Part shown: one piece after another, positions 1 to 64,000 of the stretch
Numbering within the stretch: position 1 is the stretch's first letter
Layout of the letters: each line of letters begins with the position of its first letter
NCBI GenBank assembly: GCA_963699545.1
Contig: CAVOUE010000006.1
Span: forward strand, 64,001 to 128,000
DNA: 64,000 nucleotides
Reading direction: 5' to 3'
Origin: Nitrospirota bacterium
Lineage (GTDB): Bacteria; Nitrospirota; Thermodesulfovibrionia; Thermodesulfovibrionales; UBA9159
Notes under the pieces: model-generated
Databases searched by the model: none
Seen by the model: the letters and a program-made list of their open reading frames with translations, nothing else
What the model was told of the DNA's origin: nothing
Program-made: the position numbers and the translations under genes

Positions 1-642
1 CCGAATAATTTCAGTCCCTTCCTGATGCTCTCAACAAGGGACTCGACATAGAGTGGATGGTCATACCACGAAGAAATACTGGATGACTCCATGGGATATT
101 CTCTGATCACTTGCTGAAACCTCTCCATGGCAGAGCCTGTGGTGGCAAGGGAATAATGAGGGTAAAGGCTTATCGCCAGGACCCGTCTTATCCCCTCATC
201 ACGCATCTGTCTCACTGAATCCTCAATGAAGGGTCGCCAATACCGCATGCCGACATAAACTCCAAATCCTCCCTCACCCCACTTTACCAAAGGAGAGGTG
301 GGGCGGTTATCAGTGACTGACTGCTGACTGCCGGCTGCTGACTCTTTGTTTAACGCTCTTTCAAGCGCGCCGGCCTGAGCTCTGGTGATGTCAAGTATGG
401 GGGATTTCCCTCCGATGAGACGATACATGGCTTCCGTCTTTCTTGAGCGAAGGCTTGAGATAAGCCACGCCGTGGGCTTCTGGAGGAACGGGGGTCCCAG
501 CTTTATAATCTTCCTGTCAGAGAAGAGGTTATAAAGAAACGGCCTGACCGCCCGAACAGAATCAGGCCCTCCGAGATTAAGAAGAAGTATGCCTATGGTT
601 CTGATCTCGGATACCTCTGGCCCTTTCTGAAATAATCCCCAC
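1..642 (-). CDS. hemH: Ferrochelatase (possibly coproporphyrin ferrochelatase), N-terminal part; runs off the window
   Basis: Manual minus-strand translation gives IGILLLNLGGPDSVRAVRPFLYNLFSD...YRLIGGKSPIL...VYVGMRYWRPFIE...LSLYPHYSLATTGS. No in-frame start; GTG at 642 works if one G of the GGGG run is an insertion error. Not in the ORF track. Confidence 0.93.
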
Positions 643-644
643 CC

Positions 645-2112
645 TCAATCCTTATGTTCTTCGTAGATCGCATGGAACCCCTTTTCAATATCCCTGAATA
701 TCCGGAGTATCTCCGGATCAAAGTGTTCGGGCTTGGTCCTGCCGTCACCATTGACGAGAATATGAACCGTCTCAACGTGGGAAAGAGCGGTCTTGTATGC
801 CCTCATGCTCCTCAGGGCATCATACTGATCTGCGATGCTCACGATCCTTCCCTCTATGGGGATGCTGTCGGCCCTCAGCCCCCGGGGATATCCTGACCCG
901 TCCCATCGCTCGTGGTGGTTCAGGGCGATCGCCTCCCCTAACTGAAGGATGTCCGATTCTGATCCATGGAGTATATTTGCCCCGATGGTCGTGTGCGTCT
1001 TTGCCAGCTCGAACTCCTCAGGGCTGAGCCTGCCTGACTTGAGCAGGATGGCATCGGGGATGCCGATCTTGCCGATGTCATGCATGGGCGAAGCATAAAA
1101 AATGGTGTCAACAAAGGATTCCGGCATCCCCAGCTCCTTTGACACCATATGAGTATAGAAGCTTATCCTTCTCAGATGGTTCGCGGTGCCCACGTCCTTG
1201 AACTCGGCTGCCATGGTGAGGCGGTAAATGGTGTCAAGATACCCCTCCTTGATCCTTGCATTGGCATTTTCGACCTCTTTGTACGCGCCCTCAAGTTGCA
1301 GGGTCCTCTGGTGCACCATGCTCTCAAGGGTCTTATTGTAGTCCCTCAGGAAATCCCCGTATTCCTTCACCTTGAGAAGGTTCTGGAGACGAAGGGTGAG
1401 TTCAACCCTGTCCACCGGCTTTGTGAGGAACTCATCAGCTCCGGCCTTGAATCCCGAAAGCCTGGATGCCCTGTCATCAAGAGCGGTGACGAGGATCACG
1501 GGGATATTGCCCGTCCCCTCCTTTTCCTTCAGTTTCATGCATGTCTCATAGCCGTCCATCCCGGGCATCATGATGTCAAGGAGTATCACGTCCGGCTGGA
1601 ACGCCTCCGCCCTCTCAAGGCCTCGCATGCCGTTGACCGCGGTAGTGACGTCATATCCCTGGGCCTCGAGCATCGATTGCATGAACCTCAGGTTCAGTTC
1701 ATCATCATCTACGACCAGTATCTTCTTGATTTCCCGACGCCTCCCCTTCTCCCGTATTCACGTGAAGAATTCCTTCTACGATCTTCAAGAACTCCCCTGC
1801 CCTGACCGGCTTTGTGATAATGCCATCGAATCCCGCCTCCCTGACTTCCGCATCAGCTGACCCCGTCATGGCGTACACTTTTGTGCCGCCCAGCAATCCT
1901 CTCTCTTTGCATGCCCTGAGCACCTCATGCCCGCTCACCTTCGGCAGGCCGATATCCATGAGGACCAGTGAAGGGGATTCCTTTGCGATACGCTCGATGG
2001 CTGTCAGGCCGTCCAGCGCTTCCACCACTTCGTATCCCCTCTGCTCAAGGAGGGTCACAAAGAATTTTCTGTTTATCTCATCGTCTTCTACCACAAGGAT
2101 CTTGTTTGACAT
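645..2112 (-). CDS. Response regulator with HD-GYP c-di-GMP phosphodiesterase domain; probably one REC-REC-HD-GYP gene split by a +1 error near 1733
   Basis: ORF 1705..2136 is a REC domain (KILVVEDD, LMD, TKP). ORF 645..1682 lacks a start but its frame extends upstream as KKILVVDDDE; it has HDIGKIG and HHERWDGSGYP. Removing one G from TCGGGAAATC joins them. Confidence 0.85.
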
Positions 2113-2138
2113 CTTTACCGAAACACTCCCCTTCACGG

Positions 2139-3202
2139 TTAAGAAACCGTCTTTATTTCACTCTGTCGAGCATTATTCTTTATAGGGATCGAAAACGTGA
2201 ACTTGGTTCCCCTCCCCTTTTCGCTCTCTACCCAGATCCTCCCGCCATGCAGCTCAACGAGCCTTTTTGTAAGAAAAAGGCCGAGCCCTGTGCCTCCGTA
2301 TTTCTTCTGGTAAGGGGATTCCAGCTGCTGGAATGACTGGAACAACTTCGGGATATCCTCTTTCGCAATACCGATGCCGGTATCCTCCACAGAAACTTCC
2401 AGTGCCCCGCCCCGCCCCCGGGTGCTGCCTTTGCTCCTTCCGGCCTCCCGCCACGGATCTTTCGCACGTGGACGCCTATGCTTCCCCCCTCAGGGGTGAA
2501 CTTGATGGCATTGGACAGCAGGTTCACCACGATCTGCTTTAGCTTTCTCTGGTCTGCGACGATCTCATCAGGACCATCCTCCATCCCGTACTCCAGCCTG
2601 ATGCTGTGCTTCACCATCTTCTCTTTGAACATGCCAATAGAAGATCTTATGAGCTCACGAAGGGAAAATTCCCGGAGCTCAAGATTCATGGATCCCGCCT
2701 CGATCTTGCTCAGGTCCAGGATATCGTTTATGAGGCTCAGGAGATTTTCGCCGCTCACAAGGATGTCATTGATATATTCTCTGTGCCTCTCATTGACCGG
2801 CCCGTACATCCCGCTCAGTAAAGCCTCCGAGAATCCTATGATGGCATTGAGGGGGGTTCTCAGTTCGTGGGACATATTGGCGAGAAATTCCGATTTTGCC
2901 CTGTTGGTGGATTCAGCAAGGAGCATGGCATCGCGAAGCTCTGCAGTGCGTTCCGTGAACTTGGCGTCCAGCTCACGGAGCAGCTGTTCGTTTTCTCTTT
3001 GACTTCTCCATATAAGAGCACAGACGAGGACCGCCGAGACGGTCACAAAGGCGATCCCTTTATATGTCTGAATCAAGGTGAGGAGATTGGGATCCGCAAT
3101 CAGCGCTCTTACAGCACGGTCTGAGAAATAAATGTAACAGATGCTCAACGCGAAGTAGATGAGCGCAAATCTTACCGCAACGGCGATCATGCTTTTCTTC
3201 AT
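2139..3202 (-). CDS. Membrane sensor histidine kinase (HisKA + HATPase), frameshift near 2400
   Basis: Two TM helices, [26 protein letters not shown]; the C-terminus (DTGIGI, GGTGLGL, HGGRIW) is in ORF 2139..2390. Confidence 0.92.
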
Positions 3203-3205
3203 CAG

Positions 3206-4228
3206 TTACCTTTCACTGAATCTGTGCACAGCCTCCACCAGCGCCACGGCATTTTCCACAGGACTTTCGGGCAATATCCCATGTCCGAGGTTAAAGACAT
3301 GCCCCTTTGCGAATTCCCCCTTCCAGAGGATATCCTTCACCTTGTCCTCCATCTTTTCCCTTGGGAGGAAAAGAGCACAGGGGTCGAGGTTCCCCTGAAC
3401 GGCGAACTTCTTTCCGATCCCCTTAACAGCGTCCTTCAGGTCTACCCTCCAGTCGATCCCTATGACGTCAGCAGAGGTCTTCCTGATCTCTTTCAGGAGC
3501 GCAGCGCACTCGTTCACGAAATAGATCACCGGGACCCCTTCCTTTTTCAATTCGGCAATGGCTTTCTTCACATGAGGGAGGACAAACTCTTTGTAGTCCC
3601 CCGGCGCAAGAGTTCCTGCCCATGTGTCGAAGAGCTGCACTGCCTGGGCCCCCGCCCTGACCTGCGACGTCAGATAGGAAATGACCGTTATGGTAATCTT
3701 GTCCATGAGGAGGCTGAAAAGCCCCGGGTTCTGGAACATCATTCTCTTGGTGTTCAGGAAGTTTTTCGAGCTTCCCCCTTCTATCATGTATGTGGCGAGG
3801 GTAAAGGGCGCTCCCGAAAACCCAATGAGAGGAACAGTGAGTTGAGACCTGAGGATCCTTATCGCCTCTAGTACAAAGGGCATGCTGTCTTCCGTGTCAG
3901 GGATGACCAGCCGGTCAACGCCGGATTTTGTTCTCACCGGGTCACCCAGCACCGGCCCTTTCTTGTCCGAAAATTCCAGGTGCATCCCCATGGCTTCCAC
4001 GGCGATGAGGATGTCCGAAAAGAGGATCGCCGCATCGACCTTGAGCTTCTCCACAGGCTGCATTGTGACCTTCGCCGCCAGCTCAGGGGTTTTGCACAGG
4101 GTGAGAAAATCCACCTCGGCGCGCACAGCCTGGTATTCCGGGAGATACCTTCCTGCCTGACGCATGATCCATACCGGGGTGTACGGCACCTTTTCACCCC
4201 TGCACGCCTTAAGAAATATGTCGTTCAT
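3206..4228 (-). CDS. hemE: Uroporphyrinogen decarboxylase
   Basis: PVWIMRQAGRYLPEY, AILFSDIL, FNLGHGI motifs. Confidence 0.98.
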   Translation of the reverse strand: MNDIFLKACRGEKVPYTPVWIMRQAGRYLPEYQAVRAEVDFLTLCKTPELAAKVTMQPVEKLKVDAAILFSDILIAVEAMGMHLEFSDKKGPVLGDPVRTKSGVDRLVIPDTEDSMPFVLEAIRILRSQLTVPLIGFSGAPFTLATYMIEGGSSKNFLNTKRMMFQNPGLFSLLMDKITITVISYLTSQVRAGAQAVQLFDTWAGTLAPGDYKEFVLPHVKKAIAELKKEGVPVIYFVNECAALLKEIRKTSADVIGIDWRVDLKDAVKGIGKKFAVQGNLDPCALFLPREKMEDKVKDILWKGEFAKGHVFNLGHGILPESPVENAVALVEAVHRFSER

Positions 4229-4310
4229 ACCACCTCCTATAGAAAGTAACTGTCAGAAAACAGTAAATAGTCACGACAAAGAACCTATGAACACGTATGC
4301 ACCTACAAAC

Positions 4311-5399
4311 CTATCTGCTCCTCTTACCACTTACTCTTTCCTTCTCCATTTTCAAAGGCACGTAACTGCAGAAGGGCTCCTCTTCAAGATAATCTCCGTG
4401 CACGGAATAGGCCCTGGCCCTGCAGCCACCGCAGACGTTCACGTACTCGCAGGAACCGCACCTGCCCTTGTATTTCTTGAAATCCCTCAGCTCCTTAAAA
4501 AGCTCCGACTTCTCCCATATGTCCTTAAAGGACTGCTCCATGACATTGCCCGCCGACTTGGGGAAATAGCTGCAGGGAAGGACATCGCCGTCAACGTTGA
4601 TGAGGCAGATCAGCTGCCCCGCAATGCAGCCCTTTGAGCCTCCCGTGGAAAACTTCAGCGTCCTGCGCTGGAACTTCACCTTCTCTTCTTTCGCTTTCTG
4701 GAGCACCACTCTGTAATAGTGGGGGGCACAGGTCGGTCGGACCAGCATGTCATCTTCGTCCTTCTCCATCTGATAGTGCCACTCGAGGATATCCTCATAG
4801 TCCTCCTTGGAGATCAGCTCGTTCATGATCTCCTCGCCTCTTCCCGTGGGCACGATCATGAACATATACCACGCCGTAGCGCCGAGCTCCTTGGAGAGCC
4901 TGTACACCCTCGGGATCTCTTCCTGGTTCCTCTTGGTGAATGACGAATTGACGATGAATTCGATGCCGTGCTTCTTGAAGAGCTTAGCAGCGTTTATGGT
5001 CCCTGAAAATGCGCCCTTCTCGTTCCTGAAATCGTCATGCACACCTTCCGTGGACCCGTCGAGGCTAAGGGAGACGATCCTGATGCCCGAATCCCTGATC
5101 TTCCCGCATATCTCATCTGTGACAAGGGTGCCGTTGGTGGCGAGGCACATCCTGAGCCCTTTCCCTGTGCCATATCGGGCTATCTCAAAGACATCGCTCC
5201 TGATCAGCGGTTCCCCGCCTGAGAGGACCACCACGGGTTGCGCATAGCTCGCTATGTTGTCCAGTATGGCAAAGGCCTTCTCCGTCGAGAAGTCAGGGTG
5301 CCCCTTGATCTCCATCTCGGAAGAAGAGCGGCAATGAACGCACCTCAGGTTGCATCTCCTCGTGATCTCCCACGCTATCCACTTCGGCTTAAATTCCAT
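4311..5399 (-). CDS. ahbD: Radical SAM/SPASM heme-biosynthesis enzyme, AhbD/NirJ-like (probable coproheme decarboxylase)
   Basis: [49 protein letters not shown]; directly upstream of hemE. Confidence 0.75.
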
Positions 5400-5474
5400 A
5401 AAATGTCCTACCTTTTCCCACCTGTGATAACAAGTGTAACTACGTTCGCGGAGCCATCGGAGGCGCCCCGGATA

Positions 5475-7112
5475 TTATACCGCCGACACCGTCATTTTGT
5501 CATTCCAGATATAGGCCTCTATGGCAGCGAGAAAAGGCCCGAAGGTGGAAGGATCGATGGCAGAGACCGCCAGCGCACTGTACCTCATCTTCAGGTTCTC
5601 CGCCTCTTCCGCCGTTATCCTGTCGGTCTTGTTAAAGACCAGTATCTGCGGTTTCTTCCCGAGATCAAGCTCTTCCAGTATCTTCTCCACAGAGGCCATG
5701 TGCCGCTCAAACCGCGGATTGGACGCATCCACCAAATGTATCAGTAGTTCTGCGTCCTCAAGCTCCTCAAGGGTCGACTTAAAGGCCGCCATGAGGTCCT
5801 TCGGAAGATCCCTGATGAATCCGACGGTATCGGTGATGATCACCTCTCTCTCGCGGGGGAACCTGAGCCTCCTGCTTGCGGTGTCCAGCGTTGCGAACAG
5901 CTTATCCTCCACAAACGTTTCACTTCTTGTCAGGGCATTGAGGAGGGTCGACTTCCCCGCATTGGTATAGCCGATGATCGAGACAATGGGAATACCTGTC
6001 TCGACCCTCCGCTGTTTTCTCTGACGCCTCGCCTCGGAAAGAGACCTCAGTTCCCGTTCCAGCAGGGTTATCTTCTCCCTCACACGCCTCCTGTCTATCT
6101 CGAGCTTCATTTCTCCGGGGCCCCTGCCCCCGATCCCACCCATGAGCCGCGACATTGCCGTCCCTTTGCCTGTAAGCCGAGGGAGCCGGTATTTCAGCTG
6201 TGCCAGCTCTACCTGGACCTTTCCATCCCTGCTGTGGGCCCGTTGTGCAAAAATGTCAAGTATCAGCTGGCAGCGGTCAATCACCTTCAGTTCGGTCAAC
6301 TCCCCTATCGCCTTGGTCTGGGAAGGACTCAGCTCCTGATCCAATATCAGCAGGGTAGCCCCTTTATTCATCGCATAAATGACAAGCTCCTTGACCTTGC
6401 CCTCGCCCATGAGATACTTCGGGTTGATCTCCTTTGGCCTCTGGATCACTTCACCAAGGACAAGGACACCGCCGGACAGGGCCAGTTCCCTGAGCTCTTC
6501 CACGGAGTCTTCCTGTTCATATTTCGGTTTCGTAGATACGCTCACCAGGAGAGCTCTTTCCCTGCTGTCCTTCTGATCGAAGGTCCTCCGCCTCTCCATC
6601 TCATCATCGAGGGCATTGATGAAGGAGATGAAATCAAGATCGAGCTGATAGAATCCCCGGGAGGGGAATACCTCCACAGGCCTCTCAGAACCCTGGGGCA
6701 TGAGATGGGCTACAAAGATCGTGTCAGGCAGCCTGTCCTTGACCCCAATTGCAGCGATAAGGTCCAGTCTTAAGAGGGACAGGTCGGTAAGATCGTCCTG
6801 GTTCAGGGGTTCATCCTTAAGGTGCGTATGTACGAGTCTCAACCCCCGCAGAGCTCTTCTGCCGATGGGATGATCCCAAAGATCGGGAATCAGGATCCCC
6901 TTCGTATCTCCCACGATGACATGGGTGACCGCTCCGGAGCGATGGATCAGCAGGCCTATCTGGCGGCCCATCTCCGATGACAATTCAGCAAGATATTTTG
7001 CCACTTCAGGTGTGATGACCTTATCCTGGGGAACCTTTCTCCGGTATATCTTCTCCAGGGAGTGGATTGCTGTTCCTTTGAGACCTGAGATGTTTCCGTA
7101 GACCGCTGGTAT
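5475..7112 (-). CDS. hflX: GTPase HflX, long form; probable ATA start at 7112
   Basis: GYTNAGKSTL, LFATLD, DTVGF, NKTD. Frame is open upstream of the GTG at 7004 as IPAVYGNISGLKG until a TAG at 7113-7115; GGAGG at 7119-7123. Confidence 0.95.
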   Translation of the reverse strand: MPAVYGNISGLKGTAIHSLEKIYRRKVPQDKVITPEVAKYLAELSSEMGRQIGLLIHRSGAVTHVIVGDTKGILIPDLWDHPIGRRALRGLRLVHTHLKDEPLNQDDLTDLSLLRLDLIAAIGVKDRLPDTIFVAHLMPQGSERPVEVFPSRGFYQLDLDFISFINALDDEMERRRTFDQKDSRERALLVSVSTKPKYEQEDSVEELRELALSGGVLVLGEVIQRPKEINPKYLMGEGKVKELVIYAMNKGATLLILDQELSPSQTKAIGELTELKVIDRCQLILDIFAQRAHSRDGKVQVELAQLKYRLPRLTGKGTAMSRLMGGIGGRGPGEMKLEIDRRRVREKITLLERELRSLSEARRQRKQRRVETGIPIVSIIGYTNAGKSTLLNALTRSETFVEDKLFATLDTASRRLRFPREREVIITDTVGFIRDLPKDLMAAFKSTLEELEDAELLIHLVDASNPRFERHMASVEKILEELDLGKKPQILVFNKTDRITAEEAENLKMRYSALAVSAIDPSTFGPFLAAIEAYIWNDKMTVSAV

Positions 7113-7225
7113 CTAAATCCTCCGAACCCTTTTTTTTATTCTATCACACCTGGACCCATTTGTATCAGGCCATTATTTTCTGTACTATCAGACTATGAAA
7201 GGCTCAAGGAGGATCGCCCACGAAA

Positions 7226-7762
7226 GTGATAAGCGAAAGGAACATTAAAGGCAAGACTCTGCGTCTCGTGCAGGGGGATATCACCGAAAGGGACGTGGAC
7301 GCGATCGTGAATGCCGCCAATTCCCATCTCCAGCATGGCGGCGGTGTTGCAGGCGCCATAGTGAGGAAAGGCGGAGAGGTCATACAGGAAGAAAGCGACA
7401 GGATAGGCTTTGTGGCAGTGGGCCACGCGGCTGTTACCGGCGCGGGGAGGCTTCCCTGCAGATACGTGATCCACACAGTGGGGCCCAGGATGGGAGAGGG
7501 AGATGAGGACAACAAGCTGAAGAACGCGGTCCTGAGCAGTCTCATGCTGGCATCAGGGAAAGCGCTGGAGAGCATCTCGATCCCGGCCATAAGCTCCGGC
7601 ATCTTCGGCTTCCCTAAAGACCGGTGCGCAGAGATCCTGGTGAGGGAGGCGCTGAACTACCTGAAGGAGAACCCGAAGTCCAGCCTTGAAGTGGTGGAAT
7701 TCTGTGTTCATGACGACTTGACGATGGGATTCTTCAAGAAGGAATTCGAGAAGATCGCTTAG
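7226..7762 (+). CDS. Macro domain protein (O-acetyl-ADP-ribose deacetylase family)
   Basis: GDIT, DAIVNAAN, HGGGVAGAI, HTVGP, PAISSGIFGFP. Confidence 0.95.
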   Translation: MISERNIKGKTLRLVQGDITERDVDAIVNAANSHLQHGGGVAGAIVRKGGEVIQEESDRIGFVAVGHAAVTGAGRLPCRYVIHTVGPRMGEGDEDNKLKNAVLSSLMLASGKALESISIPAISSGIFGFPKDRCAEILVREALNYLKENPKSSLEVVEFCVHDDLTMGFFKKEFEKIA

Positions 7763-7884
7763 GATACTGCCCTCTCCTGTTTCTCCGATGGTTCGTGGAC
7801 GGCGCAGCGCCTTACATTCTTACTGCAAAATATCGACGTTTCGTACTATAATTTCAGCAATTTCAGAACGGAAGCCGGGGGGAC

Positions 7885-8271
7885 ATGAAACGCTCGAAAA
7901 AGATCGCCCTGACATTACTTGCATCTGCTTCTCTGGCCGCCTGCGGCTGCGGTTCAGAACAGGCCACACAGAGGGAGATCTACGCTTCCAGGGAAAAATG
8001 TGTGGAGGACTGGGGCGGCGACGACAAATGCGAAGAAGGCCAGGGAGGCAGATATTATTACGGACCGCATTATATCTTCCGCAGCGGATATCCCTATTAC
8101 TTCCGTTCGGGGAGCAGGGACCCGCTCCCCCTCGGCAGGGATGCAAGATTCTCGGGCGTACAGCCGGGGATGAAATCACCTCACTCGGCAGACACCCTTT
8201 CTACAACCCGTATCAGCCGCGGAGGATTCGGAAGGTCTGCATCATTGCATGGTGGAGGCTCAAAATCATGA
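7885..8271 (+). CDS. DUF1190/YgiB-like lipoprotein
   Basis: MKRSK signal with LAAC lipobox, YxSxxxC motif, C-terminal SRGGFG; precedes a GSP-synthase-family gene. Confidence 0.75.
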   Translation: MKRSKKIALTLLASASLAACGCGSEQATQREIYASREKCVEDWGGDDKCEEGQGGRYYYGPHYIFRSGYPYYFRSGSRDPLPLGRDARFSGVQPGMKSPHSADTLSTTRISRGGFGRSASLHGGGSKS

Positions 8272-8290
8272 CCCTAAAGGCATTTTCCCG

Positions 8291-9427
8291 GTGAAACGGC
8301 TGACAGTGAACCCGCGTTCCCGCTGGCAGGAAAAATTCGAGGAATTCGGCTTCTCTTTCCACTCCATGGATGGATTGTACTGGAATGAGGGCATCTGCTA
8401 TGAGTTTTCCTCTGAAGAGATCGATCACCTCGAAAAAGTGACCGCCACCCTTCATGAGATGTGCGCCGAAGCGGTGGGTCATGTGGTTGAGAATGATCTT
8501 TTCCCGAAGATGGGTATTCCCGACACCTTCGGGGAGTTTGTCAGAAGGTCCTGGGAAAGGGATGACCGTTCCCTTTACGGTCGTTTCGATCTTTCGTACG
8601 ACGGACAGGCCGAACCGAAACTTCTGGAATACAACGCGGACACCCCCACTTCGCTTTTTGAGTCAAGCATCGCTCAGTGGATATGGATAGAGGAGATGTT
8701 CCCCCACGAGGACCAGTTCAACTCCATCCACGAGAAGCTTCTCGATGCCTTTTCACAGGTGCGCGGAGACATTCCCCTTTCCACACCGTTTTATTTTTCC
8801 TGCGTGAAGTACCATGAGGAAGACTTCCTCACCACGGAGTATATGCGTGACATTGCGCTCCAAGCCGGTCTGGATGCACGGCACATCTTTGTTGAAGACA
8901 TCGGCTATAGCGACGAAACACAGGCGTTCTACGACCTCGGCAATAATGAGATCGAATTCATCTTTAAACTCTACCCGTGGGAATGGGTCATGGCTGACGA
9001 ATTCGGCAAACACGTCCTGCAAGACGGGTTAAGGATGTATGAGCCCCCGTGGAAAATGGTGTTGTCGAACAAGGCTATTCTCCCGATCCTTTGGGGGATG
9101 TTTGAAGGCCACCCAAACCTGCTGCCGAGCTATTTTGAGCCGGAGAAATGCGGAAACTCATACGTGAAGAAGCCTCTCCTTTCGAGAGAAGGCGCAAATA
9201 TCGCGTATTATCAGGGTGGTCGCTGCCTGGAAGATACGGAAGGAAGTTACGGCGCTGAAGGATTCATCTACCAGAAAGCACAGCAGCTTCCCTGCTTTGA
9301 GGGAAATTACGCGGTCGTGGGCTCATGGGTAATAAACGGACTGGCTGCAGGGATCGGTATCCGTGAAGATACCTCTCCCGTCACGAAGAACACAAGCACG
9401 TTTGTGCCACATTACTTTAAACAGTAA
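8291..9427 (+). CDS. Glutathionylspermidine synthase family ATP-grasp protein (YgiC/YjfC-like)
   Basis: LYGRFD, KLLEYNADTPTSL, FKLYPWE, EPPWK, SREGAN, GIRED, FVPH. GTG at 8291 preferred (8249 overlaps the upstream gene). Confidence 0.93.
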   Translation: MKRLTVNPRSRWQEKFEEFGFSFHSMDGLYWNEGICYEFSSEEIDHLEKVTATLHEMCAEAVGHVVENDLFPKMGIPDTFGEFVRRSWERDDRSLYGRFDLSYDGQAEPKLLEYNADTPTSLFESSIAQWIWIEEMFPHEDQFNSIHEKLLDAFSQVRGDIPLSTPFYFSCVKYHEEDFLTTEYMRDIALQAGLDARHIFVEDIGYSDETQAFYDLGNNEIEFIFKLYPWEWVMADEFGKHVLQDGLRMYEPPWKMVLSNKAILPILWGMFEGHPNLLPSYFEPEKCGNSYVKKPLLSREGANIAYYQGGRCLEDTEGSYGAEGFIYQKAQQLPCFEGNYAVVGSWVINGLAAGIGIREDTSPVTKNTSTFVPHYFKQ

Positions 9428-9456
9428 TCTGGTGGATTAAAGGGAGGGTCCAAAAA

Positions 9457-9874
9457 ATGATCGGAGAAAAGTTCATTACGCCTTTTTCAGGTCTTCTTGG
9501 TTTTGGAGTCTATTTCGTCATGGCGATTCTCCTCCTCGTTCTTTTTTCATTGATCTATGCGAGGACCACGCCCTATAAAGAGTTTGCGCTCATCTCCAAA
9601 GGAAACCTCGCCGCTGCCTGGAGTTTCAGCGGAGCATTGCTCGGGTTTGCAATCCCTCTTGCCAGCGCCATTTCCCATAGCGTCGGGCTCATTGACATGG
9701 TGATATGGGGAACCATCGCCCTCATCGTGCAGCTGCTCACCTTTTCGGCGGTAAGGAAACTCTTCCCCGCCATTGTCTCTGATATCCCGGAGAACCACGT
9801 TGCGCAGGGAGTGTTCCTCGGCGTTGTCTCCCCTTGTGAGCGGGATACTGAACGCCGCGTGTATGACGTACTGA
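9457..9874 (+). CDS. DUF350 (YjfL-like) membrane protein, +1 error near 9830
   Basis: TPYKEFALISKGNLAAA; removing one C from GTCTCCCCTT restores VSLVSGILNAACMTY* ending at 9874. Confidence 0.88.
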
Positions 9875-10044
9875 GCCTGTACTATTCTGGTCCTGCCGCC
9901 TGGCGACACGCAGCGACCGGGGGGATGCCTATTTCAAAGAGCGGCACTCAAGCCGTCCCCGAATAACCATCTACAAAACAAGACTTCTTTACGGACCGGA
10001 AGGCCCATGATCACTTCCCCGGATACCGCCCCCTCAAGAAAAAG

Positions 10045-10104
10045 TTGACATCTATCCCCTTCATCAGTATAATCAGAACAATCAGCATGGTAAGTATTCC
10101 TAAG
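10045..10104 (+). promoter_or_regulatory. Perfect sigma70 promoter of the hgc operon with overlapping tandem repeats (candidate operator)
   Basis: TTGACA 10045-10050, 17-nt spacer, TATAAT 10068-10073; ATCAG at 10063, 10072, 10081, then GTAAG 10090 and CTAAG 10100. Confidence 0.85.
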
Positions 10105-10123
10105 ACATCCGGGGAGAGGTGAC

Positions 10124-10399
10124 ATGAGAAAAAGGAAAGAAGCTTTGCCTTGCACTCTATCAGCGAATAAGACCAATGCCAGTTGCAAAGTTGAATCCAT
10201 AATAAGCGTCGACGAAAGGGGACAGATGGTACTGCCCAAGGAGCTGAGGGCAAAGGCAAAGATTAATGCCGGCGACAAATTGGCGATTACAAGCTGGGAG
10301 AAGGACGGGGAGGTCTGCTGCATAACCCTCATCAAGGTGGAAGATCTTGTGGAGATGGTAAAAGGGCAACTCGGCCCGATAATCAAAGAGATCCTGTAA
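10124..10399 (+). CDS. hgcC: HgcAB-associated AbrB/MazE-type DNA-binding protein
   Basis: CKVESIISVDERGQMVLPKELR...AGDKL swapped-hairpin signature plus VCC; immediately upstream of hgcA. Confidence 0.85.
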   Translation: MRKRKEALPCTLSANKTNASCKVESIISVDERGQMVLPKELRAKAKINAGDKLAITSWEKDGEVCCITLIKVEDLVEMVKGQLGPIIKEIL

Positions 10400-10441
10400 A
10401 ACTCTTGAAGTATGATCGAACTGAAATTCAGAAATATAGGC

Positions 10442-11611
10442 ATGAAAGACGATAAGAAGGGATCCGTATCTGTGCCCCGATGCGGCTGTGCAAGTTACGC
10501 TGGCAATGTGGATCACAAACCTGTGGCGGAATCTTGTTGCCCCGGAACCCGGGGGAAAGCGCCGGGATGGGTGACCGGAACTGTTGCGTCCCCAATCGGC
10601 TTGATCTTCCGGGTGTCGCCCGAACTTTCAAGAGCGGATATTTGGGAGCACGTCAAATGCAGAATAAGCGCATTCAGGAACGGTTATACGGTTGACCCCG
10701 GCCTGTACGCCGTGGGCGATCCGGATAAAGACTCTGATGTCCTTGCAAGTGCAAACTATAAGTTCAGTTTTGATATGCTCAGGAGCGAACTGAAAGGGCT
10801 TAATGTCTGGCTCCTTGTTCTGGATACGAAAGGTATCAATGTATGGTGTGCCGCAGGGAAGAGTACCTTTGGCAGCGATGAGCTGGCGAAACGCATTTCC
10901 ATGACCCAGTTAGATAAAGTAGTCGCGCACAAAAGGGTTATCGTTCCCCAGCTTGGTGCGCCAGGGGTTAGTGCACATCGGGTAAAACAGGCTACCGGGT
11001 TCAAGGTCTTTTTCGGACCGGTATATGCTCAAGATATCTCCGCGTATGTCAGGGGAGGATATAAAGCAACGAGAGAGATGCGAAGAGTGAAGTTCAGCTT
11101 TTCTGACAGGCTTGTTCTCACTCCCATGGAAATCAATCCTGCGATGAAGAAATACTATCCCTTATATGCTCTCCTCATACTATGCATTTTTGGGCTTTCC
11201 CCATCGGGTATCTCGTTCAGAGACGCATTCACCGGCGGCCTGCCCTTTCTCCTTCTCGGCCTTGTATCAGTGCTTTCCGGGGCATTGTTCACCCCTCTGC
11301 TTCTCCCTTTCGTTCCTTTCAGGTCTTTTGCCGTCAAGGGGTGGATTGTCGGAATGCTTTCTGTCTTTCTTTCGCTTACACTGATCTCTCCCCTCAATCC
11401 GTCGAATACGACACTTCTCATTTTCACCTATCTGTTCTTCCCTCTGTTAAGTTCCTATGTTGCGCTTCAGTTCACCGGGTCAACTACGTTTACGGGGATG
11501 TCGGGGGTGAAGAAGGAACTGAGGATCGCTATCCCTGCTTACCTTTTTTCGGGTGGAGTTTCCCTGGTCCTGCTGTCAATATTCACACTTGCCCGGTGGG
11601 GGCTCTTATGA
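10442..11611 (+). CDS. hgcA: Mercury methylation corrinoid protein (start 10412 or 10442)
   Basis: Cap-helix motif GINVWCAAGK, PGLYAVG, PQLGAPGV, C-terminal TM helices, FTGSTTFTGMSGVKKE. Confidence 0.98.
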   Translation: MKDDKKGSVSVPRCGCASYAGNVDHKPVAESCCPGTRGKAPGWVTGTVASPIGLIFRVSPELSRADIWEHVKCRISAFRNGYTVDPGLYAVGDPDKDSDVLASANYKFSFDMLRSELKGLNVWLLVLDTKGINVWCAAGKSTFGSDELAKRISMTQLDKVVAHKRVIVPQLGAPGVSAHRVKQATGFKVFFGPVYAQDISAYVRGGYKATREMRRVKFSFSDRLVLTPMEINPAMKKYYPLYALLILCIFGLSPSGISFRDAFTGGLPFLLLGLVSVLSGALFTPLLLPFVPFRSFAVKGWIVGMLSVFLSLTLISPLNPSNTTLLIFTYLFFPLLSSYVALQFTGSTTFTGMSGVKKELRIAIPAYLFSGGVSLVLLSIFTLARWGLL

Positions 11612-11904
11612 AATACCTGCTGGGCGTTGCAAGCCTCGAACTTTTCCCAGATAAGTGCACAGGCTGCGGGATGTGCGTCGAAGTGTGCCCCCATGAAGTG
11701 TTCACACTGACGGACAGGACAGTGGCAATCCTGGACAAGGACAGGTGCATGGAGTGCGGAGCCTGCGTGAATAACTGTGCCTTTGGCGCGTTGAGTGTCA
11801 ATAGAGGGGTTGGATGCGCTGCAGCTCTCATCAACAGCATGATCACCGGCGGTGAGCCTTCCTGCGACTGCAGCGAAAAAGGGGAAACGAGTGATTGCTG
11901 CTGA
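11608..11904 (+). CDS. hgcB: Mercury methylation 2[4Fe-4S] ferredoxin
   Basis: ATGA overlap with hgcA stop; CTGCGMCVEVCP and CMECGACVNNC; GVGCAAA; C-terminal CDC...SDCC. Confidence 0.97.
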   Translation: MKYLLGVASLELFPDKCTGCGMCVEVCPHEVFTLTDRTVAILDKDRCMECGACVNNCAFGALSVNRGVGCAAALINSMITGGEPSCDCSEKGETSDCC

Positions 11905-11936
11905 TCTCGTCAAAAAGGAAAGTAAGGAGGAGAAAA

Positions 11937-12188
11937 ATGGATAATCGCACAAAAGAATTGATAGCGGTGGGAGCATCGGTGACCGCAAACTGTCAGCCAT
12001 GTTTGCAATACCACGTGAGCAAAGCTCTTGAAAGCGGAGCAAATGAAGAGGAAATCAGGGAAGCCGTTTCGGTGGCAAAGATGGTGCGAAAGGGTGCGAT
12101 GGCGAAAATGGACCAGTTTGCTTCAGGTGTATTCAATACCGCAGAAGCAGCAGTACGCCCTTCGAGAGAGGGGTGTGGGTGCAGCTGA
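11937..12188 (+). CDS. Carboxymuconolactone decarboxylase / AhpD-like CxxC protein
   Basis: AAGGAGG RBS; KELIAVGASVTANCQPCLQYH...GANEEEIREA; tail GCGCS. Confidence 0.85.
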   Translation: MDNRTKELIAVGASVTANCQPCLQYHVSKALESGANEEEIREAVSVAKMVRKGAMAKMDQFASGVFNTAEAAVRPSREGCGCS

Positions 12189-12198
12189 CACGACTTGC

Positions 12199-13289
12199 CT
12201 ACGACCGGCTCCGGGAGGTTGAATAGCGAGGCGCAAGGATGGCGAGGATCTGTTCCTGCACTTCTTCCGGCGTCATGATGGCGCCGCCGGGCCTGCCATA
12301 GAAATGGACCTTTGATTTTCCGCTGATCGAGAGTCTCACATCCTCCACCATCTGTCCTGCGTTCAGTTCGATGGTGAGGAATTCCCTCCCCTTTCCGGCG
12401 AGAGCGTGAAGTTCCTTTTCAGGGAAGGGGAAAAGGGTAACGGGCCTGAAGAGCCCCACTCTGAAGCCGTCATGCCTCAGTTTCCTCACCGCGGAATGAG
12501 CGATCCTTGCAGTGATGCCGAAGGCGACGACGATGAGTTCTGCATCATCGGTATAGAAGGTGTCATAACGCACTTCCGTCTCTTTCATCCTCCGGTACTT
12601 CTCCTGCAGGAGATTGTTCCTCATCTCCAGTTCTCCTTCGCCCATATAGAGGGACTTCAGAACATTGGGCTCTCTTCCCCTGCATCCCGTAAGGGCCCAG
12701 GTCTTTTCAGGAAGCCCGGGGTCCACATAGGGAGTCGGGAAAAAGGCTCCATCATCTGCCCGAGTATTCCGTCGGCAAGGATCATTGCAGGGTTCCGGTA
12801 TTCGTCGGACTTGTCAAAGGCGAGCATGGTCGCATCCCAGAGTTCCTGGAGATTGTACGGCGCATAAACGAGGAGCTTGTAGTCACCGTGTCCCCCTCCC
12901 TTCACCGCCTGAAAATAGTCCGCCTGACTGCCTGATATATTCCCAAGACCGGGACCGCCCCGCTGCATGTTCACGATCACTGCGGGAAGTTCCGACCCCA
13001 CCAGGAACGAGATGCCTTCCTGCTTCAGACTTACCCCCGGACTACTGGAGGAGGTCATGGCCCTCGTCCCGCACGCCGAAGCGCCGTACACCATGTTAAT
13101 GGCAGCCAGTTCGCTCTCGGCCTGGATGAATATCCCGTCCACTTCGGGCATCCTCCTGGACATGTACTCAGGGATCTCGTTCTGGGGAGTAATGGGATAC
13201 CCTGCATAAAAACGGCATCCGGCCTGAACAGCAGCCTCTGCTATCACCTCGTTGCCCTTCATGAACAATTTCTCCTGCATGGGTTGCAT
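12199..13289 (-). CDS. vorB: 2-oxoacid:ferredoxin oxidoreductase alpha subunit (VorB-like), frameshift near 12730
   Basis: [30 protein letters not shown]-terminal [12 protein letters not shown] and ELNAGQM are in ORF 12199..12726. Confidence 0.88.
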
Positions 13290-13446
13290 TATACCATATT
13301 CCGGGAAGCGGGAATTGGCCCCTATGAAGAACCCTGCGGCAAAAAAACGCAGGGTTCTTAACGTAATGAACCATTTGCTATTATATTCGCTCGCTAACCC
13401 CGCAGCCCGCCTGAGGCGGAGGGAATGCGCTCGCTGTCCGTTTCAT

Positions 13447-13476
13447 TTGACAAAATTTAGGCCCTTCTTATATGAT
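13447..13476 (+). promoter_or_regulatory. Putative sigma70 promoter of glyQS
   Basis: TTGACA-18 nt-TATGAT, 14 nt before the ATG at 13491. Confidence 0.55.
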
Positions 13477-13490
13477 TTCCTGACATCGTC

Positions 13491-14408
13491 ATGAATTTTC
13501 AGACCCTCATTTTACGACTCCAAGAATTCTGGGCAAAAAGGGACTGCGTGCTCCTTCAACCCTATGATATGGAAGTGGGAGCGGGGACTTTCCATCCTGC
13601 TACCTTCTTCAGGGTTCTCGGTCCTGAGCCGTGGAGGGTGGCGTATGTAGAACCTTCACGGAGACCCACGGACGGCAGGTATGGAGAGAACCCCAACCGG
13701 CTCCAGCATTATTACCAGTACCAGGTTATCCTGAAACCCTCTCCCCTTGAGAGCCAGCAGCTCTACCTCGACAGTCTCATCCATCTCGGCATCGACCCGT
13801 TGAAACACGACATACGGTTTGTGGAGGATGACTGGGAATCGCCCACCCTCGGAGCATGGGGCCTTGGGTGGGAGGTGTGGCTCGACGGCATGGAGATCAC
13901 CCAGTTCACGTATTTCCAGCAGGTGGGGGGCATTGACCTGAAACCGGTCGCTGTGGAGATCACCTACGGCCTCGAAAGGATCGCCATGTACCTGCAGGGA
14001 GTGGACAATGTTTACAACCTTGACTGGGGCAGCGGCGTCAGGTACGGAGATATCCACCACATTGAAGAAGTGGAATTCTCAAAGTACAATTTCGATTTTG
14101 CTGATACCGAGCTGCTCATGAAGGAGTTTGAGGCCTACGAAAAAGAATCAAGGAGACTGAACGGGCTCGGCCTTGTCACGCCCTCCTACGAGTTCTGCCT
14201 CAAATGTTCCCATACCTTCAACCTCCTGGATGCCAGGGGAGCTTTCTCTGTCACTGAGAGGACAGGGTACATCGCCCGCGTCCGGGGAATTGCAAAGCTT
14301 TGTGCAGAGGCGTTTCTGAAGCAGAGAGAAGAGCTGGGATTTCCGCTCTTGAAAGACAACGATATTACAGCGCCGGGGAAAGAACTGAAAAATGCAGCAG
14401 ACAAATAG
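13491..14408 (+). CDS. glyQ: Glycine--tRNA ligase alpha subunit
   Basis: [48 protein letters not shown]. Confidence 0.99.
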
Positions 14409-16502
14409 CTCAGCCGTTCCCCCACAGCCGGACCGTCTTTCATCCCTTCTGCTTGAAATGGGCACTGAGGAGGTTCCCGCCAGGTTCCTGCCCCCTGCCC
14501 TTGCCATGCTGAGGGACAATACCGAATCCATTTTCAACGACTCCCTTATCGGTTTTACAGACATTCAGACCTATGCTACCCCGAGGCGCCTCACGGTACT
14601 GGTGAAAGGCATCCCCCCCATGCAAAAAGACAGGGCAAAGGAGGTCTTCGGTCCTTCGAAAAAGGCGGCATTTGATGAATCAGGCAATCCCACAAGGGCC
14701 GCCGCCGGCTTTGCCCAGTCCCAGGGAGTGGAGGTCGCCGACCTTGTGATCAGGAATAAGGACAAAGGGGAATATGTGGTTGCGGTGATCAGGCAGGAAG
14801 GCATTGCGGTCAGAGACCTCCTTCCCGGAGTGCTTAGTAAGGTGGTGCTGTCTTTGAGCTTTCCGAAATCCATGAGGTGGGGCAGCGGCAGTCTGAGATT
14901 TGTAAGGCCCCTTCACTGGCTGCTGGCCCTCCTTGACGGGGAGACCGTCCCTTTCGATATCGACGGGATACGGAGCGGGAATATCACAAAGGGCCACCGT
15001 TTTCTTTCTCCGGGTTCCTTTGCCGTAAAGGAGATACCGTCTTACACCCACCTTCTCGAGAATAACTATGTGGTCGTGGACCAGGATGAGAGAAGGAGGA
15101 GGATCGATTCGGGCATCGCAGCCCTTGCCTCTTCGGTGGGGGGAAAGGTGACGAATGACCGGGAACTCCTTGAGACCGTCACCTATCTTGTGGAGTACCC
15201 GGTGCCGGTCCTGTGTGAATTCCCCGAGGACTATCTCCGTCTCCCCAGGGAACTTCTTGTGACCGTGATGAAGGGCCACCAGAAATACTTTGCGGTGGAG
15301 GGAGAAGACGGGAAGCTCAAGAACAGTTTCATCGTCATCAGCAATACAAAGGACGAGAACGCTGAGACCATCAGAACGGGTGCGGAACGGGTCATAAAGG
15401 CACGGTTCGAAGATGCACGGTTTTACTATGAGGACGATATCAGGAAGCCCCTGAAGGAAAGGATAGAGGACCTCAAGCGGGTGACCTTCCATGACAAACT
15501 GGGAACGCTCCATGACAAGACAGAGAGGATCGTTGCTCTGGCATCATACGTCGCCAGCAGACTTTGCCCTGATACAATGAACGTTATTGAGAGGGCTGCA
15601 CGTCTCAGCAAGACCGATCTCATCACCGGCGTCGTGGGTGAATTCCCGGAGCTGCAGGGCCTCATGGGCAGATACTATGCGCTGAATGACGGCGAAGGCA
15701 GCGAAGTGGCGGAGACGATCCTGCAGCAGTACCTGCCGGCCCATTCCGGCGACAGACTTCCGGAATCTGACGAAGGCGCCATTCTCAGCCTCTCGGACAA
15801 AGTGGACAACATCGTTTCATTCTTTGCCATCGGTTCTACGCCCACCGGCTCGGAAGACCCCTTTGCACTGAGGAGGCAGGCCCTGGCAGTAATCGCCATC
15901 CTCCTGGAAAAGGGCTATGACATTACATTGGAAGAGATGGTCAGGAAGGCTGAAGAGAAGGCATGCGGAGCCCGGCTCTCTCTCCTGACCGAGGTTCTTA
16001 CCTTCTTCAGCCAGAGAATGGAACCACTGCTTTCCTCCCAGGGCCACGCACCTGATATCATCCAGTCGGTCATCCGCTTCGTGAGGCGAGTGTTCCGCTG
16101 CGGGAGATCAGGGAGAGGATCGCTGCCATTAACGCGTTTCACCTCCGACACCGAGTACAATGCGTTCCTCCTTGCGATGAAACGCATAAACAATATCGTC
16201 CCCGATACGGAGTTACCGCAGGTATCAAAGGACCTCCTCAGGAAGTGGAAGAAAAGATCCTCTTTGCCGAGTTACTCTCCACGGCAAAGCCGGCCTTGCA
16301 CACACTGCTGCAGGAGGGAAATTACTACGAGGCACTTAAGGTGTCATCCACGCTGACCAAATTTATCAACAGTTTCTTTGACGGGGTCCTGGTGATGGAC
16401 AAGAGGGATGAGGTCAAGCTGAACAGGTTCGCCCTTCTCAGGGAAATCTGGACCATGACCTCTCCCATTGCGGACTTCTCCAAACTTAAGGAGACCAGGT
16501 AA
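14392..16502 (+). CDS. glyS: Glycine--tRNA ligase beta subunit, with frameshift error(s) in the 3' part
   Basis: [41 protein letters not shown]-terminus FFDGVLVMD...NRFALL...ADFSKL in ORF 16245..16502. Confidence 0.96.
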
Positions 16503-16767
16503 CTTCAGTCCTCGCGTTCTCACAGCCCCCGCTGCTGCAAACGTCTTCTCTCCCTGCTCTTAGCTCACATTATGTCTCAGCCCGGGAACAGAAATAGGAT
16601 TTCCCAAATCTTCCCTCTCTCCCCTCCCACAAGAGGAGGGGACTTGTTGGAGATCGAGTTTTTCTATCCCTGTTTTTGGGCTTGGCATAGGGATAGATAT
16701 TGCGGAGCTTCTGTGATAAGATTTGGATATGTTCAAAAGGGATTCCCGGTTATGAAAGGAGGTCATG

Positions 16768-16935
16768 ATGCCGGCATATGAATATGGTTGCAAAGACTGT
16801 AACGGGGAATTCGTCGTCTTCCTCTCCATCAAGGAATATGACGCAAAGCCGAAGATCAAATGTCCTCACTGCGGGAGCGACAACGTGGTAAAAAAAATTA
16901 CGAGTTTCTTCGCCAAGACAAGCAGGAAATCATAA
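16768..16935 (+). CDS. FmdB-family zinc-ribbon protein (below ORF-track cutoff)
   Basis: AGGAGG RBS; MPAYEYGCKDC...KCPHCGSDNVVKKITSFFAKTSRKS. Confidence 0.9.
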   Translation: MPAYEYGCKDCNGEFVVFLSIKEYDAKPKIKCPHCGSDNVVKKITSFFAKTSRKS

Positions 16936-16986
16936 AAGCTTGACGGAGATTAAGAAAAGCAACAGGTAATAATCTCAGGAGGGGGA

Positions 16987-17454
16987 ATGGAAAAGAAAGG
17001 ATCTCCAAAGGTCACGGGGATATCGGATATTACAGGGAAAACCGTGAAGGTCCGTCACGCCATTGATGCGGACATGACATTCATTGAGGAAGAGCTGAAA
17101 AAGAGCGGCATCGATGCGGGAACCCTGGACTATGGCGAATTCGTGGTCGCCACGGAAGACGGGAACATAGCAGGCTTCGGCAGGCTGAGAAGGACAGGGA
17201 AGTTCTATCAGATCGGCTGTGTTGTGGTGGTAGAGAAGAAGAGGGGCCAGGGCATAGGCGCGCTCATCGTGAAGCACCTTTTGGACTTCGCCGAAGTGGA
17301 TATGGTGTACATCCTGACAGACCTGGTGGACTATTTCAGGAAACTCGGTTTCGTGGAGATGAAGGAAGGCTCCAAGGAGCTCTTCGATGCCCTGGACGAG
17401 GAGTGTAAGGTCAAGGGCATGCCCAATACCGTCATTATGATGCACGGAAAGTAA
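16987..17454 (+). CDS. GNAT N-acetyltransferase
   Basis: IAGFGRL, acetyl-CoA motif VVVEKKRGQGIG, YFRKLGF. Confidence 0.88.
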   Translation: MEKKGSPKVTGISDITGKTVKVRHAIDADMTFIEEELKKSGIDAGTLDYGEFVVATEDGNIAGFGRLRRTGKFYQIGCVVVVEKKRGQGIGALIVKHLLDFAEVDMVYILTDLVDYFRKLGFVEMKEGSKELFDALDEECKVKGMPNTVIMMHGK

Positions 17455-17591
17455 CCGCGAACCGAAGTAGGGTCATTCTGTTCACCCCGCCCTGTCCCCG
17501 GGGTAGCATAGTGCGGTGGCCAACTATTGACTTTTTAATGGATTTTCTATTATCCTATTGAACTTTTTGATAACGATAAGGATGGTGCTTA

Positions 17592-18018
17592 ATGAGGACG
17601 CAGTTTGCAAAGAAAAACGAGGTAGAACGGAAATGGTATCTCTTTGATGCCAGGGACAGGGTACTGGGAAGGCTTGCCACCAGGATAGCGACGTATCTCA
17701 GGGGAAAGAACAAGCCGCTCTTTACCCCGAACGTGGATACGGGGGACTTTGTGGTTGTGGTGAATGCCGAGAAGATCAAGCTCACCGGGAAAAAACTGGA
17801 TGATAAGGTCTATTACCACCACTACAGGGTATATCGGCGGGATAAAGGCAATCACTGCAAAGGAACGCATGGACAAAGACCCTGAAGGGATGATCGTGGA
17901 CGCAGTGTGGGGCATGCTCCCCAAGGGCAGGCTCGGCAGGGCCATGCTGAAGAAGCTCAAGGTGTACCGGGGCTCTGAACACCCCCATTCCGCTCAAAAA
18001 CCCGAAATAATACAGTAA
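17592..18018 (+). CDS. rplM: 50S ribosomal protein L13, +1 error near 17822
   Basis: VLGRLAT...[18 protein letters not shown]-terminus TGYIGG...[10 protein letters not shown]...HPHSAQKP in the next frame. Confidence 0.97.
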
Positions 18019-18028
18019 AGGAGTTCAC

Positions 18029-18421
18029 ATGGTAGAAATCAGATACAACGCCACCGGCAGGAGAAAGACATCCATTGCCAGGGTGCTCGTCTCGTCGGGC
18101 AATGGTCAGATCACGGTCAATGAAAAACCGGTAGATTCCTATTTTCCGAGAGAGACCCTCAGGATGATGATACGTCAACCCCTTGAACTCACCGGGATGA
18201 TCGGAAAGCTCAACGTATCCGCAAAGGTCGAAGGCGGAGGGCTCACCGGACAGGCCGGGGCACTGAAACACGGTATTTCAAGGGCCCTGACCCAGCTGGA
18301 CAGTGACCTGCGGTCAAAGCTGAAGAAAGAAGGATTCCTTACGAGGGATCCGAGGGAGAAGGAAAGAAAGAAGTACGGTCAGAAAGGCGCAAGAAAGAGA
18401 TTCCAGTTCTCCAAGAGATAA
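18029..18421 (+). CDS. rpsI: 30S ribosomal protein S9
   Basis: [40 protein letters not shown]. Confidence 0.99.
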
Positions 18422-18428
18422 TTCCGGG

Positions 18429-19469
18429 ATGCTAAGAGTAGCCATATGCGGCGGCAGCGGTTATGCCGGGGCAGAACTTCTGCGGATACTGGCTGCTCAC
18501 CCGCACGTGAAGGTCACTGTTGTTACCTCAGAAAAATCCGCAGGAAAAAGAGTTGCCGACCTCTTCCCGCATCTCCAGAGGTATGAGAACCTCGTCTATG
18601 AACCCCTGGACAGGGAGAAGATCATCTCCAAGGCGGAGCTGTTCTTCATGGCCCTTCCCCATGCGGCATCACAGGTTGCGGTGGACTTCTTTGTCTCGCA
18701 CGGGAAAAAAGTCATTGATCTTTCGGCCGATTACCGGTTAAGGGATGCCAGGACCTATGAGGAATGGTACAAGGTCCCCCATATGTTCCCGGGAACCCTG
18801 AAGAAAGCGGTTTACGGGCTTCCGGAGCTTCACAGAAAAAAGATCGCGAAGGCGAGCCTCGTGGCAAATCCCGGGTGTTATCCCACCGGGGCGATAATCG
18901 CTCTCGCCCCTGCCGTCAGGAATGGTCTTGTTAAGCTCAGCTCTATTGTCATCGATTCCAAGTCAGGCACTTCAGGCGCCGGGAGACAGTCCGAGGTCTC
19001 CTTCTCCTACTGTGAAGTGAACGAGGGATTCAAGGCATACAGCGTGGCCTCCCACCGGCACACCCCGGAGATCGAGCAGGAACTCTCTGCGGTGGCGGGA
19101 AAAGGTATCAAGGTGAACTTTACTCCACACCTCCTGCCTGTTGACAGGGGCATATTGACCACCGTCTATGCAAGTCTCGCAAAGGGCCTTGAGGGAAAAC
19201 ATATCCACGATATCTACCGGGCCGCGTACGGGAAAGAACCGTTCACAAGGGTCCTCGAAATGGGCAAGTTCCCCAACGTGAAGAATGTCAGAGGCACCAA
19301 CCTCTGCGAATTGGGGGTCACCGTGAACGAGAGGACCGGTACTCTCATCGCCGTTGCTGCCATCGATAACCTCGTGAAGGGCGCATCCGGTCAGGCGGTG
19401 CACAACATGAATATCATGATGGGCTTTGATGAGACAGAGGCCCTCAATGCCATTGCCCTCTTCCCCTGA
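18429..19469 (+). CDS. argC: N-acetyl-gamma-glutamyl-phosphate reductase
   Basis: GGSGYAG, VANPGCYPT, SGTSGAGR, DNLVKGASGQA. Confidence 0.98.
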   Translation: MLRVAICGGSGYAGAELLRILAAHPHVKVTVVTSEKSAGKRVADLFPHLQRYENLVYEPLDREKIISKAELFFMALPHAASQVAVDFFVSHGKKVIDLSADYRLRDARTYEEWYKVPHMFPGTLKKAVYGLPELHRKKIAKASLVANPGCYPTGAIIALAPAVRNGLVKLSSIVIDSKSGTSGAGRQSEVSFSYCEVNEGFKAYSVASHRHTPEIEQELSAVAGKGIKVNFTPHLLPVDRGILTTVYASLAKGLEGKHIHDIYRAAYGKEPFTRVLEMGKFPNVKNVRGTNLCELGVTVNERTGTLIAVAAIDNLVKGASGQAVHNMNIMMGFDETEALNAIALFP

Positions 19470-19640
19470 TAAACAAAGGTTCACAAATCCACGGGCCGAG
19501 GGAATGCGCCTGAGGGCGCTCTATCGGGACTACGTCCTCAAAGGAAAGGTCAGACTTCCTGCAGAGGCGATCAAAGCACTCATAGGCCCCGACTGCGCCT
19601 ATCACCTCTACCGGTTATCCCCTAAAAGAAAACAGGGACC

Positions 19641-19868
19641 CTAGACGGACTCCACAGAAGCTATTTCAGGCAGCTTCTGTTTCAGCGTAGCTTCAATGCC
19701 TCTCTTCAGTGTCAATATAGACATCGGGCACGTGCCGCATGCGCCGACGAGCTTCACCTTCACTACCCCTTCCGGTGTCACATCCACAAGTTCCACGTTC
19801 CCGCCGTCACGCTGCAGCGCCGGTCTTATCACATTAAGTGCATCTTCAACCTTCGACCTGTCGATCAT
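19641..19868 (-). CDS. NifU/Nfu-family Fe-S carrier
   Basis: IRPALQRDGGNVEL...GACGTCPMS...TLKRGIE. Confidence 0.95.
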   Translation of the reverse strand: MIDRSKVEDALNVIRPALQRDGGNVELVDVTPEGVVKVKLVGACGTCPMSILTLKRGIEATLKQKLPEIASVESV

Positions 19869-19945
19869 TTTCGCACCTCCTGACTTTTATTATATAGCAT
19901 AACGGAATTCCTGCAAGCTATCCATGACACATATCATAAGAGAAA

Positions 19946-19980
19946 GGGGTTAAGGGGTCCGGGGTTCAAGGGGTCAAGGG
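19946..19980. repeat. Short G-rich tandem repeat (AGGGGTTA / AGGGGTCC / GGGGTTCA / AGGGGTCA)
   Basis: aggggttaaggggtccggggttcaaggggtcaaggg read directly from the sequence. Confidence 0.6.
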
Positions 19981-19999
19981 AAAAGAAGAATGAGGACCG

Positions 20000-20050
20000 C
20001 TATTTGTTCAGAACCTTTGCGGCATCCTTTGCAAAATAGGTAAGTATGAG
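20000..20050 (-). repeat. Displaced duplicate of the hemB 3' end (attR-like)
   Basis: Encodes [16 protein letters not shown]; 45/51 nt identical to 22598..22648, all 6 differences synonymous. Confidence 0.95.
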
Positions 20051-20087
20051 AAAAATAGTATTTTGTTCCTTTATTTTTCCTTCGTCA

Positions 20088-21155
20088 TTATGTCGCCATT
20101 ACACTAACTGGTAGGATGTTGTAGCCATAATTATAGCTCTTATCATAGACATAAGTATTGCCGTCTATCATAGAAATTATGTATGCACTTGCATCACCAG
20201 TGGATGTCCAGTAATAGGCAGGTGCAACATTTCTAAAGCCGATGATTTTCAACAAAGAAGATATATCCTTCTCGTACCCTGTCTGACTCTTGGCAAAGTC
20301 AATAATAGTTTTCAATTCATCCAGAGAAGGAAGCCTCCAGTCGCTCCGTCCTGCATACAGGTCGCTATTCATGTTTGACAAGTATTCAAGAACAACACTC
20401 CATCTCATGCCTCCGCCCATATTTGCCTGCTTTGGCCATATTAGTCCTGTTTTTTTGTCTTGGATTATCAAATCCGAAAACAAAAACCTCATCTCAACTG
20501 CTTGTTTGATAGCTTGTTTCCCTTGCTCCTGTGCTTGCTTGATGGCTTGGTAACTTTTCTCTCGTTCTTCTGCCTCTGCTTGCACTCGCTTGATAGCCTG
20601 GTAACGTTTCTCGCGTTCTTCTGCTTCTGCTTGTGCTTGTTCGATCGTTCGGACACGTTTCTCTTGCTCGTTTGTTTCTGAGTTAGTCAATGTGTTTTTA
20701 CTGGACCACCGTTCAAAAAGAGTACCACCAATATTCGGAGAAAACTCTTTGATCGCATCGTCCATCTTCGTAATATATCTATTCAAAAGGCTGATAATAT
20801 TATTACCGTTAATTAATTCGATTGCTTTATTCTGGCTGAAAGAAATTGCTTGTTTGGTAAAATCAGAAGTTGTTATTAGGATTCCTTTATTGGCATTTTC
20901 GTGCATCATCGCACCGTACAACTCTCTCACTATGGGTTCGCCAACATTATTGCCAGGCGTGTATTTCTTGCACTGAATCACATAACGACCACCCACAATA
21001 GGTTGCTCACTCACTGCGATTATGTCTATACCACCATCACCCGAAATTTTGGTAGTGGAAGCATTGAATTGCATTTTTGTCAGTAAAGTTCTTATTAGTT
21101 CCTCGAACTCACGCGGAGCCAATTTTAAAAGGCTGTCGATTTCAAAAAGTTCCAT
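20088..21155 (-). CDS. Mrr-like PD-(D/E)xK endonuclease fused to a coiled-coil repeat and a DUF1566 (Lcl C-terminal) domain
   Basis: PREFEELI...SGDGGIDI...IQCKKY...VRELYG...ITTSDFT; QAEAEEREKxYQAIK x2; DKKTGLIW...GRSDWRLPSLDEL...YYWTST. Confidence 0.85.
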   Translation of the reverse strand: MELFEIDSLLKLAPREFEELIRTLLTKMQFNASTTKISGDGGIDIIAVSEQPIVGGRYVIQCKKYTPGNNVGEPIVRELYGAMMHENANKGILITTSDFTKQAISFSQNKAIELINGNNIISLLNRYITKMDDAIKEFSPNIGGTLFERWSSKNTLTNSETNEQEKRVRTIEQAQAEAEEREKRYQAIKRVQAEAEEREKSYQAIKQAQEQGKQAIKQAVEMRFLFSDLIIQDKKTGLIWPKQANMGGGMRWSVVLEYLSNMNSDLYAGRSDWRLPSLDELKTIIDFAKSQTGYEKDISSLLKIIGFRNVAPAYYWTSTGDASAYIISMIDGNTYVYDKSYNYGYNILPVSVMAT

Positions 21156-21249
21156 TTAGCACCATAATTCTGCATCTTGTTCATCTTATGTAGAATTATA
21201 CCCAGAGAATATAGTTGCAGGCAAGATCTATCTTTCTATGAAACTGCTC

Positions 21250-21278
21250 TTGACATTAAGGATGCCGGTCTTTAAAAT
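21250..21278 (+). promoter_or_regulatory. sigma70 promoter for the island cyclase-like gene
   Basis: TTGACA-17 nt-TAAAAT; GGGAGG RBS at 21315-21320. Confidence 0.75.
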
Positions 21279-21328
21279 CCGTTGAGATATGACTTGCCTT
21301 ACCTATTTTGAGAAGGGAGGATGTTTTT

Positions 21329-22201
21329 ATGGCGGACAACACGCTATTTTCATTATACCTTGTAATTTTTCTTGATCTCCTCGGTCAGCAAGATGCAATT
21401 AAAAGGATAGGAGATGATTTCCCTGCAAGTGATGAAAGTAGGGAGAAGTTTGCGATACCTGTCAGAGAGAGTCTGGGAAAGGTTCTTGACATCCGTAAGA
21501 CGTTTGAAGAATATTTCCACGCCTCGGCAAAATATATTCCAAATAATACTGAGAGTGTACCGCCTATGTACCGTGATGAGTACGTTTCTTGTTTCCAATC
21601 TGAGATAGATTTTTATTGCGTATCGGATTCAATAATTGTTTCATTACCGTTAACAAATGAAAATGAAAATGCGAAAGCTGTTAAAGGGCTATCGTCAGCT
21701 CTTGTGGCTACTGGCGCAATAGGGTTGGCGGCGCTTGCAAAGGGAATTGCCATTCGTGGAGGAATAGACGTTGGAATAGCCGCAAAGATTGATGATCGGG
21801 AAATATACGGGCCTGCATTACAGAAAGCTATTTATTTAGAAAGCGAGCTTGCGGAGTATCCACGTTTTCTTGTAGGCAATGGATTAGTAGGCTATTTGAG
21901 ATGGGTGGGAAAAAAGCAATTTCAGACTCCTTTTGGTGAGATCGCAAGAATCATGGCGCGACACTGTAGTGAAATGATTTTTCAGGATACAGATGGACGA
22001 GTTTGTCTGGATTTCCTTGGTACTAAATTTAAGGAAATCAGCGATAAAACCTTGACAATCGAGCTAATTAAGGAAGCGTGGAAGTTTGTGTCTTCTGAAT
22101 ACGAGAGATTTGCTAAGGAGGAAGATGTCAAATTGACATCTCGCTATTTTAGATTGATGTATTACTTCGTCTCTCGCAAGGGCATATGGGGAATCAATTG
22201 A
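21329..22201 (+). CDS. Hypothetical protein with class III nucleotidyl-cyclase-like motif pattern
   Basis: VIFLDLLG...CVSDSIIVS...IRGGIDVG...IYGPALQKAIYLES...EYPRF; fold call from motif spacing only. Confidence 0.55.
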   Translation: MADNTLFSLYLVIFLDLLGQQDAIKRIGDDFPASDESREKFAIPVRESLGKVLDIRKTFEEYFHASAKYIPNNTESVPPMYRDEYVSCFQSEIDFYCVSDSIIVSLPLTNENENAKAVKGLSSALVATGAIGLAALAKGIAIRGGIDVGIAAKIDDREIYGPALQKAIYLESELAEYPRFLVGNGLVGYLRWVGKKQFQTPFGEIARIMARHCSEMIFQDTDGRVCLDFLGTKFKEISDKTLTIELIKEAWKFVSSEYERFAKEEDVKLTSRYFRLMYYFVSRKGIWGIN

Positions 22202-22403
22202 TCTAATTAGAACGTATGAGAACGAAACAATACCTTTGTGTAAAGGGCATCATGGATGGTGAAAGAATCCCTGAAAAGGAGAAGAAGGAGGGCCAACCAC
22301 CTTTTCCCCGATTCTCAGTGGATAAGAGAATAACCCATTGACGCTTCCCGTATTTCCTGATAGATATGCTTTTTAAGTGCCTCCAGGGAAGGGACGCAGA
22401 GCT

Positions 22404-22524
22404 TGTCTAAAAACTCAGTACTTGTTTCCGCTGGCTTGACCGGGGGAAACATGACTATTAAGAAAGACTGGATTCCCGCCTACGCGGGAATGACGACTGC
22501 TATTGAAAAGCAAGTTGTTAGACA
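22404..22524. mobile_element. MITE-like element containing a REP-type palindrome
   Basis: Inverted ends TGTCTAAAAACT / AGTTGTTAGACA (11/12); internal CTGGATTCCCGCCTACGCGGGAATGAC at 22468-22494. Confidence 0.65.
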
Positions 22525-22597
22525 CGTTCCAAAGACAAGATCAGGGTTGAAATAACAAAAGACAATTATGACGTTCTCTAATATAATTATGATCTGA

Positions 22598-23570
22598 CTA
22601 TTTGTTGAGGACTTTTGCAGCATCCTTTGCAAAATAGGTAAGAATAAGATCCGCCCCGGCCCGCTTTATGGAGGTGAGGATCTCCATCATCATTCTTTCC
22701 TCATCGATCCATCCGAGCCTGCCCGCTGCCTTCACAAGGGAATATTCCCCGCTCACGTTGTATGCAGCCACAGGGACATCGAAATTGTCCTTCACATCCG
22801 AAATGATGTCCAGGTAGGAGAGAGCAGGCTTCACCATCACAATGTCCGCCCCTTCCTCGATATCAAGGGCAACCTCTTTCAGCGCCTCGATCCTGTTTGA
22901 CGGGTCCATCTGGTAGGAACGCCTGTCCCCAAACCGTGGAGTAGACTCCGCGGCCTCCCTGAAAGGCCCGTAGAAGGCAGAAGCGTATTTTGCGGCATAG
23001 GACATGATCGGCACTTCAGGGAATCCCTCATCGTCCAGCGCAAGGCGGATCGTTTCAACCCTGCCGTCCATCATATCCGAGGGTGCCACCATATCAGCAC
23101 CAGCCCTTGCGTGGGAAAGGGCTTCCTTTGCCAGAAGTTCGAGAGTGGGATCATTGGCCACATCCCCCCCCTCTATGATCCCGCAATGACCATGGCTCGT
23201 ATATTCGCACATGCAGACGTCCGTGATCACATACAACCCCGGCGCCGCATCTTTTATCGCCCTGATGGCTCTCTGCACGACTCCCCTGTCATCAAAGGCG
23301 CCGGACCCTTTTTCGTCCTTATGCTCGGGGATCCCGAAGAGTATCACCGAAGGAATGCCCAGGGAATGGACTTCCTTTGCGGTCCTGCCCACCTTGTCGA
23401 CGGACTCCTGGAAACACCCGGGCATTGCCAAGATCTCTTTCTTCACTCCCCTGCCATGGGTGACAAAGAGAGGATAGATGAAGTCATCAGGGCACAGCGT
23501 GGTTCTCCCTTACCATCCTCCTGATCGTCTCATTCTTCCTCAGCCTTCGGGGTCTATGAACGGGGAACAT
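22598..23570 (-). CDS. hemB: Porphobilinogen synthase, +1 error near 23505
   Basis: [11 protein letters not shown] from ATG 23570; [37 protein letters not shown]. Confidence 0.98.
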
Positions 23571-23589
23571 ACCTTGATCCGGTCCTCTC

Positions 23590-23910
23590 TTAGCCGCAGG
23601 AGCTGCAGCCCGAGTCGCAGGAAGAGGGCTCGCCGCCGGTAAGGATAAACCCCTGCCTCTCGCCATCCTCGATAAAATCGATCTGCATGCCGCCGAGGCT
23701 CTTGAGGGTATTTTGGTCGATGAAGACCTTCAGCCCGTCCTTCTCAACGACCTCGTCACCATCGCCGGGCTTCTCATCTAGATCCATGCCATAGGACGGC
23801 CCGCAACAGCCGCCGCCCGCGCTATAGATCCGCAGGCCCCAGTCAGCCTTTCCTTCCGCCGTGAGTATCTCCTTTGCCTTTTTCGTCGCCACTTCCGATA
23901 TTGTTACCAC
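23590..23910 (-). CDS. HesB/IscA-family Fe-S assembly protein
   Basis: AAGGAGG RBS then GTG at 23910; LRIYSAGGGCCGPSYGM, C-terminal SCDSGCSSCG. Confidence 0.9.
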   Translation of the reverse strand: MVTISEVATKKAKEILTAEGKADWGLRIYSAGGGCCGPSYGMDLDEKPGDGDEVVEKDGLKVFIDQNTLKSLGGMQIDFIEDGERQGFILTGGEPSSCDSGCSSCG

Positions 23911-24119
23911 AACATCCTCCTTATGGTTCCTCTCCAAATATCTTGCGATATAGGGAAGACCTTTTTATTTAAGATAAAGGAAAAGCGGCTGAAAAAGCAA
24001 GGAAACAGGGCGAATGATTCCCGTCAGACAGCAAGCGGTTTTATCCTGTTATTGCAAAGGCCGGATTTTCTGATAAGATGAAATAAAGATCAACGCGTGC
24101 ACGCAAGGAGCGTGCGGAC

Positions 24120-24362
24120 ATGAAAACCAGGGTCAAAGAAATACTAAGAACGTTGAACGAGATCGGCGAGGGCGCCGAAGACTGCATGTCATTGTTACAG
24201 ACCTCATTCCTTTACCATTCACTGCGCCTGATCGAAGGGCTCTGCATCCCTTTTGCGTCATCTCTCTATATCAACATGCTGGACGAGATAAAGAATATCG
24301 GCTGGCACGCAAGAGAGATAGCCACGAAGCTCACCGCTGAAATGGGAGGAGAAGTAGATTAG
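24120..24362 (+). CDS. Small hypothetical protein resembling the ends of a PhoU-like domain (possible deletion remnant)
   Basis: RLIEGLC...ASSLYINMLD...IGWHA recalls the C-terminal PhoU-like helix of Na/Pi cotransporters; AAGGAG RBS. Confidence 0.45.
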   Translation: MKTRVKEILRTLNEIGEGAEDCMSLLQTSFLYHSLRLIEGLCIPFASSLYINMLDEIKNIGWHAREIATKLTAEMGGEVD

Positions 24363-24365
24363 CAG

Positions 24366-25280
24366 ATGTCGGTGATCGTTGCCTATCGCACACTCTCCCG
24401 TGCGGAGCTCTGGGAACGCGTAGAGCTTGCTGAAGAACTCTTAAATGAATGCGACCTCTGCCCGAGAAACTGTGGGATTGACAGGACTGCCGGAGAGACC
24501 GGCTTCTGCAAGACCGGCGACAAGCCGCTGGTCTCAAGCTGGGGGCCCCATTTCGGAGAGGAAAGACCTCTGGTGGGGAGGTTCGGATCGGGGACTATAT
24601 TTTTCAGCCGCTGCAATCTCGGCTGCGTCTTCTGTCAGAACTGGACGATAAGCCATCAGGGAAAAGGAGAGGAGATCTCCTTCGGACGGCTCGCCGGGAT
24701 CATGCTGGAACTTCAGGAGGCCGGATGCCATAACATCAACCTCGTGACGCCGACCCATCAAACGCCGATGATCCTCCGCGCGCTATCGCTTGCCGCAGAA
24801 AAGGGACTCGCCATTCCCATTGTTTACAACTGTGGCGGATACGAATCCGTCGAGACGCTGAAACTCCTGGAAGGGGTCGTTGATATCTACATGCCTGATT
24901 TCAAATACGCAGACCCTGACATGGCTTTCCGTTACTCGCAAGCGGACGACTACCCCCGGGTAGCAAAGGCCGCGCTCAAAGAGATGCATGCCCAGGTGGG
25001 CGACCTCTCCATGGATGTGAAGGGCATCGCTCTGCGTGGCCTCCTCGTCCGTCATCTTGTCCTGCCCGGGGGCATTGCGGGGACAGGAGAGGTGGTGCGG
25101 TTTATTGCAGAGGAGATATCCCGGGAGACGTATGTAAACATCATGGACCAGTATCATCCCTGCTGCAAGGCTTCAGAATACCCGCCCATCAACAGAAGGA
25201 TCACGAGCAGAGAATACGCAGAGGCGGTCAGGATGGCGATCGCTGCCGGCCTTACAAGGATCGATGGCGTTACGACCTGA
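24366..25280 (+). CDS. Radical SAM protein, PflX-like
   Basis: CDLCPRNC, PHFGEERPL, CNLGCVFCQN, HNINLVTPTH, LLVRHLVLP. Confidence 0.92.
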   Translation: MSVIVAYRTLSRAELWERVELAEELLNECDLCPRNCGIDRTAGETGFCKTGDKPLVSSWGPHFGEERPLVGRFGSGTIFFSRCNLGCVFCQNWTISHQGKGEEISFGRLAGIMLELQEAGCHNINLVTPTHQTPMILRALSLAAEKGLAIPIVYNCGGYESVETLKLLEGVVDIYMPDFKYADPDMAFRYSQADDYPRVAKAALKEMHAQVGDLSMDVKGIALRGLLVRHLVLPGGIAGTGEVVRFIAEEISRETYVNIMDQYHPCCKASEYPPINRRITSREYAEAVRMAIAAGLTRIDGVTT

Positions 25281-25404
25281 AACCATTCACTTCAGGATGA
25301 TTTGAATTTTTTCACGTAAATTGTTAAAGTGGTTCATGATCGCGCCGCCCCCGTTTTCGAGAAGAGGTGTTATGTCAGTAAGAGAAGAGGAGGCTTCATA
25401 GTCT

Positions 25405-26571
25405 ATGGAAAGCAAGACGATACTGGTAATTGACGCTAACACCGAGACTGCTCAGAACATCGTAGCGACCCTCGAATCCGAAGACTATCTTGTCTTTATG
25501 TCCCCCGCTGCAGAGTTCGCTGTTGCCATCGCCCGAAAAGTGAAACCGGCGCTCATATTGGTCAACACCACCATCTCCGGGGCGGGCTCCCTGGATATCT
25601 GCGCAAAGCTGCACGAAATGGAGGAACTCAGGAGCGTGCCGATCATAGCCCTCATCTCGTTCCCGGGAGAGATGGACCCGCGTTATCGCTCTGAATATGG
25701 GATTGTGGACCTGCTCAGTCAACCCTTTACCGGCGAGGAGCTTACGGCAAAGGTCGCCGGTGCCCTTTCCATGCGGCCGCTTGATTCGATACAGGAAGAA
25801 GGGCCGATGACGTCTGAACACCTGGAAGAAGCTGCGGGCCCGGAAGAGGTACCTGTGGAGAAGACAGGCAAGTCTGACAGGATCGTCGTGAGACTGAAGG
25901 AGAAGAGAGAAGAGACCGGGAACGTGCAGGTCTCCGAGGAGGGAACTGACGCTTCGCTCCAGCCCGTCGAGAGCAGGGAAGTCACAGAGGAAGAACGTGA
26001 AAAGGCATTCACGGCCAGGAAGCCTTTGAGGAGGAAAGGCTCAGCAAGCACGCTGTCTCCTGCGGTTATTGCCGCTGCACTCATCATCATACTGGGCGCG
26101 GCCGGGGTGATCGTCTATAAAATGGGCATCTTTGCGGGGACGGAAGCGAAAAGACCTGTAGCGGTGAAATCTGCCCAACCCGCTGGAGTGCAGCCTCTCC
26201 CGCCATCGCCGGCACCCGAACAGAACCCTCAGCAGGAAGTTTTGCGGGATACGCCCAAACCCCCTGCGCCGGTCTCCCCTCCTGCAGCAGCGTCTTCGCC
26301 CTCCCCTGCGCACGTGGCTGAGAAGAAGGGGGCGGGCAAAACAGTATATTCTGTTCAGATCGGTGCATTCAAGAGCGAGAAGAATGCCGAGGCCCTCGCA
26401 AAACAGTATACGGAGAAGGGGTATGACGCCTTTGTCCGGACTGCTCCAAAGGACAAAGAAATGCTCCACAGGGTCTTGATAGGGAAGTTTGAAGCCCGGA
26501 AAGAGGCAGGGAAACTGGCCAGAGATATCCGAAACAGGGAAAACGTTCAGGTACTTGTCGTGGGGGACTGA
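25405..26571 (+). CDS. Pseudo-receiver domain - acidic linker - TM helix - Pro-rich linker - SPOR domain protein
   Basis: N-terminal REC fold; TM AVIAAALIIILGAAGVIVY; C-terminal YSVQIGAF...NA...HRVLIGKF. Confidence 0.85.
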   Translation: MESKTILVIDANTETAQNIVATLESEDYLVFMSPAAEFAVAIARKVKPALILVNTTISGAGSLDICAKLHEMEELRSVPIIALISFPGEMDPRYRSEYGIVDLLSQPFTGEELTAKVAGALSMRPLDSIQEEGPMTSEHLEEAAGPEEVPVEKTGKSDRIVVRLKEKREETGNVQVSEEGTDASLQPVESREVTEEEREKAFTARKPLRRKGSASTLSPAVIAAALIIILGAAGVIVYKMGIFAGTEAKRPVAVKSAQPAGVQPLPPSPAPEQNPQQEVLRDTPKPPAPVSPPAAASSPSPAHVAEKKGAGKTVYSVQIGAFKSEKNAEALAKQYTEKGYDAFVRTAPKDKEMLHRVLIGKFEARKEAGKLARDIRNRENVQVLVVGD

Positions 26572-26705
26572 GGGCAGACTCCAAAGTCAATCTCCTCCCG
26601 GTCCTTCGGACCCGGCTATCCGGATAACCCTCCTCCCCGTTCTTCACCCGTATCACGAACCCGTTGCGCTCCTCTGTCTTTCTTTGATTTGACCCCTTAT
26701 CAGAG

Positions 26706-26803
26706 TTGACAAAGGCCCCATTTCCTTTTTATTATACTTAGACGGCAAACGGTTACCATCCACCGCGTCTATGCCAGCCAATTAAGGTATAGACGTTGTT
26801 TTT
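26706..26803 (+). promoter_or_regulatory. Promoter plus leader with a terminator-like hairpin (candidate attenuator)
   Basis: TTGACA 26706, TATTAT 26730; stem CGTCTATGCC 26766-26775 / GGTATAGACG 26786-26795, then TTGTTTTT. Confidence 0.6.
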
Positions 26804-26833
26804 ACTGATCACGAAAGGATAAGAAGGACTCTT

Positions 26834-27253
26834 GTGGACCAAAAAAGCGCCGGACTCAGTATTACGATCTTTTTTTGCCAGCAAATAGACCCAAAGCAGG
26901 ACGTCAACAGGCGTGCCCTTGAAAGAGAGCTGGGTGAGCAGATCCGGTTCTTTCCCCTGCCGTGCAGTGGCCGCATCGATCCCCTTCACCTCATGCGCGC
27001 CCTCGAATCAGGGGCTGATAAGGTATATCTGGTCACCTGTCCCGAAGGGGCATGCCATTATCGCGAAGGGAATGTACGCGCCAAAAAGCGCATCGCCTAT
27101 ACCCAGGGTTTGATCGAAGAGATAGGCCTTGAGCGGGAGCGTCTGGAGTTGATTGTCACCTCTGCAGGGAATCCTGTGACTGTAGATGAACTGGCGCGTG
27201 AGCTCCTTGCCCGGGAGGCGTCGATCGGACCCTCTCCGGTGAAGGGAAAATAG
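26834..27253 (+). CDS. mvhD: MvhD/FlpD-family [2Fe-2S] electron-transfer subunit
   Basis: FFC, LPCSGRIDP, GADKV, CPEGACHYREGN. Confidence 0.9.
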   Translation: MDQKSAGLSITIFFCQQIDPKQDVNRRALERELGEQIRFFPLPCSGRIDPLHLMRALESGADKVYLVTCPEGACHYREGNVRAKKRIAYTQGLIEEIGLERERLELIVTSAGNPVTVDELARELLAREASIGPSPVKGK

Positions 27254-27293
27254 GCTTGAAGATAAAAACAGCTGATGATGAAGGAGTAAGAGC

Positions 27294-27962
27294 ATGATTA
27301 CTGCGGAAAGAAAACCTATTGCAGAAATTAAAGAAATGCTGGCGCCCTACAGGAAGATACTGGTAGTGGGCTGCGGGTCCTGCGTGGCTGAGTGTGCATC
27401 GGGAGGCGAAAAAGAGGTGGGACTTCTCTCTTCCGCACTCCGCATGGACGCGAAGGCATCCGGGAAAGAGATAGAACTGAAAGAGATGACGCTGGACCGC
27501 CAGTGCGTCTATGAGTTTATTGACCAGTTGACAGACGTGATCGGCCAGTACGACATTGTCCTCTCGCTCGCGTGCGGCGCAGGGGTACAGGCCGTTGCAG
27601 AGGTCTTCCCAAAGGTCCTTATTGTCCCTGCCCTCAATACAACGTTCCTCGGAGAGACAAAAGAGGCGGGTCTCTGGGTGGAGAACTGCCGTGGCTGCGG
27701 TGACTGCAAGCTCGGGGTTTTCGCTGCCGTATGCCCTGTCACCCGTTGCGCCAAAGGGCTGTTCAACGGCCCCTGCGGCGGCTCCAGGACTGACCGTTGC
27801 GAGGTCGATCCCGATGTGCCCTGCGCGTGGCAGCTCATTGTCTCCAGACTCGAAGATGTGGGTCGGCTTGACCTTCTGCGAAAGGTCCATCCCCCGGCGG
27901 ATTGGTCAAAGCAGCAGGGGAAGGGACCGAGGAAGATCAAGAGGGAGGACCAGAGAACGTGA
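27294..27962 (+). CDS. metV: Methylenetetrahydrofolate reductase Fe-S subunit
   Basis: MITAERKP, GCGSCVAEC, CRGCGDC, CPVTRCAKGLFNGPCGG, CAW. Confidence 0.93.
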   Translation: MITAERKPIAEIKEMLAPYRKILVVGCGSCVAECASGGEKEVGLLSSALRMDAKASGKEIELKEMTLDRQCVYEFIDQLTDVIGQYDIVLSLACGAGVQAVAEVFPKVLIVPALNTTFLGETKEAGLWVENCRGCGDCKLGVFAAVCPVTRCAKGLFNGPCGGSRTDRCEVDPDVPCAWQLIVSRLEDVGRLDLLRKVHPPADWSKQQGKGPRKIKREDQRT

Positions 27963-28882
27963 TGACCGAAAGCCGGCTCAAAAAGGTTTTACATAGTGGA
28001 GATTTCGCCGTTACCGCTGAATGCGGCCCACCAAAGGGAGCCGACCCCGAGGTCGTAAGAAACAAAGGAAAGCTCCTTAAGGGTTATGTGGACAGCGCGA
28101 ATGTTACTGACAACCAGACCGGTGTGGTCCGTCTTTGCAGTCTCGCTGCCTGTGCCTTGCTCAAGGCCGAGGGGCTTGACCCCGTCCTCCAGATGGTCAC
28201 CCGTGACCGTAACCGTATTGCTCTCCAGTCGGACGTCCTTGGGGCCTCTGCACTTGGCATACGTAACATCCTCTGTCTTTCCGGCGATCATCAGTCATTC
28301 GGCAACCAGCCCCAGGCAAAAGGCGTCTTTGACATCGACTCCGTTCAGTTGATACAGGCCGTGCGTCAGATGAGAGATGCCGGCGAGATCATCGGAGGCG
28401 AGAAGCTGACCGCGTCGCCTCAACTGTTTATCGGGGCCGTGGCAAACCCCTTTGCGGATCCTTTTAAGTACCGGGCTGCCCGTCTCGCTACGAAAGTGGA
28501 GGCAGGCGCGGAGTTCATACAGACCCAGTGCATTTTCAATCTCAAGCGCTTCAAAGAGTGGATGGACCTCGTAAAAGACTACGGGATGGATAACAAGGTC
28601 TCCATCCTCGGCGGGATCACGCCCCTTAAGTCTGTCCGCATGGCAGAGTACATGGCGAAGCAGGTGGCCGGCATGGATGTGCCCGAAGAGGTCATCAGCA
28701 GGATGAAAGCGGCGCCCGCAAAAGAACAGCGGCAGGAAGGGATCAAGATAGCCGTGGAAACGATCCAGGCCCTTCAGGAGATGAAGGGTGTTCACGGGGT
28801 CCATATCATGGCGATCGAATGGGAAGATGTCGTTCCACAAATAGTTCAGGAGGCGAAACTTTTCCCGAGGCCCCAGGTTTGA
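27962..28882 (+). CDS. metF: Methylenetetrahydrofolate reductase, FAD subunit
   Basis: VTAECGPPKG, NVTDN, RDRNRIALQSD, GAEFIQTQ, GVHIMA; stop/start overlap with metV. Confidence 0.95.
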   Translation: MTESRLKKVLHSGDFAVTAECGPPKGADPEVVRNKGKLLKGYVDSANVTDNQTGVVRLCSLAACALLKAEGLDPVLQMVTRDRNRIALQSDVLGASALGIRNILCLSGDHQSFGNQPQAKGVFDIDSVQLIQAVRQMRDAGEIIGGEKLTASPQLFIGAVANPFADPFKYRAARLATKVEAGAEFIQTQCIFNLKRFKEWMDLVKDYGMDNKVSILGGITPLKSVRMAEYMAKQVAGMDVPEEVISRMKAAPAKEQRQEGIKIAVETIQALQEMKGVHGVHIMAIEWEDVVPQIVQEAKLFPRPQV

Positions 28883-28897
28883 GAGGAGAGAGGAGCT

Positions 28898-30282
28898 ATG
28901 CCCCCTAAATATCATATTCATACCAGCCAGGCAGCAAACCGGCTTCAGTCGATCACCCGGTCGGGAGTCATTGCATGGGAAGAAGGGTGCCTCAAATGCG
29001 CCCGCTGCGTGAAGAAGGATTGCGTCTACAAGGTATATGAAAAGCGGGGTATTGACGCCGGCCAGATGCTCGAATCCCTCGACAGCGTCTGCAAGGACTG
29101 CTTCCGCTGCGTCCAGGGCTGTCCGAACAAGCTTATCCAGAAGGGGCTCAATCCCTCATATAAAGACCTCGGAGATCATTACTGGACGCCGGAGATCATT
29201 TCGGCGCTCTGGTTTCAGGCAGAAGCGGGACGCATCCCTGTTTCCGGCGCCGGTTACGGGGGACCTTTCTCCGGGCCCGGTTTTGACGCCATGTGGACAG
29301 ACATGTCCGAAATAGTCCGGCCTACAAGGGATGGTATCCACGGCCGCGAATACATAAGCACCGTGACCGATATCGGCCGCAAGGTGATGGCCCTCGAATT
29401 CGATCATTCGGGCGCACTTTCGATAACTCCGCCGCCCCTTGTGGAGATACCGCTGCCGATTATTTTCGACATACTGCCCTGGTCGCCGCCTCGGAAAGGG
29501 ATCAATCTCGCCCTTCTCGAAGGAGCACGGTCGCTGGGCACCTTTGCGGTTATCCGGCAGAGCGAGTTCGATCCGGCGATGGAGGAGTATCTCCCCAGCA
29601 TGGTCCTTTACGCTGACGGGAGGTTATCCGATATCGAGTCCGGCGGTCCTGCGCACGTTGCGCCTGATAGAGATACCGTACGGGGAAGAAGTCATCGCCG
29701 CACAGAACGCCCTGAAAGAAAAGTACCCCGGCCTCGTGACAATTATCCGGATGGAACTCGGTCCTGACTCATCGGAGAATGTCTTCCGGCTCACCACAGA
29801 AGGGGCCGAGGCCATACATCTTGTTGCCGACGAATACGGCCTTGAAAAGGCCGATAAGCCTCTCTTCATAAAAGAACGGGTGAAGGAGATCCACCTTCAC
29901 CTCGTGGAGAAGGGAGTGCGGGACCAGATCACCCTTATCGCAGGCGGGGGCATCGCGATGGCGGAACATGTGGCAAAGCAGATCATCTGCGGTGCCGACC
30001 TCTTGTCCGTTGACATACCGCTCCTCGTTGCCATGGAGTGCAGGGTGTGCCGCCGCTGCAAGGAGGGCATTGCCTGTCCCGTGGGGCTTGACAGTGTTGA
30101 CCCCGTCTGGGGCTGCCGGCCGCATAAGGAACCTCATGGCAGGCTGGCATAACCAGCTTCTGGAGATCCTGGGCGCCATGGGTATCCGTGAGGTGAGAAG
30201 ACTGCGGGGCGAAATGGGCCGGGCCATGTTCTTCGAAGATCTTGAAAAAAATATTTTCGCCACTCTGGGCAAAAGAAGTTGA
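28898..30282 (+). CDS. Ferredoxin plus degenerate glutamate-synthase FMN-barrel protein (frameshifts near 29635 and 30115)
   Basis: CLKCARC and CKDCFRCVQGCP; RDQITLIAGGGI, CRVCRRC, GAMGIREVRRLRGE spread over three ORFs. Confidence 0.8.
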
Positions 30283-30286
30283 GGGA

Positions 30287-31809
30287 ATGGGAAACAAACC
30301 AGAGACATTCACGCTCCCTGAGATCAAACCGCTGCCAAGCCGTTTCCGCAACGCCCTCGGAAAGTATCGTGTTACGGTAACCAAGGCGTGCAACAACTGC
30401 GGACTCTGCGTAACGCTCTGTCCCTATGGTGTGTATAAGACCGGCTCAAAAAAACCAAGGGTGGCAGCCGAGCATCTCTGCCTCGGCTTCCCGTGCAGCG
30501 CAAATGATTTCTACTGCGTACGCAGATGCCCTGAAAAGGCGATCCAGTTAAGTCTGAACCCGTCTTTTGAAATCCTGGGAGACAGACGGTGGCCGGCGGA
30601 ACTTCTTGCCAGCACCTGGCATATGGCGGAGACCGGTGAGATTCCGTACCAGGGACTGAACTACAAGACCGGCGATTCCGGAGGCGGCTTCGATAAGCTC
30701 CGTTTTATCTTTCCAAGGGGAAAAGGGTTGGCTATCCCCGATGAAGAGGTATCCACAGCCATTGAACTGAACCGCTCCGGAGATTCGCGGCCGGGCATCA
30801 CTATCCCGGTTCCTTTTTATCTTGGCGGCATGTCCTTCGGCTCTGTCAGTATCGTGACGATGCTCTCCCGCGTCAGGGCCGCCACGGCCCTTAATACCTT
30901 CTGCTGTACCGGTGAAGGCGGCTACCCGGAGGAACTGATTCCTTACGATGATCACGTCATCACCCAGGTGGCAACAGGCCTCTTCGGGGTGCAGAGAAGA
31001 GACGATCAAGAGGGTCCGCATCGTGGAGTTCAAGTATGCCCAGGGGGCAAAACCCGGTCTTGGCGGACATCTCCTCGGTGACAAGGTGACACCCCGTGTG
31101 GCCAGTATGCGTGAGGCGGTGGCGGGAAGCGCTCTCTTCTCACCGTTTCCGTTCCACAGCGTCTATTCGGTCGAAGACCACAAGAAACATGTGGACTGGA
31201 TAAAGGAGACGAACCCCCGTGCCCTCGTGTCGGTAAAGGTCTCAACACCGACTGATGTGGACATGGTTGCCGTGGGGAGTTACTACGCCGGGGCCCATAT
31301 CGTTCAGCTTGACGGAAGTTACGGCGGGACCGGTGCGGCGCCGGATATTGCAAAAAAGAATATTGCCATGCCGATCGAATATGCCCTGCCCAAGGTGCAC
31401 AAGTTCCTTAGCGAAGAGGGTATCAGGGACAAGATCACCATTATCGCGAGCGGCGGGATACGGTCAGCCCACGACATGGCGAAGGCCATTGCCCTTGGCG
31501 CCGACGGGGTCTGTCTCGGCACCGCCGACCTCGTGGCCCTTGAGTGCATCCGCTGCCACCACTGTGAGTCAGGTCGTGGCTGTGCCCGGGGTATCGCCAC
31601 AACGGACGAAGAACTTACGAATCTGATGGAGCTCGAATGGGCGACCCAGCGTATCATCAACATGTATCTGACCTGGCGGCGCCAGCTTGTCTCTCTCCTC
31701 AAGCGGCTGGGTATGAAGAGCGTTACAGAGCTTGTGGGACGCTTCGATGTGATCGGCCACCTCGATTACCTTAAGCAGGAAGAGACTGGAAGGGGAACTG
31801 GATATATGA
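30287..31809 (+). CDS. Ferredoxin plus glutamate-synthase FMN-binding (GltB2-like) subunit (frameshifts near 30990 and 31780)
   Basis: CNNCGLCVTLCP, GGMSFGS, CTGEGG, QVATGLFG, KYAQGAKPGLGG, GGTGAA, SGGIR, CIRCHHC; predicted TGA 31807-31809 overlaps the next ATG. Confidence 0.85.
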
Positions 31810-34460
31810 AACAGAGCAGCATGAGCAGAGGCAATAATCAAGGCCCGGCACCATCTTCCGGCGAGGCCGGCAGACTGGTAAAACAGACCGGGATAGAAGC
31901 TGAAGAAGGCGGCTGCGGCGTTACCGGTTTTGCCTGCAGCATTCCCGTGAGTGGCCGTCACATCTTCGAACCCTCCGTGCAGATGCACAACAGGGGAAAC
32001 GGGAAAGGCGGAGGTCTCGCGGCTGTCGGCCTGAGCCCGGCCAAACTGGGAGTTGACCAGAAGACGCTCGACAATGACTTCCTCCTTCAGGTCGCACTTC
32101 TTGACGAGTCCGCCCTGCCGGAGATGGAGACACGCTTTATCCGGCCTCACTTCCGGGTTGCCCATGAGGCGTTCATCGAGACCATCGATGATTACAGGGA
32201 TGTTCCCGGCCTGGAGACGAAGCCCCCGGCGGTAAAACGCTACTTTGTGCGGGTGAAGCCCGAAGTCCTTGCCCGGTTCCAGAAAGAACGCGGTCTGGAA
32301 ATGCTGCCTTCCTCCAAGGCAGAGGAAGAGTTCGTCTACCAGAATACCTATCAGCTGAACCTTGCCCTTTACAGTTCCCTGGGCGAGAAAAGGGCCTTTG
32401 TTCTGTCCCACGGCAGGAACATGATGATACTGAAGATCGTTGGGTATGCAGAAAAGGTGGCACAGTACTACAAACTGGAGAACTTTGATGCCCATATATG
32501 GATAGCCCATCAGCGCTATCCCACCAAGGGCCGCGTATGGCATCCGGGGGGCGCTCACCCCTTCATAGGTCTCGATGAGGCCCTCGTGCACAACGGGGAC
32601 TTTGCCAATTATTACTCCGTGTCCGACTATTTGCGACAGCGGAATGTCTACCCCCTGTTCCTCACCGATACGGAGGTCTCGATCCAGGTCTTCGATCTGC
32701 TCAACAGGGTGTACGGCTATCCTCTCGAGTACATCATTGAGGCCCTTGCACCAACAGGCGAGATGGATTTCGACCATCTGCCCGAGGAAAAACAGCGCAT
32801 ATACAGGCAGATCCAGGCTGCCCACATCCACGGCTCCCCTGATGGACCCTGGTTCTTTATCATCGCCCGCAACGATGTCCGGAGGAAACAGTTCCAGCTC
32901 ATCGGTATCACGGATACGGCCATGCTCCGGCCCCAGGTCTTTGCTTTGCAGAAGGGTGATGTGGAGATAGGCCTGATCTGTTCGGAAAAGCAGGCCATCG
33001 ATGCAACCCTTGAAAGCCTCGCAAAAGAAGACCCTCGCTTCGGCACGGTAGCAGACCATTACTGGAACGCCCGTGGCGGAAGTTACACCGATGGCGGCGC
33101 CTTTATCTTCTCGATAAAGGAGTCCGCGCCCGGAAAAATGAGCCTCACCTGCACTGACAAATTCGGAGGGGCCATTGATGTCCCCACGGACCAGACACCC
33201 CTTGATTTTCGCTCAGAGCTGCCCGGCGTACCAGCCTCCCATGTGGATCACGTCAAGGGTGTTCTCGCGGGGTTGTCTGAGAAGAACGTAATGAACCTCT
33301 TCACCGAGCTGAAAGGGGAATTTGCTGAATGGGACTATGCACGGTTCTCCGTCTTCCTCGACCATCTTGCCGCCCTTGCGGAAAAAGATGAGCTGAAGGG
33401 GCTGGTGATAGCCGTTCTCACGCTCCTTCTCGACCGGCGCTATCCTATGGGCAGCAAGAGGCGGCGCTCCGTTCTCCAGATGGTCTCCGGTGCCCTCGAT
33501 TCGATCTTCAGGACAATCCCCGGGATCAACGACAAAAGGGGCGTGTTGTATTTCCGCAGGATCGATTTCGAAAACCGCCATGCGCTTCGCAAGCCCAGGA
33601 GAGGGGAAAAGGTGCTGGTTGCAGACGCAGGGCGGTTCCCGCCTGAAGGTGATGAATCCTTCTCCCGTCTTGTTTCTGACGCATACGCGCTTGGGTGGAA
33701 GCGGTTCATCTGTTTCGGCCATCGGGGTCAGCGCTTCCTGGGTTGCGGGTTAGGTCCCGACACAGAGGGCGTGCGCATTGACGCCTTCGGTTCTACGGGA
33801 GACTATCTTGGTTCGGGTATGGATGGACTTGAAGTGTATGTACACGGAAATGCCCAGGATCAGCTCGGGCAGATCATGAAGTCAGGGAAACTCGTCGTGT
33901 ATGGCGATGTGGGTCAGACGTTCATGTACGGCGCGAAAGGCGGCGAGGTCTATGTGCTCGGAAACGCGGCAGGCCGTCCCCTCATCAATGCCGTGGGAAA
34001 ACCGAGGGTCGTGATAAACGGCACAGCCCTCGACTACCTCGCAGAGTCCTTTATGGCGGGCGATCCTTACAACGGCGGCGGTTTTGTTATCCTGAACGGC
34101 CTGAGGTCCGACAAAGACGGAAAAATGATCCCTCAGGACATACCCTACCCCGGGTCCAACCTCTTTTCCCTCGCATCGGGGGGAGCGATATTTGTCCGTG
34201 ATCCCCGTCAGAGCATAGTACCGGAACAGCTGAACGGCGGTCAGATCTTTCCCTTCACCGAAAGAGACTGGAAGCTGATACTTCCCTATCTGAAAGAGAA
34301 TGAACGCCTCTTCGGCATCACGACAGAAGAGCTCCTCACTGTAGACGGCAGGAAACGCAAACCAGAAGAGGTTTATCGCACCATCGGGGCCGTAAAGCTT
34401 TCCGTCCTCTCGGGGAGCGCCGCCCTCGCTATGAACGAAGAGTGGGAAGAAGGGGATTAG
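31806..34460 (+). CDS. Class II glutamine amidotransferase plus GXGXG beta-helix subunit (GltB1+GltB3-like)
   Basis: EEGGCGV processing-site-like Cys, HNRGNG, AHQRYPT, HNGD, DGP, LRP; C-terminal GDYLGSG, GNAQDQ, GNAAGR repeats. Confidence 0.88.
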   Translation: MKQSSMSRGNNQGPAPSSGEAGRLVKQTGIEAEEGGCGVTGFACSIPVSGRHIFEPSVQMHNRGNGKGGGLAAVGLSPAKLGVDQKTLDNDFLLQVALLDESALPEMETRFIRPHFRVAHEAFIETIDDYRDVPGLETKPPAVKRYFVRVKPEVLARFQKERGLEMLPSSKAEEEFVYQNTYQLNLALYSSLGEKRAFVLSHGRNMMILKIVGYAEKVAQYYKLENFDAHIWIAHQRYPTKGRVWHPGGAHPFIGLDEALVHNGDFANYYSVSDYLRQRNVYPLFLTDTEVSIQVFDLLNRVYGYPLEYIIEALAPTGEMDFDHLPEEKQRIYRQIQAAHIHGSPDGPWFFIIARNDVRRKQFQLIGITDTAMLRPQVFALQKGDVEIGLICSEKQAIDATLESLAKEDPRFGTVADHYWNARGGSYTDGGAFIFSIKESAPGKMSLTCTDKFGGAIDVPTDQTPLDFRSELPGVPASHVDHVKGVLAGLSEKNVMNLFTELKGEFAEWDYARFSVFLDHLAALAEKDELKGLVIAVLTLLLDRRYPMGSKRRRSVLQMVSGALDSIFRTIPGINDKRGVLYFRRIDFENRHALRKPRRGEKVLVADAGRFPPEGDESFSRLVSDAYALGWKRFICFGHRGQRFLGCGLGPDTEGVRIDAFGSTGDYLGSGMDGLEVYVHGNAQDQLGQIMKSGKLVVYGDVGQTFMYGAKGGEVYVLGNAAGRPLINAVGKPRVVINGTALDYLAESFMAGDPYNGGGFVILNGLRSDKDGKMIPQDIPYPGSNLFSLASGGAIFVRDPRQSIVPEQLNGGQIFPFTERDWKLILPYLKENERLFGITTEELLTVDGRKRKPEEVYRTIGAVKLSVLSGSAALAMNEEWEEGD

Positions 34461-34566
34461 AGAACCGCTTTCCCCGACTCTTCCGACGTTCGCAGATAAC
34501 TGCCCCCCTTTGCCCTGCGATTCGCCTGTAATGCACATCAGAGAGAATCCTCTCCTGACCAGCTCG

Positions 34567-34680
34567 TTGACAAAGATGGCCTCGGTTTTATTATAATTAA
34601 ACATAGTTTCGCAATTGAATCGGCTAAGGGTTATTGTTCCGGCGTCTCGTACCAGAAGCAGGGTCGAGACGCTCTTTTTT
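34567..34680 (+). promoter_or_regulatory. Promoter plus leader terminator of the second glutamate synthase operon
   Basis: TTGACA 34567, TATTATAAT 34589-34597; stem GCGTCTCG 34642-34649 / CGAGACGC 34665-34672, then TCTTTTTT; ATG at 34709. Confidence 0.65.
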
Positions 34681-34708
34681 CAGAAACATAACGATGAGGT
34701 AATCGGCT

Positions 34709-35822
34709 ATGTGCAGACTTGCTGCGGTAACATCGGGAGAATACATATCGCCGATGGAACCAATCTTCGCCCTGGAGACGATGAAGGAAGGCCACGACGG
34801 GAGCGGCCTCGGGATCACGATGAGGGATCTGAACGGTGAATTCGAGAAACTGAAAGAATACCCCATACTTTCGGGCATCTGTACAAGGAATGGGGGCCGG
34901 ATCATTGACGAGTACATGGACAAACTCGGCTTCGAACTCCTCCACGTATGGGCGCCGAAGATCAAAAAGACAAAGGGTGTCGTTCCCCGTGAGTACTATT
35001 TCGCCAGGGTTTACGACTATCCGGATTCCTTCAAGTACCGATCGATACAGGAGAAGGAGGACCTTCTCCTGCAGACCCGGCTCTCCCTGAGGAAGCTCGG
35101 AGAGTCCGATGAATCACTCTTCGTCTTCTCCTTCTATCCCGATGTACTTACCCTGAAGGAGGTCGGCGATCCCCTTCAGTTGGGCGAGTTTTTCGGTCTC
35201 GACCGTGATGACGTGAAGGCGAGGATAGTTTTTGCACAGGGCAGGCAGAACACGAATTACGCCATCTACCTGTACGCCTGTCATCCCTTCTTCCTCCAGG
35301 GATGCTGTTCCATGACCAACGGTGAGAATACGGCCTTTGTTCCCATAAGGGAGTATCCTCATGGGCAGGAGGTTCCCGGGGTATACGGGATACAACAGCG
35401 ACAGCGAGGTATTCACCCACATTCTCCACTACACGGTAAGACAGCTGCGGCTATCCTCTCACCTACTACAAAGATGTCATCACGCCCCTCAAGGCTGCTG
35501 AGATCGATGCGCGGGAGGACCGTGATGTCGCTGCGGCTCATCAAGCAAGTCCCTCAGGATGCTCTGCATCGACGGCCCGAACTGTGTTATCGGCTTTACG
35601 CCCGACGGCACCTGTTTCATGGTCCAGGATGCAAAGAAGCTGCGGCCCGGTGTTGTCGGCGGTGCGAAGGGCAAGTATGCGCTGATGTCGGAGGAGTGTG
35701 GCGTTGAAAGCGTCGTCCCGGGCAGGGACAGGACGACTGACATCTTCCCTATGAAGTACGACATGGTCATCATCTCACCCGAGGCAAAGGAGGTCAAGGT
35801 ATGGAACCAGCTGCACGGTTAG
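34709..35822 (+). CDS. Glutamate synthase amidotransferase subunit (GltB1-like), several frameshifts after 35355
   Basis: N-terminal MCRL (Cys2 nucleophile), EGHDGSG, QGRQNT, TNGEN, IDGPN, KLRP. Confidence 0.88.
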
Positions 35823-37467
35823 ACCATAACCATCAACTCTCCTCTAAGAGAGTTTCCCTATATCATCCGCTGGAGGGACGACCGGTGCAAGAGGTGCGGC
35901 AAATGCACCGCGGTCTGCCCGGTGAAGGCGATCGAGCCTGCTGTAAAGGTCCAGAGGACCGTCCATTCGGAAGGACCGGTCCCCCAGCCCACAGCCGCAA
36001 AAAAGATCGTCCAGGTTGTGGAGCAGGTCACTGACATGGACCGGTACTGCACGGGCTGCGGTACCTGCACCCTAGTGTGTCCCAATGAGGCCATTGAGCC
36101 TGAATATAATCCCCAGAACAAGTTTCTGCATTACAAGAACAAAGGCGGGGAGCCGTACAAGAGGGGCGGCAGGAGGAACGATCCTTCCGTATCGACCCTT
36201 GACAGGCTCAAGTTCACAAGGATATCCATGCTCACCGACCCGGCGCTCGACGCCGGCAGGCACGAGTTCCGCGTGAGGACACTCCTGGGAAGGATACTTG
36301 CCTCCGGAAGAGCTGCCGTTGAAGACGATCGGAGGAAAGCTGGTAGTGGATAAGGACAGCGGCAGGTTCATACCTCCGGTGAGGGAGATATATCCCCATC
36401 ATGATCGGCAGCATGTCTGTTGGCGCGCTTTCTCCTCCCATGTGGGAGGGTCTCGCCATGGGTGTGGCGTACCTAAACGAGGTGGAAGGGTTGCCGGTGG
36501 TGATGTGCTCCGGTGAGGGAGGAATGCCGCCGAGACTGCTGAGATCAAAGTATCTGAAATACTTCATCATCCAGATCGCATCGGGATATTTCGGATGGGA
36601 CGAGATCATCCACGCGCTGCCGCATATGGTGGAAGACCCTGCTGCCATAGAGATCAAGTACGGTCAGGGTGCGAAGCCCGGTGACGGCGGACTTCTGATG
36701 GCTCAGAAGGTCCTTAAGCTGATTGCGAGCATCAGGGGGGTGCCCCAGTTCGTTGACCTCTGCGTCGCCTCCCACACACCAGACAAAGTACTCGATCGAA
36801 GAGGCGGTGGCAAAGATGATCCAGTCCATGTCCATGGCGTGGGGCTTCAGGGTTCCGGTCTACCCGAAGATCTCCGGCACGAAGACAGCCCGTGCGGTGC
36901 TGAATAACCTTGCAAGGAATCCCTATGCCGCTGCACTCTCGCATTGACGGTGAGGACGGCGGGACAGGCGCTGCATACAATGTTTCCATGGACAAGATGG
37001 GACATCCCATCGCGTCCAATATCAGAGACTGTTATCTTGACCTTGTGAAACAGGGCAAGCAGAACGAGCTCCCCCTGATCGCGGCAGGAGGTGTGGGCAA
37101 AAAGGGGAACCTGGCGGCAAACGCTGCCGCCCTCATCATGCTCGGCGCGTCAGCGGTCTCGATCGGGAAATATATCATGCAGGCCGCGGCAGACTGTTTC
37201 GGCGATGAGTACAACCGCTGCAACCTCTGCAATACCGGAAAATGTCCGAGGGGCATCACCACGCAGGACCCCAAACTCTACCGAAGGCTCGATGCTGACA
37301 AGGTGGCTGAACGGGTCGTGGAGGTCTTCAAGGCTGCCGATGTGGAGATGCGGAAGATATTCGCCCCTATGGGAAGAAGCACGGAGCTGCCCATCGGAAT
37401 GTCTGACGGGCTGAGCATAGAGGATAAGGCGATGGCAGAGAGGTTAGAGATAAACTATGCGTGCTAA
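35801..37467 (+). CDS. Glutamate synthase ferredoxin plus FMN-binding subunit (GltB2-like), several frameshifts
   Basis: CKRCGKCTAVCP, CTGCGTCTLVCP, GSMSVGALS, CSGEGG, EIKYGQGAKPGDGG, GGTGAA, CNLCNTGKCPRGITTQ. Confidence 0.88.
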
Positions 37468-39890
37468 GAAAAAGAAAGCGCCAGGTGACAAGTCAAGAGT
37501 GATGAGCAAGAAAACGAAAAAGAAAGACTCCTCACCCGTTGCTGCTCACTCGTCACGTGGTAACGTAGTTACGATAAAGGGCACCGTGGACGGAGATCGT
37601 GTTCCCTCGAGGATACTTGAGGAGCAGATCCAGCAGGCGGTCCGGGAAGGCGCGCAGGAGCTGCATATCGTCGCCCAGGGCCAGCATGGCATCGGCGGCC
37701 GCATCTGGCCGACGGGCCGAGACGGTAAAGATAACCGTTGACGGACCTGTAGGACAGAGGCTGGGGAGCATGGGCATGCCCGGCACAGAGATCATCGTAC
37801 ACGGCAGCTCTTCCGATGACGTCGGGTGGCTTAACTGCGGCGCAAAGATCACGGTATTGGGAGATGTAACAAACGGCGCTTTTAATGCCGCTGCCCAGGG
37901 CTTTCTCTATGTGCAGGGAGGAGGAGGCGCGCGGTGTGACACCATGACCAAGCACAACCCCCGCTTCGACCCTCCCCAGTCGTGGTATTTCAGGGACGTG
38001 GGAGATTCGTTTGCAGAATTCAAGGCAGGGGGAATCGCAGTGGTCTGCGGAGTGAAGCCAAGGGACCCTGAGAACATCCTGGGCTATCGTCCCTGCGTCG
38101 GCATGGTTGGCGGCACCATCTACTTCCAGCGGCCCCATCAAGGGATACAGTGAAAAGGATGTGAAACTCCTTGACCTTACGCCTCAGGACTGGGAATGGC
38201 TCAGGACGAACATGAGGCCCTTCCTCGCGGCCGTCGACAGGATATCCCATTACGAGGAACTCACCCGCTCTTCCGACGACTGGAAGAAGCTTATGGCGTA
38301 TACGCCCCAGGAAAAGAGATCGAGGAAATGGTTCAAGATCTCGACCTCCGATTTCAGAAAGAACATGTGGGAAAAGGATGTGGGACAAGGCGGCATCTTC
38401 GCCGAGTACATGAGCCACGATCTCACGCTGCTTCCCTATATCACCACCGGCAATGAGAGACGGAACAGGCCCATCTGGTCGAACGACAAGTATGCTCCGC
38501 CCTGCGCGTTCGCGTGCCCTACACAGATACCGTCACACAAAAGGGCCTCCCTTATCCGGCAGGGCAGGCTCAATGACGCCCTGGAACTGGTACTGAGATA
38601 TAGTCCGCTGCCCGCGACGGTCTGCGGGGAGATATGCCCGAACCTCTGCATGCAGAGCTGCACCAGGGCGCATCTCGACAAGCCCCTTGAGATAGACATG
38701 ATGGGCAAACTCGCCCTTGATCTCCCTGCCCCGAAGAAGGACCCCGCAACAGGCCATGTGATCGCGGTGATCGGAGGAGGTCCGGCAGGCATGAGCGCTG
38801 CGTGGCAGCTTGCCCTGAAAGGACATACGGTTGACATTTACGAAGCCACGGACAGGCTGGGGGGGAAACTTGAACTCTCGATCCCGAAAGAGCGCCTTCC
38901 CCGCCAGATCCTTGAGAAAGAGATTTCCCGGTTCAGGGAACTGGGAGTGAATCTGCTTCTGAACACAAAGGTCACGAAAGACAAATTCGATGAGATCTAC
39001 AAGAAGCATGAGCTGGTTGTCCTGGCCTGCGGCGCCCACGAGCCGAGGAAGGTGTCGTTCCCGGGTTCCGGGGACAACCGTGTCTGCGTACGACTTTCTG
39101 AGAGATATCAACCTGGGGAAGAGGCCTGACCTGAAGGGCAAGAAAGTCGTGGTCATAGGAGCGGGAAACGTAGGTATGGACGCTGCCTCTGAGGCATATA
39201 ACAACGGCGCGGAATCCGTTGTGGCTGTGGATATCCAGAAACCTGCTGCCTTCGGAGCGGAGATGGAGATCGCCAGGGCGAAAGGCACTCAGGTCATCTG
39301 GCCGAAATTTACGGAGCGTTTTGACAGGCGCGAAAGGAAGGTCTTCTTTCAGGACGGAACTTCGCTGGATGCGGATTTTGTCGTGATGTCCATAGGAGAT
39401 GTGCCACAGCTCGATTTCCTTCCCCAGAGTGTCCATACGGAGAGGGGGTGGATTCCGGTCAACAATAAGTACCAAACATCCGATGTGAAAGTGTATGCCA
39501 TCGGCGATGTGACAGGCCTGGGCCTAGTGACCCATGCCATCGGCCACGGAAGGCTCGCTGCTGATTATATCCACTATGAACTGATGCATGCGCCGCGCAA
39601 TCCAGAGATCACAGCAGATGATCGCTTACGAGAAGATCAAGACGGAGTATTACGACGTCTGCCGTGGGGATTTCGTCTCACTCGAGATATCCGCGAACCG
39701 GTGCATGTCCTGCGCCACGTGCAGAGACTGCCACATGTGCGAGTCGACCTGCTACTGGGGAGCCATCAGCAGGGTTGAACATAATGATGGCTCGTATGAG
39801 TATGTGGTGGACGACAATCTCTGCATCGGGTGCGGGTTCTGCGCAGGGGTCTGCCCCTGCGGCGTCTGGGAGATGGTAGAGAACGTGTAA
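37457..39890 (+). CDS. GXGXG domain plus GltD-like FAD/NAD(P) oxidoreductase plus ferredoxin, several frameshifts
   Basis: GQHGIGG, GQRLGSMG; PCAFACP, VCGEICP, GGGPAG, GAGNVGMD, AIGD; CMSCATCRDCHMC and CIGCGFCAGVCP. Confidence 0.85.
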
Positions 39891-39901
39891 GGGTTACCGG
39901 C

Positions 39902-40966
39902 TTAAAGGACTCTTACCGTTCCTATGAAACTCTTCAGCGTCTCTTCCTCGATCTTCCCCGAGCTCGAAATAAAGAAATTTATCTCGCCACCCGTCTTTTT
40001 GTCCACCAGCACGATATGTGTCGTCTCTCTTCCTCTGCGGATACCCTGGACCACAAACCCTTTGAGCACGGGATGAAGGACGGCATAGACCCCGGTATCA
40101 CTCTGATCGCTCAACGCCGCGATCCTCGCCAATAAGGGCACAAACCCGAACCGTGAAGAAAAAGTTACCCGGTAGAAATCATACATATCTTTCATGCCCA
40201 TTGTGTACCGGAAGGCGATCTCGTATATGCCTTTTCTATCGACAAATACTTTTTTGAACAAGCTGCCGCTCACCCTCACCCTTGTCTTCTTCCCCTCGTC
40301 TTCGAACATGAGTTCCTTATCTTTCGCATCGACGGGCTTCAAATCCTGAAGAACAGAAAAAGAAAATCCTCCAAGGTTCTGTTTCTCCCCACCGTCTGAA
40401 GGATTTTGAGTGGTCGCCAGATAGCGTATTTCAGGCATCGTAAAAGGTTTCGGAAACTTCCAGTACATATACAAATGTCCCAGAGACAATACAAGGGAGG
40501 ACAGGAACAGCATCGCGATTATCCGCTTGATGGTCGATCTTTGTTTCAGGTGTATGATCTCTTCCGGGAATCTCTTTGCGAGTTCATCGAGCAACAGCTG
40601 TTTCTCGCTCACCGGAAGTGCTGCAGCAAGAGATATTTTCCGTAAACGACCGGTTCTGGCATTCACCGCCAGTGTCCCACCGGTCTCGCTCACATAGAGA
40701 GCCCTGATCTTCTCATAGGGCATACCCCTTGTAAGGATCTTCGTTATCTTTTTCTTTTCATCATCAAGAGTGAAACGGTCGTTAAGAGACAGGAAAAAGG
40801 GGAAAGGGAACAGTAAAACAAGAAATATAACAAAGGGGTTCAACCAAAAACTTCCCATGAGCAGAACCGAGAAACAAAGAAGTATCGGCAAGGAATATAC
40901 GTAAGTTTCCTTCAGAAATTGAATTCTATCCCCTCTGAACGTCACCTTCCGTCCCTGCTGGTCCAC
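39902..40966 (-). CDS. Hypothetical membrane protein
   Basis: 354-aa ORF with about three hydrophobic helices; no family recognised. Confidence 0.6.
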   Translation of the reverse strand: MDQQGRKVTFRGDRIQFLKETYVYSLPILLCFSVLLMGSFWLNPFVIFLVLLFPFPFFLSLNDRFTLDDEKKKITKILTRGMPYEKIRALYVSETGGTLAVNARTGRLRKISLAAALPVSEKQLLLDELAKRFPEEIIHLKQRSTIKRIIAMLFLSSLVLSLGHLYMYWKFPKPFTMPEIRYLATTQNPSDGGEKQNLGGFSFSVLQDLKPVDAKDKELMFEDEGKKTRVRVSGSLFKKVFVDRKGIYEIAFRYTMGMKDMYDFYRVTFSSRFGFVPLLARIAALSDQSDTGVYAVLHPVLKGFVVQGIRRGRETTHIVLVDKKTGGEINFFISSSGKIEEETLKSFIGTVRVL

Positions 40967-41026
40967 CTTTTTTCTCCGCAGCCAAGATATTGAAGCCGAT
41001 CATACCCGGCGACAGCCTGAAGTTCT

Positions 41027-41905
41027 TTATGAAACACGAGACTGACGAGCTTTCTTTAGCAGATCGTCAATGGCTTCTTCTATGCCGGTGAACCTGAACG
41101 TGAAACCCTTCTCCAGAAGTTTCCCGGGAATGACGCTTTCCCCCTCCAGTAACGCCTGTGCCCCTTCCCCTAACTGAAGTTTCAGCACAAAAAAAGGAAC
41201 ACGCATCACCGCAGGTTTGTGAAGGGCATGTGAAAGGGCCATGGTCAGTCCCTTGTTCGTGGTGGGTCTGGGGGCGGTAAGGTTAAATACTCCCTCAAAG
41301 TCGTCGTGCTCTATCACCGTGAAATAGGCTCTCACGAGGTCTTCGATATGCACCCAGGAAAAAGCCTGTTCCCCGTCCCCCAACGTCCCCCCCAGTCCCA
41401 TCCTGAAGGGTATGAGCATCTTCTGAAGCACACCTCCCCCGAGTCCGAGAACGATGCCAAAGCGAAAGACGACCGTTCTCACCGATGCGTCCTTCGCCTT
41501 CAGCGCAGCCCGCTCCCAGTCAAGGGCAAGCCTCCCCAGAAAGGTATCGGCATAATGGGCGTTCTCCTCCGTATAAACTCCTCCGGAGTCATAGATCCCG
41601 ACTGCAGACGTGGAGACGAACACTGCAGGCTTCTTCCCCGCCTCGCCCATGGCCTCCACGATCTTCTTCGTCGTCTCAATCCTGCTGCTGTACAGGACCT
41701 TCTTGTACTCCTCCGTCCATCTCTCAGCGATGGAAGCGCCCGCCAGGTTCACCACCACATCAGCTCTCCCGATCTTGCTCAGGAGCTTCGCTGTTTCCCT
41801 GAAGTCATCGCGCGTCAGCGGGATCACCTTCCAGCCCTTTCCTTCGAAAGCCCTCGTGAGATGTCCCCCCACAAATCCCGTTGCGCCGCTCATCGCGATG
41901 TTCAT
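41027..41905 (-). CDS. TIGR01777-family NAD-dependent epimerase (YfcH-like)
   Basis: SGATGFVG, VNLAGASI..RWT, SAVGIY, FSWVHIED, GFTFRF. Confidence 0.92.
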   Translation of the reverse strand: MNIAMSGATGFVGGHLTRAFEGKGWKVIPLTRDDFRETAKLLSKIGRADVVVNLAGASIAERWTEEYKKVLYSSRIETTKKIVEAMGEAGKKPAVFVSTSAVGIYDSGGVYTEENAHYADTFLGRLALDWERAALKAKDASVRTVVFRFGIVLGLGGGVLQKMLIPFRMGLGGTLGDGEQAFSWVHIEDLVRAYFTVIEHDDFEGVFNLTAPRPTTNKGLTMALSHALHKPAVMRVPFFVLKLQLGEGAQALLEGESVIPGKLLEKGFTFRFTGIEEAIDDLLKKARQSRVS

Positions 41906-42043
41906 GTCTTTCTCATCATATCAGAACGTTCACCTCAAGTGAACAAAGAAACGCCGCGGAAGGTATATCCGGCTTCATTTCATCGTCTTTTCAGCACCGT
42001 GGAATTTGACTTTTATCCATACAATTCATTATTTTAGTTAGTT

Positions 42044-42121
<78 letters not shown>

Positions 42122-42247
42122 GCATATTTTACTCCGCAAAATTTGCTGGGAAATGTTTTTAGTTGTGAGTAACCTGGTTCGAGGACTTAGAGGATATGAT
42201 TTTGATTGTTACTGCTCACTGTTCACTCGTCACTGATGACTTTTTGT

Positions 42248-42324
<77 letters not shown>

Positions 42325-42437
42325 GTATTTTCCGTCGCAGGGAGAAGGCGAGAGAGCAATTGTTCTTACCGCGATGAGCCGAAATCGGGTATAATGATAT
42401 GGTCGTAGCTCACTGGAGGGTATACCTGCAGTGAGAT

Positions 42438-42514
42438 GGTGGGCGTAGTTCAACGGTTAGAGCACTGGACTGTGGCTCCAGGTGTTGGGGGTTCGAATCC
42501 CCTCGCCCACCCCA
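42438..42514 (+). tRNA. tRNA-His (GTG)
   Basis: G(-1) plus GTGGGCG/CGCCCAC, CTGGA-CT GTG GC-TCCAG, CCA. Confidence 0.97.
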
Positions 42515-42528
42515 TTTGAAAGGCAGCT

Positions 42529-42605
42529 TCGAAATTCGAAGCTCCAAATCCTAAACAGGATGCCGGCTCCCTCGTTTAGAATTGAGATTTCGATATTTTG
42601 GATTT
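42529..42605. repeat. Heptamer-array hairpin in a tRNA spacer
   Basis: TCGAAAT TCGAAGC TCCAAAT CCTAAAC ... GTTTAGA ATTGAGA TTTCGAT ATTTTGG. Confidence 0.75.
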
Positions 42606-42617
42606 GTTGTTGATTGT

Positions 42618-42694
42618 GCGCCTGTAGCTCAGCTGGATAGAGCATCAGCCTCCGGAGCTGAGGGTCGGAGGTTCGAATCCTCTCAGGCGCGCCA
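42618..42694 (+). tRNA. tRNA-Arg (CCG)
   Basis: GCGCCTG/CAGGCGC, TCAGC-CT CCG GA-GCTGA, CCA. Confidence 0.97.
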
Positions 42695-42812
42695 TCCGAT
42701 CCGCCGGATCGGAATTACGAGTGAAAGCTGTTGAGTGTGAGTGAGTTGACTGAAATGCCGTTTTTTTGTTTTACTATTCACTGTTCACCGATCGCTCTTC
42801 ACTTTTCTCGAT

Positions 42813-42888
<76 letters not shown>

Positions 42889-43099
42889 GTTTTTTTCAAG
42901 GGGTTGCGAGGTTTCCTGCAAATCCTTTCTTACTGAAGTGTCCGTATAAGTGTCCACGGCACCGTCTAACCTCTTGATTGAACAGGCACGATGCTCGCTA
43001 CGCTCATTTTCTGTGGCACACGCAGCGAGAACCACCGACGCGGGCAAGTGATGTGCCACCTTGTTAGAGAGTATTTAGCGTTTCATAAGGGAAGAATCA

Positions 43100-46000
43100 A
43101 TGATTGAAAAGAAGAAGGTTTTTTCGTGGATTGCAGGAGGGATAGGTGCTCTTCTGATCTTCCTGTTGGCCCTCTCCTTTCTTATACCAAGGCTTGTTGA
43201 TCTCAATTCCGTAAGGGAGAAGATCAAGGCAGGTATTTCCCAGAAAATCGCCGGCACCGTGGATTTCCAGAAGATGGAGGTCTCGCTGTTCCCCCGCCCC
43301 AGAATACTGATCAACCGGACAAGGTTCTCTTTCCCGGGAACGGCAGAAGGAACCATCGATTCCCTGAGGATTTACCCCCGCATACTCCCGCTTCTCTCCG
43401 GAAAGGTGAGTATTGGAAGGATTCAGATTGAAGCCCCCCACATATCTCTCACTATTACAGAAAGACAGAACAACAGGAAGAAAAGGCCTCTCTCCGCGCA
43501 GGAAATCGAAGAAAAAGTTTCTGCGCTTTTGAACACTCTGGCAGCGAACCTGCCGGGCGTCAGTATTGCTATAGAAAAGGGGAATGTAAGCATTTCTGAC
43601 ATAAACCGGTCGCTTTTCACGTTTCAGGACGTTGAGGGACAGATCGCTCTCCCTCCCGGGGAGGCCAGCGTTACCCTCACCTGCAGCTCCAACGTCTCAA
43701 AAAGCATGTCCTTTGGTATACGGTTGGATCCAAAGAATCTCAAAGGCATGGGTACCCTTAAGCTCACAGGGATGAAGCCGCAGCTGGTCGTCCAGCACCT
43801 CTTCCCAGACTTTGCCAGGCGCCTTGGAGATTCTGAAGGAAACATCATTCTCTCTTTTAAAATGCTCGGGTTCAAAGACCTGCGGGCAGAAGTGCAGGGC
43901 TCTCTCCCTTATCTTACCTTCCTGAATAAGAACGAAGAAGTTCTCCTGAAGGGAATCGGTGTACACGCAGCCATTGTGCTGGCTGGTGAAAAGACTGAGA
44001 TAACGTTGAACGAGCTCAAGCTTGAGCACCCCCAACTCACCCTGAGCGGGGCGCTCATCTTGGATACAACGGCTCAGAATGTCAGCATGGAGCTGTCAGG
44101 CAGCCAGGTGGACGTCCCGTCCTTGCGAAAGGTGGCGCTCTCTCTGGCAGGAGAGGTGCCCCTGGTGCAGAATGTTTTCAGTTATGTAAGGGGAGGAAAG
44201 GTGCCCTTCATCACGGTGCGCAGTCAGGGAGCATCACTGGAAGACCTCGGGAAGACAGAGAGCATTTTTATCAAGGGACTTGTGCAAAAGGGGGAGATTT
44301 TTGTTCCTGGTCCAAAACTGGATTTCAAGGAGGTCAATGCAGCGTGCGTCGTTTCCAAGGGCATTCTGGAGGGGAAGAATGTTGAGGCGGACCTTGGAAA
44401 TTCTCAGGTAAGGGATGGCAAACTGAGGGTGGGGCTGAAAGGAAGTGACGCCCCGCTCCACATCGATGCAGCAATAAAGGCAGATCTGGCAGAGACGAGG
44501 AACATCCTGAGACGTTTGATAAAGGATGGACCGTTCCTGAAGGAAATCGATCTCGTCAGCACCATACACGGTGAAGCAAAAGGAAGGCTCATCCTGGGCG
44601 AGAGCACCGCCTTCATCAAGCCGCGCGTGGATTTATCCGAGGTCTCTTTCACTGCCGGATACCAGCGGGTCCCCTTTCCCCTTGTGATTAAGGGAGGGCA
44701 GTTTTTTTATGATGAGACACGAATCGGCGTGAAGAAACTCAGCGGTGCACTGGGCAGGTCCTCTTTCGCGGAACTTGCCGGCGAATTACGCTTAGGGGAT
44801 TCCCCTTCCATTGAAATCCCTTCGGGGAAACTAAGGATCATACAGGATGAGATCTATCCGTGGCTGAAATCCTTTGAGGGATTGAAAGGTTCCCTGGAAG
44901 ACCTGCGTTCAGTGCGAGGCGCCATCAATCTTGACACCATTCATCTGAAAGGCTCCCTATTGAAACCGAAGGGATGGCATTTCAGACTGGCAGGTAATGT
45001 GGAGGATCTTGTAGCAGACTGGGCGTTCCTCCCTGTTCCTGCCTCCTTGAAAAAAGGAACTTTCGATGCGAATGAAGAAAAGATATCCGTCACAGATGCA
45101 CGGGCAGAGATCCTCGATGCCTCTGTATCCCTGTCAGTTATTCAGCAGGGTTATATGGGAGGCCGCCACAAAACGGACCTCACCTTTCAGGGAGAGATGG
45201 GGCCCCAGTCCTTCGAATGGGCTGCAAAGCTCTCAAGCCTGCCCTCTCAATTCTCGCCACGGGATACCATCACGTTCGAGTATGCACATATCTCAATGGA
45301 CGAGGGCACTACGCTTTTCCAGGGAACCTTTCGAACTCAGAGGGGGCCGAAGATTACCGCTGACGTGCTGAAGCATTCGAAGGGGCTTGCCGTAAATAAG
45401 CTCACCATTAAGGATGCCTCTTCCGACGCAACCCTTTCCTTCGATCTCCAGGAAAAGACATTGAAACTTGCCTTTGCCGGAAAACTGACCTCAGAAACAT
45501 TTGACAGACTCATGACAGAAAAAGAATACCCCCAGGGAAGGATCGTGGGAGATTTTCGGGCAGAAATCCAGCGGGAGAAACCGTTTCGATTCACCGCCCA
45601 GGGGAAGATCAGAGGAGAGAATATCGTCATCCCTTCGAAGTGGGGAGTCCCGATAACAATAGAGACCCTCTCTTTGGCTGGCGACGGCAACAGTCTTGCC
45701 GTGGAACCTTCTTCCTTCAGGGTGGATGACACCCTTTTTTCTCTTAAGGGCAATCTGAATTTCACCCGGGAGGACCTGGCGATCGATATGGATCTCTCCG
45801 CAGACCGGATCGAATGGAAAAAAATCGCACGGGTGCTGGAAGGGCGGAAAGAGAAAGAGAGAGAGCAACGAAACGTGGGACATGCCCGTCAAGGGGACCC
45901 TGAGGCTGAAAACGAATCATTTCGTCTACGACAAATATACCTGGATGCCTCTCCATGCGGATATATCCCTTCACCGTGATGATATTGACATCGCGGTGAC

Positions 46001-46718
46001 CAGGGCAACTCTCTGCGGCATTTCCTCGCCGGGGACGATGAATGTGACGCCAAGGGAACTCTCCTTTGATTTTCAGCTTACTGCGGATAATCAGGAGTTG
46101 GAACCAGCCCTTGTCTGTCTCTTTGGAAGAGAACAGGACGCAACAGGAAGATTCGACCTGAAAGTAAGTATCAAGGGACAGGGGAGGAAAGAGACCGTGC
46201 GTGATTCCCTCCAGGGAGATGCAGAATTCGTTGCCAGAGACGGGCGGATTTTCCGTCAGCCGGCTCTCCTGAACATTTTCTCCTTTCTGCAAGTCAATCA
46301 AATCCTGAGAGGGTTCCCCGAAATAAGGCAAGAGGGCTTTGCATATCACTCTATAAAAGCGAAAGGAGCGCTGAGGCAAGGCACGCTGGAGGTGAAAGAA
46401 GGGACTGTGGATGGTTCTTCCATGAAGATTGCTACCCAGGGCACAGTCGATCTAAGACATGACAAACTGGACCTTACCGTTCTCATCTCTCCACTGAAAA
46501 GAACTGATTTCATCATCAAGAAAACCCCCATCATAGGCAGCATTCTTGGGGGTTCACTCGTCTCTATCCCCCTTAAGGTCTCTGGAGATATGGATGATCC
46601 AAAGGTAAGCTTTAATCCCGTTTCAGCAGTTGGATCCGGATTATTAGGAATTATGGAAAGGACCCTCAAGAGCCCTGTGAAGCTGTTTGACCCCTTCCAA
46701 ACGGACGGAAAGAAGTAA
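43100..46718 (+). CDS. AsmA/YhdP-like periplasmic bridge protein, frameshift near 45860
   Basis: N-terminal TM anchor, long beta-rich body, C-terminal GTVDL...LDLTV...PIIGSILG...VSGDMDDPKV. Confidence 0.85.
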
Positions 46719-46806
46719 ACACCGTCGCACCTCTTTTTGAGACGCATTGCGAACAAATTCCCTATTGCTTGCTGCAGGGTTCAGGTAAGGTATGGTAGTA
46801 TCAATC

Positions 46807-47076
46807 ATGACTATACTAACATCAACAACATCCACAGCAAGAACAATTATGGAAGTCTACAGGTATTTCAGAATAAAAAAGGGTGAATATATATCCCTCA
46901 AATTACTCTTGAGTAGAAAACATTTGTGGAAGGATATTGAGGAAGCAGAATTCAATCAAAGTGTGGGTGATTTGATTAAGCTGGGTTACATAGGAAGAAT
47001 TGAAAACCCGGAAGGCTGGAGGCTTCTCGGAGCAGGTGATGAATACCTCAAACAGCTTGAACTAGACCTGATCTGA
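46807..47076 (+). CDS. Small AT-rich hypothetical protein, possibly winged-helix
   Basis: Open frame; FNQSVGDLIKLGYI...WRLLGAG pattern; start uncertain. Confidence 0.5.
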   Translation: MTILTSTTSTARTIMEVYRYFRIKKGEYISLKLLLSRKHLWKDIEEAEFNQSVGDLIKLGYIGRIENPEGWRLLGAGDEYLKQLELDLI

Positions 47077-47097
47077 ACGTGAGAGGGAGAGGGAAAT

Positions 47098-47484
47098 ATG
47101 CCCTCGTCAAGAAGGAGGATGAAGAAACAACATCCTCTCCAATGGCTCTTTGAACCCCTGATGGAAGAACCCAGCTATTTGGAGAAACCCATGTTCGGCT
47201 GTCAAGCCTGTTATCTTCATGGGCGTTTGGCCCTGGTCCTGGCAGATGGGGATGAACCCTGGAACGGCTTGCTTATTCCTACCGACCATCAGTTCCATGA
47301 TGCTATCCGCCAGGACTTCAAGGATGTCATCCGGCACCCTGTTTTGAAGAAATGGCTTTACCTCTCTCAATCGTCGGAGGATTTTGAGACGGTAGCATCT
47401 GATATTGTCGAGGCGGTGAGAGTGGATGACCTTCGGTTTGGAGTTGAGCCGAGAGAAACGACAAGGACCAAACGCAGGAAATAA
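47098..47484 (+). CDS. Hypothetical protein, TfoX/MmcQ-like
   Basis: KPMFGC.ACYLHG...PWNGLL...HPVLKKWLYL...RFGVEP; GAGGG RBS. Confidence 0.6.
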   Translation: MPSSRRRMKKQHPLQWLFEPLMEEPSYLEKPMFGCQACYLHGRLALVLADGDEPWNGLLIPTDHQFHDAIRQDFKDVIRHPVLKKWLYLSQSSEDFETVASDIVEAVRVDDLRFGVEPRETTRTKRRK

Positions 47485-47492
47485 GACTCTTC

Positions 47493-48515
47493 TCAGACCA
47501 GTCCGCGGTCCGACAATTCCCTCTTGATGTAGGCGTAATAGATGGGAGCGGCGATCACACCGGCAACACCGAAAGCCGCTTCCATGAGCAGCATCGCCAC
47601 CAGTATCTCCCACGCACTGGCGCGGATCTGGATCCCCACAATGCGGGCATTCAGGAAATACTCGAGTTTATGTATCACCACGAGAAACACAAGAGAAGCG
47701 CCGGCAACAGACAGAGAATGACTTAAACTTACCACTACGATCACGGTATTGGAGATCAGATTGCCGACAACAGGCAGCAACCCTGTGACAAAGGTAAAGG
47801 CCACCATGGTTTTCGTGAACGGCAGACGGATGCCGAAGACCGGGAGTATGACCGCAAGGTAAAGCCATGCGAATAAGGCGTTCAGCACCGCGATGCGCGC
47901 CTGGGCAAAGACAATGGAGCGGAAGGCCTGACTCAGGCGCCCTGCCCGCTCAACAAGCGCCTGTGCAAAAGGACGATGCTCATGCAGCGGCGTCACCTCA
48001 CGTAAAGATACCAGAGCGCCGATCACCATGCCGATCAATATATGAGCTGCTATCCGTCCCGCTTCCTTGCCGACCACCTGCAACTCTCCTGCATGCTCGC
48101 GGAGCCAGTGAGCAATACCGTTCTTGATATCCTCTGCATCACCGGGTATGTATACGGCAAGCCAGGGAGGAAGCGTCTGCCGCGACCCTTCAACGATCTC
48201 CGCCATTTTGTGAAGCAATGCAGGCACACTTCCCGCGTCACTACGGAAAAAGGCTATCATTCCCCAGCTTCCGAGGGTCAGCGTTATCATAACAAAGACC
48301 GCAAGGAGGGATACCACGGCCAGCCTGGCGCGGGTGCCGCTCAATCGAGTAAGCCGGAGCCCCGGTGCAAGAATGTGGACAAGCTCGTACACAAGCAGTC
48401 CGGCTATCAAAGCCGGGAGCAGGCGCAGCCTGAGGGCAAGGAACAGGGCCGCTCCGGCGATCACATATGATGCCGTTTCATAGATCCTTTCGTCAGTTCT
48501 TTCGCCACCGTTCAT
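47493..48515 (-). CDS. AI-2E family (PerM) transporter
   Basis: Multiple TMs; GLLPVVGN, HKLEYFLNARIVG, FGVAG...AP. Confidence 0.9.
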   Translation of the reverse strand: MNGGERTDERIYETASYVIAGAALFLALRLRLLPALIAGLLVYELVHILAPGLRLTRLSGTRARLAVVSLLAVFVMITLTLGSWGMIAFFRSDAGSVPALLHKMAEIVEGSRQTLPPWLAVYIPGDAEDIKNGIAHWLREHAGELQVVGKEAGRIAAHILIGMVIGALVSLREVTPLHEHRPFAQALVERAGRLSQAFRSIVFAQARIAVLNALFAWLYLAVILPVFGIRLPFTKTMVAFTFVTGLLPVVGNLISNTVIVVVSLSHSLSVAGASLVFLVVIHKLEYFLNARIVGIQIRASAWEILVAMLLMEAAFGVAGVIAAPIYYAYIKRELSDRGLV

Positions 48516-48759
48516 ATGCGGATATTATACACTGCCGCGTGCGGTGATTTGCCTATGTTGGCGTATCAGTAATACAGGAAGATACGTGCGAAACACTTGG
48601 CGGGATCGCGGTCAAGGAAGAGTACTTAACAGAGGAACAGGCCGACCATCTCTTGAGAGAACAAAGAGACTCTTATAGGTATTTTGGTGAAGCTTTGGTC
48701 AGGACAGGAGTCATGTCTGACAAAGAAAGAGCAAGGCAGCTTTCACCGCCGCCCCTTCC

Positions 48760-49734
48760 TCACCAAGCGGCGATCTCCCCCAGGGCTTTCAGTATCTCCG
48801 CCCCTCCCACATAGGTCTTCCTGCTGTCCCCTTTCACCACGGCCAGTGAGGGAGTTCCGCGTATCTTGTCCGTCTGCATCATCGGGTTGTAAACACTGCG
48901 GAATATCTCTCTTGCCCTGTTCCTGTCGATTTTATAGGGGATTCCTTTCGCCGTCAGGATTTTTGTGACCCCGGGCTGGTCCGTCTTTGTCTTCGCGGCT
49001 TCAAAAAGTGTCTCTCTGACCTTGATGGCGGATTCAAGGTTGTTCCCCGATTCAAACCAGGCATAAAGAAATAATTCGGCATAATCAAGGGAGCCTGGAT
49101 GGAGCGGCACATCAACAAAACGTATAGTGGCTTTATCCCTCAATTTCCTGAGGGCAATGTTTATCTGCTCGTCTGTCTTGCCGCAGGCGGGGCAGAAATA
49201 ATCGGAATAAACGATAATCTCGATCCCGGCTTTTTCACTGCCGAAGACCGGATACCTGATCTCCTCTGCATAGGAAGGGGTAACTGAGCCGTTAAACGTA
49301 ACCGAGGTAAAGAGTGCGCCCAATACGATTAGGAGGATCAGGACCCATTTCTTCAGACTCGGGGCAACCACAAAGAACATGGTCAGGAAGAAGAACCCCG
49401 ATATGATGCATTTGGGGCAATAGGTATTGTTCTGCACCTGGAACTTAACCAGGATTATCTCTGCACCCATCCCGACCGATACCACCGCGGCGATCGCTTT
49501 CATAAACCAGTCTCTGGGATAGAATTTCAAGTAGAAAACTGTCGAAACCAGGAGCAGGGAATAGAGGATTATCCCCATAATGTTCAGGTCAAGGCCGAGG
49601 ATATCACCACGGAGCACCGCACATTTCTCCTGGCATATCTGTCCTATTATCAATGTGAGAAGAGCCAGCGCAGGAAAGATCCATACCCAAGCCTGAAGCT
49701 TCGCAAATAGAGTGGACTCTCGTAGCACAGACAT
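48760..49734 (-). CDS. VKOR-like membrane domain fused to a DsbA/thioredoxin domain
   Basis: CQEKC, TM helices with YCPKC, then YSDYFCPAC and GTP cis-Pro motif. Confidence 0.75.
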   Translation of the reverse strand: MSVLRESTLFAKLQAWVWIFPALALLTLIIGQICQEKCAVLRGDILGLDLNIMGIILYSLLLVSTVFYLKFYPRDWFMKAIAAVVSVGMGAEIILVKFQVQNNTYCPKCIISGFFFLTMFFVVAPSLKKWVLILLIVLGALFTSVTFNGSVTPSYAEEIRYPVFGSEKAGIEIIVYSDYFCPACGKTDEQINIALRKLRDKATIRFVDVPLHPGSLDYAELFLYAWFESGNNLESAIKVRETLFEAAKTKTDQPGVTKILTAKGIPYKIDRNRAREIFRSVYNPMMQTDKIRGTPSLAVVKGDSRKTYVGGAEILKALGEIAAW

Positions 49735-49820
49735 GTTCTATTTTAGCTCAAAAGGCTCCTCTTTTTCCTCCTCTTTTTCAGTTCCTGGTCTAGCTGTACG
49801 GTCCGTACTATCACGGGAAC

Positions 49821-49991
49821 ATCGCTCCCGGCTGTCAGGAGGGCATCGTTCACAATTCTATGTTCTTTCCGGCGGACGCGAGCATCCCGGGCAGACCGGC
49901 CTCCTAACCGGATTCCGGGTCATCCGCCCGATGATGTCCGGAATGACATGAAAGCGACAAGTATAGCTCTCTTATGAATGCAGGGCGCAAT
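49821..49991. repeat. Degenerate MITE-like element with a REP-type palindrome
   Basis: GGATTCCGG 49910 ... CCGGAATGAC 49947; ends ATCGCTCCCGGC / GCAGGGCGCAAT (9/12 inverted). Confidence 0.45.
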
Positions 49992-50112
49992 AACTATTAT
50001 TTAACAAGGAGTTAGCCATGCCCAAAAAGTATTTGTCATCCGTCTCACAAAGCGGTAGAATGGAAGAAGGAGAAGCAGAGTGTACATCACTTTCACGGAG
50101 AAGGAGGATAGT

Positions 50113-50574
50113 ATGAACAAAATCATCGTCGCTGTTGACCTGGGTCATTTCAAGGCTTACAGAGTCACCAAGGACCCCTTCGAAAAAAGTCCGAAAACGG
50201 AACTGATCGAGAGCTACGACTCGATCGAGGCGCGTTTGAAGCTTTCAGATAAATTGAGTGATGCGGCAGGAAGATACCGCCAGGCCGGCGGCAGGAACGG
50301 CAAGGCCGCCGGATTTGGCGAGACCCATAACATCGCACTGGAATCCGAGAAAAGGATGATAAAGCAGATCGCTGAGGATATCAATGAGCTCGTTGCGAGG
50401 GAGAAATGTGAGAAGTGGTATCTGGCTGCGGGCAAGAACATCAACAGCCAGATCGTAGAGAACCTGGAGCCGGCGGTCAAGGCGAAGATGGACAAGAACG
50501 TGCCGTGCAATCTCACAAAGTCGGGAAAATCCGGGATCCTTGACCATTTCGCCAGGGAAGCACAGGTAGCATAA
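50113..50574 (+). CDS. Host-attachment / baeRF-like family protein
   Basis: AAGGAGG RBS; IIVAVDLG, SDAAGRY, WYLAA, NLTK. Confidence 0.7.
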   Translation: MNKIIVAVDLGHFKAYRVTKDPFEKSPKTELIESYDSIEARLKLSDKLSDAAGRYRQAGGRNGKAAGFGETHNIALESEKRMIKQIAEDINELVAREKCEKWYLAAGKNINSQIVENLEPAVKAKMDKNVPCNLTKSGKSGILDHFAREAQVA

Positions 50575-50714
50575 AGAGCTGATAGCTCATAGCAGAACAA
50601 AGGACTTGAGATCGAGGAGATCGTCTTGATCTCCCGGTCTCACGGTCTTTCTGTTTCTTCACCTGCCGGTCTGTCTCTGTTTTTGCCTTTTGACCTTTTT
50701 GTCCGCTATAATGA

Positions 50715-51724
<1,010 letters not shown>

Positions 51725-51743
51725 CCGGAACGTTAAAGACCTT

Positions 51744-52886
51744 TCATCCTCTTTTCCTTATTACCATCAGCAGCGGGTTCAGGAGATAGTAGAGGGGGAC
51801 TTTTTTCGATCCTGCCGACAGTCCGTAGCGGAGCCGGATCTCGGATGCGGGCGGGAAAATTCTTCTGAGAAGTACAGCGACCATATCAACGGGAGTGTCA
51901 AGCAAGGTGGTAAAAAGCGCCAGCCTCACATAGCTCCTCGTCATCTCCTGAAAAAGCCCTGAGAGGATAACTTTTTTCAACAGTGAATATCCGGCAATTC
52001 TTCTGTAAGCCAAATGATCAGGGATGTCGGCCCCGAGGAGATCGTGGGCCAGCTTCAGGGTGAAGAGAGTGAGTCGCTTCATCCTGAGCTTTTCCGCGCA
52101 GGAAAGGAGCTTATCCCAGTCCATCTCCGCCCGGTATTTGTCAGCCAGCCCGGAGATAACGAGAAACCACTTAAGGGGTCTGAACCTGTGCGTAAAAAGA
52201 TGGAATATGCCATACAGCATATACCGCTCCGGTGACAGGAGTGTGAGCTCCGTGTCCCCATAGCGTGTGGTCAATGTCTCTTCCCACCAAAAATCAGGAG
52301 ACGTCTCAAAAAACCATTGCACGAGATTCCAGTGCATTTCAACACTGTAGGCATCATTATGAAAAATGAGATGATAGCTGCTTTCAACAAGGTCTGCTTC
52401 ACGCGCCGTGATGCTTTCCTGATATCCCGCATCAGCAAGTGTCTTTTTTGTTCTTTCAAGATCGGACGGCCTCACAAGGAAATCGATATCTCCGGTTGGA
52501 TAAAGCCCTATGTCCCCCAGGGCCATATCAGAGAAAAGGGAGCCCTTCAAAGGAACGGACACAACGCCGGCCTGCCGCAGCAAAGAGAATATCCTCATGG
52601 TTCCCCGTGAATGATGGACGTTTCTGCTGAATGTGGCGAGATAGGCATCCTTGAGAGCATCCAGAGTCTTCTCCGGAATGCCTTTGAGGGTTGCAGCGTT
52701 CCGATAAAGGAGCGGCGAGACGCCGTTCATGCCGGCAAGCCTTACAAGGTTGCTGAAATCCACGGGATGTCCGCGAGCCGCAAGTATCTCTCCTGCGGCA
52801 TCCAGGGCTTCAGAAGAAGGGCCCACCCGTGAAAGGAGGAGGAGAAGTTGTTCTTCTATCGCTAGCTGAGGTTCATTGAGACTCAT
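51744..52886 (-). CDS. Nucleotidyltransferase family protein (NTP_transf_5-like)
   Basis: VPLKGS...TGDIDFLV...VEMHW; own ATG at 52886. Confidence 0.82.
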   Translation of the reverse strand: MSLNEPQLAIEEQLLLLLSRVGPSSEALDAAGEILAARGHPVDFSNLVRLAGMNGVSPLLYRNAATLKGIPEKTLDALKDAYLATFSRNVHHSRGTMRIFSLLRQAGVVSVPLKGSLFSDMALGDIGLYPTGDIDFLVRPSDLERTKKTLADAGYQESITAREADLVESSYHLIFHNDAYSVEMHWNLVQWFFETSPDFWWEETLTTRYGDTELTLLSPERYMLYGIFHLFTHRFRPLKWFLVISGLADKYRAEMDWDKLLSCAEKLRMKRLTLFTLKLAHDLLGADIPDHLAYRRIAGYSLLKKVILSGLFQEMTRSYVRLALFTTLLDTPVDMVAVLLRRIFPPASEIRLRYGLSAGSKKVPLYYLLNPLLMVIRKRG

Positions 52887-52924
52887 AGAGATTCGTTGGG
52901 ATTGTTGATCCCCGGTCTCTCCGT

Positions 52925-54860
52925 CTAGCTCTTTTTGAAATTCGGCACGATCTTTCGGATTTCGGGGATAAGGTCGTCGGGGGAGTTTTCTGCGATGATA
53001 CGATCCAGGTTCTTCATATGCATCAGGAGGGTGTCCGGGAGACGGCACGTTGCTGGGAATGGCTATCTTCAGCTTTTCATGAAAAGCAGGAACCATCGTT
53101 TCCGACTCGTCAAAGAGTTCTTCATAGAGCTTTTCCCCCGGCCTCAGACCCGTGAACTCGATCTTTATGTCCTCGTAGGGAATAAAACCAGAAAGCCGGA
53201 TGAGGTTTTCAGCCATATCCAGGATCTTTATCTGTTCGCCCATGTCAAGCACGATGATATCGCCGCCCCGCCCTCCTGCTGCGGCGATCAGCACCAGGTA
53301 CACCGCCTCGGGTATGAGCATGAAAAACCTCTTTATATCGGGATGCGTCACCGTCAGGGGCCCGCCCCGCCTGACCTGCTCCTTGAATATCTGCACCACG
53401 CTCCCGTTGCTCCCCAGCACATTCCCAAACCTGACTGCAGTGAATCTGGTCTCAGAGGTCTCATTCATACTGATCGCGAGGAACTCCGTTATTCGTTTCG
53501 TTCCGCCCATGATGCTCGTAGGGTTCACCGCCTTGTCGGTCGATACCATCACGAAACTCTCCGCTTTATGCCGTGAGGCCGCCTCAACGAGATTTCTCGC
53601 GCCGAAAACATTGTTCTTCACTGCCTCCATGGGATTGAGCTCCATGAGCGGCACATGTTTGTGGGAGGCGGCGTGGAAAATGATCTGCGGTTTAAATCTT
53701 GAGAACTGATACTCCAGGCCCGCCCTGTCCCGCATATCCCCGACAACCGTCGTAATAGCGGACACTTGGTGACGGGTTCCAGGTGACGGGTTGTCGCCTC
53801 TGACCTCTGACCTGGTACCGCTTCTCTCTTTCCCCTTTGCCTGCAGCTCCATGTCTATCTCAAAAAGACCGTTTTCGTACCGGTCGAACATGATAAGATT
53901 GGACGGGCCGTATTCAAGTATCTGCCGGCAGAGTTCGGAGCCGATGGACCCTCCGGCGCCTGTCACCAGGACAGACTTCCCCTGGATATAGTCTCTTACG
54001 GTCCGGACAGCAGTTCTGACAGGCTCCCTCTGGAGAAGGTCTTCAAGAGAGAGGGGCTTTATCTGTGACACCGAGACGTTCCCCTCGATGATGTCGCTCA
54101 GACCGGGCAGTATCTGGATCGGCACATTGAAGGGCTTGCAGATTTCATATATCTCGTTGATCGTCTTATGGCTCGCTGTAGGCATGGAGATGAGTATCTC
54201 CTCCGGCGCGTGCTTCTCGATCACTTCCCTGATCATTGTCCTCGGTCCGAAAATGGGAATACCGTGTATCGAGAGCCCCTTCTTCGAGGGATTATCATCG
54301 ATAAACCCGATAGGCTCATACGAATAGCTCGGATTGGTCTTCATGTCCCTCACGATCATCTCTCCCGCATCCCCGGCGCCTATGATAAGCGCCCTCTTTC
54401 TTGAAATTTCGGACTTCGCGTATTCCCTGAATACCCTGATAAAGAGCCTGCTCCCGCCGGAAAGTATGACAAGGAGCAGCCAGTCAATAACGTAAATGGA
54501 GCGGGGATACGAACTGTCACCGAAGAGATACCTCACGGCAATAACGAATATGACGGTACCCAGCGAAGCGGACTTCACGATCTTCACAAGGTCACCGATG
54601 CTTGAATAGCGCCAGAGATCCTTGTTGAGGCCGAAATAGAGATAGAGCCCGAGACGGATGGTGAGCAATACGGGCAGGAAGACCTTGAACTGCGTCACCG
54701 TTGCCGGGGACAGGATCCCCTCGAACCGGAGGAAGAAGGCGAAATAGTTCGCCACGGCAACCTCGATAAGATGATTCACCGTAACGATTGCCCGCCTGTT
54801 CTTTACGGTCAATGTCTTGACCGCCTCATACATACGCGACGTTATCCGATTCTCGCTCAT
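52925..54860 (-). CDS. UDP-GlcNAc 4,6-dehydratase (PglF/CapD/WbpM family), +1 error near 53037
   Basis: TM N-terminus, GAGDAG, TGAGGSIGSE, HKHVP, STDKAVNP, RFGNVLGS, GLRPGEKLYEE; corrected end ...EIRKIVPNFKKS*. Confidence 0.93.
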
Positions 54861-55438
54861 CTTCTCAGAATCGTTCTCAGGATCAATTTCAGGTCCAGGT
54901 ACATAGTATGACTATCAACGTATGCAGATGCAAGTTTGATCTTTTCCGGGAGCACCCTGCCGGTGTACTCCCGCTCCCAGTCTGCCGACGAGGAGAGCAC
55001 GCTCTCTTCATCGGAGAATTGTAGAGACGCGGGGTCTGTAATGCCGGGACGGAGGCTCAGGAGCTTTTCATAATCAGACCTGAAGAGCTCAACATATTTT
55101 TCCACCTCCGGCCTCGGCCCCACAAGGCTCATCTCCCCTTTCAGGACATTGATGAGCTGCGGAAGTTCGTCTATCTTTGCCTTCCTCAGGAATCTCCCGA
55201 CCCCCGTCACTCTGCTGTCTCCTCCTGCGGTGATCTCAGGCCCTTTTCCCGAAGCATCCACAGTCATCGTCCTGAACTTGACGATACGGAAGGGTCTGAA
55301 AGCCTTGCCGATCCTCTCCTGACGGAAAAACACAGGGCCTCTGCTGTCGATCTTGATCAGGACGGCAACAACGAGGAAGAATGGCAAAAGGATCATTAAT
55401 CCCAGAAACGACACAATGAAATCAAAGATCCTTTTCAC
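54857..55438 (-). CDS. Undecaprenyl-phosphate sugar phosphotransferase (PglC-like)
   Basis: [34 protein letters not shown]. Confidence 0.95.
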
Positions 55439-56640
55439 TTTCTGAACTTCTTCGCCGTTTCCGTCACCAGTGCGATGACATAACTGACTTCCTCATCCGT
55501 CATGCCCGGATAGAGGGGCAGGGAGATGCACCTCTCGTAGTACCTCTCTGCCACCGGGAAATCCACGGCCCGATAGCCAAAAGCATCCCTGTAGAACGGA
55601 TGCCTGTGCAGCGGGATGAAATGAACGCTGGTGGAGACCCCCCTTGATTTCAGCTCCTCCATGAAGCCGGATCTATCCAGGGCCAGCGCATCAAGATTCA
55701 GCTGAATAACGTACAGGTGCCACGCAGTCTCCCTTCCGGGCTTAACGGCAGGAGTCATTATCTCCTCAAGAGGAGCAAAGGCCTCCGTATATTTCTGCGC
55801 GATCTCCTTTCTCCTCCGATACATCCGGTCGACCTTCTTCAACTGGGCAAGTCCAAGGGCGGCCTGGATATCGGTCATATTGTATTTGTATCCTGCTTCG
55901 ACGACTTCATAGTACCACGAACCCTCACCGGTATATCTCTTCCACGCGTCCTTCGAGATTCCGTGCAACCTCAGGTTTCTTATGCGGTCAGCCCATTCTT
56001 CGTTCTCTGTGGTAACCATTCCTCCCTCACCCGTGGCAAGTGTCTTTGTTGCATAAAAGCTGAAACAGGTGAGATCACCGATGGTCCCGATCATTTTGTT
56101 ATCTTCTGTTTCTTTACCCATAACCTCTGACCTGTCACGCATTGCCTTGCTTTTATACCATGCAGGGAGCGAATGGGCAGCGTCCTCGACCACACGGAGT
56201 CGGCGCGCACGGGCAAGCTCCATGATTTCGTCCATGTCGCAGGGCTGGCCAGCAAAATGGACCGGGATGACCGCCTTTGTCTTTTGAGTGACAGCCCGTT
56301 CGACAGCAGCCATGTCCATGGTATGGCTTTCACTCTCGACATCCACAAGCACCGGCCTTGCGCCGAAATAGCAGACAACCTCGCCAGTCGCCGTAAAGGT
56401 CATGGTGGGGATGATGACCTCGTCGCCGGGTTTAAGGTCAAGGGCTTTCAGGGCAAGGTGCAGAGCTGCGGTGCAGGAGTTCACCGCAACGGCATGTCTT
56501 GAACCGATATACTTGCCGAACTCTTCTTCGAACCTGATTGTCTTCGGCCCCATCGTGAGCCAGCCGGATCTGAGAGAGTCAACTACTTCATTGATCTCCT
56601 CGTCGGTTATGTAAGGTTTATGAAAAGGAATTTGCCGCAT
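55435..56640 (-). CDS. DegT/DnrJ/EryC1/StrS sugar aminotransferase
   Basis: NSCTAALH, EDAAH, SFYATKTLATGEGG, SLPLYP. Confidence 0.96.
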   Translation of the reverse strand: MRQIPFHKPYITDEEINEVVDSLRSGWLTMGPKTIRFEEEFGKYIGSRHAVAVNSCTAALHLALKALDLKPGDEVIIPTMTFTATGEVVCYFGARPVLVDVESESHTMDMAAVERAVTQKTKAVIPVHFAGQPCDMDEIMELARARRLRVVEDAAHSLPAWYKSKAMRDRSEVMGKETEDNKMIGTIGDLTCFSFYATKTLATGEGGMVTTENEEWADRIRNLRLHGISKDAWKRYTGEGSWYYEVVEAGYKYNMTDIQAALGLAQLKKVDRMYRRRKEIAQKYTEAFAPLEEIMTPAVKPGRETAWHLYVIQLNLDALALDRSGFMEELKSRGVSTSVHFIPLHRHPFYRDAFGYRAVDFPVAERYYERCISLPLYPGMTDEEVSYVIALVTETAKKFRK

Positions 56641-56672
56641 CTACAGGCATCTTAACGACGTGTGTATGATAT

Positions 56673-57584
56673 TCATCTTTCACAACCCTTCTTGGTTTTA
56701 CGCGCAAGCAACAAAACTCCCGGATGTATCACAACCTTGCCGAAAGTCAAAAGATGCGCAGTCGCTGCGATTGCATAGGAGATACGGCCTGGCCATCCCA
56801 TCATCCGAAACGGCGCGGTAGCCGCTCCCAGCACCTCAACAACCGAGAACCCAACGTCAGAAAGGATCTTCTTCAATGAGCTTATGGACACTGAATGAAA
56901 CTGCTTCATTATCCCTTTTTCCAGTAATGCGTCACGCTTTTCCCCCGGCCTCATCACCTTCAGTACCGTATCAATGAAGAGGTGCTTATTGCTGATGCGC
57001 ATTGCCAAAATGCCCGAAGGAGAAAGAGCGCGATGAAACTCTTCAAGGGTTTCTCTCGGGTCCCAGGTGTAGCAAAAAGAATCAAGCGCGACCACTACAT
57101 CAAAGCATTCATCAGGGAAAGACGCTTCTTTCATGGTCCAGGCTTGTCGTGTCCTAAAGCCTTTTTCTTTCAAGAGCGTCGCCGCGTCCGGATTCGGCTC
57201 AAGACCGGTAATTTCAAAGCCCCTCCCCTTTGCCCTTGCCATAAAGTTGCCAAATCCGCATCCGTAATCAAGAAGCCGCTTTCCTTTCGACAGCTTACCT
57301 ATCTTATCAAGGAGAGTTATTTCCACATGACTCTTTAGCAGCTGGTATTCACTATTTCTCTTCGGATTCGCATAATCGACAAACTTCCAGTGGCTTACTA
57401 CCTGATCGGCCGTATACATAGGATAAACAAACAGAGCCTCACAGTCTTGACAACAGTAATATCCATTCCGCAGCAGCGAACCGCCCTCCTGAGGATATGT
57501 CTGAAAAAAAAGAGGTTCTGCGGATACGCGCGAGCCTCTACAGAAAGCGCATGCCGCGGGGCTCGTGCTTCCGGTGTTCACCAT
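56673..57584 (-). CDS. Class I SAM-dependent methyltransferase with N-terminal Zn-ribbon
   Basis: CAFC...CQDC; LLDYGCGFG; FDVVV; LSPSG. Confidence 0.85.
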   Translation of the reverse strand: MVNTGSTSPAACAFCRGSRVSAEPLFFQTYPQEGGSLLRNGYYCCQDCEALFVYPMYTADQVVSHWKFVDYANPKRNSEYQLLKSHVEITLLDKIGKLSKGKRLLDYGCGFGNFMARAKGRGFEITGLEPNPDAATLLKEKGFRTRQAWTMKEASFPDECFDVVVALDSFCYTWDPRETLEEFHRALSPSGILAMRISNKHLFIDTVLKVMRPGEKRDALLEKGIMKQFHSVSISSLKKILSDVGFSVVEVLGAATAPFRMMGWPGRISYAIAATAHLLTFGKVVIHPGVLLLARKTKKGCER

Positions 57585-57620
57585 TCCACCCCCGTTGCCC
57601 GCGACAGCGAACCTGTTTCT

Positions 57621-58571
57621 TCAGTCAAACATCTTCTCCGCACTGTCAGTTACTCTTCTTTTGTTCAGTATCAATTCCAGCATTCCACTGGCCTTCTTAA
57701 GGCGGCGGTCACCCGGCCTAAAAAGCAGCGCAATCTTCAGAAGCAACAGCGTCAACGCATTGGCAAATGGCTTCATCAGGGGATGAAGTGCGAAGACCCT
57801 ACACACCGGTTTTGCTTTAAATCCCACCTTCGTCTTGAATGCGTGCAAACCGGTCTCATTGCTCTCAGCCTGAAGCGAACTCAGTCCATAACTTACCATA
57901 TCAAACTTTTTTTCAACCAGGTAGTGATATAACGCGCTATACATTAAGGAGTCATTAGGTCTGAGGTTCAGCAAACTGTTCATTGAAAAACAGCCCTCAA
58001 TTTCAGCCCAATTATCAACCTCGGTTATGGATAGAAATGCGGCCAGCTTATCATCTTTCCACGCGCCAAGAAAGACATGTCCATGACAACAAATACGCGA
58101 GGAAAATCGTTTCTTAAACTCTTCCGGCTTCCCATCAGACAAGCCGACCCGGCACCGTGTATCACTAAATGCCCTTTCCCCATAAGCAATCAACTGTTCA
58201 GGCGTTATTGGTCCAATCCTCAGTTCCCTCTGTCCTCGGTGCACATTGCGACGCAAACCCGGCGCGAGTTTTTCCAGCGAATATGAATGGTCTGTGCAGA
58301 TATACAACCATGAATTTGCCGGATGACGTTCATCGGGTTCTATAATATAACCGGCGACCAATGCCCTCCCCTGATGAAGAACATGACGTATCTCCTCAAA
58401 AGGAGGGGGGGCAAGCCAGAAGGTGGGCACTCGCATCATGGAGCCGCGCTCATACTGAACCCAAAAAACCTCTTTCCCACGAACTACCCGCGTCCCGTTT
58501 TTTTCTATCGCGGATGCATATTCTGCAAGCGAAGGCGTCCGTAACTCCTCAGGCACCATGGCAATGCTCAT
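57621..58571 (-). CDS. Hypothetical GNAT/FemAB-like protein
   Basis: LRRNV.RG, PNDSLMY, GLHAFKTKVGF tail typical of FemAB-like GNATs in polysaccharide loci. Confidence 0.55.
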   Translation of the reverse strand: MSIAMVPEELRTPSLAEYASAIEKNGTRVVRGKEVFWVQYERGSMMRVPTFWLAPPPFEEIRHVLHQGRALVAGYIIEPDERHPANSWLYICTDHSYSLEKLAPGLRRNVHRGQRELRIGPITPEQLIAYGERAFSDTRCRVGLSDGKPEEFKKRFSSRICCHGHVFLGAWKDDKLAAFLSITEVDNWAEIEGCFSMNSLLNLRPNDSLMYSALYHYLVEKKFDMVSYGLSSLQAESNETGLHAFKTKVGFKAKPVCRVFALHPLMKPFANALTLLLLKIALLFRPGDRRLKKASGMLELILNKRRVTDSAEKMFD

Positions 58572-58611
58572 TTCTGTTTCACGAAAGCGAATAGCTGCAT
58601 AACGCTCCTCT

Positions 58612-59650
58612 TTATCTCGTCAGGGGCAGATCTTTGAGCTTCCTGCGCTTATGCTTCTTCAAAATAAGGAAGTCCCATATCCCCTTCAGATAACCGGCCC
58701 CGTAGCTGATATGAAGAGTGGCGAAGGCTATTGGCAAAGTGAAGAAGTACCGCGCGCCTTTTTGCAAGGCAACGCGGAAAGAAAAAGAAAGACTGGTGAT
58801 AAGATAGAACGAAAGGATGAAGAGAAGAACCCACATAAAGGACTTAAAGACCAGCGACAATGCGGAGGAGGCAATCACGCCGAGGACGAAAAGGACCGGC
58901 ATTATCTGACGCAGAGTGAGCACCGCCCCCACCTTCTGTGCTACAAGGGGCTTGAAATAGCCGTACTGGAAATACATTTTAAAGAGCTTAGAGAGGGAAT
59001 CCCTCGCATAATAATACGAGACGATCTCAGGAGCGAGGAGCACCTTGCCGCCGTTCCTGATAATCCTGAGATTAAACTCATCATCCTGATTTCGAACAAG
59101 CTCTTCATCGAACAAACCTATCTTCTCAAAGACTTCTTTTCTGTAGCATCCGAAGGGCACGGTATCAACGTATCTCGGCTCCTTTGAGCCTATCCTGAAA
59201 TAAGCGTTCCCCACGCCGAAAGGATGAGAAAGCGCGAGGGCTATCGTCCTGGCAATGTGGGTTTCAGCTGCCGGCAAGGTAATGAAACTTCCCCCCACAT
59301 TATCCACCTTAAACTCACCAAGGTATTTCACGCATTTTGATAGGTAATCTCTTTCATACCTGCAGTGCGCATCCATCCTTACAATTACATCTCCATGAGC
59401 TTGCTTTATTCCTGTGTTCATCGCAGAGGAGACTATTCTCTGGGGATTATCCAGGACCTTGATGCGGGAATACTTTGCGGAATATTCTCTGACAGTGTCC
59501 CGTGTGCCATCCTCGCTTACACCGTCGACAACGAGGAATCTCCAGTCTGTTCCGGTGATAGTCCTGTCCGATGACAGAATCGAGGCATTTTTCGATAAAC
59601 TTTCCCTCGTTGCGGCATGGAATGATTATGGAAACGAAAGGGGAGTCCAT
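58612..59650 (-). CDS. Glycosyltransferase family 2 (ExoA-like), frameshift near 59535
   Basis: VSIIIPCRNE; RMDAH, DTVPFG, RNQDDEFN, QYGYFK. Confidence 0.9.
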
Positions 59651-59651
59651 G

Positions 59652-60843
59652 TCAGCGGGCAGCCTCACTATATAACTGCGCGAATCGCCGAACGAAGTTA
59701 TCGACGGTAAAATGTTTCTCCACTTTCTTACGGGCAGCTTCCGAAATTCTCTTACGCAATGACTCATCTCTTAAGAGTCTGATGATCGCCTGCGCAAGTT
59801 CGTTCGTCTTGTGCGGATCAACAAGAAATCCGTCTTCCCCCTCGCTTATAATTTCACGGGGACCACCCTGATCAGCTGCGATTACCGGAACCCCCGCCGC
59901 CATCCCCTCGATAATCACTAAGCCAAAGGGCTCAGGCAAGATCGAGGCGTGCACGAGGACATCCATCGCCCTCAGCAGCGCAGGAATATCATTCCTCGCC
60001 CCCGTAAAAATAACTCTTGATTCAAGCTTCAGAGTCTTCACCAGTCGGATGAGTTCGTCCTTAAATCTAGGATCGCCAAACGTCGTATCACCGATCACAA
60101 GAAATTTTGTATTCTCCATCTGTTCCGCCACCCGTGCCGCCGCCTTCAGGAATTCCTTGTGCCCTTTCCACCGTGTCAATCTTCCCACCATGCCCACGAC
60201 AAGCTCCTCCTCGCTGATGCCGAGCTCCCGCCGCACTGCCGAACCGTCCACTTCCGGAGAGAATCTCTTGCAGTCCGTCCCGTTGTAGATGACGTGGACC
60301 TTTGAAGCGCTTTTCCCGTCGAACATCGCTCCTGCGGCCTTTGAGACGACCACGATCTTCTTGGGAAGAATTCCTCCGAGATAAACCAGCATCCGGCGGA
60401 CCATGCCGAAGGCCATCCTGGGATCGACGATGTCCTGCATATGCCAGATGCACGGCACTCCGGCAAGTTTCGCGGCAATAGAGCCGTAGATGTGCGCGAT
60501 CATCGAGTTGGTATGCACAACATCGATACGTTCCTTCTTCAGGAAGTTTTTTATTTTCAGAATAGCGGGGAGAAAGGCAAGGATATCATACAGGACTGCG
60601 AAGGGATTAAATATTTTCTTCCTGCGATACGTACTTGCTCGTAGACATAAATTTTGGGCGCGAATCGACATGATACTGAACACCCAGTTCTCTTAGCCGC
60701 TCGGTAAGCGGACCTTCATAGGGAACGATGACAACGGGATGGAAACGATCCTTGTCCATACGCTCAAAAAGAGAGAACAGATTGACCTCCGCCCCTCCGA
60801 TGCCCGCGTCCTGCTCGATGTAAGCTATATTAATTCTGTTCAT
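59652..60843 (-). CDS. Glycosyltransferase family 4, frameshifts near 60630-60670
   Basis: IAYIEQDAGIGGAE; VGRL..WKG, EPFGLVIIEGM. Confidence 0.92.
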
Positions 60844-61846
60844 TAAACAAGTCCAGCACCTCATTCCAGACACGTTCAACCGTGATCTCCTCCATACACT
60901 TCAAAGAATCGCACCCCCGCCCATAGCAAGGTTTGCACGCCAACGGTCCGGAATCGACCACACGGGCACTGCTTGCCCTGTAAGGCCTTGTTCGTGTCGC
61001 ATCTCCTGATCCGAATACCCCTACCACGGGCACTCCGAGAGCATTCGCAAGATGCATCGGTCCGCTGTCATTGGCTATGACGATTTCCGCTCCCCGCATT
61101 ATCGATGCGAGTTCTTCGAGGGCCGTCCTGCCTGTGAGATCGAATGTCCGCGGAGGCAACACATCCTCCATCCCGGAAAGAAGCTCTCTCTCAGCCCTAT
61201 CCCCGATGAACACGACATCCATCTCAAGGTCACTCAGCCTGCGGGCAAGCTCCAGAAAATTCCGGATCTGCCATCTTCGTGTTCTCTTTGTGCCGCCGGG
61301 TCCCAGAACCGCGTAGGGCCGCTCTGAATCATGGAAAGAGCTTTTTCTCTTCCCCAGGGTATCGGGCAACAGATATTCATACGATGTCCTCTCCCCGCTA
61401 TGTCCGCACTCAGCCACCGAGAGCATCCTTTCGACCTCGTGAAGGAGGGGGTCTTCGGGCACGGCAGTATCCAGAAAAGTTTCACCGAAGTCGCTCCGTC
61501 GGCCGATCGAATGTCTGGCAGAAACAAGCTTCACAAGAAAAAGCAGACGCTTATGGCTCTCTCTGCTGAGCACCGGCTGGAGCAGAAGCAGAAGGTCATA
61601 CCGGAGCGCCCTGAGTTTGAGTAATGTCGCAAGCACTCTCAGGGATGAAGAAAAGTTCTTGCTCTTTGACGGAAACGGTATCAGGTTCGTAATCCACTGG
61701 TCCTTTGCCAGGACAGGAAGTGAGCCGGGGTTCCCGAGGAAATCGATGCGGCAGTCGCCGTATCTTTTTCTCACTGCCTGGACCGCCGGACGTGCCATGA
61801 TAAGGTCTCCAAACCCGCCCGTATGGACAATGAGCACTTTACTCAT
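60830..61846 (-). CDS. Glycosyltransferase family 9 (heptosyltransferase-like)
   Basis: KVLIVHTGGFGDLI, RRW, TGRTAL, NDSGPMHLA, CKPC...C. Confidence 0.92.
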   Translation of the reverse strand: MSKVLIVHTGGFGDLIMARPAVQAVRKRYGDCRIDFLGNPGSLPVLAKDQWITNLIPFPSKSKNFSSSLRVLATLLKLRALRYDLLLLLQPVLSRESHKRLLFLVKLVSARHSIGRRSDFGETFLDTAVPEDPLLHEVERMLSVAECGHSGERTSYEYLLPDTLGKRKSSFHDSERPYAVLGPGGTKRTRRWQIRNFLELARRLSDLEMDVVFIGDRAERELLSGMEDVLPPRTFDLTGRTALEELASIMRGAEIVIANDSGPMHLANALGVPVVGVFGSGDATRTRPYRASSARVVDSGPLACKPCYGRGCDSLKCMEEITVERVWNEVLDLFNEQN

Positions 61847-61851
61847 TTTCT

Positions 61852-62640
61852 TCAAATCCTTCCCTCTTCCGCCATTCCTCGATCTTTCTTTCCTTTTTGC
61901 CTCTCCCAGAGCTGCATATACATCACAAAATTGTAATACGCAACATTCACCGCGATCATAAAGCCTCTCAGGCCATCCTTGTAACCCTTCAAACGAAAAT
62001 ACGACCAACAGAACATCACCAAGGGACGGAGCGTCACTTCACGGAGCCGGAACTTCTTCCCCAGCTTTATGAGCTCGTCGGTCTCGTAGCTCATGTACCG
62101 GGTGAATTTCGTCAGATAGGACTGCATGTCATTGAAATCGTCGTGGATATGGTGCCCTTTAAGGACTCCAAGACGTTCTCTTGGAACATCGATATCCGCA
62201 TGGACCTCGCGCGCTACGTACCGGCATGATCTCCTGAACAATCTGATATTATAATCGGGATAGTAATGACTGTGGCGCATCCATACGCCGTAAACATAGT
62301 TTTTACGCGGGACCTTGTACGCGTCGATGCCCGGATCAGGGTTATCCAAGAGTTGGAGTATCTCGTCTTTCAACGCCGGCTCTACAACCTCGTCAGAATC
62401 GGTCAGCAATATCCATTCGTTTTCAGCCTGAGGAATGGCCCAATTCTTTTGAAGGGCTGAATTGACATATTCGTGCTGTATGATTCTGGCGCCGTATTCA
62501 CGGCAGATGTCGAGGGTTCTGTCCGTGCTGTAACTGTCCACGATGAGGATTTCATCGGCCCACTTAACGCTTTCGAGACAGCGCTTGATGAACTTCTCAT
62601 TATTGAATGTGGGAACGATTGTGGTGATTGTCTGTCTCAT
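61852..62640 (-). CDS. Glycosyltransferase family 2 (WaaE/KdtX-like)
   Basis: PTFNNE, VDSYSTDRT, QKNWA, WILLTDSDE, YPDYNIRLF, DGLRG. Confidence 0.92.
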   Translation of the reverse strand: MRQTITTIVPTFNNEKFIKRCLESVKWADEILIVDSYSTDRTLDICREYGARIIQHEYVNSALQKNWAIPQAENEWILLTDSDEVVEPALKDEILQLLDNPDPGIDAYKVPRKNYVYGVWMRHSHYYPDYNIRLFRRSCRYVAREVHADIDVPRERLGVLKGHHIHDDFNDMQSYLTKFTRYMSYETDELIKLGKKFRLREVTLRPLVMFCWSYFRLKGYKDGLRGFMIAVNVAYYNFVMYMQLWERQKGKKDRGMAEEGRI

Positions 62641-62646
62641 GTCTGC

Positions 62647-63815
62647 CTATAAGCTCTTCGTCCTGTAAACATGAATTTCATAGGGCTTAAATGTATCGGA
62701 AAATGTCCCGCTATCGGAATTCAAACTTCTGCTTTCACCCATAACTTTAATTGTGCTGTTCTTTTTCGAGAGAGCATCGAACAAGAATGTTGCTTTGATT
62801 TCTTTGTCAGTTGCATTCGCAGCAATAAAATACCTGCCTGCCTTAAATCCACCCGTATCTTTGATAAGCCGTTTTTCTGAAATGTGTACGGGGAGAAGTC
62901 CACGGTCGTCCTTTTGGGGGCCGTCAGTGATCTCCACCCTCACTTTATTGTAATCACCAGCCGCCAAAAGAAGGGGATATATGCCATTCAACTCCCTGAC
63001 TATTTTCTTTAAATCATTCCAGTGTCCCGGTGATTCCATTATCCTGTATTCGCTCCCTGTAAAGGTGAAGTAGAAAATGCCCTTCGCTCCATAGATGATC
63101 GACAGGAACGTCATTGCCCGCATTTCTTCATAGGTCGGTTCACGGAGGCCCCATCCCTTAAGCTGGGGGCACTGATACCCGAATGCCTGGATCACCGCCC
63201 AGACCGGCCCTTTATCGCCTTTCTGAATGCCCGCCCAGCGCGTAGTCTCAGCGATATGATTTAAAGGTGTATCCGGGACTGGATACCGGTCGGTCATGAG
63301 GATATCACTTGCTTCCCTGTATTGACCGTAACGGTCACTCCTATGAATGACGACTGCTGTCGGCCGGTGAGGATCCAGTTTCTTCACGAAGGAATGTATG
63401 GCCCTCATCTGTTCAGGTGTGCCGCCCCCGAGTTCAGGCTCGTCCGCTATGAGCCATGCCAGAACACTCCCGGACTTCAGAGCGCCGTCAACGAAGCTTT
63501 TCACTTTCCCGAAATCGATAGTTCCCTTGTTCCCCCTGTCCCCGGGATAAATCAAAGCCTTGAGTCCGAGGGCTTCTGCCTTTTCAATAAATTGTCTGAG
63601 TGTTACGGGATCTGATATATAGGTGTGCGCAGCATTGAAACCTGCCTCCTTCACAATTCCAAGGTTTTCAGGACCGACCGAGAACATGCCGATAGGAAAG
63701 AAATCCTCCGCTCCGCTCACCAGCGGAATGCAGATGACGAGTGCGGCAAGGAAAAGTAAAATATGCAGGCACTTCTGTAGATGAAGGCTAAGCTTGGCAG
63801 TGCCACCCTCATTGC
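62647..63815 (-). CDS. Exported glycoside-hydrolase-like TIM-barrel protein (start uncertain)
   Basis: Signal-like LLFLAALVICIPLVSGA; FFPIGMF, EAGFN, WLIADEP, DPHRP, DRYP, WAVIQAF. Confidence 0.65.
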
Positions 63816-63822
63816 TTTGCCT

Positions 63823-63873
63823 GTCATCCTCGCGAAGCCTGCCCTCGAAGTTCCCGGTCGGGCGGGGATCCAG
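63823..63873. repeat. REP-type palindrome with an inner insertion
   Basis: GTCATCCTCGCG ... GCGGGGATCCAG; same family as 22468-22494. Confidence 0.7.
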
Positions 63874-63981
63874 CAGGTCATGCTTATGCTCATACACACG
63901 TCTTATCAAGTCCGATGTGACACCCACATACAAAGTGCCATTGCGCTTACTGCAGAGAATATACACATAGAAGTTCTTCAT
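63874..63981 (-). pseudogene. Truncated GIY-YIG nuclease (first ~36 codons)
   Basis: MKNFYVYILCSKRNGTLYVGVTSDLIRRVYEHK, then runs directly into the REP element. Confidence 0.85.
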
Positions 63982-64000
63982 TTAGTTCGTGTCGGGATTC

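Follow-up and report, generated by a model that had tools for sequence, protein, structure and literature searches.

A HgcC-type hgcAB locus from a Nitrospirota-like genome with a candidate operator at its promoter and a non-conserved AhpD-like fourth gene

In mercury biogeochemistry, it is still an open question how hgcAB expression is controlled, since the abundance of hgc genes is a poor predictor of methylmercury production. To our knowledge, the only control of these genes that has been tested is of the ArsR type and comes from one Desulfovibrio-like strain. The locus described here, located in a 64-kb stretch of DNA (64,000 nucleotides, in the following referred to as the window), carries hgcA and hgcB between a small AbrB-type gene and a small gene coding for an AhpD-like CxxC protein. 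It had been predicted to be a self-contained mercury-methylation operon, in which the two flanking genes add regulation and thiol-redox support. This leads to the questions whether the methylation genes are genuine, what may control them, and whether the fourth gene is part of the hgc system.

All features that the original prediction had placed within 10045-12188 were found there (Table 1), and the locus is a genuine, ordinary one of the HgcC type, from a Nitrospirota-like genome. As predicted, the genes form a single-strand set behind one promoter; along hgcC-hgcA-hgcB-CMD, all on the + strand, the intergenic gaps amount to 12, -4, and 32 nt. Three terminator-like sites were counted in the region compared with 3.5 expected, and within the unit the + strand has just one, a weak stem of 5 bp located in hgcA. 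An Rfam scan of the window returned only five tRNAs (42044-42885), the hgc region being devoid of riboswitches or other RNA elements. For comparison, at least 590 hgcA loci were confirmed, of which the best 80 were surveyed. This set is entirely bacterial, skewed toward relatives of the query, and leaves out the closest relatives (HgcA 72-80% identical), which are known from metagenome contigs.

Table 1. Features of the hgc locus, with positions counted from the first nucleotide of the window
Feature	Position	Strand	Description
hgc locus	10045..12188	+	Four genes on one strand in the 64-kb window
Sigma-70-type promoter	10045..10073	+	TTGACA-17 nt-TATAAT; -35 at 10045-10050, -10 at 10068-10073; 12/12 consensus
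Operator-like ATCAG repeats	10063..10085	+	Copies at 10063, 10072, and 10081; 9-nt period
hgcC RBS	10111..10119	+	GGGGAGAGG, read from the sequence; 4-nt spacing to the ATG at 10124
hgcC	10124..10399	+	91 aa, SpoVT/AbrB fold; NF040962, PF04014
hgcA	10412..11611	+	399 aa; NF040863, 387.6 versus cut-off 275
hgcB	11608..11904	+	98 aa, ferredoxin; NF040864, 119.9 versus cut-off 99
Fourth-gene RBS	11924..11930	+	AAGGAGG, read from the sequence; 6-nt spacing to the ATG at 11937
Fourth gene	11937..12188	+	83 aa, minimal AhpD/CMD protein; Pfam CMD, NCBIfam ahpD_dom

Sequence analysis identifies the two methylation genes as genuine and intact. In the HMM check that the original prediction had called for, both products passed their equivalog models (Table 1), while HgcA stayed below the cut-offs of the paralog models (HgcAB-like fusion, 190.5 versus 285; CdhE/gamma subunit, 66.6 versus 306), a separation that rests on model scores, the tree being one without paralog outgroups. 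In this quick tree, which carries SH-aLRT support only, HgcA grouped in a clade (support 98) with three Nitrospirota loci possessing hgcC and one locus devoid of it. HgcA consists of a Cys-rich N-terminal extension (residues ~1-65), a corrinoid-binding domain, and a hydrophobic C-terminal domain, and its start at 10412 is backed by an N-terminal MxELKF conserved in relatives. The predicted cap helix NVWCAAGK was recovered at residues 143-150 and fits the pattern N(V/I)WC(A/S)(A/G)GK. The motif is present in 80 of the 81 HgcA sequences including that of the window (79 NVWCAAGK, one NVWCSAGK), the exception being cut by a contig end. The cap-helix cysteine is the cobalt-ligating residue of HgcA, and the solved CFeSP homolog has no cysteine at this position. 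Hydrophobic segments at residues ~249-269, 272-303, 306-330, 334-354, and 370-399, as delimited by a crude Kyte-Doolittle profile with a 19-residue window, are in agreement with a multi-helix membrane domain.

Directly adjoining hgcA, hgcB encodes two CX2CX2CX3C motifs for [4Fe-4S] clusters (C17/20/23/27 and C47/50/53/57), the further cysteines C70 and C86/C88, and a terminal pair, C97-C98, the invariant cysteines being visible in the alignment. The cysteines of HgcB reportedly have a functional role, according to work on strain ND132. The presumed translational coupling of both genes was confirmed by a 4-nt overlap (ATGA) of the hgcB start with the hgcA stop, found identically in 40 of 76 related loci. 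Methyl transfer to Hg(II) by HgcA and re-reduction by HgcB are established knowledge on HgcAB. In line with this, HgcA of the present locus would be a membrane-anchored corrinoid protein passing the methyl group from the corrinoid to Hg(II), and HgcB, a two-cluster ferredoxin with a C-terminal Cys pair, would re-reduce the cobalt. Since hgcA and hgcB appear genuine and intact, the genome is that of a predicted mercury methylator.

The AbrB-type gene expected upstream turned out to be a catalogued one. Its product passed the NCBIfam equivalog model NF040962, “HgcAB-associated protein HgcC,” with 116.8 bits at a cut-off of 70, matched the Pfam family MazE_antitoxin/SpoVT-AbrB (PF04014) with 27.6 bits, and is encoded directly 5' of hgcA on the same strand. 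Within the survey, 19 of 80 loci have hgcC immediately upstream of hgcA (18 of them complete, one cut by a contig end), in most cases with a gap of -4 to 16 nt. The HgcC family as a whole comprises 2,937 clusters, some carrying the NCBI name HgcC. The order hgcC-hgcA-hgcB is an already known arrangement, described by the NCBIfam model and in the excerpted text of two publications (PMC7438021, PMC10349881). The excerpt of McDaniel et al. 2020 places a putative regulator immediately 5' of hgcAB in 112 genomes (PMC7438021); it is likened to HgcC by position and may belong to the same family. In the excerpt of Zhang et al. 2023, an AbrB/PrlF/MazE-like gene is located directly 5' of hgcA on 14 contigs and occurs in 8/31 confirmed methylators, 6 of them archaeal (PMC10349881). 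The loci behind NF040962 and those in the latter excerpt have the gene order, the single strand, and the protein family in common with the window. Compared with the loci of both publications, the window copy is bacterial and Nitrospirota-like. The two excerpts mention neither an operator motif nor conserved cysteines of the regulator, nor an AhpD-like fourth gene. A literature search for hgcC together with hgcA found no relevant paper.

The Pfam name MazE_antitoxin, the JGI label “antitoxin PrlF,” and the treatment of the gene as toxin-antitoxin-associated in the excerpt of PMC10349881 would suit an hgcC unconnected to hgcAB, namely an orphan antitoxin left over from a decayed type II pair (MazE/PrlF-like). 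However, no toxin gene of a MazEF or PrlF-YhaV pair adjoins it; the next gene is hgcA, 12 nt away on the same strand. In addition, the protein passes an equivalog model dedicated to this hgcAB-linked family, and the position upstream of hgcA is kept in 19/80 loci, leaving the antitoxin explanation hardly credible.

On the level of fold, HgcC residues 22-70 are alike to the SpoVT/AbrB superfamily (AbrB, SpoVT, MazE, Sso7c4) in structure as well as sequence: the nearest solved sequences are the N-domains of SpoVT and AbrB, and the best Foldseek matches were SpoVT, AbrB, Sso7c4, and MazE, with a weak E-value (best 9e-3) at a probability of 1.0. In contrast to this superfamily, HgcC adds a C-terminal helix (72-90, in a predicted structure that omits the first 16 residues) and has a fixed genomic partner, hgcAB. 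Several SpoVT/AbrB members repress by occupying repeated short sites across a promoter, and MraZ binds a row of direct repeats.

A promoter of full consensus precedes hgcC. Allowing at most one mismatch, the pattern occurred twice in 64 kb, exactly at 10045 and with one mismatch at 21250, as opposed to 0.10 matches expected from shuffled sequence, with 0/100 shuffles giving two; the exact consensus is confined to 10045 within the window. Eighteen related hgcC loci have a near-consensus -35 and -10 in the same position. The ATCAG repeats overlap both the -10 box and the presumed start of transcription, and the strict motif ATCWG-N4-ATCWG was present in the window at 10063 and 10072 only, both at the promoter. 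Across the survey, the promoter zone contained this strict motif in 14 of 19 hgcC loci versus 1 of 61 loci without hgcC, and outside those zones 14 more matches were found in 856,453 bp of loci. As to the five hgcC loci without the strict motif, one contig ends before the promoter and four show degenerate copies only. Alignment of the promoters revealed conservation of -35, -10, and half-sites, whereas the spacer between the boxes is not conserved; common ancestry of related promoters could account for part of the ATCWG conservation. From this distribution we infer that HgcC binds to the ATCWG repeats.

Of the HgcC cysteines, C21 and C66 occur in every one of 46 sequences and C65 in at least 90% of them, and most members have additional N-terminal cysteines. 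At the position of the HgcC CC, SpoVT carries different residues; it lacks the conserved cysteines at the aligned positions. Taken together, the repeats and the conserved cysteines fit an autorepressor role for HgcC. The regulatory role originally proposed for the upstream gene, and with it the notion of HgcC as a DNA-binding regulator of hgcAB, gains indirect support from a conserved operator-like repeat and from the SpoVT/AbrB fold. The thiol-redox support assigned to the CMD gene remains at the level of analogy. HgcC would act as a SpoVT/AbrB-fold DNA-binding repressor of its own very strong promoter, occupying a row of 9-nt-spaced ATCWG half-sites that covers the -10 box and the transcription start, with C21, C65, and C66 as candidate sensors through which a thiophilic metal(loid) or a redox signal may relieve repression.

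The same cysteines, three of them conserved and supplemented by N-terminal ones in most members, might also belong to a protein that, instead of regulating transcription or alongside it, serves as a Cys-based metal-binding accessory or chaperone of HgcAB and is produced in step with HgcA. The very short hgcC-hgcA gaps (12 nt here) and the NCBI name, which merely says “HgcAB-associated,” would agree with this. Yet short gaps are typical of autoregulators too, fold and sequence match DNA-binding SpoVT/AbrB N-domains, and the conserved repeats are situated precisely at the promoters of hgcC loci (1/61 in loci devoid of hgcC). A complex prediction of HgcC with HgcA residues 1-232 and HgcB scored 0.00 (mark 0.32), which, the run being one without controls, bears neither way on binding. 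We regard the chaperone as quite unlikely, bearing in mind that both roles can coexist.

If HgcC is the repressor, it would replace the ArsR of other hgc loci in its regulatory role. According to the excerpted preprint, an ArsR gene is located upstream of and co-transcribed with hgcAB in Pseudodesulfovibrio mercurii ND132, and a link between hgcAB and arsenic genes is reported (Gionfriddo et al., bioRxiv 10.1101/2022.10.17.512643). The likeness to ND132 consists in a small regulator gene upstream of hgcAB. The window differs in that it has no ArsR and its regulator slot is taken by a SpoVT/AbrB-fold protein, an unrelated fold. The statement that no ArsR gene is adjacent held true: ArsR/SmtB (PF01022) was absent among the flanking genes scanned with Pfam, which sets the locus apart from ArsR-controlled ones, and a profile built from the 16 ArsR genes of related loci had no match among the ORFs of all six frames across the window. 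In the survey, ArsR was found directly upstream of hgcA in 16/80 loci.

The AhpD-like CxxC gene downstream of hgcB is present as predicted. Its product belongs to the CMD/AhpD superfamily (PF02627, 52.3 versus 23; ahpD_dom, TIGR00778, 47.7 versus 27.8) and comprises three helices, E7, the motif C19-x-x-C22-x-x-x-H26 (with C19-Q-P-C22), a variable linker, and a C-terminal GCGCS tail. C19, C22, and H26 are invariant among 40 sequences, and the CxxC as well as the GCGC tail is conserved in the family, at least two cysteines being found within the last 12 residues of 119 out of 120 members. The AF2 model (pLDDT 88) shows the three helices and a disordered tail, with RclX (7y4r), 3bey, and TM1620 as best Foldseek matches. 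With these small hexameric CMD/AhpD proteins (3bey, O27018; 1vke/1p8c, TM1620; 7y4r, RclX) it has the helical core and a CxxC followed by His in common, but it is shorter, the match starting from its residue 1 and, on the side of the solved proteins, from residue 34 of 96 or 53 of 133, and it adds the linker and the conserved GCGC tail. Its Glu-Cys-Cys-His register presumably equals E118/C130/C133/H137 of M. tuberculosis AhpD. A selenoprotein was ruled out by the intact CxxC and the absence of an in-frame TGA, and assignment to the GSU3128 family (NF041047) was rejected at 40.1 bits, below the equivalog cut-off of 110. A plasmid search with the CMD protein yielded 205 records, all below 60% identity and representing ordinary Proteobacteria CMD genes, without any GCGC-tail relative.

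Recurrence next to hgcB, set beforehand as the test for this gene, failed. A CMD-family member directly 3' of hgcB was found in none of the 76 loci with hgcB (72 with at least 300 bp past hgcB), no CMD protein was detected among 114 downstream ORFs of 73 loci, and a member within 6 kb was limited to 1 of 80 loci (L025), where it lies 2.3 kb past hgcB, preceded by genes for an ECF sigma factor and VKOR. The family itself is widespread, with 642 matches and, in a further search, 1,618 representatives. In the four nearest relatives, the slot behind hgcB is occupied by LMWPc and SBF (L001), TetR and an outer-membrane efflux gene (L002), a LexA-like gene (L018), and ArsP (L003). By this comparison of sequences, the fourth gene is a one-off addition and not a conserved hgc component among the surveyed loci. 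A literature search on hgcAB with CMD/AhpD gave no hgcAB paper among the matches listed. A clade-specific hgcB-CMD link may exist in the closest relatives on metagenome contigs, where a relative of HgcA (P0173) and one of the CMD protein (P0031) may share a 24,454-bp contig. The indication is weak and indirect: among the top 120 matches each, longest contigs of equal size are many for HgcA and HgcC, and for CMD limited to those of 24,454 bp and 1,603 bp, the latter being too short for all three genes.

In this genome, the spacing makes co-transcription of the fourth gene with hgcB likely. The 32-nt gap between them contains no promoter-like or terminator-like site, as judged by a simple consensus promoter scan that can miss promoters, and a convergent gene terminating 10 nt past the fourth gene boxes it in with hgcB. 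Both observations speak against an unrelated neighbor that was placed there by chance local rearrangement and has its own unrecognized promoter. Such a neighbor, which we consider very unlikely, would be in keeping with the non-recurrence of CMD after hgcB, the highly variable slot, and the GC3 of the fourth gene (0.488), which is below that of hgcB (0.657) and of the neighboring genes; the gene being so short, this signal is weak. The four-gene operon is probably a transcription unit here but not a conserved system.

The fourth gene sits in a variable post-hgcB slot that elsewhere often holds arsenic-type genes. Downstream, such genes were found in 11 loci (SBF/Acr3-type 7, LMWPc 3, ArsP 1, ArsR 1; one locus with two) and directly upstream in 23 (ArsR 16, LMWPc 4, SBF 2, ArsP 1), the calls being Pfam families, of which SBF and LMWPc are not proof of Acr3 or ArsC function. 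Arsenic-related partners also appeared among 26 longer CMD relatives examined, five of which are fused to ArsD and two to a SAM methyltransferase. Fusion P0450 passed the arsenite methyltransferase model (330.5 versus 263) and P0409 the ArsD model (107.9 versus 90), both ending in Cys pairs too. The ArsM-AhpD (NF041537, ArsM_AhpD_UU) and AhpD-ArsD fusions have the same minimal AhpD domain, AxCQPCLxYH motif, linker, and terminal Cys pairs as the window protein. They differ by the attachment of this domain to a metal(loid) methyltransferase or chaperone, whereas the window copy is free-standing behind hgcB, not ArsM, and fails the fusion models (47.7 versus 510). As its relatives are fused to ArsM and ArsD, thiol-based metal(loid) handling is the most likely job of the fourth protein; by this analogy, either binding and hand-off of a thiophilic metal(loid) or the reduction of oxidized cysteines in a partner is most likely, in preference to a dedicated HgcAB role.

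Tight spacing, the strong RBS, and the analogy to the ArsM-AhpD fusion would agree just as well with a fourth gene that truly cooperates with HgcAB. In this case, all four genes would form one functional unit, in which the AhpD-like protein serves HgcAB by keeping the Hg-binding cysteines of HgcB/HgcA reduced or by delivering Hg(II). The position on the same strand 32 nt past hgcB with no promoter- or terminator-like site in between, the fusion of the same domain type to another metal(loid) methyltransferase, the conserved Cys pairs in all four proteins, and the family member in L025 point in this direction. They are opposed by the count of 0/76 adjoining genes, the four nearest relatives included, by the presence of so widespread a family within 6 kb of only 1/80 surveyed hgcA loci, by the location of the L025 member behind ECF sigma factor and VKOR rather than hgcB, and, as a weak signal, by the lower GC3. 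A dedicated unit of this kind is accordingly considered unlikely.

Overall, we moderately favor an HgcC-type hgcAB locus in which HgcC would be an autorepressor at the ATCWG sites and the fourth gene a co-transcribed, non-conserved passenger. A bolder version, in which HgcC is a thiol-based sensor-repressor at these sites and the AhpD-CxxC-GCGC protein serves metal(loid) methyltransferases in general as a thiol partner, is held only tentatively. If the latter were true, some organisms would have the AhpD-CxxC-GCGC module as part of an ArsM fusion, and the window would have it as a separate protein encoded behind hgcB. As it stands, the fourth gene defines no new hgc component, while the ArsM and ArsD fusions add a thread to the link between hgcAB and arsenic. 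For the regulation of mercury methylation, the window represents a clean example of a second regulator type, HgcC, for which the promoter is defined and candidates for the operator and the sensing residues are at hand. Should the sensor-repressor reading be true, hgcAB of Nitrospirota and other HgcC-type methylators would be inducible by a definable signal.

The products of the first three genes of the unit pass their NCBIfam equivalog models, i.e., NF040962 for HgcC (116.8 bits, cut-off 70), NF040863 for HgcA (387.6, cut-off 275) and NF040864 for HgcB (119.9, cut-off 99). HgcA fails the models of its paralogs, the HgcAB-like fusion (190.5 < 285) and the acetyl-CoA synthase gamma subunit (66.6 < 306); these profile scores speak against a CdhE paralog, the case that was originally named as refuting. 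Its cap helix reads NVWCAAGK, while the nearest solved proteins, the CFeSP large subunits, lack a cysteine at the corresponding place, and its C-terminal part comprises about five hydrophobic segments. Because the N-terminus MxELKF is conserved in relatives, the start of hgcA could be fixed at 10412. HgcB has a pair of CX2CX2CX3C motifs, C70 and CC at its end; across 44 sequences, these cysteines vary little or not at all. The locus is, as predicted from sequence, a real and intact mercury-methylation locus of the HgcC type. Residues 1-65 of HgcA (10412-10606) form an N-terminal extension outside the HgcA model, whose match begins at residue 66; the MxELKF start is followed by the Cys clusters CGC and CC (CC and C-x-P in relatives), and this extension might play a part in metal capture. 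Genes for tetrapyrrole precursors (uroporphyrinogen decarboxylase, ALA dehydratase) and for methylene-tetrahydrofolate reductase, which may bear on corrinoid and methyl-group supply, lie within the same 64 kb (3206-4228, 22598-23446, and 27294-28882) but do not adjoin hgcAB.

The layout originally claimed for region 10045-12188, one promoter followed by four plus-strand genes, was found complete.

Features of the hgc unit in window coordinates
Feature	Position	Strand	Remark
Consensus promoter TTGACA-17 nt-TATAAT	10045-10073	+	12/12 consensus positions
Half-sites	10063, 10072, 10081		Window hgcC promoter; from upstream-DNA alignment
hgcC	10124-10399	+	Gene 1 of unit
hgcA	10412-11611	+	Gene 2 of unit
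hgcB	11608-11904	+	Gene 3 of unit
AhpD/CMD gene, 83 aa	11937-12188	+	Gene 4 of unit

The exact promoter pattern occurs only once in the window, and with up to one mismatch it was found twice against 0.10 expected. The genes follow each other at intervals of 12, -4 (ATGA), and 32 nt, with Shine-Dalgarno sequences 5' of hgcC and of the fourth gene. A scan of the interval between hgcB and the fourth gene for promoter-like sites yielded none. Terminator-like sites were at chance level (3 found, 3.5 expected), the only one on the plus strand inside the unit being a weak 5-bp stem within hgcA, and a convergent gene ends 10 nt 3' of the fourth gene. In the genome of this window, the four genes are predicted to be probably transcribed as one unit. 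Directly 5' of the promoter, on the same strand, lie two genes, one of the glutathionylspermidine-synthase family (8249-9427) and one for a DUF350 membrane protein (9457-9966); the DUF350 ORF has ~40 additional C-terminal residues past the domain, possibly another frameshift.

Several genes of the window are broken up into ORFs that lie in differing frames and overlap or adjoin each other (12199-13289, minus strand; 14392-16499, 30242-37464, and 43100-46718, plus strand), which points to pseudogenes or to indel errors in the assembly. Among them are a KorA-like 2-oxoacid:ferredoxin oxidoreductase alpha subunit (POR_N 12657-13289, PFOR_II 12199-12726), glyS, whose true C-terminus lies in another frame (16056-16499), glutamate-synthase-like fragments, and an AsmA/YhdP-like pair. 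Despite these splits elsewhere, all four genes of the unit are full-length compared with their families. A low-GC island (20001-22201; GC 0.403, window mean 0.526) encodes a fusion of an Mrr-type restriction endonuclease with an Lcl C-terminal domain (20088-21155, minus strand) and contains a 297-aa ORF without Pfam match (21308-22201, plus strand), the latter preceded by the only other near-consensus promoter of the window (21250-21278). Five tRNA genes are clustered at 42044-42885 on the plus strand.

For a comparative view, the HgcA alignment was scanned against 185,579 species genomes, confirming at least 590 loci from at least 600 candidate stretches. All neighbourhood counts rest on the best 80 of these, a bacterial set biased towards the query and led by Nitrospirota (up to 70% identity), followed by Spirochaetota, Bacteroidota, Bacillota, and others; the closest HgcA relatives (72-80% identical) are on metagenome contigs outside this survey. 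In a quick maximum-likelihood tree, the HgcA of the window falls into a supported clade (98) with four loci (L001, L002, L018, and L003), all from Nitrospirota; by this placement, the window probably stems from a Nitrospirota bacterium outside the scanned collection. The gene hgcB follows hgcA in 76 of the 80 loci, three of the four exceptions being at contig ends, and 40 of the 76 share the 4-nt overlap seen in the window.

The slot after hgcB gave a different picture, and the recurrence that the original claim required of the fourth gene could not be upheld. Searches of the 80 loci with a 120-member profile and with tblastn turned up a single relative, in L025 (9704-9952, 66% identity), located 2.3 kb 3' of hgcB and separated from it by an unassigned ORF on the minus strand, genes for an ECF sigma factor and VKOR, and an ORF of 91 aa; none of the 76 loci, 72 of them with at least 300 bp after hgcB, has a relative adjoining hgcB. 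The L025 cluster from sigma factor to mini-AhpD-GCGC gene (8147-9952), including VKOR as membrane thiol oxidoreductase, has a thiol-redox theme that is independent of proximity to hgcB. Pfam annotation of 114 ORFs 3' of hgcB from 73 loci returned SBF/Acr3-type (7), LMWPc (3), metallo-beta-lactamase (3), cation efflux (2), rubrerythrin (2), ArsP (1), ArsR (1), and thioredoxin (1) members and no CMD. In the four nearest relatives, hgcB is followed by LMWPc and SBF in one, by TetR and an efflux protein in another, and by a LexA-like protein and by ArsP in the remaining two. The slot is highly variable, and the four-gene operon is not a conserved system. On the upstream side, 62 of 123 candidate ORFs were annotated, so that each of the 61 loci lacking hgcC was represented by its proximal ORF; they included ArsR (16), MarR (4), LMWPc (4), DsbD-like (3), SBF (2), and ArsP (1) members. 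An ArsR gene is absent, as originally stated, from the neighbours of the unit and from the whole window.

The 83-aa product of the fourth gene scores above threshold with Pfam CMD (52.3, threshold 23) and with the AhpD core domain (47.7, threshold 27.8). Its family gave 642 matches, most of them 83-86 aa long, in anaerobes of several phyla. The members keep AxCQPCLxYH and, after a variable linker, a GCGC(S/G) at the C-terminus; C19, C22, H26, and C80 do not vary across 40 sequences, and in 119 of 120 members the last 12 residues include at least two Cys. In the model (pLDDT 88), three helices form a confident core and the tail is disordered; the nearest structures are those of the small hexameric CMD proteins RclX (7y4r), 3bey, and TM1620, whose first 30-50 residues the fourth protein lacks. 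From 1,618 relatives among 1.84 billion representatives, 26 longer ones, chosen by length, revealed fusions to ArsD (5), SAM methyltransferase (2), hydrolase (1), and GNAT (1) besides several tandem repeats. The models for arsenite methyltransferase and ArsD are passed by P0450 (330.5, threshold 263) and P0409 (107.9, threshold 90), respectively. These two and P0420, P0430, P0461, P0414, and P0478, some of them fragments or possibly mis-joined gene calls, contain the minimal AhpD CxxC domain and terminal Cys pairs, the domain being joined either to the C-terminal end of arsenite methyltransferase or to the N-terminal end of ArsD, the As(III) chaperone. Such fusions thus tie the module to thiophilic metalloid handling. 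The position of this module after hgcB fits better with the known co-location of hgcAB and arsenic genes, described in bioRxiv 10.1101/2022.10.17.512643 and PMC7438021, than with a new hgc component.

An hgcC homolog lies directly 5' of hgcA in 19 of the 80 loci (18 complete, one cut by a contig end), clustered on the HgcA tree with 7 label changes compared with 18.1 in shuffles (0 of 500 as low). Two of the loci, L033 and L036, are nearly identical across hgcC-hgcA and bear the labels "uncultured bacterium" and "Burkholderiaceae"; the latter label, on a 1.6-kb contig, looks like a binning or contamination artefact. The HgcC family comprises 2,937 clusters, some already named "HgcAB-associated protein HgcC" by NCBI, and PMC7438021 reports a putative regulator immediately 5' of hgcAB in 112 genomes. 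According to PMC10349881, an AbrB/PrlF/MazE-like gene directly precedes hgcA in 14 contigs and in 8 of 31 confirmed methylators, 6 of which are archaeal. Considering these names and the two papers describing such a gene (PMC7438021, PMC10349881), the hgcC-hgcA-hgcB layout is therefore already known.

HgcC is a SpoVT/AbrB-fold protein matching SpoVT and AbrB N-domains in sequence; Foldseek with the AF2 model (pLDDT 77) ranked SpoVT, AbrB, Sso7c4, and MazE first, at weak E-values. Across 46 sequences, C21 and C66 do not vary and C65 is kept in at least 90%; SpoVT, in contrast, has no cysteines at the aligned positions. When the DNA 5' of hgcC was aligned for the window together with 18 loci, every region showed near-consensus -35 and -10 boxes and a row of ATCAG or ATCTG half-sites at 9-nt spacing. 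This row sets in at the 5' edge of the -10 box and extends beyond the likely start site; the spacer from -35 to the first half-site is unconserved. The strict motif ATCWG-N4-ATCWG was present in 14 of 19 promoter zones of hgcC loci, in 1 of 61 equivalent zones 5' of hgcA in loci without hgcC, and 14 times in all remaining 856,453 bp of the loci, its only two matches in the window being at the hgcC promoter. This is the distribution expected for an operator of the first-gene product and makes the half-sites a candidate HgcC operator. Judged from sequence, we infer that HgcC would repress its own strong promoter, and it may respond to redox state or to a thiophilic metal(loid). The candidate operator and the HgcC cysteines are the most useful new leads from this locus.

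Follow-up and report, generated by a model that had tools for sequence, protein, structure and literature searches.

What controls an hgcAB operon in whose surroundings no ArsR-type gene is found? Expression control of hgcAB has been described as an open question, and the abundance of the genes as a poor predictor of methylmercury (10.1101/2022.10.17.512643). According to that study, the only hgcAB regulator tested so far is an ArsR-type protein of one Pseudodesulfovibrio strain; in P. mercurii ND132, ArsR2 is encoded directly upstream of hgcAB, is co-transcribed with it and controls it, and hgcA is expressed more strongly in the presence of As(III) as well as As(V). In the present study, we analysed a window of 64,000 nt from a Nitrospirota bacterium (UBA9159; GCA_963699545.1, contig CAVOUE010000006.1, positions 64,001-128,000, forward strand), in which no ArsR-type or ars gene was detected among the 59 ORFs scanned in Pfam. 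Zhang et al. in 2023 proposed the gene in front of hgcA, hgcC, as a regulator of hgcAB and read it as a PrlF/MazE antitoxin (PMC10349881), a reading that was still cited in 2026 (PMC13362967). In the cultured Methanocella paludicola SANAE, the neighbour of hgcA belongs to the same family as hgcC (PMC10349881). The words promoter, operator and palindrom- are absent from the text of PMC10349881. A preliminary description of this DNA had suggested an ArsR-independent control of Hg methylation that was not known to be described; the idea of a regulator had already been published (PMC10349881), but the operator was new to our search. Neither an HgcC operator nor a link between hgcC and arsM was found in print, subscription-only papers and bioRxiv supplements lying outside that search. 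We consider it probable that the repeat array described below is the operator of HgcC, and that HgcC, whose gene opens an hgcC-hgcA-hgcB(-ahpD-like) operon, represses this operon until it is released by a signal, most likely a metal(loid).

The sigma-70 promoter of the operon (Table 1) is as perfect as had been claimed: from 10045 to 10073 both hexamers agree with the consensus at every position, and TTGACA-N16-18-TATAAT occurs only once in the 64 kb, as against 0.02 times in shuffled sequence. The three ATCAG repeats of the preliminary description were also recovered at 10063, 10072 and 10081, in steps of exactly 9 bp; with one mismatch or less allowed, this triple pattern is present once in the window and 0.01 times by expectation. 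As had been noted, the repeats lie over the -10 hexamer and the likely start site, which promoter geometry would place at about 10080-10081, 7-8 nt past the -10 hexamer and at the third unit. The hexamer TATAAT itself is formed by the A/T spacer that separates units 1 and 2, together with a single base of either unit. The continuation of the array as GTAAG (10090) and CTAAG (10100) did not survive the comparison. The score of the fourth slot, with two mismatches, is matched by 15% of the out-of-register pentamers in hgcC promoters (1510/10204), and the signal of a fourth unit is weak in the hgcA-linked consensus; the fifth slot has four mismatches to the consensus unit TCWGA, and CTAAG stands off the 9-bp register. 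Three units are supported in the window, not five. The sole other match to the array in the window, at 36694 with up to two mismatches, combines two exact units with one that is degenerate; it lies inside a Glu_synthase-like ORF and was taken as chance. Since an Rfam search of the hgcC 5' leader gave no match at E up to 1, and the leader folds no better than shuffled sequence (z 0.39), an RNA element in the leader was rejected.

Table 1. Promoter elements, repeat units and genes of the hgcC operon in the window
Feature	Position	Strand	Remarks
-35 hexamer, TTGACA	10045-10050	+	12/12 promoter match jointly with the -10 hexamer
Putative operator unit 1, TCAGT	10064-10068	+	One mismatch to TCWGA; columns invariant in the 11-promoter alignment
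-10 hexamer, TATAAT	10068-10073	+	17-nt spacer after TTGACA
Putative operator unit 2, TCAGA	10073-10077	+	Exact TCWGA
Putative operator unit 3, TCAGC	10082-10086	+	One mismatch; at the inferred transcription start
Fourth 9-bp slot, TAAGT	10091-10095	+	Two mismatches; doubtful as a unit
Shine-Dalgarno-like GGAGAGG	10113-10119	+	4 nt ahead of the ATG; read from the sequence
hgcC	10124-10399	+	91 aa, AbrB/SpoVT-type swapped-hairpin; Cys10, Cys21, Cys65, Cys66
hgcA	10412-11611	+	NF040863, 387.6 bits (cut-off 275); begins 12 nt past the hgcC stop
hgcB	11608-11904	+	NF040864, 120 bits (cut-off 99); ATG overlaps the hgcA stop (ATGA)
AhpD/CMD-like gene	11895-12188	+	PF02627, 54.2 bits; TIGR00778, 47.8 bits (cut-off 27.8); overlaps the hgcB end

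Three short units, two of them with a mismatch, and the failure of the fourth and fifth repeats would be in keeping with a chance feature of an A/T-rich promoter. This explanation is refuted by the comparison with other hgcC promoters, and we give it a negligible probability. Of 531 matching genome loci, the best 80 supplied the relatives. Three of these 80 (L006, L018 and L059), in which the pattern [VI]DERGQMV was unmatched and no start codon was set, were excluded from the promoter and protein counts and kept in the 80-locus tally of hgcA and arsM; 77 loci plus the window made a set of 78 promoters. An array was defined as three TCWGA units at a 9-bp period with no more than 2 mismatches in 15 positions, within 150 nt upstream of hgcC. 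Such an array was present in 70 of the 78 promoters, and in 76 when three mismatches were accepted, with a taxonomic range from Nitrospirota to Methanoperedens. Base shuffles yielded 0.06 positive promoters per 78, control windows of 150 nt elsewhere in the same loci were positive in 2 of 2719 cases, and periods of 7, 8, 10, 11 and 12 bp at the same stringency gave 0, 0, 1, 0 and 0 promoters. Eight promoters exceeded two mismatches, and the array is unconvincing in L003 (4 mismatches) and L057 (5 mismatches, with only 94 nt of upstream DNA).

The same period was found by measures that do not start from the unit. Base autocorrelation between -100 and -11 peaked at lags of 9, 18 and 27 (0.379, 0.375 and 0.346, with neighbouring lags at about 0.27), and the most enriched 5-mers of the hgcC promoters were TCTGA (16.5-fold), TCAGA (13.8-fold) and ATCAG (12.7-fold). 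Gaps between successive exact units were 9, 18, 27 or 36 nt in 86 of 98 cases. An array of period 9-10 bp with the word T(C/A)AG had been predicted for other hgcC promoters; the 9-bp array was found as predicted, but the word that is conserved in it reads TC(A/T)GA, a palindrome. An alignment of 11 hgcA-linked promoters showed invariance solely in TTGAC and in the columns of the array; neither the spacer between the -35 and -10 hexamers nor the flanks are conserved. This alignment had also hinted at auxiliary units upstream of the -35 hexamer, which were rejected: an exact unit within the 60 nt upstream was found in 3 of 49 loci, as against 4.3 expected, and none was in register. The array together with hgcC offers a sequence signature for finding co-regulated genes in metagenomes.

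The location of the array with respect to the promoter elements is also kept among these loci from the best 80 of 531. The best-scoring -35 element was an exact TTGACA in 50 of 61 bacterial hgcC promoters; 49 of the 61 scored 10 or more and 16 agreed with the consensus at all 12 positions. In 49 of the 51 bacterial promoters that could be scored, the best triple starts at -6 to +24 nt, counted from the first base of the -10 hexamer; the TCAGTATAAT overlap of the window, with a unit starting 4 nt ahead of the -10, recurs in 16 of the 51. In Archaea, a unit is followed by AAA and then by a TATA-like box in all 17 loci, and in 13 of the 17 a further unit stands exactly 18 nt on, so that the 9-bp phase is preserved across the box; this order of unit, box and unit occurs in 1 of 61 bacterial loci. 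The positions support the view that the array sits where a bound repressor would block RNA polymerase in Bacteria, or TBP/TFB in Archaea. Some promoters can be activated by AbrB-type proteins, and it may be asked whether HgcC activates rather than represses, or whether another factor binds the array. With a promoter at consensus strength (12/12 here) no activator is needed. Activation is also opposed by the site of the array, over the -10 hexamer and start site in Bacteria and on both sides of the TATA-like box in Archaea, and no further gene that could encode another factor is common to the bacterial and archaeal loci among the best 80 of 531. We therefore regard both possibilities as very unlikely, and repression by HgcC as the better reading of the array.

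Downstream of the array, hgcC, hgcA and hgcB are closely packed, no terminator-like site was found between hgcC and hgcA, and the AhpD/CMD-like gene is probably the last gene of the operon. By ORF calls, the gap from hgcC to the next gene was 40 nt or less in 55 of 69 loci. Searches with tblastn in the best 80 of 531 loci placed arsM downstream of hgcC in 48 and hgcAB in 31. The next tblastn-detected gene on the same strand was hgcA or arsM in 79 of the 80 loci and in the window; in the remaining locus, the contig ends 184 nt after hgcC. The flanking ORFs formed 219 clusters, of which only ArsM (42), HgcA (27) and HgcB (15) exceed 5 members, and the genes common to the loci are hgcC and the gene that follows it. 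The preliminary description had suggested that HgcC represses hgcCAB: the adjoining hgcA and hgcB are in keeping with this, but a specificity for hgcAB does not stand beside the arsM loci. The HgcC family is not specific to mercury or hgcAB, and from these two tallies the family name of NF040962 ('HgcAB-associated protein HgcC') is too narrow. No second hgcC and no arsM was found within the 64-kb window. Separate clades for the hgcAB-linked and arsM-linked proteins were considered and rejected, the quick tree from 93 columns being poorly resolved; it required at least 6 switches between the two partners, compared with a mean of 24 for shuffled labels, and its well-supported branches force only 1.

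The same neighbourhoods bear on the antitoxin reading, in which hgcAB would merely ride on a toxin-antitoxin operon. The MazE or PrlF labels that Pfam and KEGG give to the gene speak for it, and MazE/PrlF antitoxins have in common with HgcC the family PF04014 and autoregulation through the same fold, which for HgcC is proposed. Unlike for these antitoxins, no adjacent toxin gene was found for HgcC in the best 80 of 531 loci or in the window, the gene downstream encodes a metal(loid)-methylation enzyme with the regularity given above, and the flanking ORFs hold no recurrent third family. We find this reading highly improbable. For a gene that has been read as a toxin-antitoxin component, there is now a defined candidate target in the DNA and a prediction of how its product acts. 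This candidate target is conserved in Bacteria as well as in Archaea, in each case with the promoter element proper to that domain.

The description of HgcC as an AbrB/MazE-fold protein with a CC pair and two more cysteines was confirmed: it matches PF04014 (MazE_antitoxin/AbrB) with 27.6 bits (cut-off 24.7) and TIGR01439 with 31.4 bits (cut-off 28.3), and it carries Cys65-Cys66, Cys10 and Cys21. Its score against NF040962 was 116.8 bits, well over the cut-off of 70. All 78 aligned proteins (best 80 of 531 loci, plus the window) matched NF040962 at E of 1e-5 or better and also TIGR01439, and the 14 arsM-linked members scored singly against NF040962 all reached 114-133 bits. By family profile, the nearest solved relatives are swapped-hairpin domains that bind DNA, namely SpoVT (2ro5, the N-domain, E 7.6e-5, and 2w1t), the Sulfolobus AbrB-like proteins (5itj and 2l66) and AbrB (1yfb). 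AbrB, SpoVT and Sso7c4, the AbrB-like protein of Sulfolobus, share TIGR01439 with HgcC and differ from it in several respects: HgcC adds the Cys21/Cys65/Cys66 signature, its C-terminal tail is only short, at about 20 aa, and the conserved Gly is flanked by Arg and Gln in HgcC and by Leu and Arg in SpoVT in the alignment. AbrB sites are loosely defined, whereas the predicted site of HgcC is sharply defined. Among representatives at 50% identity, R32, G33, Q34, K39 and R42 are retained in 134-149 of 148-150. Of the 77 labelled proteins from the best 80 of 531 loci, 75 have Cys21, 72 have Cys65 and 77 have Cys66; in the wider set of 150 representatives, the figures are 107 of 142, 117 of 146 and 132 of 146, respectively, and the cysteines of this set vary more than its DNA-binding residues do. 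The HgcC of the window is without a second vicinal pair, position 20 being Ser. In the best 80 of 531 loci this position is Cys in 38 of 47 arsM-linked and 15 of 30 hgcA-linked proteins, and a CC pair is found in a Cys-rich N-terminal tail in 28 of 47 and 11 of 30.

We infer the link between HgcC and the array from their co-occurrence. In the mechanism proposed here, one twofold-symmetric HgcC dimer would bind each palindromic TCWGA pentamer, and three dimers, or up to five or six in other genomes, would stand side by side at 9-bp spacing. This row would lie over the start site and the -10 hexamer, at a promoter of consensus strength, and the product of the first gene would thereby keep its own operon silent until some signal lifts the block. 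In the archaeal relatives, the same phased array would bracket the TATA-like box, and in most other genomes the same pair of HgcC and operator would control arsM. A point against this arrangement is that the 9-bp period differs from the helical repeat of 10.5 bp, so that adjacent dimers must spiral round the DNA or alter its twist.

The likeness to MraZ that had been drawn is an apt one, as MraZ binds four phased boxes cooperatively with one subunit per box (PMC12957436). According to the same source, MraZ has, like HgcC, the AbrB/SpoVT-type 'cradle' motif and is encoded by the first gene of its operon, which MraZ represses; as proposed for HgcC, its boxes are short, fixed in spacing and laid over the start site, with one module per box. 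The two systems differ in their construction. The MraZ chain of about 150 aa has two AbrB-like halves and forms rings of 8-9 subunits, and its boxes in the dcw-cluster, GTG(G/T), are repeated directly at a 10-bp period, with spacers of 6 nt. The HgcC units are palindromes with 4-nt spacers and a 9-bp period, and its 91 aa hold one AbrB-like half, so that a dimer must form one module. HgcC scored 15.9 bits against the MraZ model NF001476, far below the cut-off of 162, and it does not belong to the MraZ family. We know of no conserved cysteines that serve as a sensor in MraZ.

As for the signal, both alternative targets of HgcC, arsM and hgcAB, methylate thiophilic metal(loid)s, and with arsM downstream in the larger share of the best loci, mercury is no more likely than arsenic to be the signal. 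The most likely effector would be a thiophilic metal(loid), As(III) in the first place and Hg(II) in the second, which may release HgcC by binding to Cys21, Cys65 and Cys66. The lower constancy of these cysteines in the wider set and the Ser at position 20 in the protein of the window speak against this. A vicinal Cys-Cys with a third Cys is typical of As(III)/Hg(II) sites, as in ArsD, some ArsR proteins and MerT. The small protein ArsD has vicinal cysteine pairs and acts both as a binder of As(III) and as the repressor of an ars operon; its fold is thioredoxin-like and its operator is unlike the one proposed for HgcC, and the resemblance is functional only. ArsR2, of the ArsR/SmtB family, has a winged-helix fold unrelated to HgcC, and no ArsR/SmtB winged-helix match (PF01022-type) was found for HgcC in Pfam or NCBIfam. 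The array may also be real while HgcC senses a redox or iron-sulfur signal through a disulfide or a bound cluster. The conserved cysteines are equally suited as a thiol switch, an AhpD-like thiol-redox gene stands at the end of the operon, HgcAB is oxygen-sensitive and, to our knowledge, all hgcC carriers appear anaerobic. On the other hand, arsM, the more frequent partner, has no obvious need for redox control, and the arrangement of the cysteines is that of the metal(loid) sites named above. On these grounds we judge a redox signal unlikely and keep to a metal(loid).

A wider proposal can be made only tentatively, and we do not yet lean towards it: HgcC may found a new repressor class that combines metal(loid) sensing with the AbrB swapped-hairpin fold, and in which a cysteine triad and a 9-bp-phased TCWGA operator would switch on arsM or hgcAB in Bacteria and Archaea. 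Such a class would stand outside the MerR, ArsR/SmtB, CsoR, Fur, DtxR, NikR and CopY families. If this is true, arsenic or thiophilic metals would induce the hgcAB operon of Nitrospirota and of many methanogen relatives, the unexplained native role of HgcAB would be connected with the detoxification of metalloids, and arsenic would serve to predict methylmercury production in the field. That HgcC more often stands in front of arsM is in itself an independent link between mercury methylation and arsenic.

The cysteines also allow a double role, in which HgcC would be a repressor and, like ArsD, a metal(loid) chaperone from which ArsM or HgcAB would receive As(III) or Hg(II). The vicinal cysteines and the Cys-rich N-terminal tail are in agreement with such a role, and one cluster of longer HgcC matches, P0125 (15 sequences, 377 aa), is an HgcC-ArsM fusion. 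This is the single fusion cluster among the 6 longer matches of those listed and possibly a read-through, and the supposed clients, HgcA/B and ArsM, are unrelated to each other. A chaperone function is thus improbable in our view, and HgcC is best regarded as a putative repressor. Four of the longer matches (164-186 aa) are apparently over-long start calls, as judged from P0121. The match P0126 (221 aa) carries extra Pfam domains.

In the present study, 2937 HgcC homologues were collected at E <= 0.001 and 33 of them were aligned as query for a scan of the genome collection, where 531 stretches encode a relative; the best 80 were analysed. The bacterial loci come from Nitrospirota, Thermodesulfobacteriota and other 'delta' lineages, Chloroflexota, Actinomycetota, Zixibacteria, Aminicenantes and Gemmatimonadota, and 17 records are archaeal (Methanoperedens, Methanocellales, Methanotrichaceae, Thermoplasmatota and others). 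The hgcC start was set in 77 loci, leaving out L006, L018 and L059, which the motif pattern missed, and the 150 nt upstream of each start, together with the window, gave 78 promoters. In nearly all of these, the words TCAGA and TCTGA, mutual reverse complements, stand in rows four A/T-rich bases apart. The preliminary description had taken 9-bp repeats over the -10 box as the HgcC operator, with a periodic T(C/A)AG motif expected upstream of other hgcC homologues. The period was confirmed in these best 80 of 531 loci: a TCWGA triple (W, A or T) at 9-bp period was found with at most 2/15 mismatches in 70/78 promoters, window included, and with at most 3/15 in 76/78. The motif wording has to be replaced, as the unit is the palindromic TCWGA. 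At periods of 7, 8, 10, 11 and 12, triples with at most two mismatches occurred in 0, 0, 1, 0 and 0 of the 78 promoters, shuffled promoters gave 0.06/78 by the same criterion, and of the remaining 150-nt windows in these loci 2/2719 qualified. The gap from one exact unit to the next was 9 nt in 49 of 98 cases, 18 in 28, 27 in seven and 36 in two, and a pattern-free base autocorrelation over -100 to -11 peaked at lags 9, 18 and 27. Enrichment was highest for the pentamers TCTGA, TCAGA and ATCAG (12.7- to 16.5-fold). The unit consensus is wwTCwGAww, with TCAGA (78) and TCTGA (76) equally common among 280 units, and an array usually holds 3-5 units over a median span of 32 nt.

In the window, the hgcC promoter scored 12/12 in the promoter scan, and a perfect TTGACA-N16-18-TATAAT is present as a single copy in 64 kb, against 0.02 in dinucleotide shuffles. 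ATCAG copies start at 10063, 10072 and 10081 (+ strand). Three copies spaced exactly 9 bp apart are seen at this one place in the window, where chance would give 0.01 such triples even if one mismatch is tolerated. The window repeats are real and far from chance, and both the promoter and the triple are as originally read. The proposed continuation as GTAAG (10090) and CTAAG (10100) is not supported, since the fourth slot (TAAGT, 10091) has two mismatches, the same as 15% of out-of-register pentamers, the fifth has four, and CTAAG lies off the 9-bp phase. No second array was found in the window.

Promoter, operator and operon features of the hgcC region in the window
Feature	Position	Strand	Remarks
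-35 hexamer TTGACA	10045-10050	+	sequence read
Operator unit 1, TCAGT	10064	+	supported
-10 hexamer TATAAT	10068-10073	+	17-nt spacer after -35
Operator unit 2, TCAGA	10073	+	supported
Operator unit 3, TCAGC	10082	+	supported
Shine-Dalgarno-like GGAGAGG	4 nt upstream of ATG 10124	+	
hgcC	10124-10399	+	ORF read; 91 aa; Cys10, Cys21, Cys65-Cys66
hgcA	10412-11611	+	NF040863, 387.6 bits; start 12 nt past hgcC
hgcB	11608-11904	+	NF040864, 120 bits; ATG overlaps hgcA stop
AhpD/CMD-like gene	11895-12188	+	CxxC-type core; overlaps hgcB end

Exact TTGACA was present in 50/61 bacterial hgcC promoters among the best 80 of 531 loci; 16/61 were perfect (12/12) and 49/61 scored at least 10. The best triple starts from 6 nt before to 24 nt after the first -10 base in 49/51 scorable bacterial promoters. 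In 16/51, all hgcA-linked (hgcA next after hgcC) and the window among them, unit 1 overlaps the -10 as TCAGTATAAT, so that the -10 hexamer is built of the spacer between units 1 and 2. When the window and ten related hgcA-linked promoters were aligned, the only invariant columns were TTGAC and the array, with free variation in both flanks and in the -35/-10 spacer. In the archaeal promoters of the same 80 loci, the order is unit, AAA, TATA-like octamer in 17/17, and the next unit lies exactly 18 nt on in 13/17, hence the TATA-like box replaces one unit and the phase is kept. This arrangement was seen in 1/61 bacterial loci, namely L029 (1-98), a record titled 'bacterium' that combines it with a TTGACA-type promoter. 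One operator is thus fitted to the bacterial promoter in one domain and to the archaeal promoter in the other, and a protein bound to it would in either case keep the transcription machinery off. At another hgcC locus, L015 (~2842-2991), the promoter-operator (-35, array and ribosome site) is tandem-duplicated upstream of hgcC in two nearly identical copies of ~76 nt.

The window HgcC scored 116.8 bits (cut-off 70) with NCBIfam NF040962 'HgcAB-associated protein HgcC', 31.4 (28.3) with the AbrB domain model TIGR01439 and 27.6 (24.7) with Pfam MazE_antitoxin, in agreement with the AbrB/MazE fold, CC pair and two further cysteines first reported. No terminator-like site was found between hgcC and hgcA, no second hgcC or arsM was found within the window, and a scan of 59 window ORFs gave no ArsR-type or ars gene. 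The best NCBIfam similarities of the AhpD/CMD-like gene, all sub-cut-off, are to NF041537 (AhpD domains fused to arsenite methyltransferase selenoproteins) and the GSU3128 family, and a homologue lies directly upstream of hgcA in hgcC locus L012 (4340-4591); this gene is another thread from the hgc operon to arsenic or thiol chemistry.

The earlier assumption of mercury specificity was not sustained, as hgcA follows hgcC in just 31/80 loci (best 80 of 531) and arsM in 48/80, all of one ORF cluster; at the remaining locus the contig stops 184 nt past hgcC. Three members of this cluster matched arsenite methyltransferase ArsM (NF008823) with 354-364 bits against 263. By our ORF calls, the gap from hgcC to the downstream gene is at most 40 nt in 55/69 loci. 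The arsM-linked proteins tested against the 'HgcC' model are full members (14/14, 114-133 bits), and the operator with at most two mismatches was present at 21/27 bacterial and 15/15 archaeal arsM-linked loci. In a quick, poorly resolved HgcC tree the two linkages are mixed, with at least 6 switches, of which well-supported branches force only 1. Beside these two genes, only small lineage-specific groups of conserved neighbours recurred next to hgcC in the best 80 of 531 loci, for example tRNA ligase genes in Dehalococcoidia. HgcC is thereby left as the obvious candidate to bind the array, and a toxin partner is ruled out in these loci; the antitoxin reading of hgcC was rejected, because no recurrent toxin gene stands beside it and the next gene is hgcA or arsM. 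At locus L002, an arsenate reductase-like gene follows hgcB (4746-5195, +; TIGR02691-like, 108.6 bits, below the cut-off of 174), and its cluster has 5 members lying two to three genes from hgcC among the same 80 loci.

A profile of 78 HgcC proteins matched SpoVT (2ro5, 2w1t), Sulfolobus AbrB-like proteins (5itj, 5itm, 2l66) and AbrB in the PDB over residues ~22-71. Clustering at 50% identity (E <= 1e-10) gave 371 clusters, a compact family, and in sets of 146-150 representatives at 50% identity each of D30, R32, G33, Q34, K39 and R42 is conserved in 134-149. On the two sides of the conserved Gly, the Leu and Arg of SpoVT are replaced by Arg and Gln in HgcC, by comparison of the sequences a family-specific change in the putative DNA-reading loop. 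Of the cysteines, Cys21 is found in 75/77 labelled proteins, Cys65 in 72/77 and Cys66 in 77/77; a wider set gave 107/142, 117/146 and 132/146. Position 20 is Cys in 38/47 arsM-linked vs 15/30 hgcA-linked proteins, and the N-terminal tail holds a CC pair in 28/47 vs 11/30. Homology suggests a dimer, a role for the ~20-aa C-terminal tail and a grouping of the cysteines in space.

We take HgcC as a probable phased-repeat autorepressor of the AbrB/MraZ kind and liken its array to that of MraZ. There, one AbrB-type 'cradle' sits on each GTG(G/T) box, binding to the four boxes, set apart by 6-nt spacers, is cooperative, and the start site lies within the first box (PMC12957436). By analogy, one HgcC homodimer would form one swapped-hairpin module reading one palindromic TCWGA, adjacent dimers would touch along the 9-bp ladder, and the filament would span -10 to ~+15 of an otherwise maximal-strength promoter. 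The conserved pairing of gene and array makes HgcC very probably the regulator acting at this operator, and it is likely that HgcC represses the operon, which would then be autorepressed. A more tentative suggestion is that HgcC senses a metal(loid), the operon opening when a thiophilic one occupies Cys21, Cys65 and Cys66; the main rival for the signal is a redox or cluster-based switch. For metal(loid) sensing, arsenite would be the first candidate and Hg(II) the second, because arsM is the commoner partner of hgcC and because arsenic induces hgcA in P. mercurii ND132, via a regulator unrelated to HgcC (10.1101/2022.10.17.512643). Less probably, HgcC would be repressor and chaperone at once, as hinted by a single cluster of HgcC-ArsM fusions, P0125 (377 aa; full-length HgcC and full-length ArsM in one frame; 15 member sequences, 2 contigs), which could be a genuine fusion or read-through of overlapping genes.

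The regulator role is not new, in correction of the preliminary description. In Zhang et al. 2023 (PMC10349881), a gene with the annotation PrlF/MazE/AbrB is reported immediately upstream of hgcA in 14/35 contigs and 8/31 confirmed methylators, 6 of these archaeal. The authors suggested that it is a putative regulator, mainly of archaea, in a toxin-antitoxin frame; the Methanocella paludicola gene in the supplement is an HgcC-family member. In the main text of that paper, the words promoter, operator and palindrom- are absent and arsM is mentioned once in passing. The name HgcC originates from NCBIfam. In the searchable literature, which mostly excludes subscription journals, hgcC was absent as a name from work on mercury methylation, the names hgcC and hgcA stood together only in an unrelated clinical study, and nothing relevant paired arsM or arsenite with AbrB or an antitoxin. 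Within that scope, no earlier description appears to exist of the operator with its palindromic unit and 9-bp phase, of its two-domain conservation, of the arsM partnership or of the rejection of the antitoxin reading. The regulator-operator finding is clearly useful to a question still open in the cycling of mercury and arsenic.

Elsewhere in the window, a 2-oxoacid:ferredoxin oxidoreductase alpha-type subunit is split into overlapping ORFs (12202-12726 and 12660-13289, -; POR_N, then PFOR_II), which suggests a frameshift or assembly error; no adjoining partner subunits were seen. Two adjacent ORFs in different frames (36401-36904 and 36910-37464, +) match Glu_synthase profile positions 70-177 and 234-367, which again points to a frameshift. 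Apart from the hgcC array, the window has a single near-match to the operator (36694, two exact TCWGA units), which falls inside the first of these ORFs and was taken as chance. The ORF at 20091-21155 (-) joins an Mrr-type restriction endonuclease domain to an Lcl C-terminal domain and is unrelated to the operator.

Follow-up and report, generated by a model that had tools for sequence, protein, structure and literature searches.

A split glutamate synthase gene cluster joined to MvhD-MetV-MetF genes in a Nitrospirota bacterium, with methylene-tetrahydrofolate reductase as a possible electron input

The classical glutamate synthases (GOGATs), the NADPH-dependent GltBD of bacteria and the ferredoxin-dependent GlsF (structures 1ea0, 6s6s, 7mfm, and 1ofd), combine a class II (Ntn) glutamine amidotransferase (GATase), which has an N-terminal extension before its catalytic Cys, with an FMN/2-oxoglutarate synthase domain and a GXGXG beta-helix. 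In the archaeal-type split glutamate synthase the GATase, the Fer4-FMN part, and GXGXG are each a protein of their own, and a ferredoxin domain precedes the FMN barrel. N-methylglutamate synthase, MgsABC, is likewise made of GATase-like, GXGXG, and FMN modules, and its gene context is one of methylamine genes (gmaS and mgdABCD). Methylene-tetrahydrofolate (methylene-THF) reductases of the MetFV kind are known as MetFV-HdrABC-MvhD (Moorella type) and RnfC2-MetFV (Acetobacterium type). We found no description in the literature of a GOGAT joined to MvhD-MetVF.

When analyzing a 64,000-nucleotide window from a Nitrospirota bacterium (contig CAVOUE010000006.1), we found by Pfam six genes on the forward strand between 26834 and 34460 (Table 1). 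They are separated by gaps of 40 and 15 bp and otherwise overlap, and no Hdr, hydrogenase, or GltD-type domain was detected by Pfam inside this interval. A sequence-only reading that preceded this work had described six packed, co-oriented genes without hdrABC, hydrogenase, or gltD; the domain content agrees with that description, but six intact open reading frames (ORFs) are not present, as FMN1 and FMN2 are frame-broken in the assembly, which that reading had overlooked. The cluster is flanked by gaps of 262 and 248 bp with one 11/12 sigma-70-like match in each, and these are the only two such matches on the forward strand in 26300-35000; five sites were found against 3.9 expected. Two starts have alternatives, GTG 27959 or ATG 27962 for metF (MTHFR frame from 27902 or 27959 to 28882) and TTG 30242 or ATG 30287 for FMN2.

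Table 1. Features of the gene cluster and its surroundings (window coordinates)
Feature	Position	Strand	Basis and remarks
Sigma-70-like promoter match, TTGACA-18-TATTAT	26706..26735	+	11/12; about 100 bp upstream of mvhD; consensus match only, putative
mvhD, FlpD family, small Fe-S adaptor, 139 aa	26834..27253	+	PF02662, 89.8 bits
metV, Cys-rich MetF partner subunit, 222 aa	27294..27962	+	PF12225, 119.2 bits
metF, methylene-THF reductase, MetFV type	27959..28882	+	PF02219, 135.6 bits
FMN1, 2x[4Fe-4S] ferredoxin domain and degenerate glutamate-synthase FMN-type barrel	28898..30282	+	Weak PF01645, 47 bits
FMN2, ferredoxin domain and canonical glutamate-synthase FMN/2-oxoglutarate domain	30242..31809	+	PF01645 in orthologue, 306.6 bits
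GATGX, GATase+GXGXG fusion, 884 aa	31806..34460	+	GXGXG, GATase_6 (Pfam)
Second glt operon (GATase; Fer4-FMN; GXGXG fused to GltD-like)	34709..39890	+	Pfam; outside the proposed complex

Compared with GltBD and GlsF, the domains here are spread over three proteins in another order, with the GATase fused straight to GXGXG and no recognizable central domain. The cluster has one additional Fe-S subunit of a degenerate FMN type as well as N-terminal 2x[4Fe-4S] domains, and MvhD and MetVF stand where GltD would be. The archaeal-type split synthase, of which the second operon in the window is an example, differs in that GATase and GXGXG are fused here, two FMN-type subunits are present, and MvhD and MetVF take the place of GltD-like or F420-type donor subunits; moreover, GATGX has a propeptide-like extension, whereas the GATase of the second operon starts Met-Cys (MCRLAA). 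The MvhD-MetV-MetF triad has the same gene order as in the Moorella type, but GOGAT subunits replace HdrABC or RnfC2, and a separate Hdr-type copy is kept.

Pfam placed Fer4 and Glu_synthase pieces at 28898-30152 and 30242-31081, and a 1170-aa ORF (30948-34460) bears Glu_synthase (238 bits), GATase_6, and GXGXG. The frame changes near 29642 and 30114 in FMN1 and near 30991 and 31785 in FMN2 are single-base insertions, and three further compensating indels lie at 31824, 31854, and 31860. All are single extra bases missing from the orthologues. They are also missing from contigs of four public DNA runs, and rpoB of the same genome is likewise split into two frames; for these reasons we read the insertions as probable assembly errors. 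The shift near 31785 makes the ORF finder fuse the FMN2 C terminus with GATGX; in clean orthologues the FMN2 stop overlaps the GATGX ATG, and the corresponding codons in the window are TGA 31807-31809 and ATG 31806-31808. That FMN1 and FMN2 are instead true pseudogenes, in a cluster decaying beside a working GltD-type GOGAT, might be suggested by four frameshifts within 3 kb and by the rarity of the cluster among relatives (3 of 41), but we consider it very improbable, given that the shifted frames keep 75-94% identity with no premature stops, that every change is one extra base missing in the related contigs, that rpoB is split as well, and that the second operon, which this reading takes to be working, shows still more frame changes (at least 10 relative to the proteins of orthologous locus L019).

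The three GOGAT-like proteins were compared with known synthases. GATGX consists of a propeptide-like N terminus, the Ntn amidotransferase, a helical linker, and the GXGXG beta-helix. The motif GGCGV[TI]GF occurs in 62 of the 62 N termini listed (with I in L038), preceded in complete N termini by about 25-85 residues before the Cys. The catalytic residues of the GATase domain are kept, and C36, R62-G63, N262-G263, and D287 are invariant. The structure model (pLDDT 80) has the glutamate synthases 7mfm_G, 6s6s_A, and 1ofd_A as its top folds, and structures of the same family are the top fold matches for FMN1. The FMN2 orthologue matches PF01645 over profile positions 55-368, and FMN2 itself aligns to Azospirillum brasilense GltB 853-1171 with 168 bits; its cluster loop has four Cys, in contrast to the loop of classical GltB, which we take to have three. 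In FMN1 the PF01645 match covers the C-terminal third only. The comparison with the GltB FMN domain (hhalign, 94%) shows the GGTGA motif replaced, while the four-Cys cluster loop is retained; sets of Cys residues and the stretch WTDMSEIVRPTRDGIHGREYI do not vary among orthologues. FMN1 is a degenerate Fe-S paralogue.

FMN2 is the sole PF01645 match above 290 bits in 9 of 10 other genomes, where all other matches are at most 60 bits, and glnA, amt, glnB, or carAB lie near the core in 28 of 67 fetched regions. The core supplies the only strong Glu_synthase match in those nine genomes, and we regard it as a genuine GOGAT. These findings bear on whether the cluster could be an MgsABC-type N-methylglutamate synthase, or perform another amine transfer that passes methyl groups to THF under anoxia, an option that the sequence-only reading had raised. 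The shared module types and the adjoining folate enzymes speak for it. However, FMN2 matches the GOGAT synthase domain in its canonical form (306 bits), the GATase retains its catalytic residues, the neighboring genes belong to ammonium assimilation instead of methylamine metabolism, and neither the window nor seven annotated loci showed genes resembling gmaS or mgd; with no GOGAT other than the core in 9 of 10 genomes, this function is extremely improbable.

We investigated the distribution of the linkage in two sets of loci. Among the 77 loci closest to the window, 47 had a full-length GATGX and 5300 bp or more of upstream sequence and were kept, and 30 were dropped; MvhD-MetV-MetF is present in 34 of the 47 and MvhD in 46. 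One phylum was sampled evenly, and GATGX occurs in 91 of the 301 genomes drawn; loci were retrieved for 80 of these, 67 of them with 5600 bp or more of upstream sequence. The full six-gene order is found in 34 of the 67, FMN1 and FMN2 in 66, and MvhD in 59, two divergent FlpD genes included. The linkage is therefore conserved and the arrangement is widespread; since the same order recurs across phyla, it is far beyond chance. Twenty loci have MvhD only, without MetVF, and one has neither module. In five others, MvhD-MetVF is replaced by a GlcD/GlcF-like FAD and Fe-S dehydrogenase of 617-639 aa, encoded immediately upstream of FMN1. Enzymes of this family normally oxidize 2-hydroxyacids, which suggests that the exchangeable module is the electron-donor side. 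The sequence-only reading had overlooked this modularity, in which MvhD, FMN1, FMN2, and GATGX form the core unit and MetVF can be exchanged.

Across 28 loci, the pairwise distances calculated for each of the six proteins track one another (r 0.88-0.97). The Nitrospirota copies are nested in a Syntrophorhabdaceae/Syntrophaceae clade in the GATGX and MetF trees alike, which means that they were transferred as one block; the six proteins are inherited as a single block. In the alignment to solved MTHFRs, MetF retains the Glu of AECGPP, the Asp of LSGD, and the Gln of TQ, and the metV product is 91% identical to its L019 orthologue. The MetFs linked to GOGAT fall into supported clades of their own beside the Hdr-linked MetFs, and the MetF of the window is among them, as is the orphan MetF of one genome in which the cluster has no metF. 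All five genomes checked have at least two MTHFRs, the others lying in HdrA-MvhD-MetV-MetF or GltD-like-MetV-MetF clusters. The cluster MetF is accordingly a dedicated paralogue.

Complex prediction covered one pair, FMN1 with MvhD. The score was 0.61 (runs of 0.61, 0.65, and 0.59), against 0.00 for the best of three controls; of 80 solved complexes 58 attain the score mark, as do 2 of 110 mismatched pairs, counts that are only rough because our own alignments were used. At least 84% of contacts are common to the runs, and the partner pLDDT is at least 77. FMN1 residues 385-393, in the C382/C385/C388/C394 loop, are predicted to touch MvhD residues 11-56 around C15 and C44, which together with C69 and C74 are the invariant Cys in 44 MvhD orthologues. 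The model thus supports binding of MvhD to FMN1 with the interface at the Fe-S loops. This bears on the reading of the operon as encoding two enzymes that work independently, a split GOGAT of ferredoxin type with MvhD and a MetFV reductase, which are merely cotranscribed or coregulated with no electron transfer between them. MetVF is missing from 27 of 67 core loci, loosely related partners can share operons, and adjacency alone gives co-inheritance. Nevertheless, we regard this as unlikely: we know of no role for MvhD except as an electron adaptor between modules, elsewhere mvhD links HdrA to MetV, the model places MvhD on the FMN1 cluster loop, the triad adjoins FMN1 in the same order in 34 of 67 loci from divergent clades, and the relocated MetF stays in the GOGAT-linked clade.

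The sequences are best read as a GOGAT of modular build, in which MetFV would here serve as the module for electron input. We propose, with a probability of about 45%, that the six gene products make up a single enzyme system, a split, Fe-S-rich, glutamine-dependent GOGAT fed by a dedicated MetV-MetF, presumably as a physical six-subunit complex. GATGX would lose its propeptide and then hydrolyze glutamine at the N-terminal Cys, also providing the beta-helix, and FMN2 would reduce 2-iminoglutarate at its FMN. FMN1, a catalytically degenerate paralogue of FMN2 with three Fe-S sites kept, would act as an electron wire; MvhD, docked onto its cluster loop, would link it to the MetV-MetF reductase. 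The likeliest path would run from 5-methyl-THF through the MetF flavin, MetV, MvhD, FMN1, and FMN2 to 2-iminoglutarate; both this direction and methyl-THF as the reductant are what we infer. The potential of the methylene-THF/methyl-THF couple is about -200 mV and that of 2-oxoglutarate plus ammonium/glutamate about -130 to -140 mV, and glutamine hydrolysis yields about -14 kJ/mol. With these values, a methyl-THF-driven GOGAT would yield roughly -25 kJ/mol; a low-grade reductant would be paying for a strongly exergonic reaction. The coupling of the methyl-/methylene-THF couple to glutamate synthesis had been proposed in the sequence-only reading; synteny (34/47 and 34/67), block co-inheritance, dedicated MetF paralogues beside Hdr-type MetFV, and the predicted MvhD-FMN1 interface favor this putative coupling. 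If it holds, it hints that anaerobes fund nitrogen assimilation with methyl-folate electrons. As GOGAT flux is anabolic and small relative to catabolic methyl-THF turnover, this could not be a main electron sink.

Two observations run against MetVF as the driver: the core does without it in the loci that have MvhD only or neither module, and FMN1 and FMN2 could accept electrons directly from ferredoxin at their ferredoxin domains. The same complex might then receive reduced ferredoxin at these N-terminal 2x[4Fe-4S] domains and pass electrons outward both to 2-iminoglutarate and, via MvhD and MetV, to MetF, as a bifunctional ferredoxin-dependent GOGAT/methylene-THF reductase. MetFV enzymes without Hdr are reported to take reduced ferredoxin in vitro, and core-only variants exist (20/67). 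We find this alternative rather unlikely on balance, as it does not explain why one complex should serve two acceptor reactions or why the genes are inherited as a block, Hdr-type MetFV for the Wood-Ljungdahl pathway is already in the genomes, and the GlcD-like replacement in five loci is of a normally electron-donating kind. More improbable still is that GOGAT forms an arm of an HdrA-type flavin-based bifurcating system, with MvhD docking GOGAT and MetFV on an HdrA encoded elsewhere (contig C5 of the same genome) and the exergonic GOGAT reaction driving an endergonic reduction. Hdr genes adjoin GOGAT genes in 11 of 67 loci, as MvhD-FMN1-FMN2-GATGX-HdrA-MvhD-MetV-MetF-HdrC-HdrB in L073 and as HdrC-HdrA-MvhD-MetV-MetF-MvhD-FMN1-FMN2-GATGX in L140 and L162, and elsewhere in the genome of the window HdrC..HdrA-MvhD-MetV occurs without an adjoining metF; hdr genes are, however, absent from the window operon and 56 of 67 loci, and nothing points to an endergonic partner reaction.

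The second glt operon that the sequence-only reading had noted next door is present, with a promoter-like 11/12 match ahead of it at 34567-34594, so that it is putatively promoted separately. This GltD-type GOGAT means that the six-gene cluster is not essential in this genome. The cluster is carried by only 3 of 41 relatives; most of the 41 show weak matches to a GXGXG-bearing frame of about 780-840 aa and a GATase frame of about 370-410 aa, consistent with a second glt operon that is common among them, with putative orthology. No glnA was found in the own assembly, which is 87% complete. The hgcA gene named in the same reading was also recovered, at about 10440-11608, with its NVWCAAGK motif.

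A Pfam scan of the open reading frames in the window identified six tightly packed genes, mvhD, metV, metF, FMN1, FMN2, and GATGX, of which FMN1 and FMN2 encode ferredoxin/FMN-barrel subunits and GATGX an 884-aa fusion of a glutamine amidotransferase and a GXGXG domain. The sequence-only reading had described this operon as free of hdrABC, hydrogenase, and GltD genes, and no such domain was found within 26834-34460. Pyr_redox_2 and Fer4_20, the domains of a GltD-type FAD/NADPH subunit, occur only in the next operon, which proved to be the second glutamate synthase (GOGAT) operon that had been proposed next door. Spacing within the cluster is 40 bp, 15 bp, or an overlap. A consensus scan of the plus strand from 26300 to 35000 gave only two sigma-70-like matches (11/12 each), both in gaps, the 262-bp one before mvhD and the 248-bp one before the second operon, the scan having found 5 sites against 3.9 expected. 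In clean orthologues the FMN2 stop codon overlaps the GATGX start codon, and the same ATGA is present at 31806-31809; the 1170-aa open reading frame of the window is an artefact of the last of the insertions described below.

Coordinates of the cluster, of related features in other loci, and of further features in the window
Feature	Location	Strand	Basis or remark
MvhD/FlpD	26834-27253	+	Pfam scan of ORFs
MetV	27294-27962	+	Pfam scan, PF12225 119.2 bits
MetF	end 28882	+	Pfam scan, PF02219 135.6 bits
FMN1, FMN2	between MetF and GATGX	+	Pfam scan, two stretches of ferredoxin plus glutamate-synthase FMN domains
GATGX	end 34460	+	Pfam scan
Second glt operon	34709-39890		GltD-containing split GOGAT
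hgcA	10409-11608	+	CdhD-like corrinoid domain, NVWCAAGK motif, transmembrane C-terminus
hgcB region	after hgcA, to about 11960		ferredoxin-like; stops or frame changes in this assembly
Low-GC patch	20001-22200		GC 0.40 versus about 0.53
Split rpoB (example)	G000:C12:38396-42287		two frames
Tandem metF locus (L098)	G000:C9:7000-25000
GlcD/GlcF-like FAD + Fe-S protein	L165:8539-10413		directly upstream of FMN1
GlcD/GlcF-like FAD + Fe-S protein	L168:8540-10456		directly upstream of FMN1
GlcD/GlcF-like FAD + Fe-S protein	L170:3091-4971		directly upstream of FMN1
GlcD/GlcF-like FAD + Fe-S protein	L177:3140-4990		directly upstream of FMN1
GlcD/GlcF-like FAD + Fe-S protein	L180:8568-10442		directly upstream of FMN1
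Stand-alone protein/KaiC-like regulator	L019:1435-3093	-	coordinates given jointly for the two
Stand-alone protein/KaiC-like regulator	L019:3291-4553	-	as above
Stand-alone protein/KaiC-like regulator	L053:2282-3856		as above
Stand-alone protein/KaiC-like regulator	L060:1-657		as above
Stand-alone protein/KaiC-like regulator	L060:783-2162	-	as above
Stand-alone protein/KaiC-like regulator	L078:76-1770		as above
Stand-alone protein/KaiC-like regulator	L146, L150

When intact proteins from the orthologous locus L019 are mapped to the window, FMN1 and FMN2 show two breaks each, with frame changes near 29640, 30110, 30990, and 31785. DNA alignment to four orthologues showed that each frame change is one extra base in the window and revealed three more, compensating indels at 31824, 31854, and 31860. 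Exactly these bases are absent from contigs of four public DNA runs that are 90-99% alike. Since orthologues and run contigs lack the bases, rpoB of the window's own genome (G000) is split into two frames, and the neighboring glt operon is likewise interrupted (at least 10 frame changes), we read the frame changes in the cluster as assembly indel errors and not as gene decay. The comparison with orthologues and run contigs and the split rpoB also make it unlikely that FMN1 and FMN2 are pseudogenes. Single-base insertions are pervasive in the window and in the G000 assembly (13 contigs, 87% complete), and any ORFs called from this assembly need to be read against orthologues.

The last three proteins together carry the parts of a glutamate synthase. 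GATGX has the catalytic Cys of class-II (Ntn) amidotransferases and its Arg-Gly, Asn-Gly, and Asp partners, whose roles we take to be those assigned in work on PurF, GlmS, and GltS; C36, R62-G63, N262-G263, and D287 are invariant in 41/41 sequences. All 62 listed N-termini contain the motif GGCGV[TI]GF, with I in L038 and T in the remaining 61. The Cys is preceded by an EEGG motif and, in complete N-termini (two rows start at a contig end), by about 25-85 residues. Bacterial GltB has a presequence that is cleaved, and by analogy the N-terminal stretch of GATGX may be of the same kind. The GXGXG domain (PF01493) scores 50.5 bits in the window ORF and 52.7 bits in the orthologue. In a structure model of GATGX (pLDDT 80), the Ntn amidotransferase domain is followed by a helical linker and a beta-helix at 582-860; the closest folds are those of the glutamate synthases 7mfm_G, 6s6s_A, and 1ofd_A.

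The FMN2 orthologue matches PF01645 with 306.6 bits over profile positions 55-368, compared with 204 bits for the subunit of the neighboring operon, and aligns to Azospirillum brasilense GltB 853-1171 with 168 bits, keeping the motifs for substrate and FMN (QGAKPG..GG, GGTGA, and cluster loop among those retained). Judged by its sequence, FMN2 is a canonical synthase domain of the full-length FMN/2-oxoglutarate type. In GltB the synthase domain holds a [3Fe-4S] cluster on three Cys; the cluster loops of FMN2 and FMN1 have four Cys each. FMN1 matches PF01645 weakly (47 bits) and keeps eight ferredoxin-type Cys, the four-Cys loop, and an invariant 21-residue stretch. The model of its barrel is confident, and the fold is like that of glutamate synthase and of other FMN barrels. 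We considered FMN1 as an equivalent of the GltB central domain (PF04898), for which the only match in the cluster, a weak one, lies in FMN1 (E 1e-4), but rejected this, since hhalign matches residues 259-433 to the FMN domain of classical GltB (94% probability) and not to the central domain; FMN1 has other residues in place of the GGTGA motif. We read FMN1 as a non-catalytic Fe-S wire.

The metVF pair is of the MetFV type, with a PF02219 MetF and a PF12225 MetV. In the cluster MetF, the MTHFR motifs with Glu, Asp, and Gln are retained and are presumably catalytic as in known MetF enzymes, whereas the Phe that stacks on NADH in Escherichia coli MetF is replaced by Ala. All five genomes checked have two to seven MTHFRs, those outside the cluster lying in HdrA-MvhD-MetV-MetF(-HdrCB) or GltD-like-MetV-MetF clusters. 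In a MetF tree, the GOGAT-linked sequences form two supported clades adjoining Hdr-linked ones, and an orphan MetF from a genome whose cluster has no metF falls inside the GOGAT-linked clade. Because the other MTHFRs belong to Hdr-type or GltD-like clusters and the GOGAT-linked MetFs have clades of their own, the MvhD-MetV-MetF triad, found elsewhere after hdrA, is here a dedicated copy in front of FMN1. G000 itself has HdrC..HdrA-MvhD-MetV on contig C5 and, on contig C9, two metF genes accompanied by genes for an RnfC-like protein and for corrinoid methyltransferases. The C9 locus (L098) combines the tandem metF pair and the RnfC-like gene (Complex1_51K-SLBB-Fer4) with genes for a BMC-domain shell protein, an aldehyde dehydrogenase, formate-THF ligase, two URO-D-type methyltransferases, a pterin-binding methyltransferase, a corrinoid protein, and RACo; it looks like a methyl-group utilization locus, possibly with a microcompartment.

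We investigated the distribution of the cluster with GATGX as the query. Orthologues are present in only 3 of 41 close relatives (the window's genome, G012, and G004), and relatives are encoded by 590 stretches across public genomes. Of the 77 loci nearest the window, 30 were dropped; the 47 kept all have a full-length GATGX and no less than 5300 bp of upstream DNA. The linkage seen in the single sequence is conserved: MvhD-MetV-MetF precedes FMN1-FMN2-GATGX in 34/47, the others having MvhD only (6), MvhD-MetV (4), MvhD with a divergent MetF (2), or a rearrangement (1). Among 301 evenly drawn species genomes of Thermodesulfobacteriota, the phylum of genome G041, 91 encode the protein at E <= 1e-100; 80 of these loci were fetched, leaving out two genomes already studied and nine partial matches, and counts rest on the 67 with at least 5600 bp upstream. 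The full six-gene order is again found in 34, followed by MvhD only in 20, a GlcD/GlcF-like FAD and Fe-S protein in 5, MvhD-MetV in 4, and MvhD-MetF, MetV only, neither module, and a rearrangement in one each. These figures include eight loci apparently without MvhD that Pfam resolved into two divergent FlpD genes below the tblastn cutoff (counted as MvhD only), the five GlcD-like cases, and the one with neither. Overall, FMN1 and FMN2 are present in 66/67 loci and MvhD in 59/67.

Pairwise distances of the six proteins correlate at r 0.88-0.97 over 28 loci, which shows co-inheritance and not interaction, as related sequences share their history. In the GATGX tree and the MetF tree alike, the Nitrospirota copies fall inside Syntrophorhabdaceae/Syntrophaceae sequences, from which we conclude that the six genes were transferred between phyla as one block. 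A 525-565-aa stand-alone protein with a weak partial Glu_synthase match and a KaiC-like ATPase/HTH/cupin regulator (PuuR-like) recur near the cluster in several phyla; neither adjoins the window's copy.

The five GlcD-like loci are from Desulfobacterota genomes, and the 617-639-aa protein stands in the place of MvhD-MetV-MetF, so that the GOGAT core has an input module of two kinds. Dehydrogenases of the GlcD-like family normally oxidize 2-hydroxyacids. The protein has weak similarity to the D-2-hydroxyglutarate dehydrogenase YdiJ and might make the 2-oxoglutarate substrate. Unlike in the Moorella-type MetFV-HdrABC-MvhD arrangement, no hdrABC adjoins mvhD-metV-metF in the window's operon, the Hdr genes lying on contig C5 instead. 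Elsewhere, Hdr genes adjoin the GOGAT cluster in 11/67 loci, in the order MvhD-FMN1-FMN2-GATGX-HdrA-MvhD-MetV-MetF-HdrC-HdrB in L073 and HdrC-HdrA-MvhD-MetV-MetF-MvhD-FMN1-FMN2-GATGX in L140 and L162. In these three loci and L077, the GOGAT genes are joined to a full HdrABC-MvhD-MetFV set with two mvhD genes each. Such double-mvhD operons may be evolutionary intermediates of the six-gene cluster or encode a bifurcating super-complex.

The sequence-only reading had also offered a methylamine or N-methylglutamate-type reaction, as catalyzed by the likewise split MgsABC. In 9 of 10 other cluster-carrying genomes, FMN2 is the sole PF01645 match above 290 bits, all others scoring at most 60 bits; the exception also has a classical 1475-aa GltB. 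In variants without metVF, the core (MvhD-FMN1-FMN2-GATGX) lies between glnA(-amt-glnB) and carAB, and glnA, amt, glnB, or carAB occurs in 28 of the 67 regions. The GlnA neighbors score as full glutamine synthetases (399-455 bits plus the N-domain). The gmaS and mgdABCD genes that mark methylamine use with MgsABC were not seen beside the cluster in the window or in 7 annotated loci. The window itself differs from the other genomes in having a second GOGAT and no glnA, amt, glnB, or carAB as neighbors. Because the core is usually the sole strong GOGAT and often has nitrogen-assimilation neighbors, gene content and context argue that it is a working GOGAT and speak against an N-methylglutamate synthase. 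Glutamine synthetase (PF00120) was not found in the 87%-complete G000 assembly despite two GOGATs; its gene probably lies in the part not assembled or is masked by frame errors.

The multimer modeling suggested by the sequence-only reading gave a supported contact for the FMN1-MvhD pair. The model scored 0.61 (runs 0.61, 0.65, and 0.59), whereas none of three controls scored above 0.00; the score mark is reached by 58/80 solved complexes and 2/110 mismatched pairs, counts that apply roughly here, where our own alignments (A2, A1) were used. The runs share at least 84% of contacts, with partner pLDDT of at least 77, and place the FMN1 four-Cys loop (385-393) and ferredoxin domain against MvhD around C15 and C44. 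We know of no solved complex of this kind. The model supports binding of FMN1 to MvhD.

The conserved, co-inherited gene set thus holds complete GOGAT chemistry, an adaptor, and an MTHFR. The proposal of a complex coupling the methyl-/methylene-THF couple to glutamate synthesis stands in part: synteny, co-inheritance, and the FMN1-MvhD model are in its favor, while the electron coupling is what we infer from them. The proteins would form a single complex whose cluster chain runs MetF-MetV-MvhD-FMN1-FMN2. Pfam shows no pyridine-nucleotide domain in MetFV, which leaves as redox sites those for folate and for the GOGAT reaction and the surfaces of the ferredoxin-like domains. The folate couple lies at about -200 mV and the glutamate couple at about -135 mV, which with glutamine hydrolysis gives roughly -25 kJ/mol overall. 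We favor methyl-THF as the candidate donor because the MetFV module is a dedicated extra paralogue, because a 2-hydroxyacid-type dehydrogenase replaces it in five loci, and because these energetics fit. Three points weigh against this reading: many genomes have a core that works with no MetVF, ferredoxin is a plausible route of electron entry, and the flux through GOGAT is small relative to the catabolic turnover of methyl-THF.

More broadly, we tentatively propose, at about one chance in three, a family of substrate-dehydrogenase-coupled glutamate synthases in which the split GOGAT core is a plug-in electron sink, reached through MvhD or directly. Its partners would be flavoprotein dehydrogenases whose substrates are too oxidizing to reduce NAD+ or ferredoxin: 5-methyl-THF via MetFV here, a 2-hydroxyacid via the GlcD-like protein in the sister variant, and HdrA in others. 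If so, the new activity would be a 5-methyl-THF:2-oxoglutarate/glutamine oxidoreductase, C1 flux and nitrogen assimilation would be directly linked in roughly one in three Desulfobacterota species, and HdrA, where present, could act as the pulling or bifurcation partner that has long been sought for MetFV complexes.

Taken singly, the components come from established families (GltB/GlsF, archaeal split GOGAT, and MetFV-Hdr-MvhD), and we did not find their combination described. NADPH-GOGAT (GltBD) differs in having the GltD-type subunit that the cluster lacks. In public annotation GATGX is "glutamate synthase" or "hypothetical." GOGAT is known to draw its electrons from NAD(P)H or ferredoxin and, in some archaea, from F420. 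A search of full-text literature outside subscription journals and supplements did not find a glutamate synthase linked to MvhD or MetFV described, and the passages retrieved from 10.1101/2021.09.25.461819, PMC5736913, PMC2702500, PMC7325909, PMC5947290, PMC8097209, and PMC7117923 do not describe one. Within that scope, the union of a GATase-GXGXG fusion, catalytic and degenerate FMN subunits, MvhD, and exchangeable MetFV, GlcD-like, or Hdr modules was not found.

This type of GOGAT is common in one major anaerobic phylum (91/301 sampled species) and is often the only one, and it is mainly through GOGAT that nitrogen enters biomass. The cluster genes point to methyl-THF, or other low-grade reductants, as the donor. 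If true, energy-limited sulfate reducers, syntrophs, and mercury-methylating Nitrospirota would spare NADPH or ferredoxin by using C1-pathway electrons, and MetFV, whose partners are a long-standing question of Wood-Ljungdahl energetics, would gain a defined redox partner.

Elsewhere in the window, hgcA is present at about 10.4-11.6 kb, as the sequence-only reading had noted, and is followed by the interrupted hgcB region. The low-GC patch contains a gene for an Mrr-type restriction endonuclease with a fused Lcl C-terminal domain and one further, unassigned ORF and is possibly a small island.
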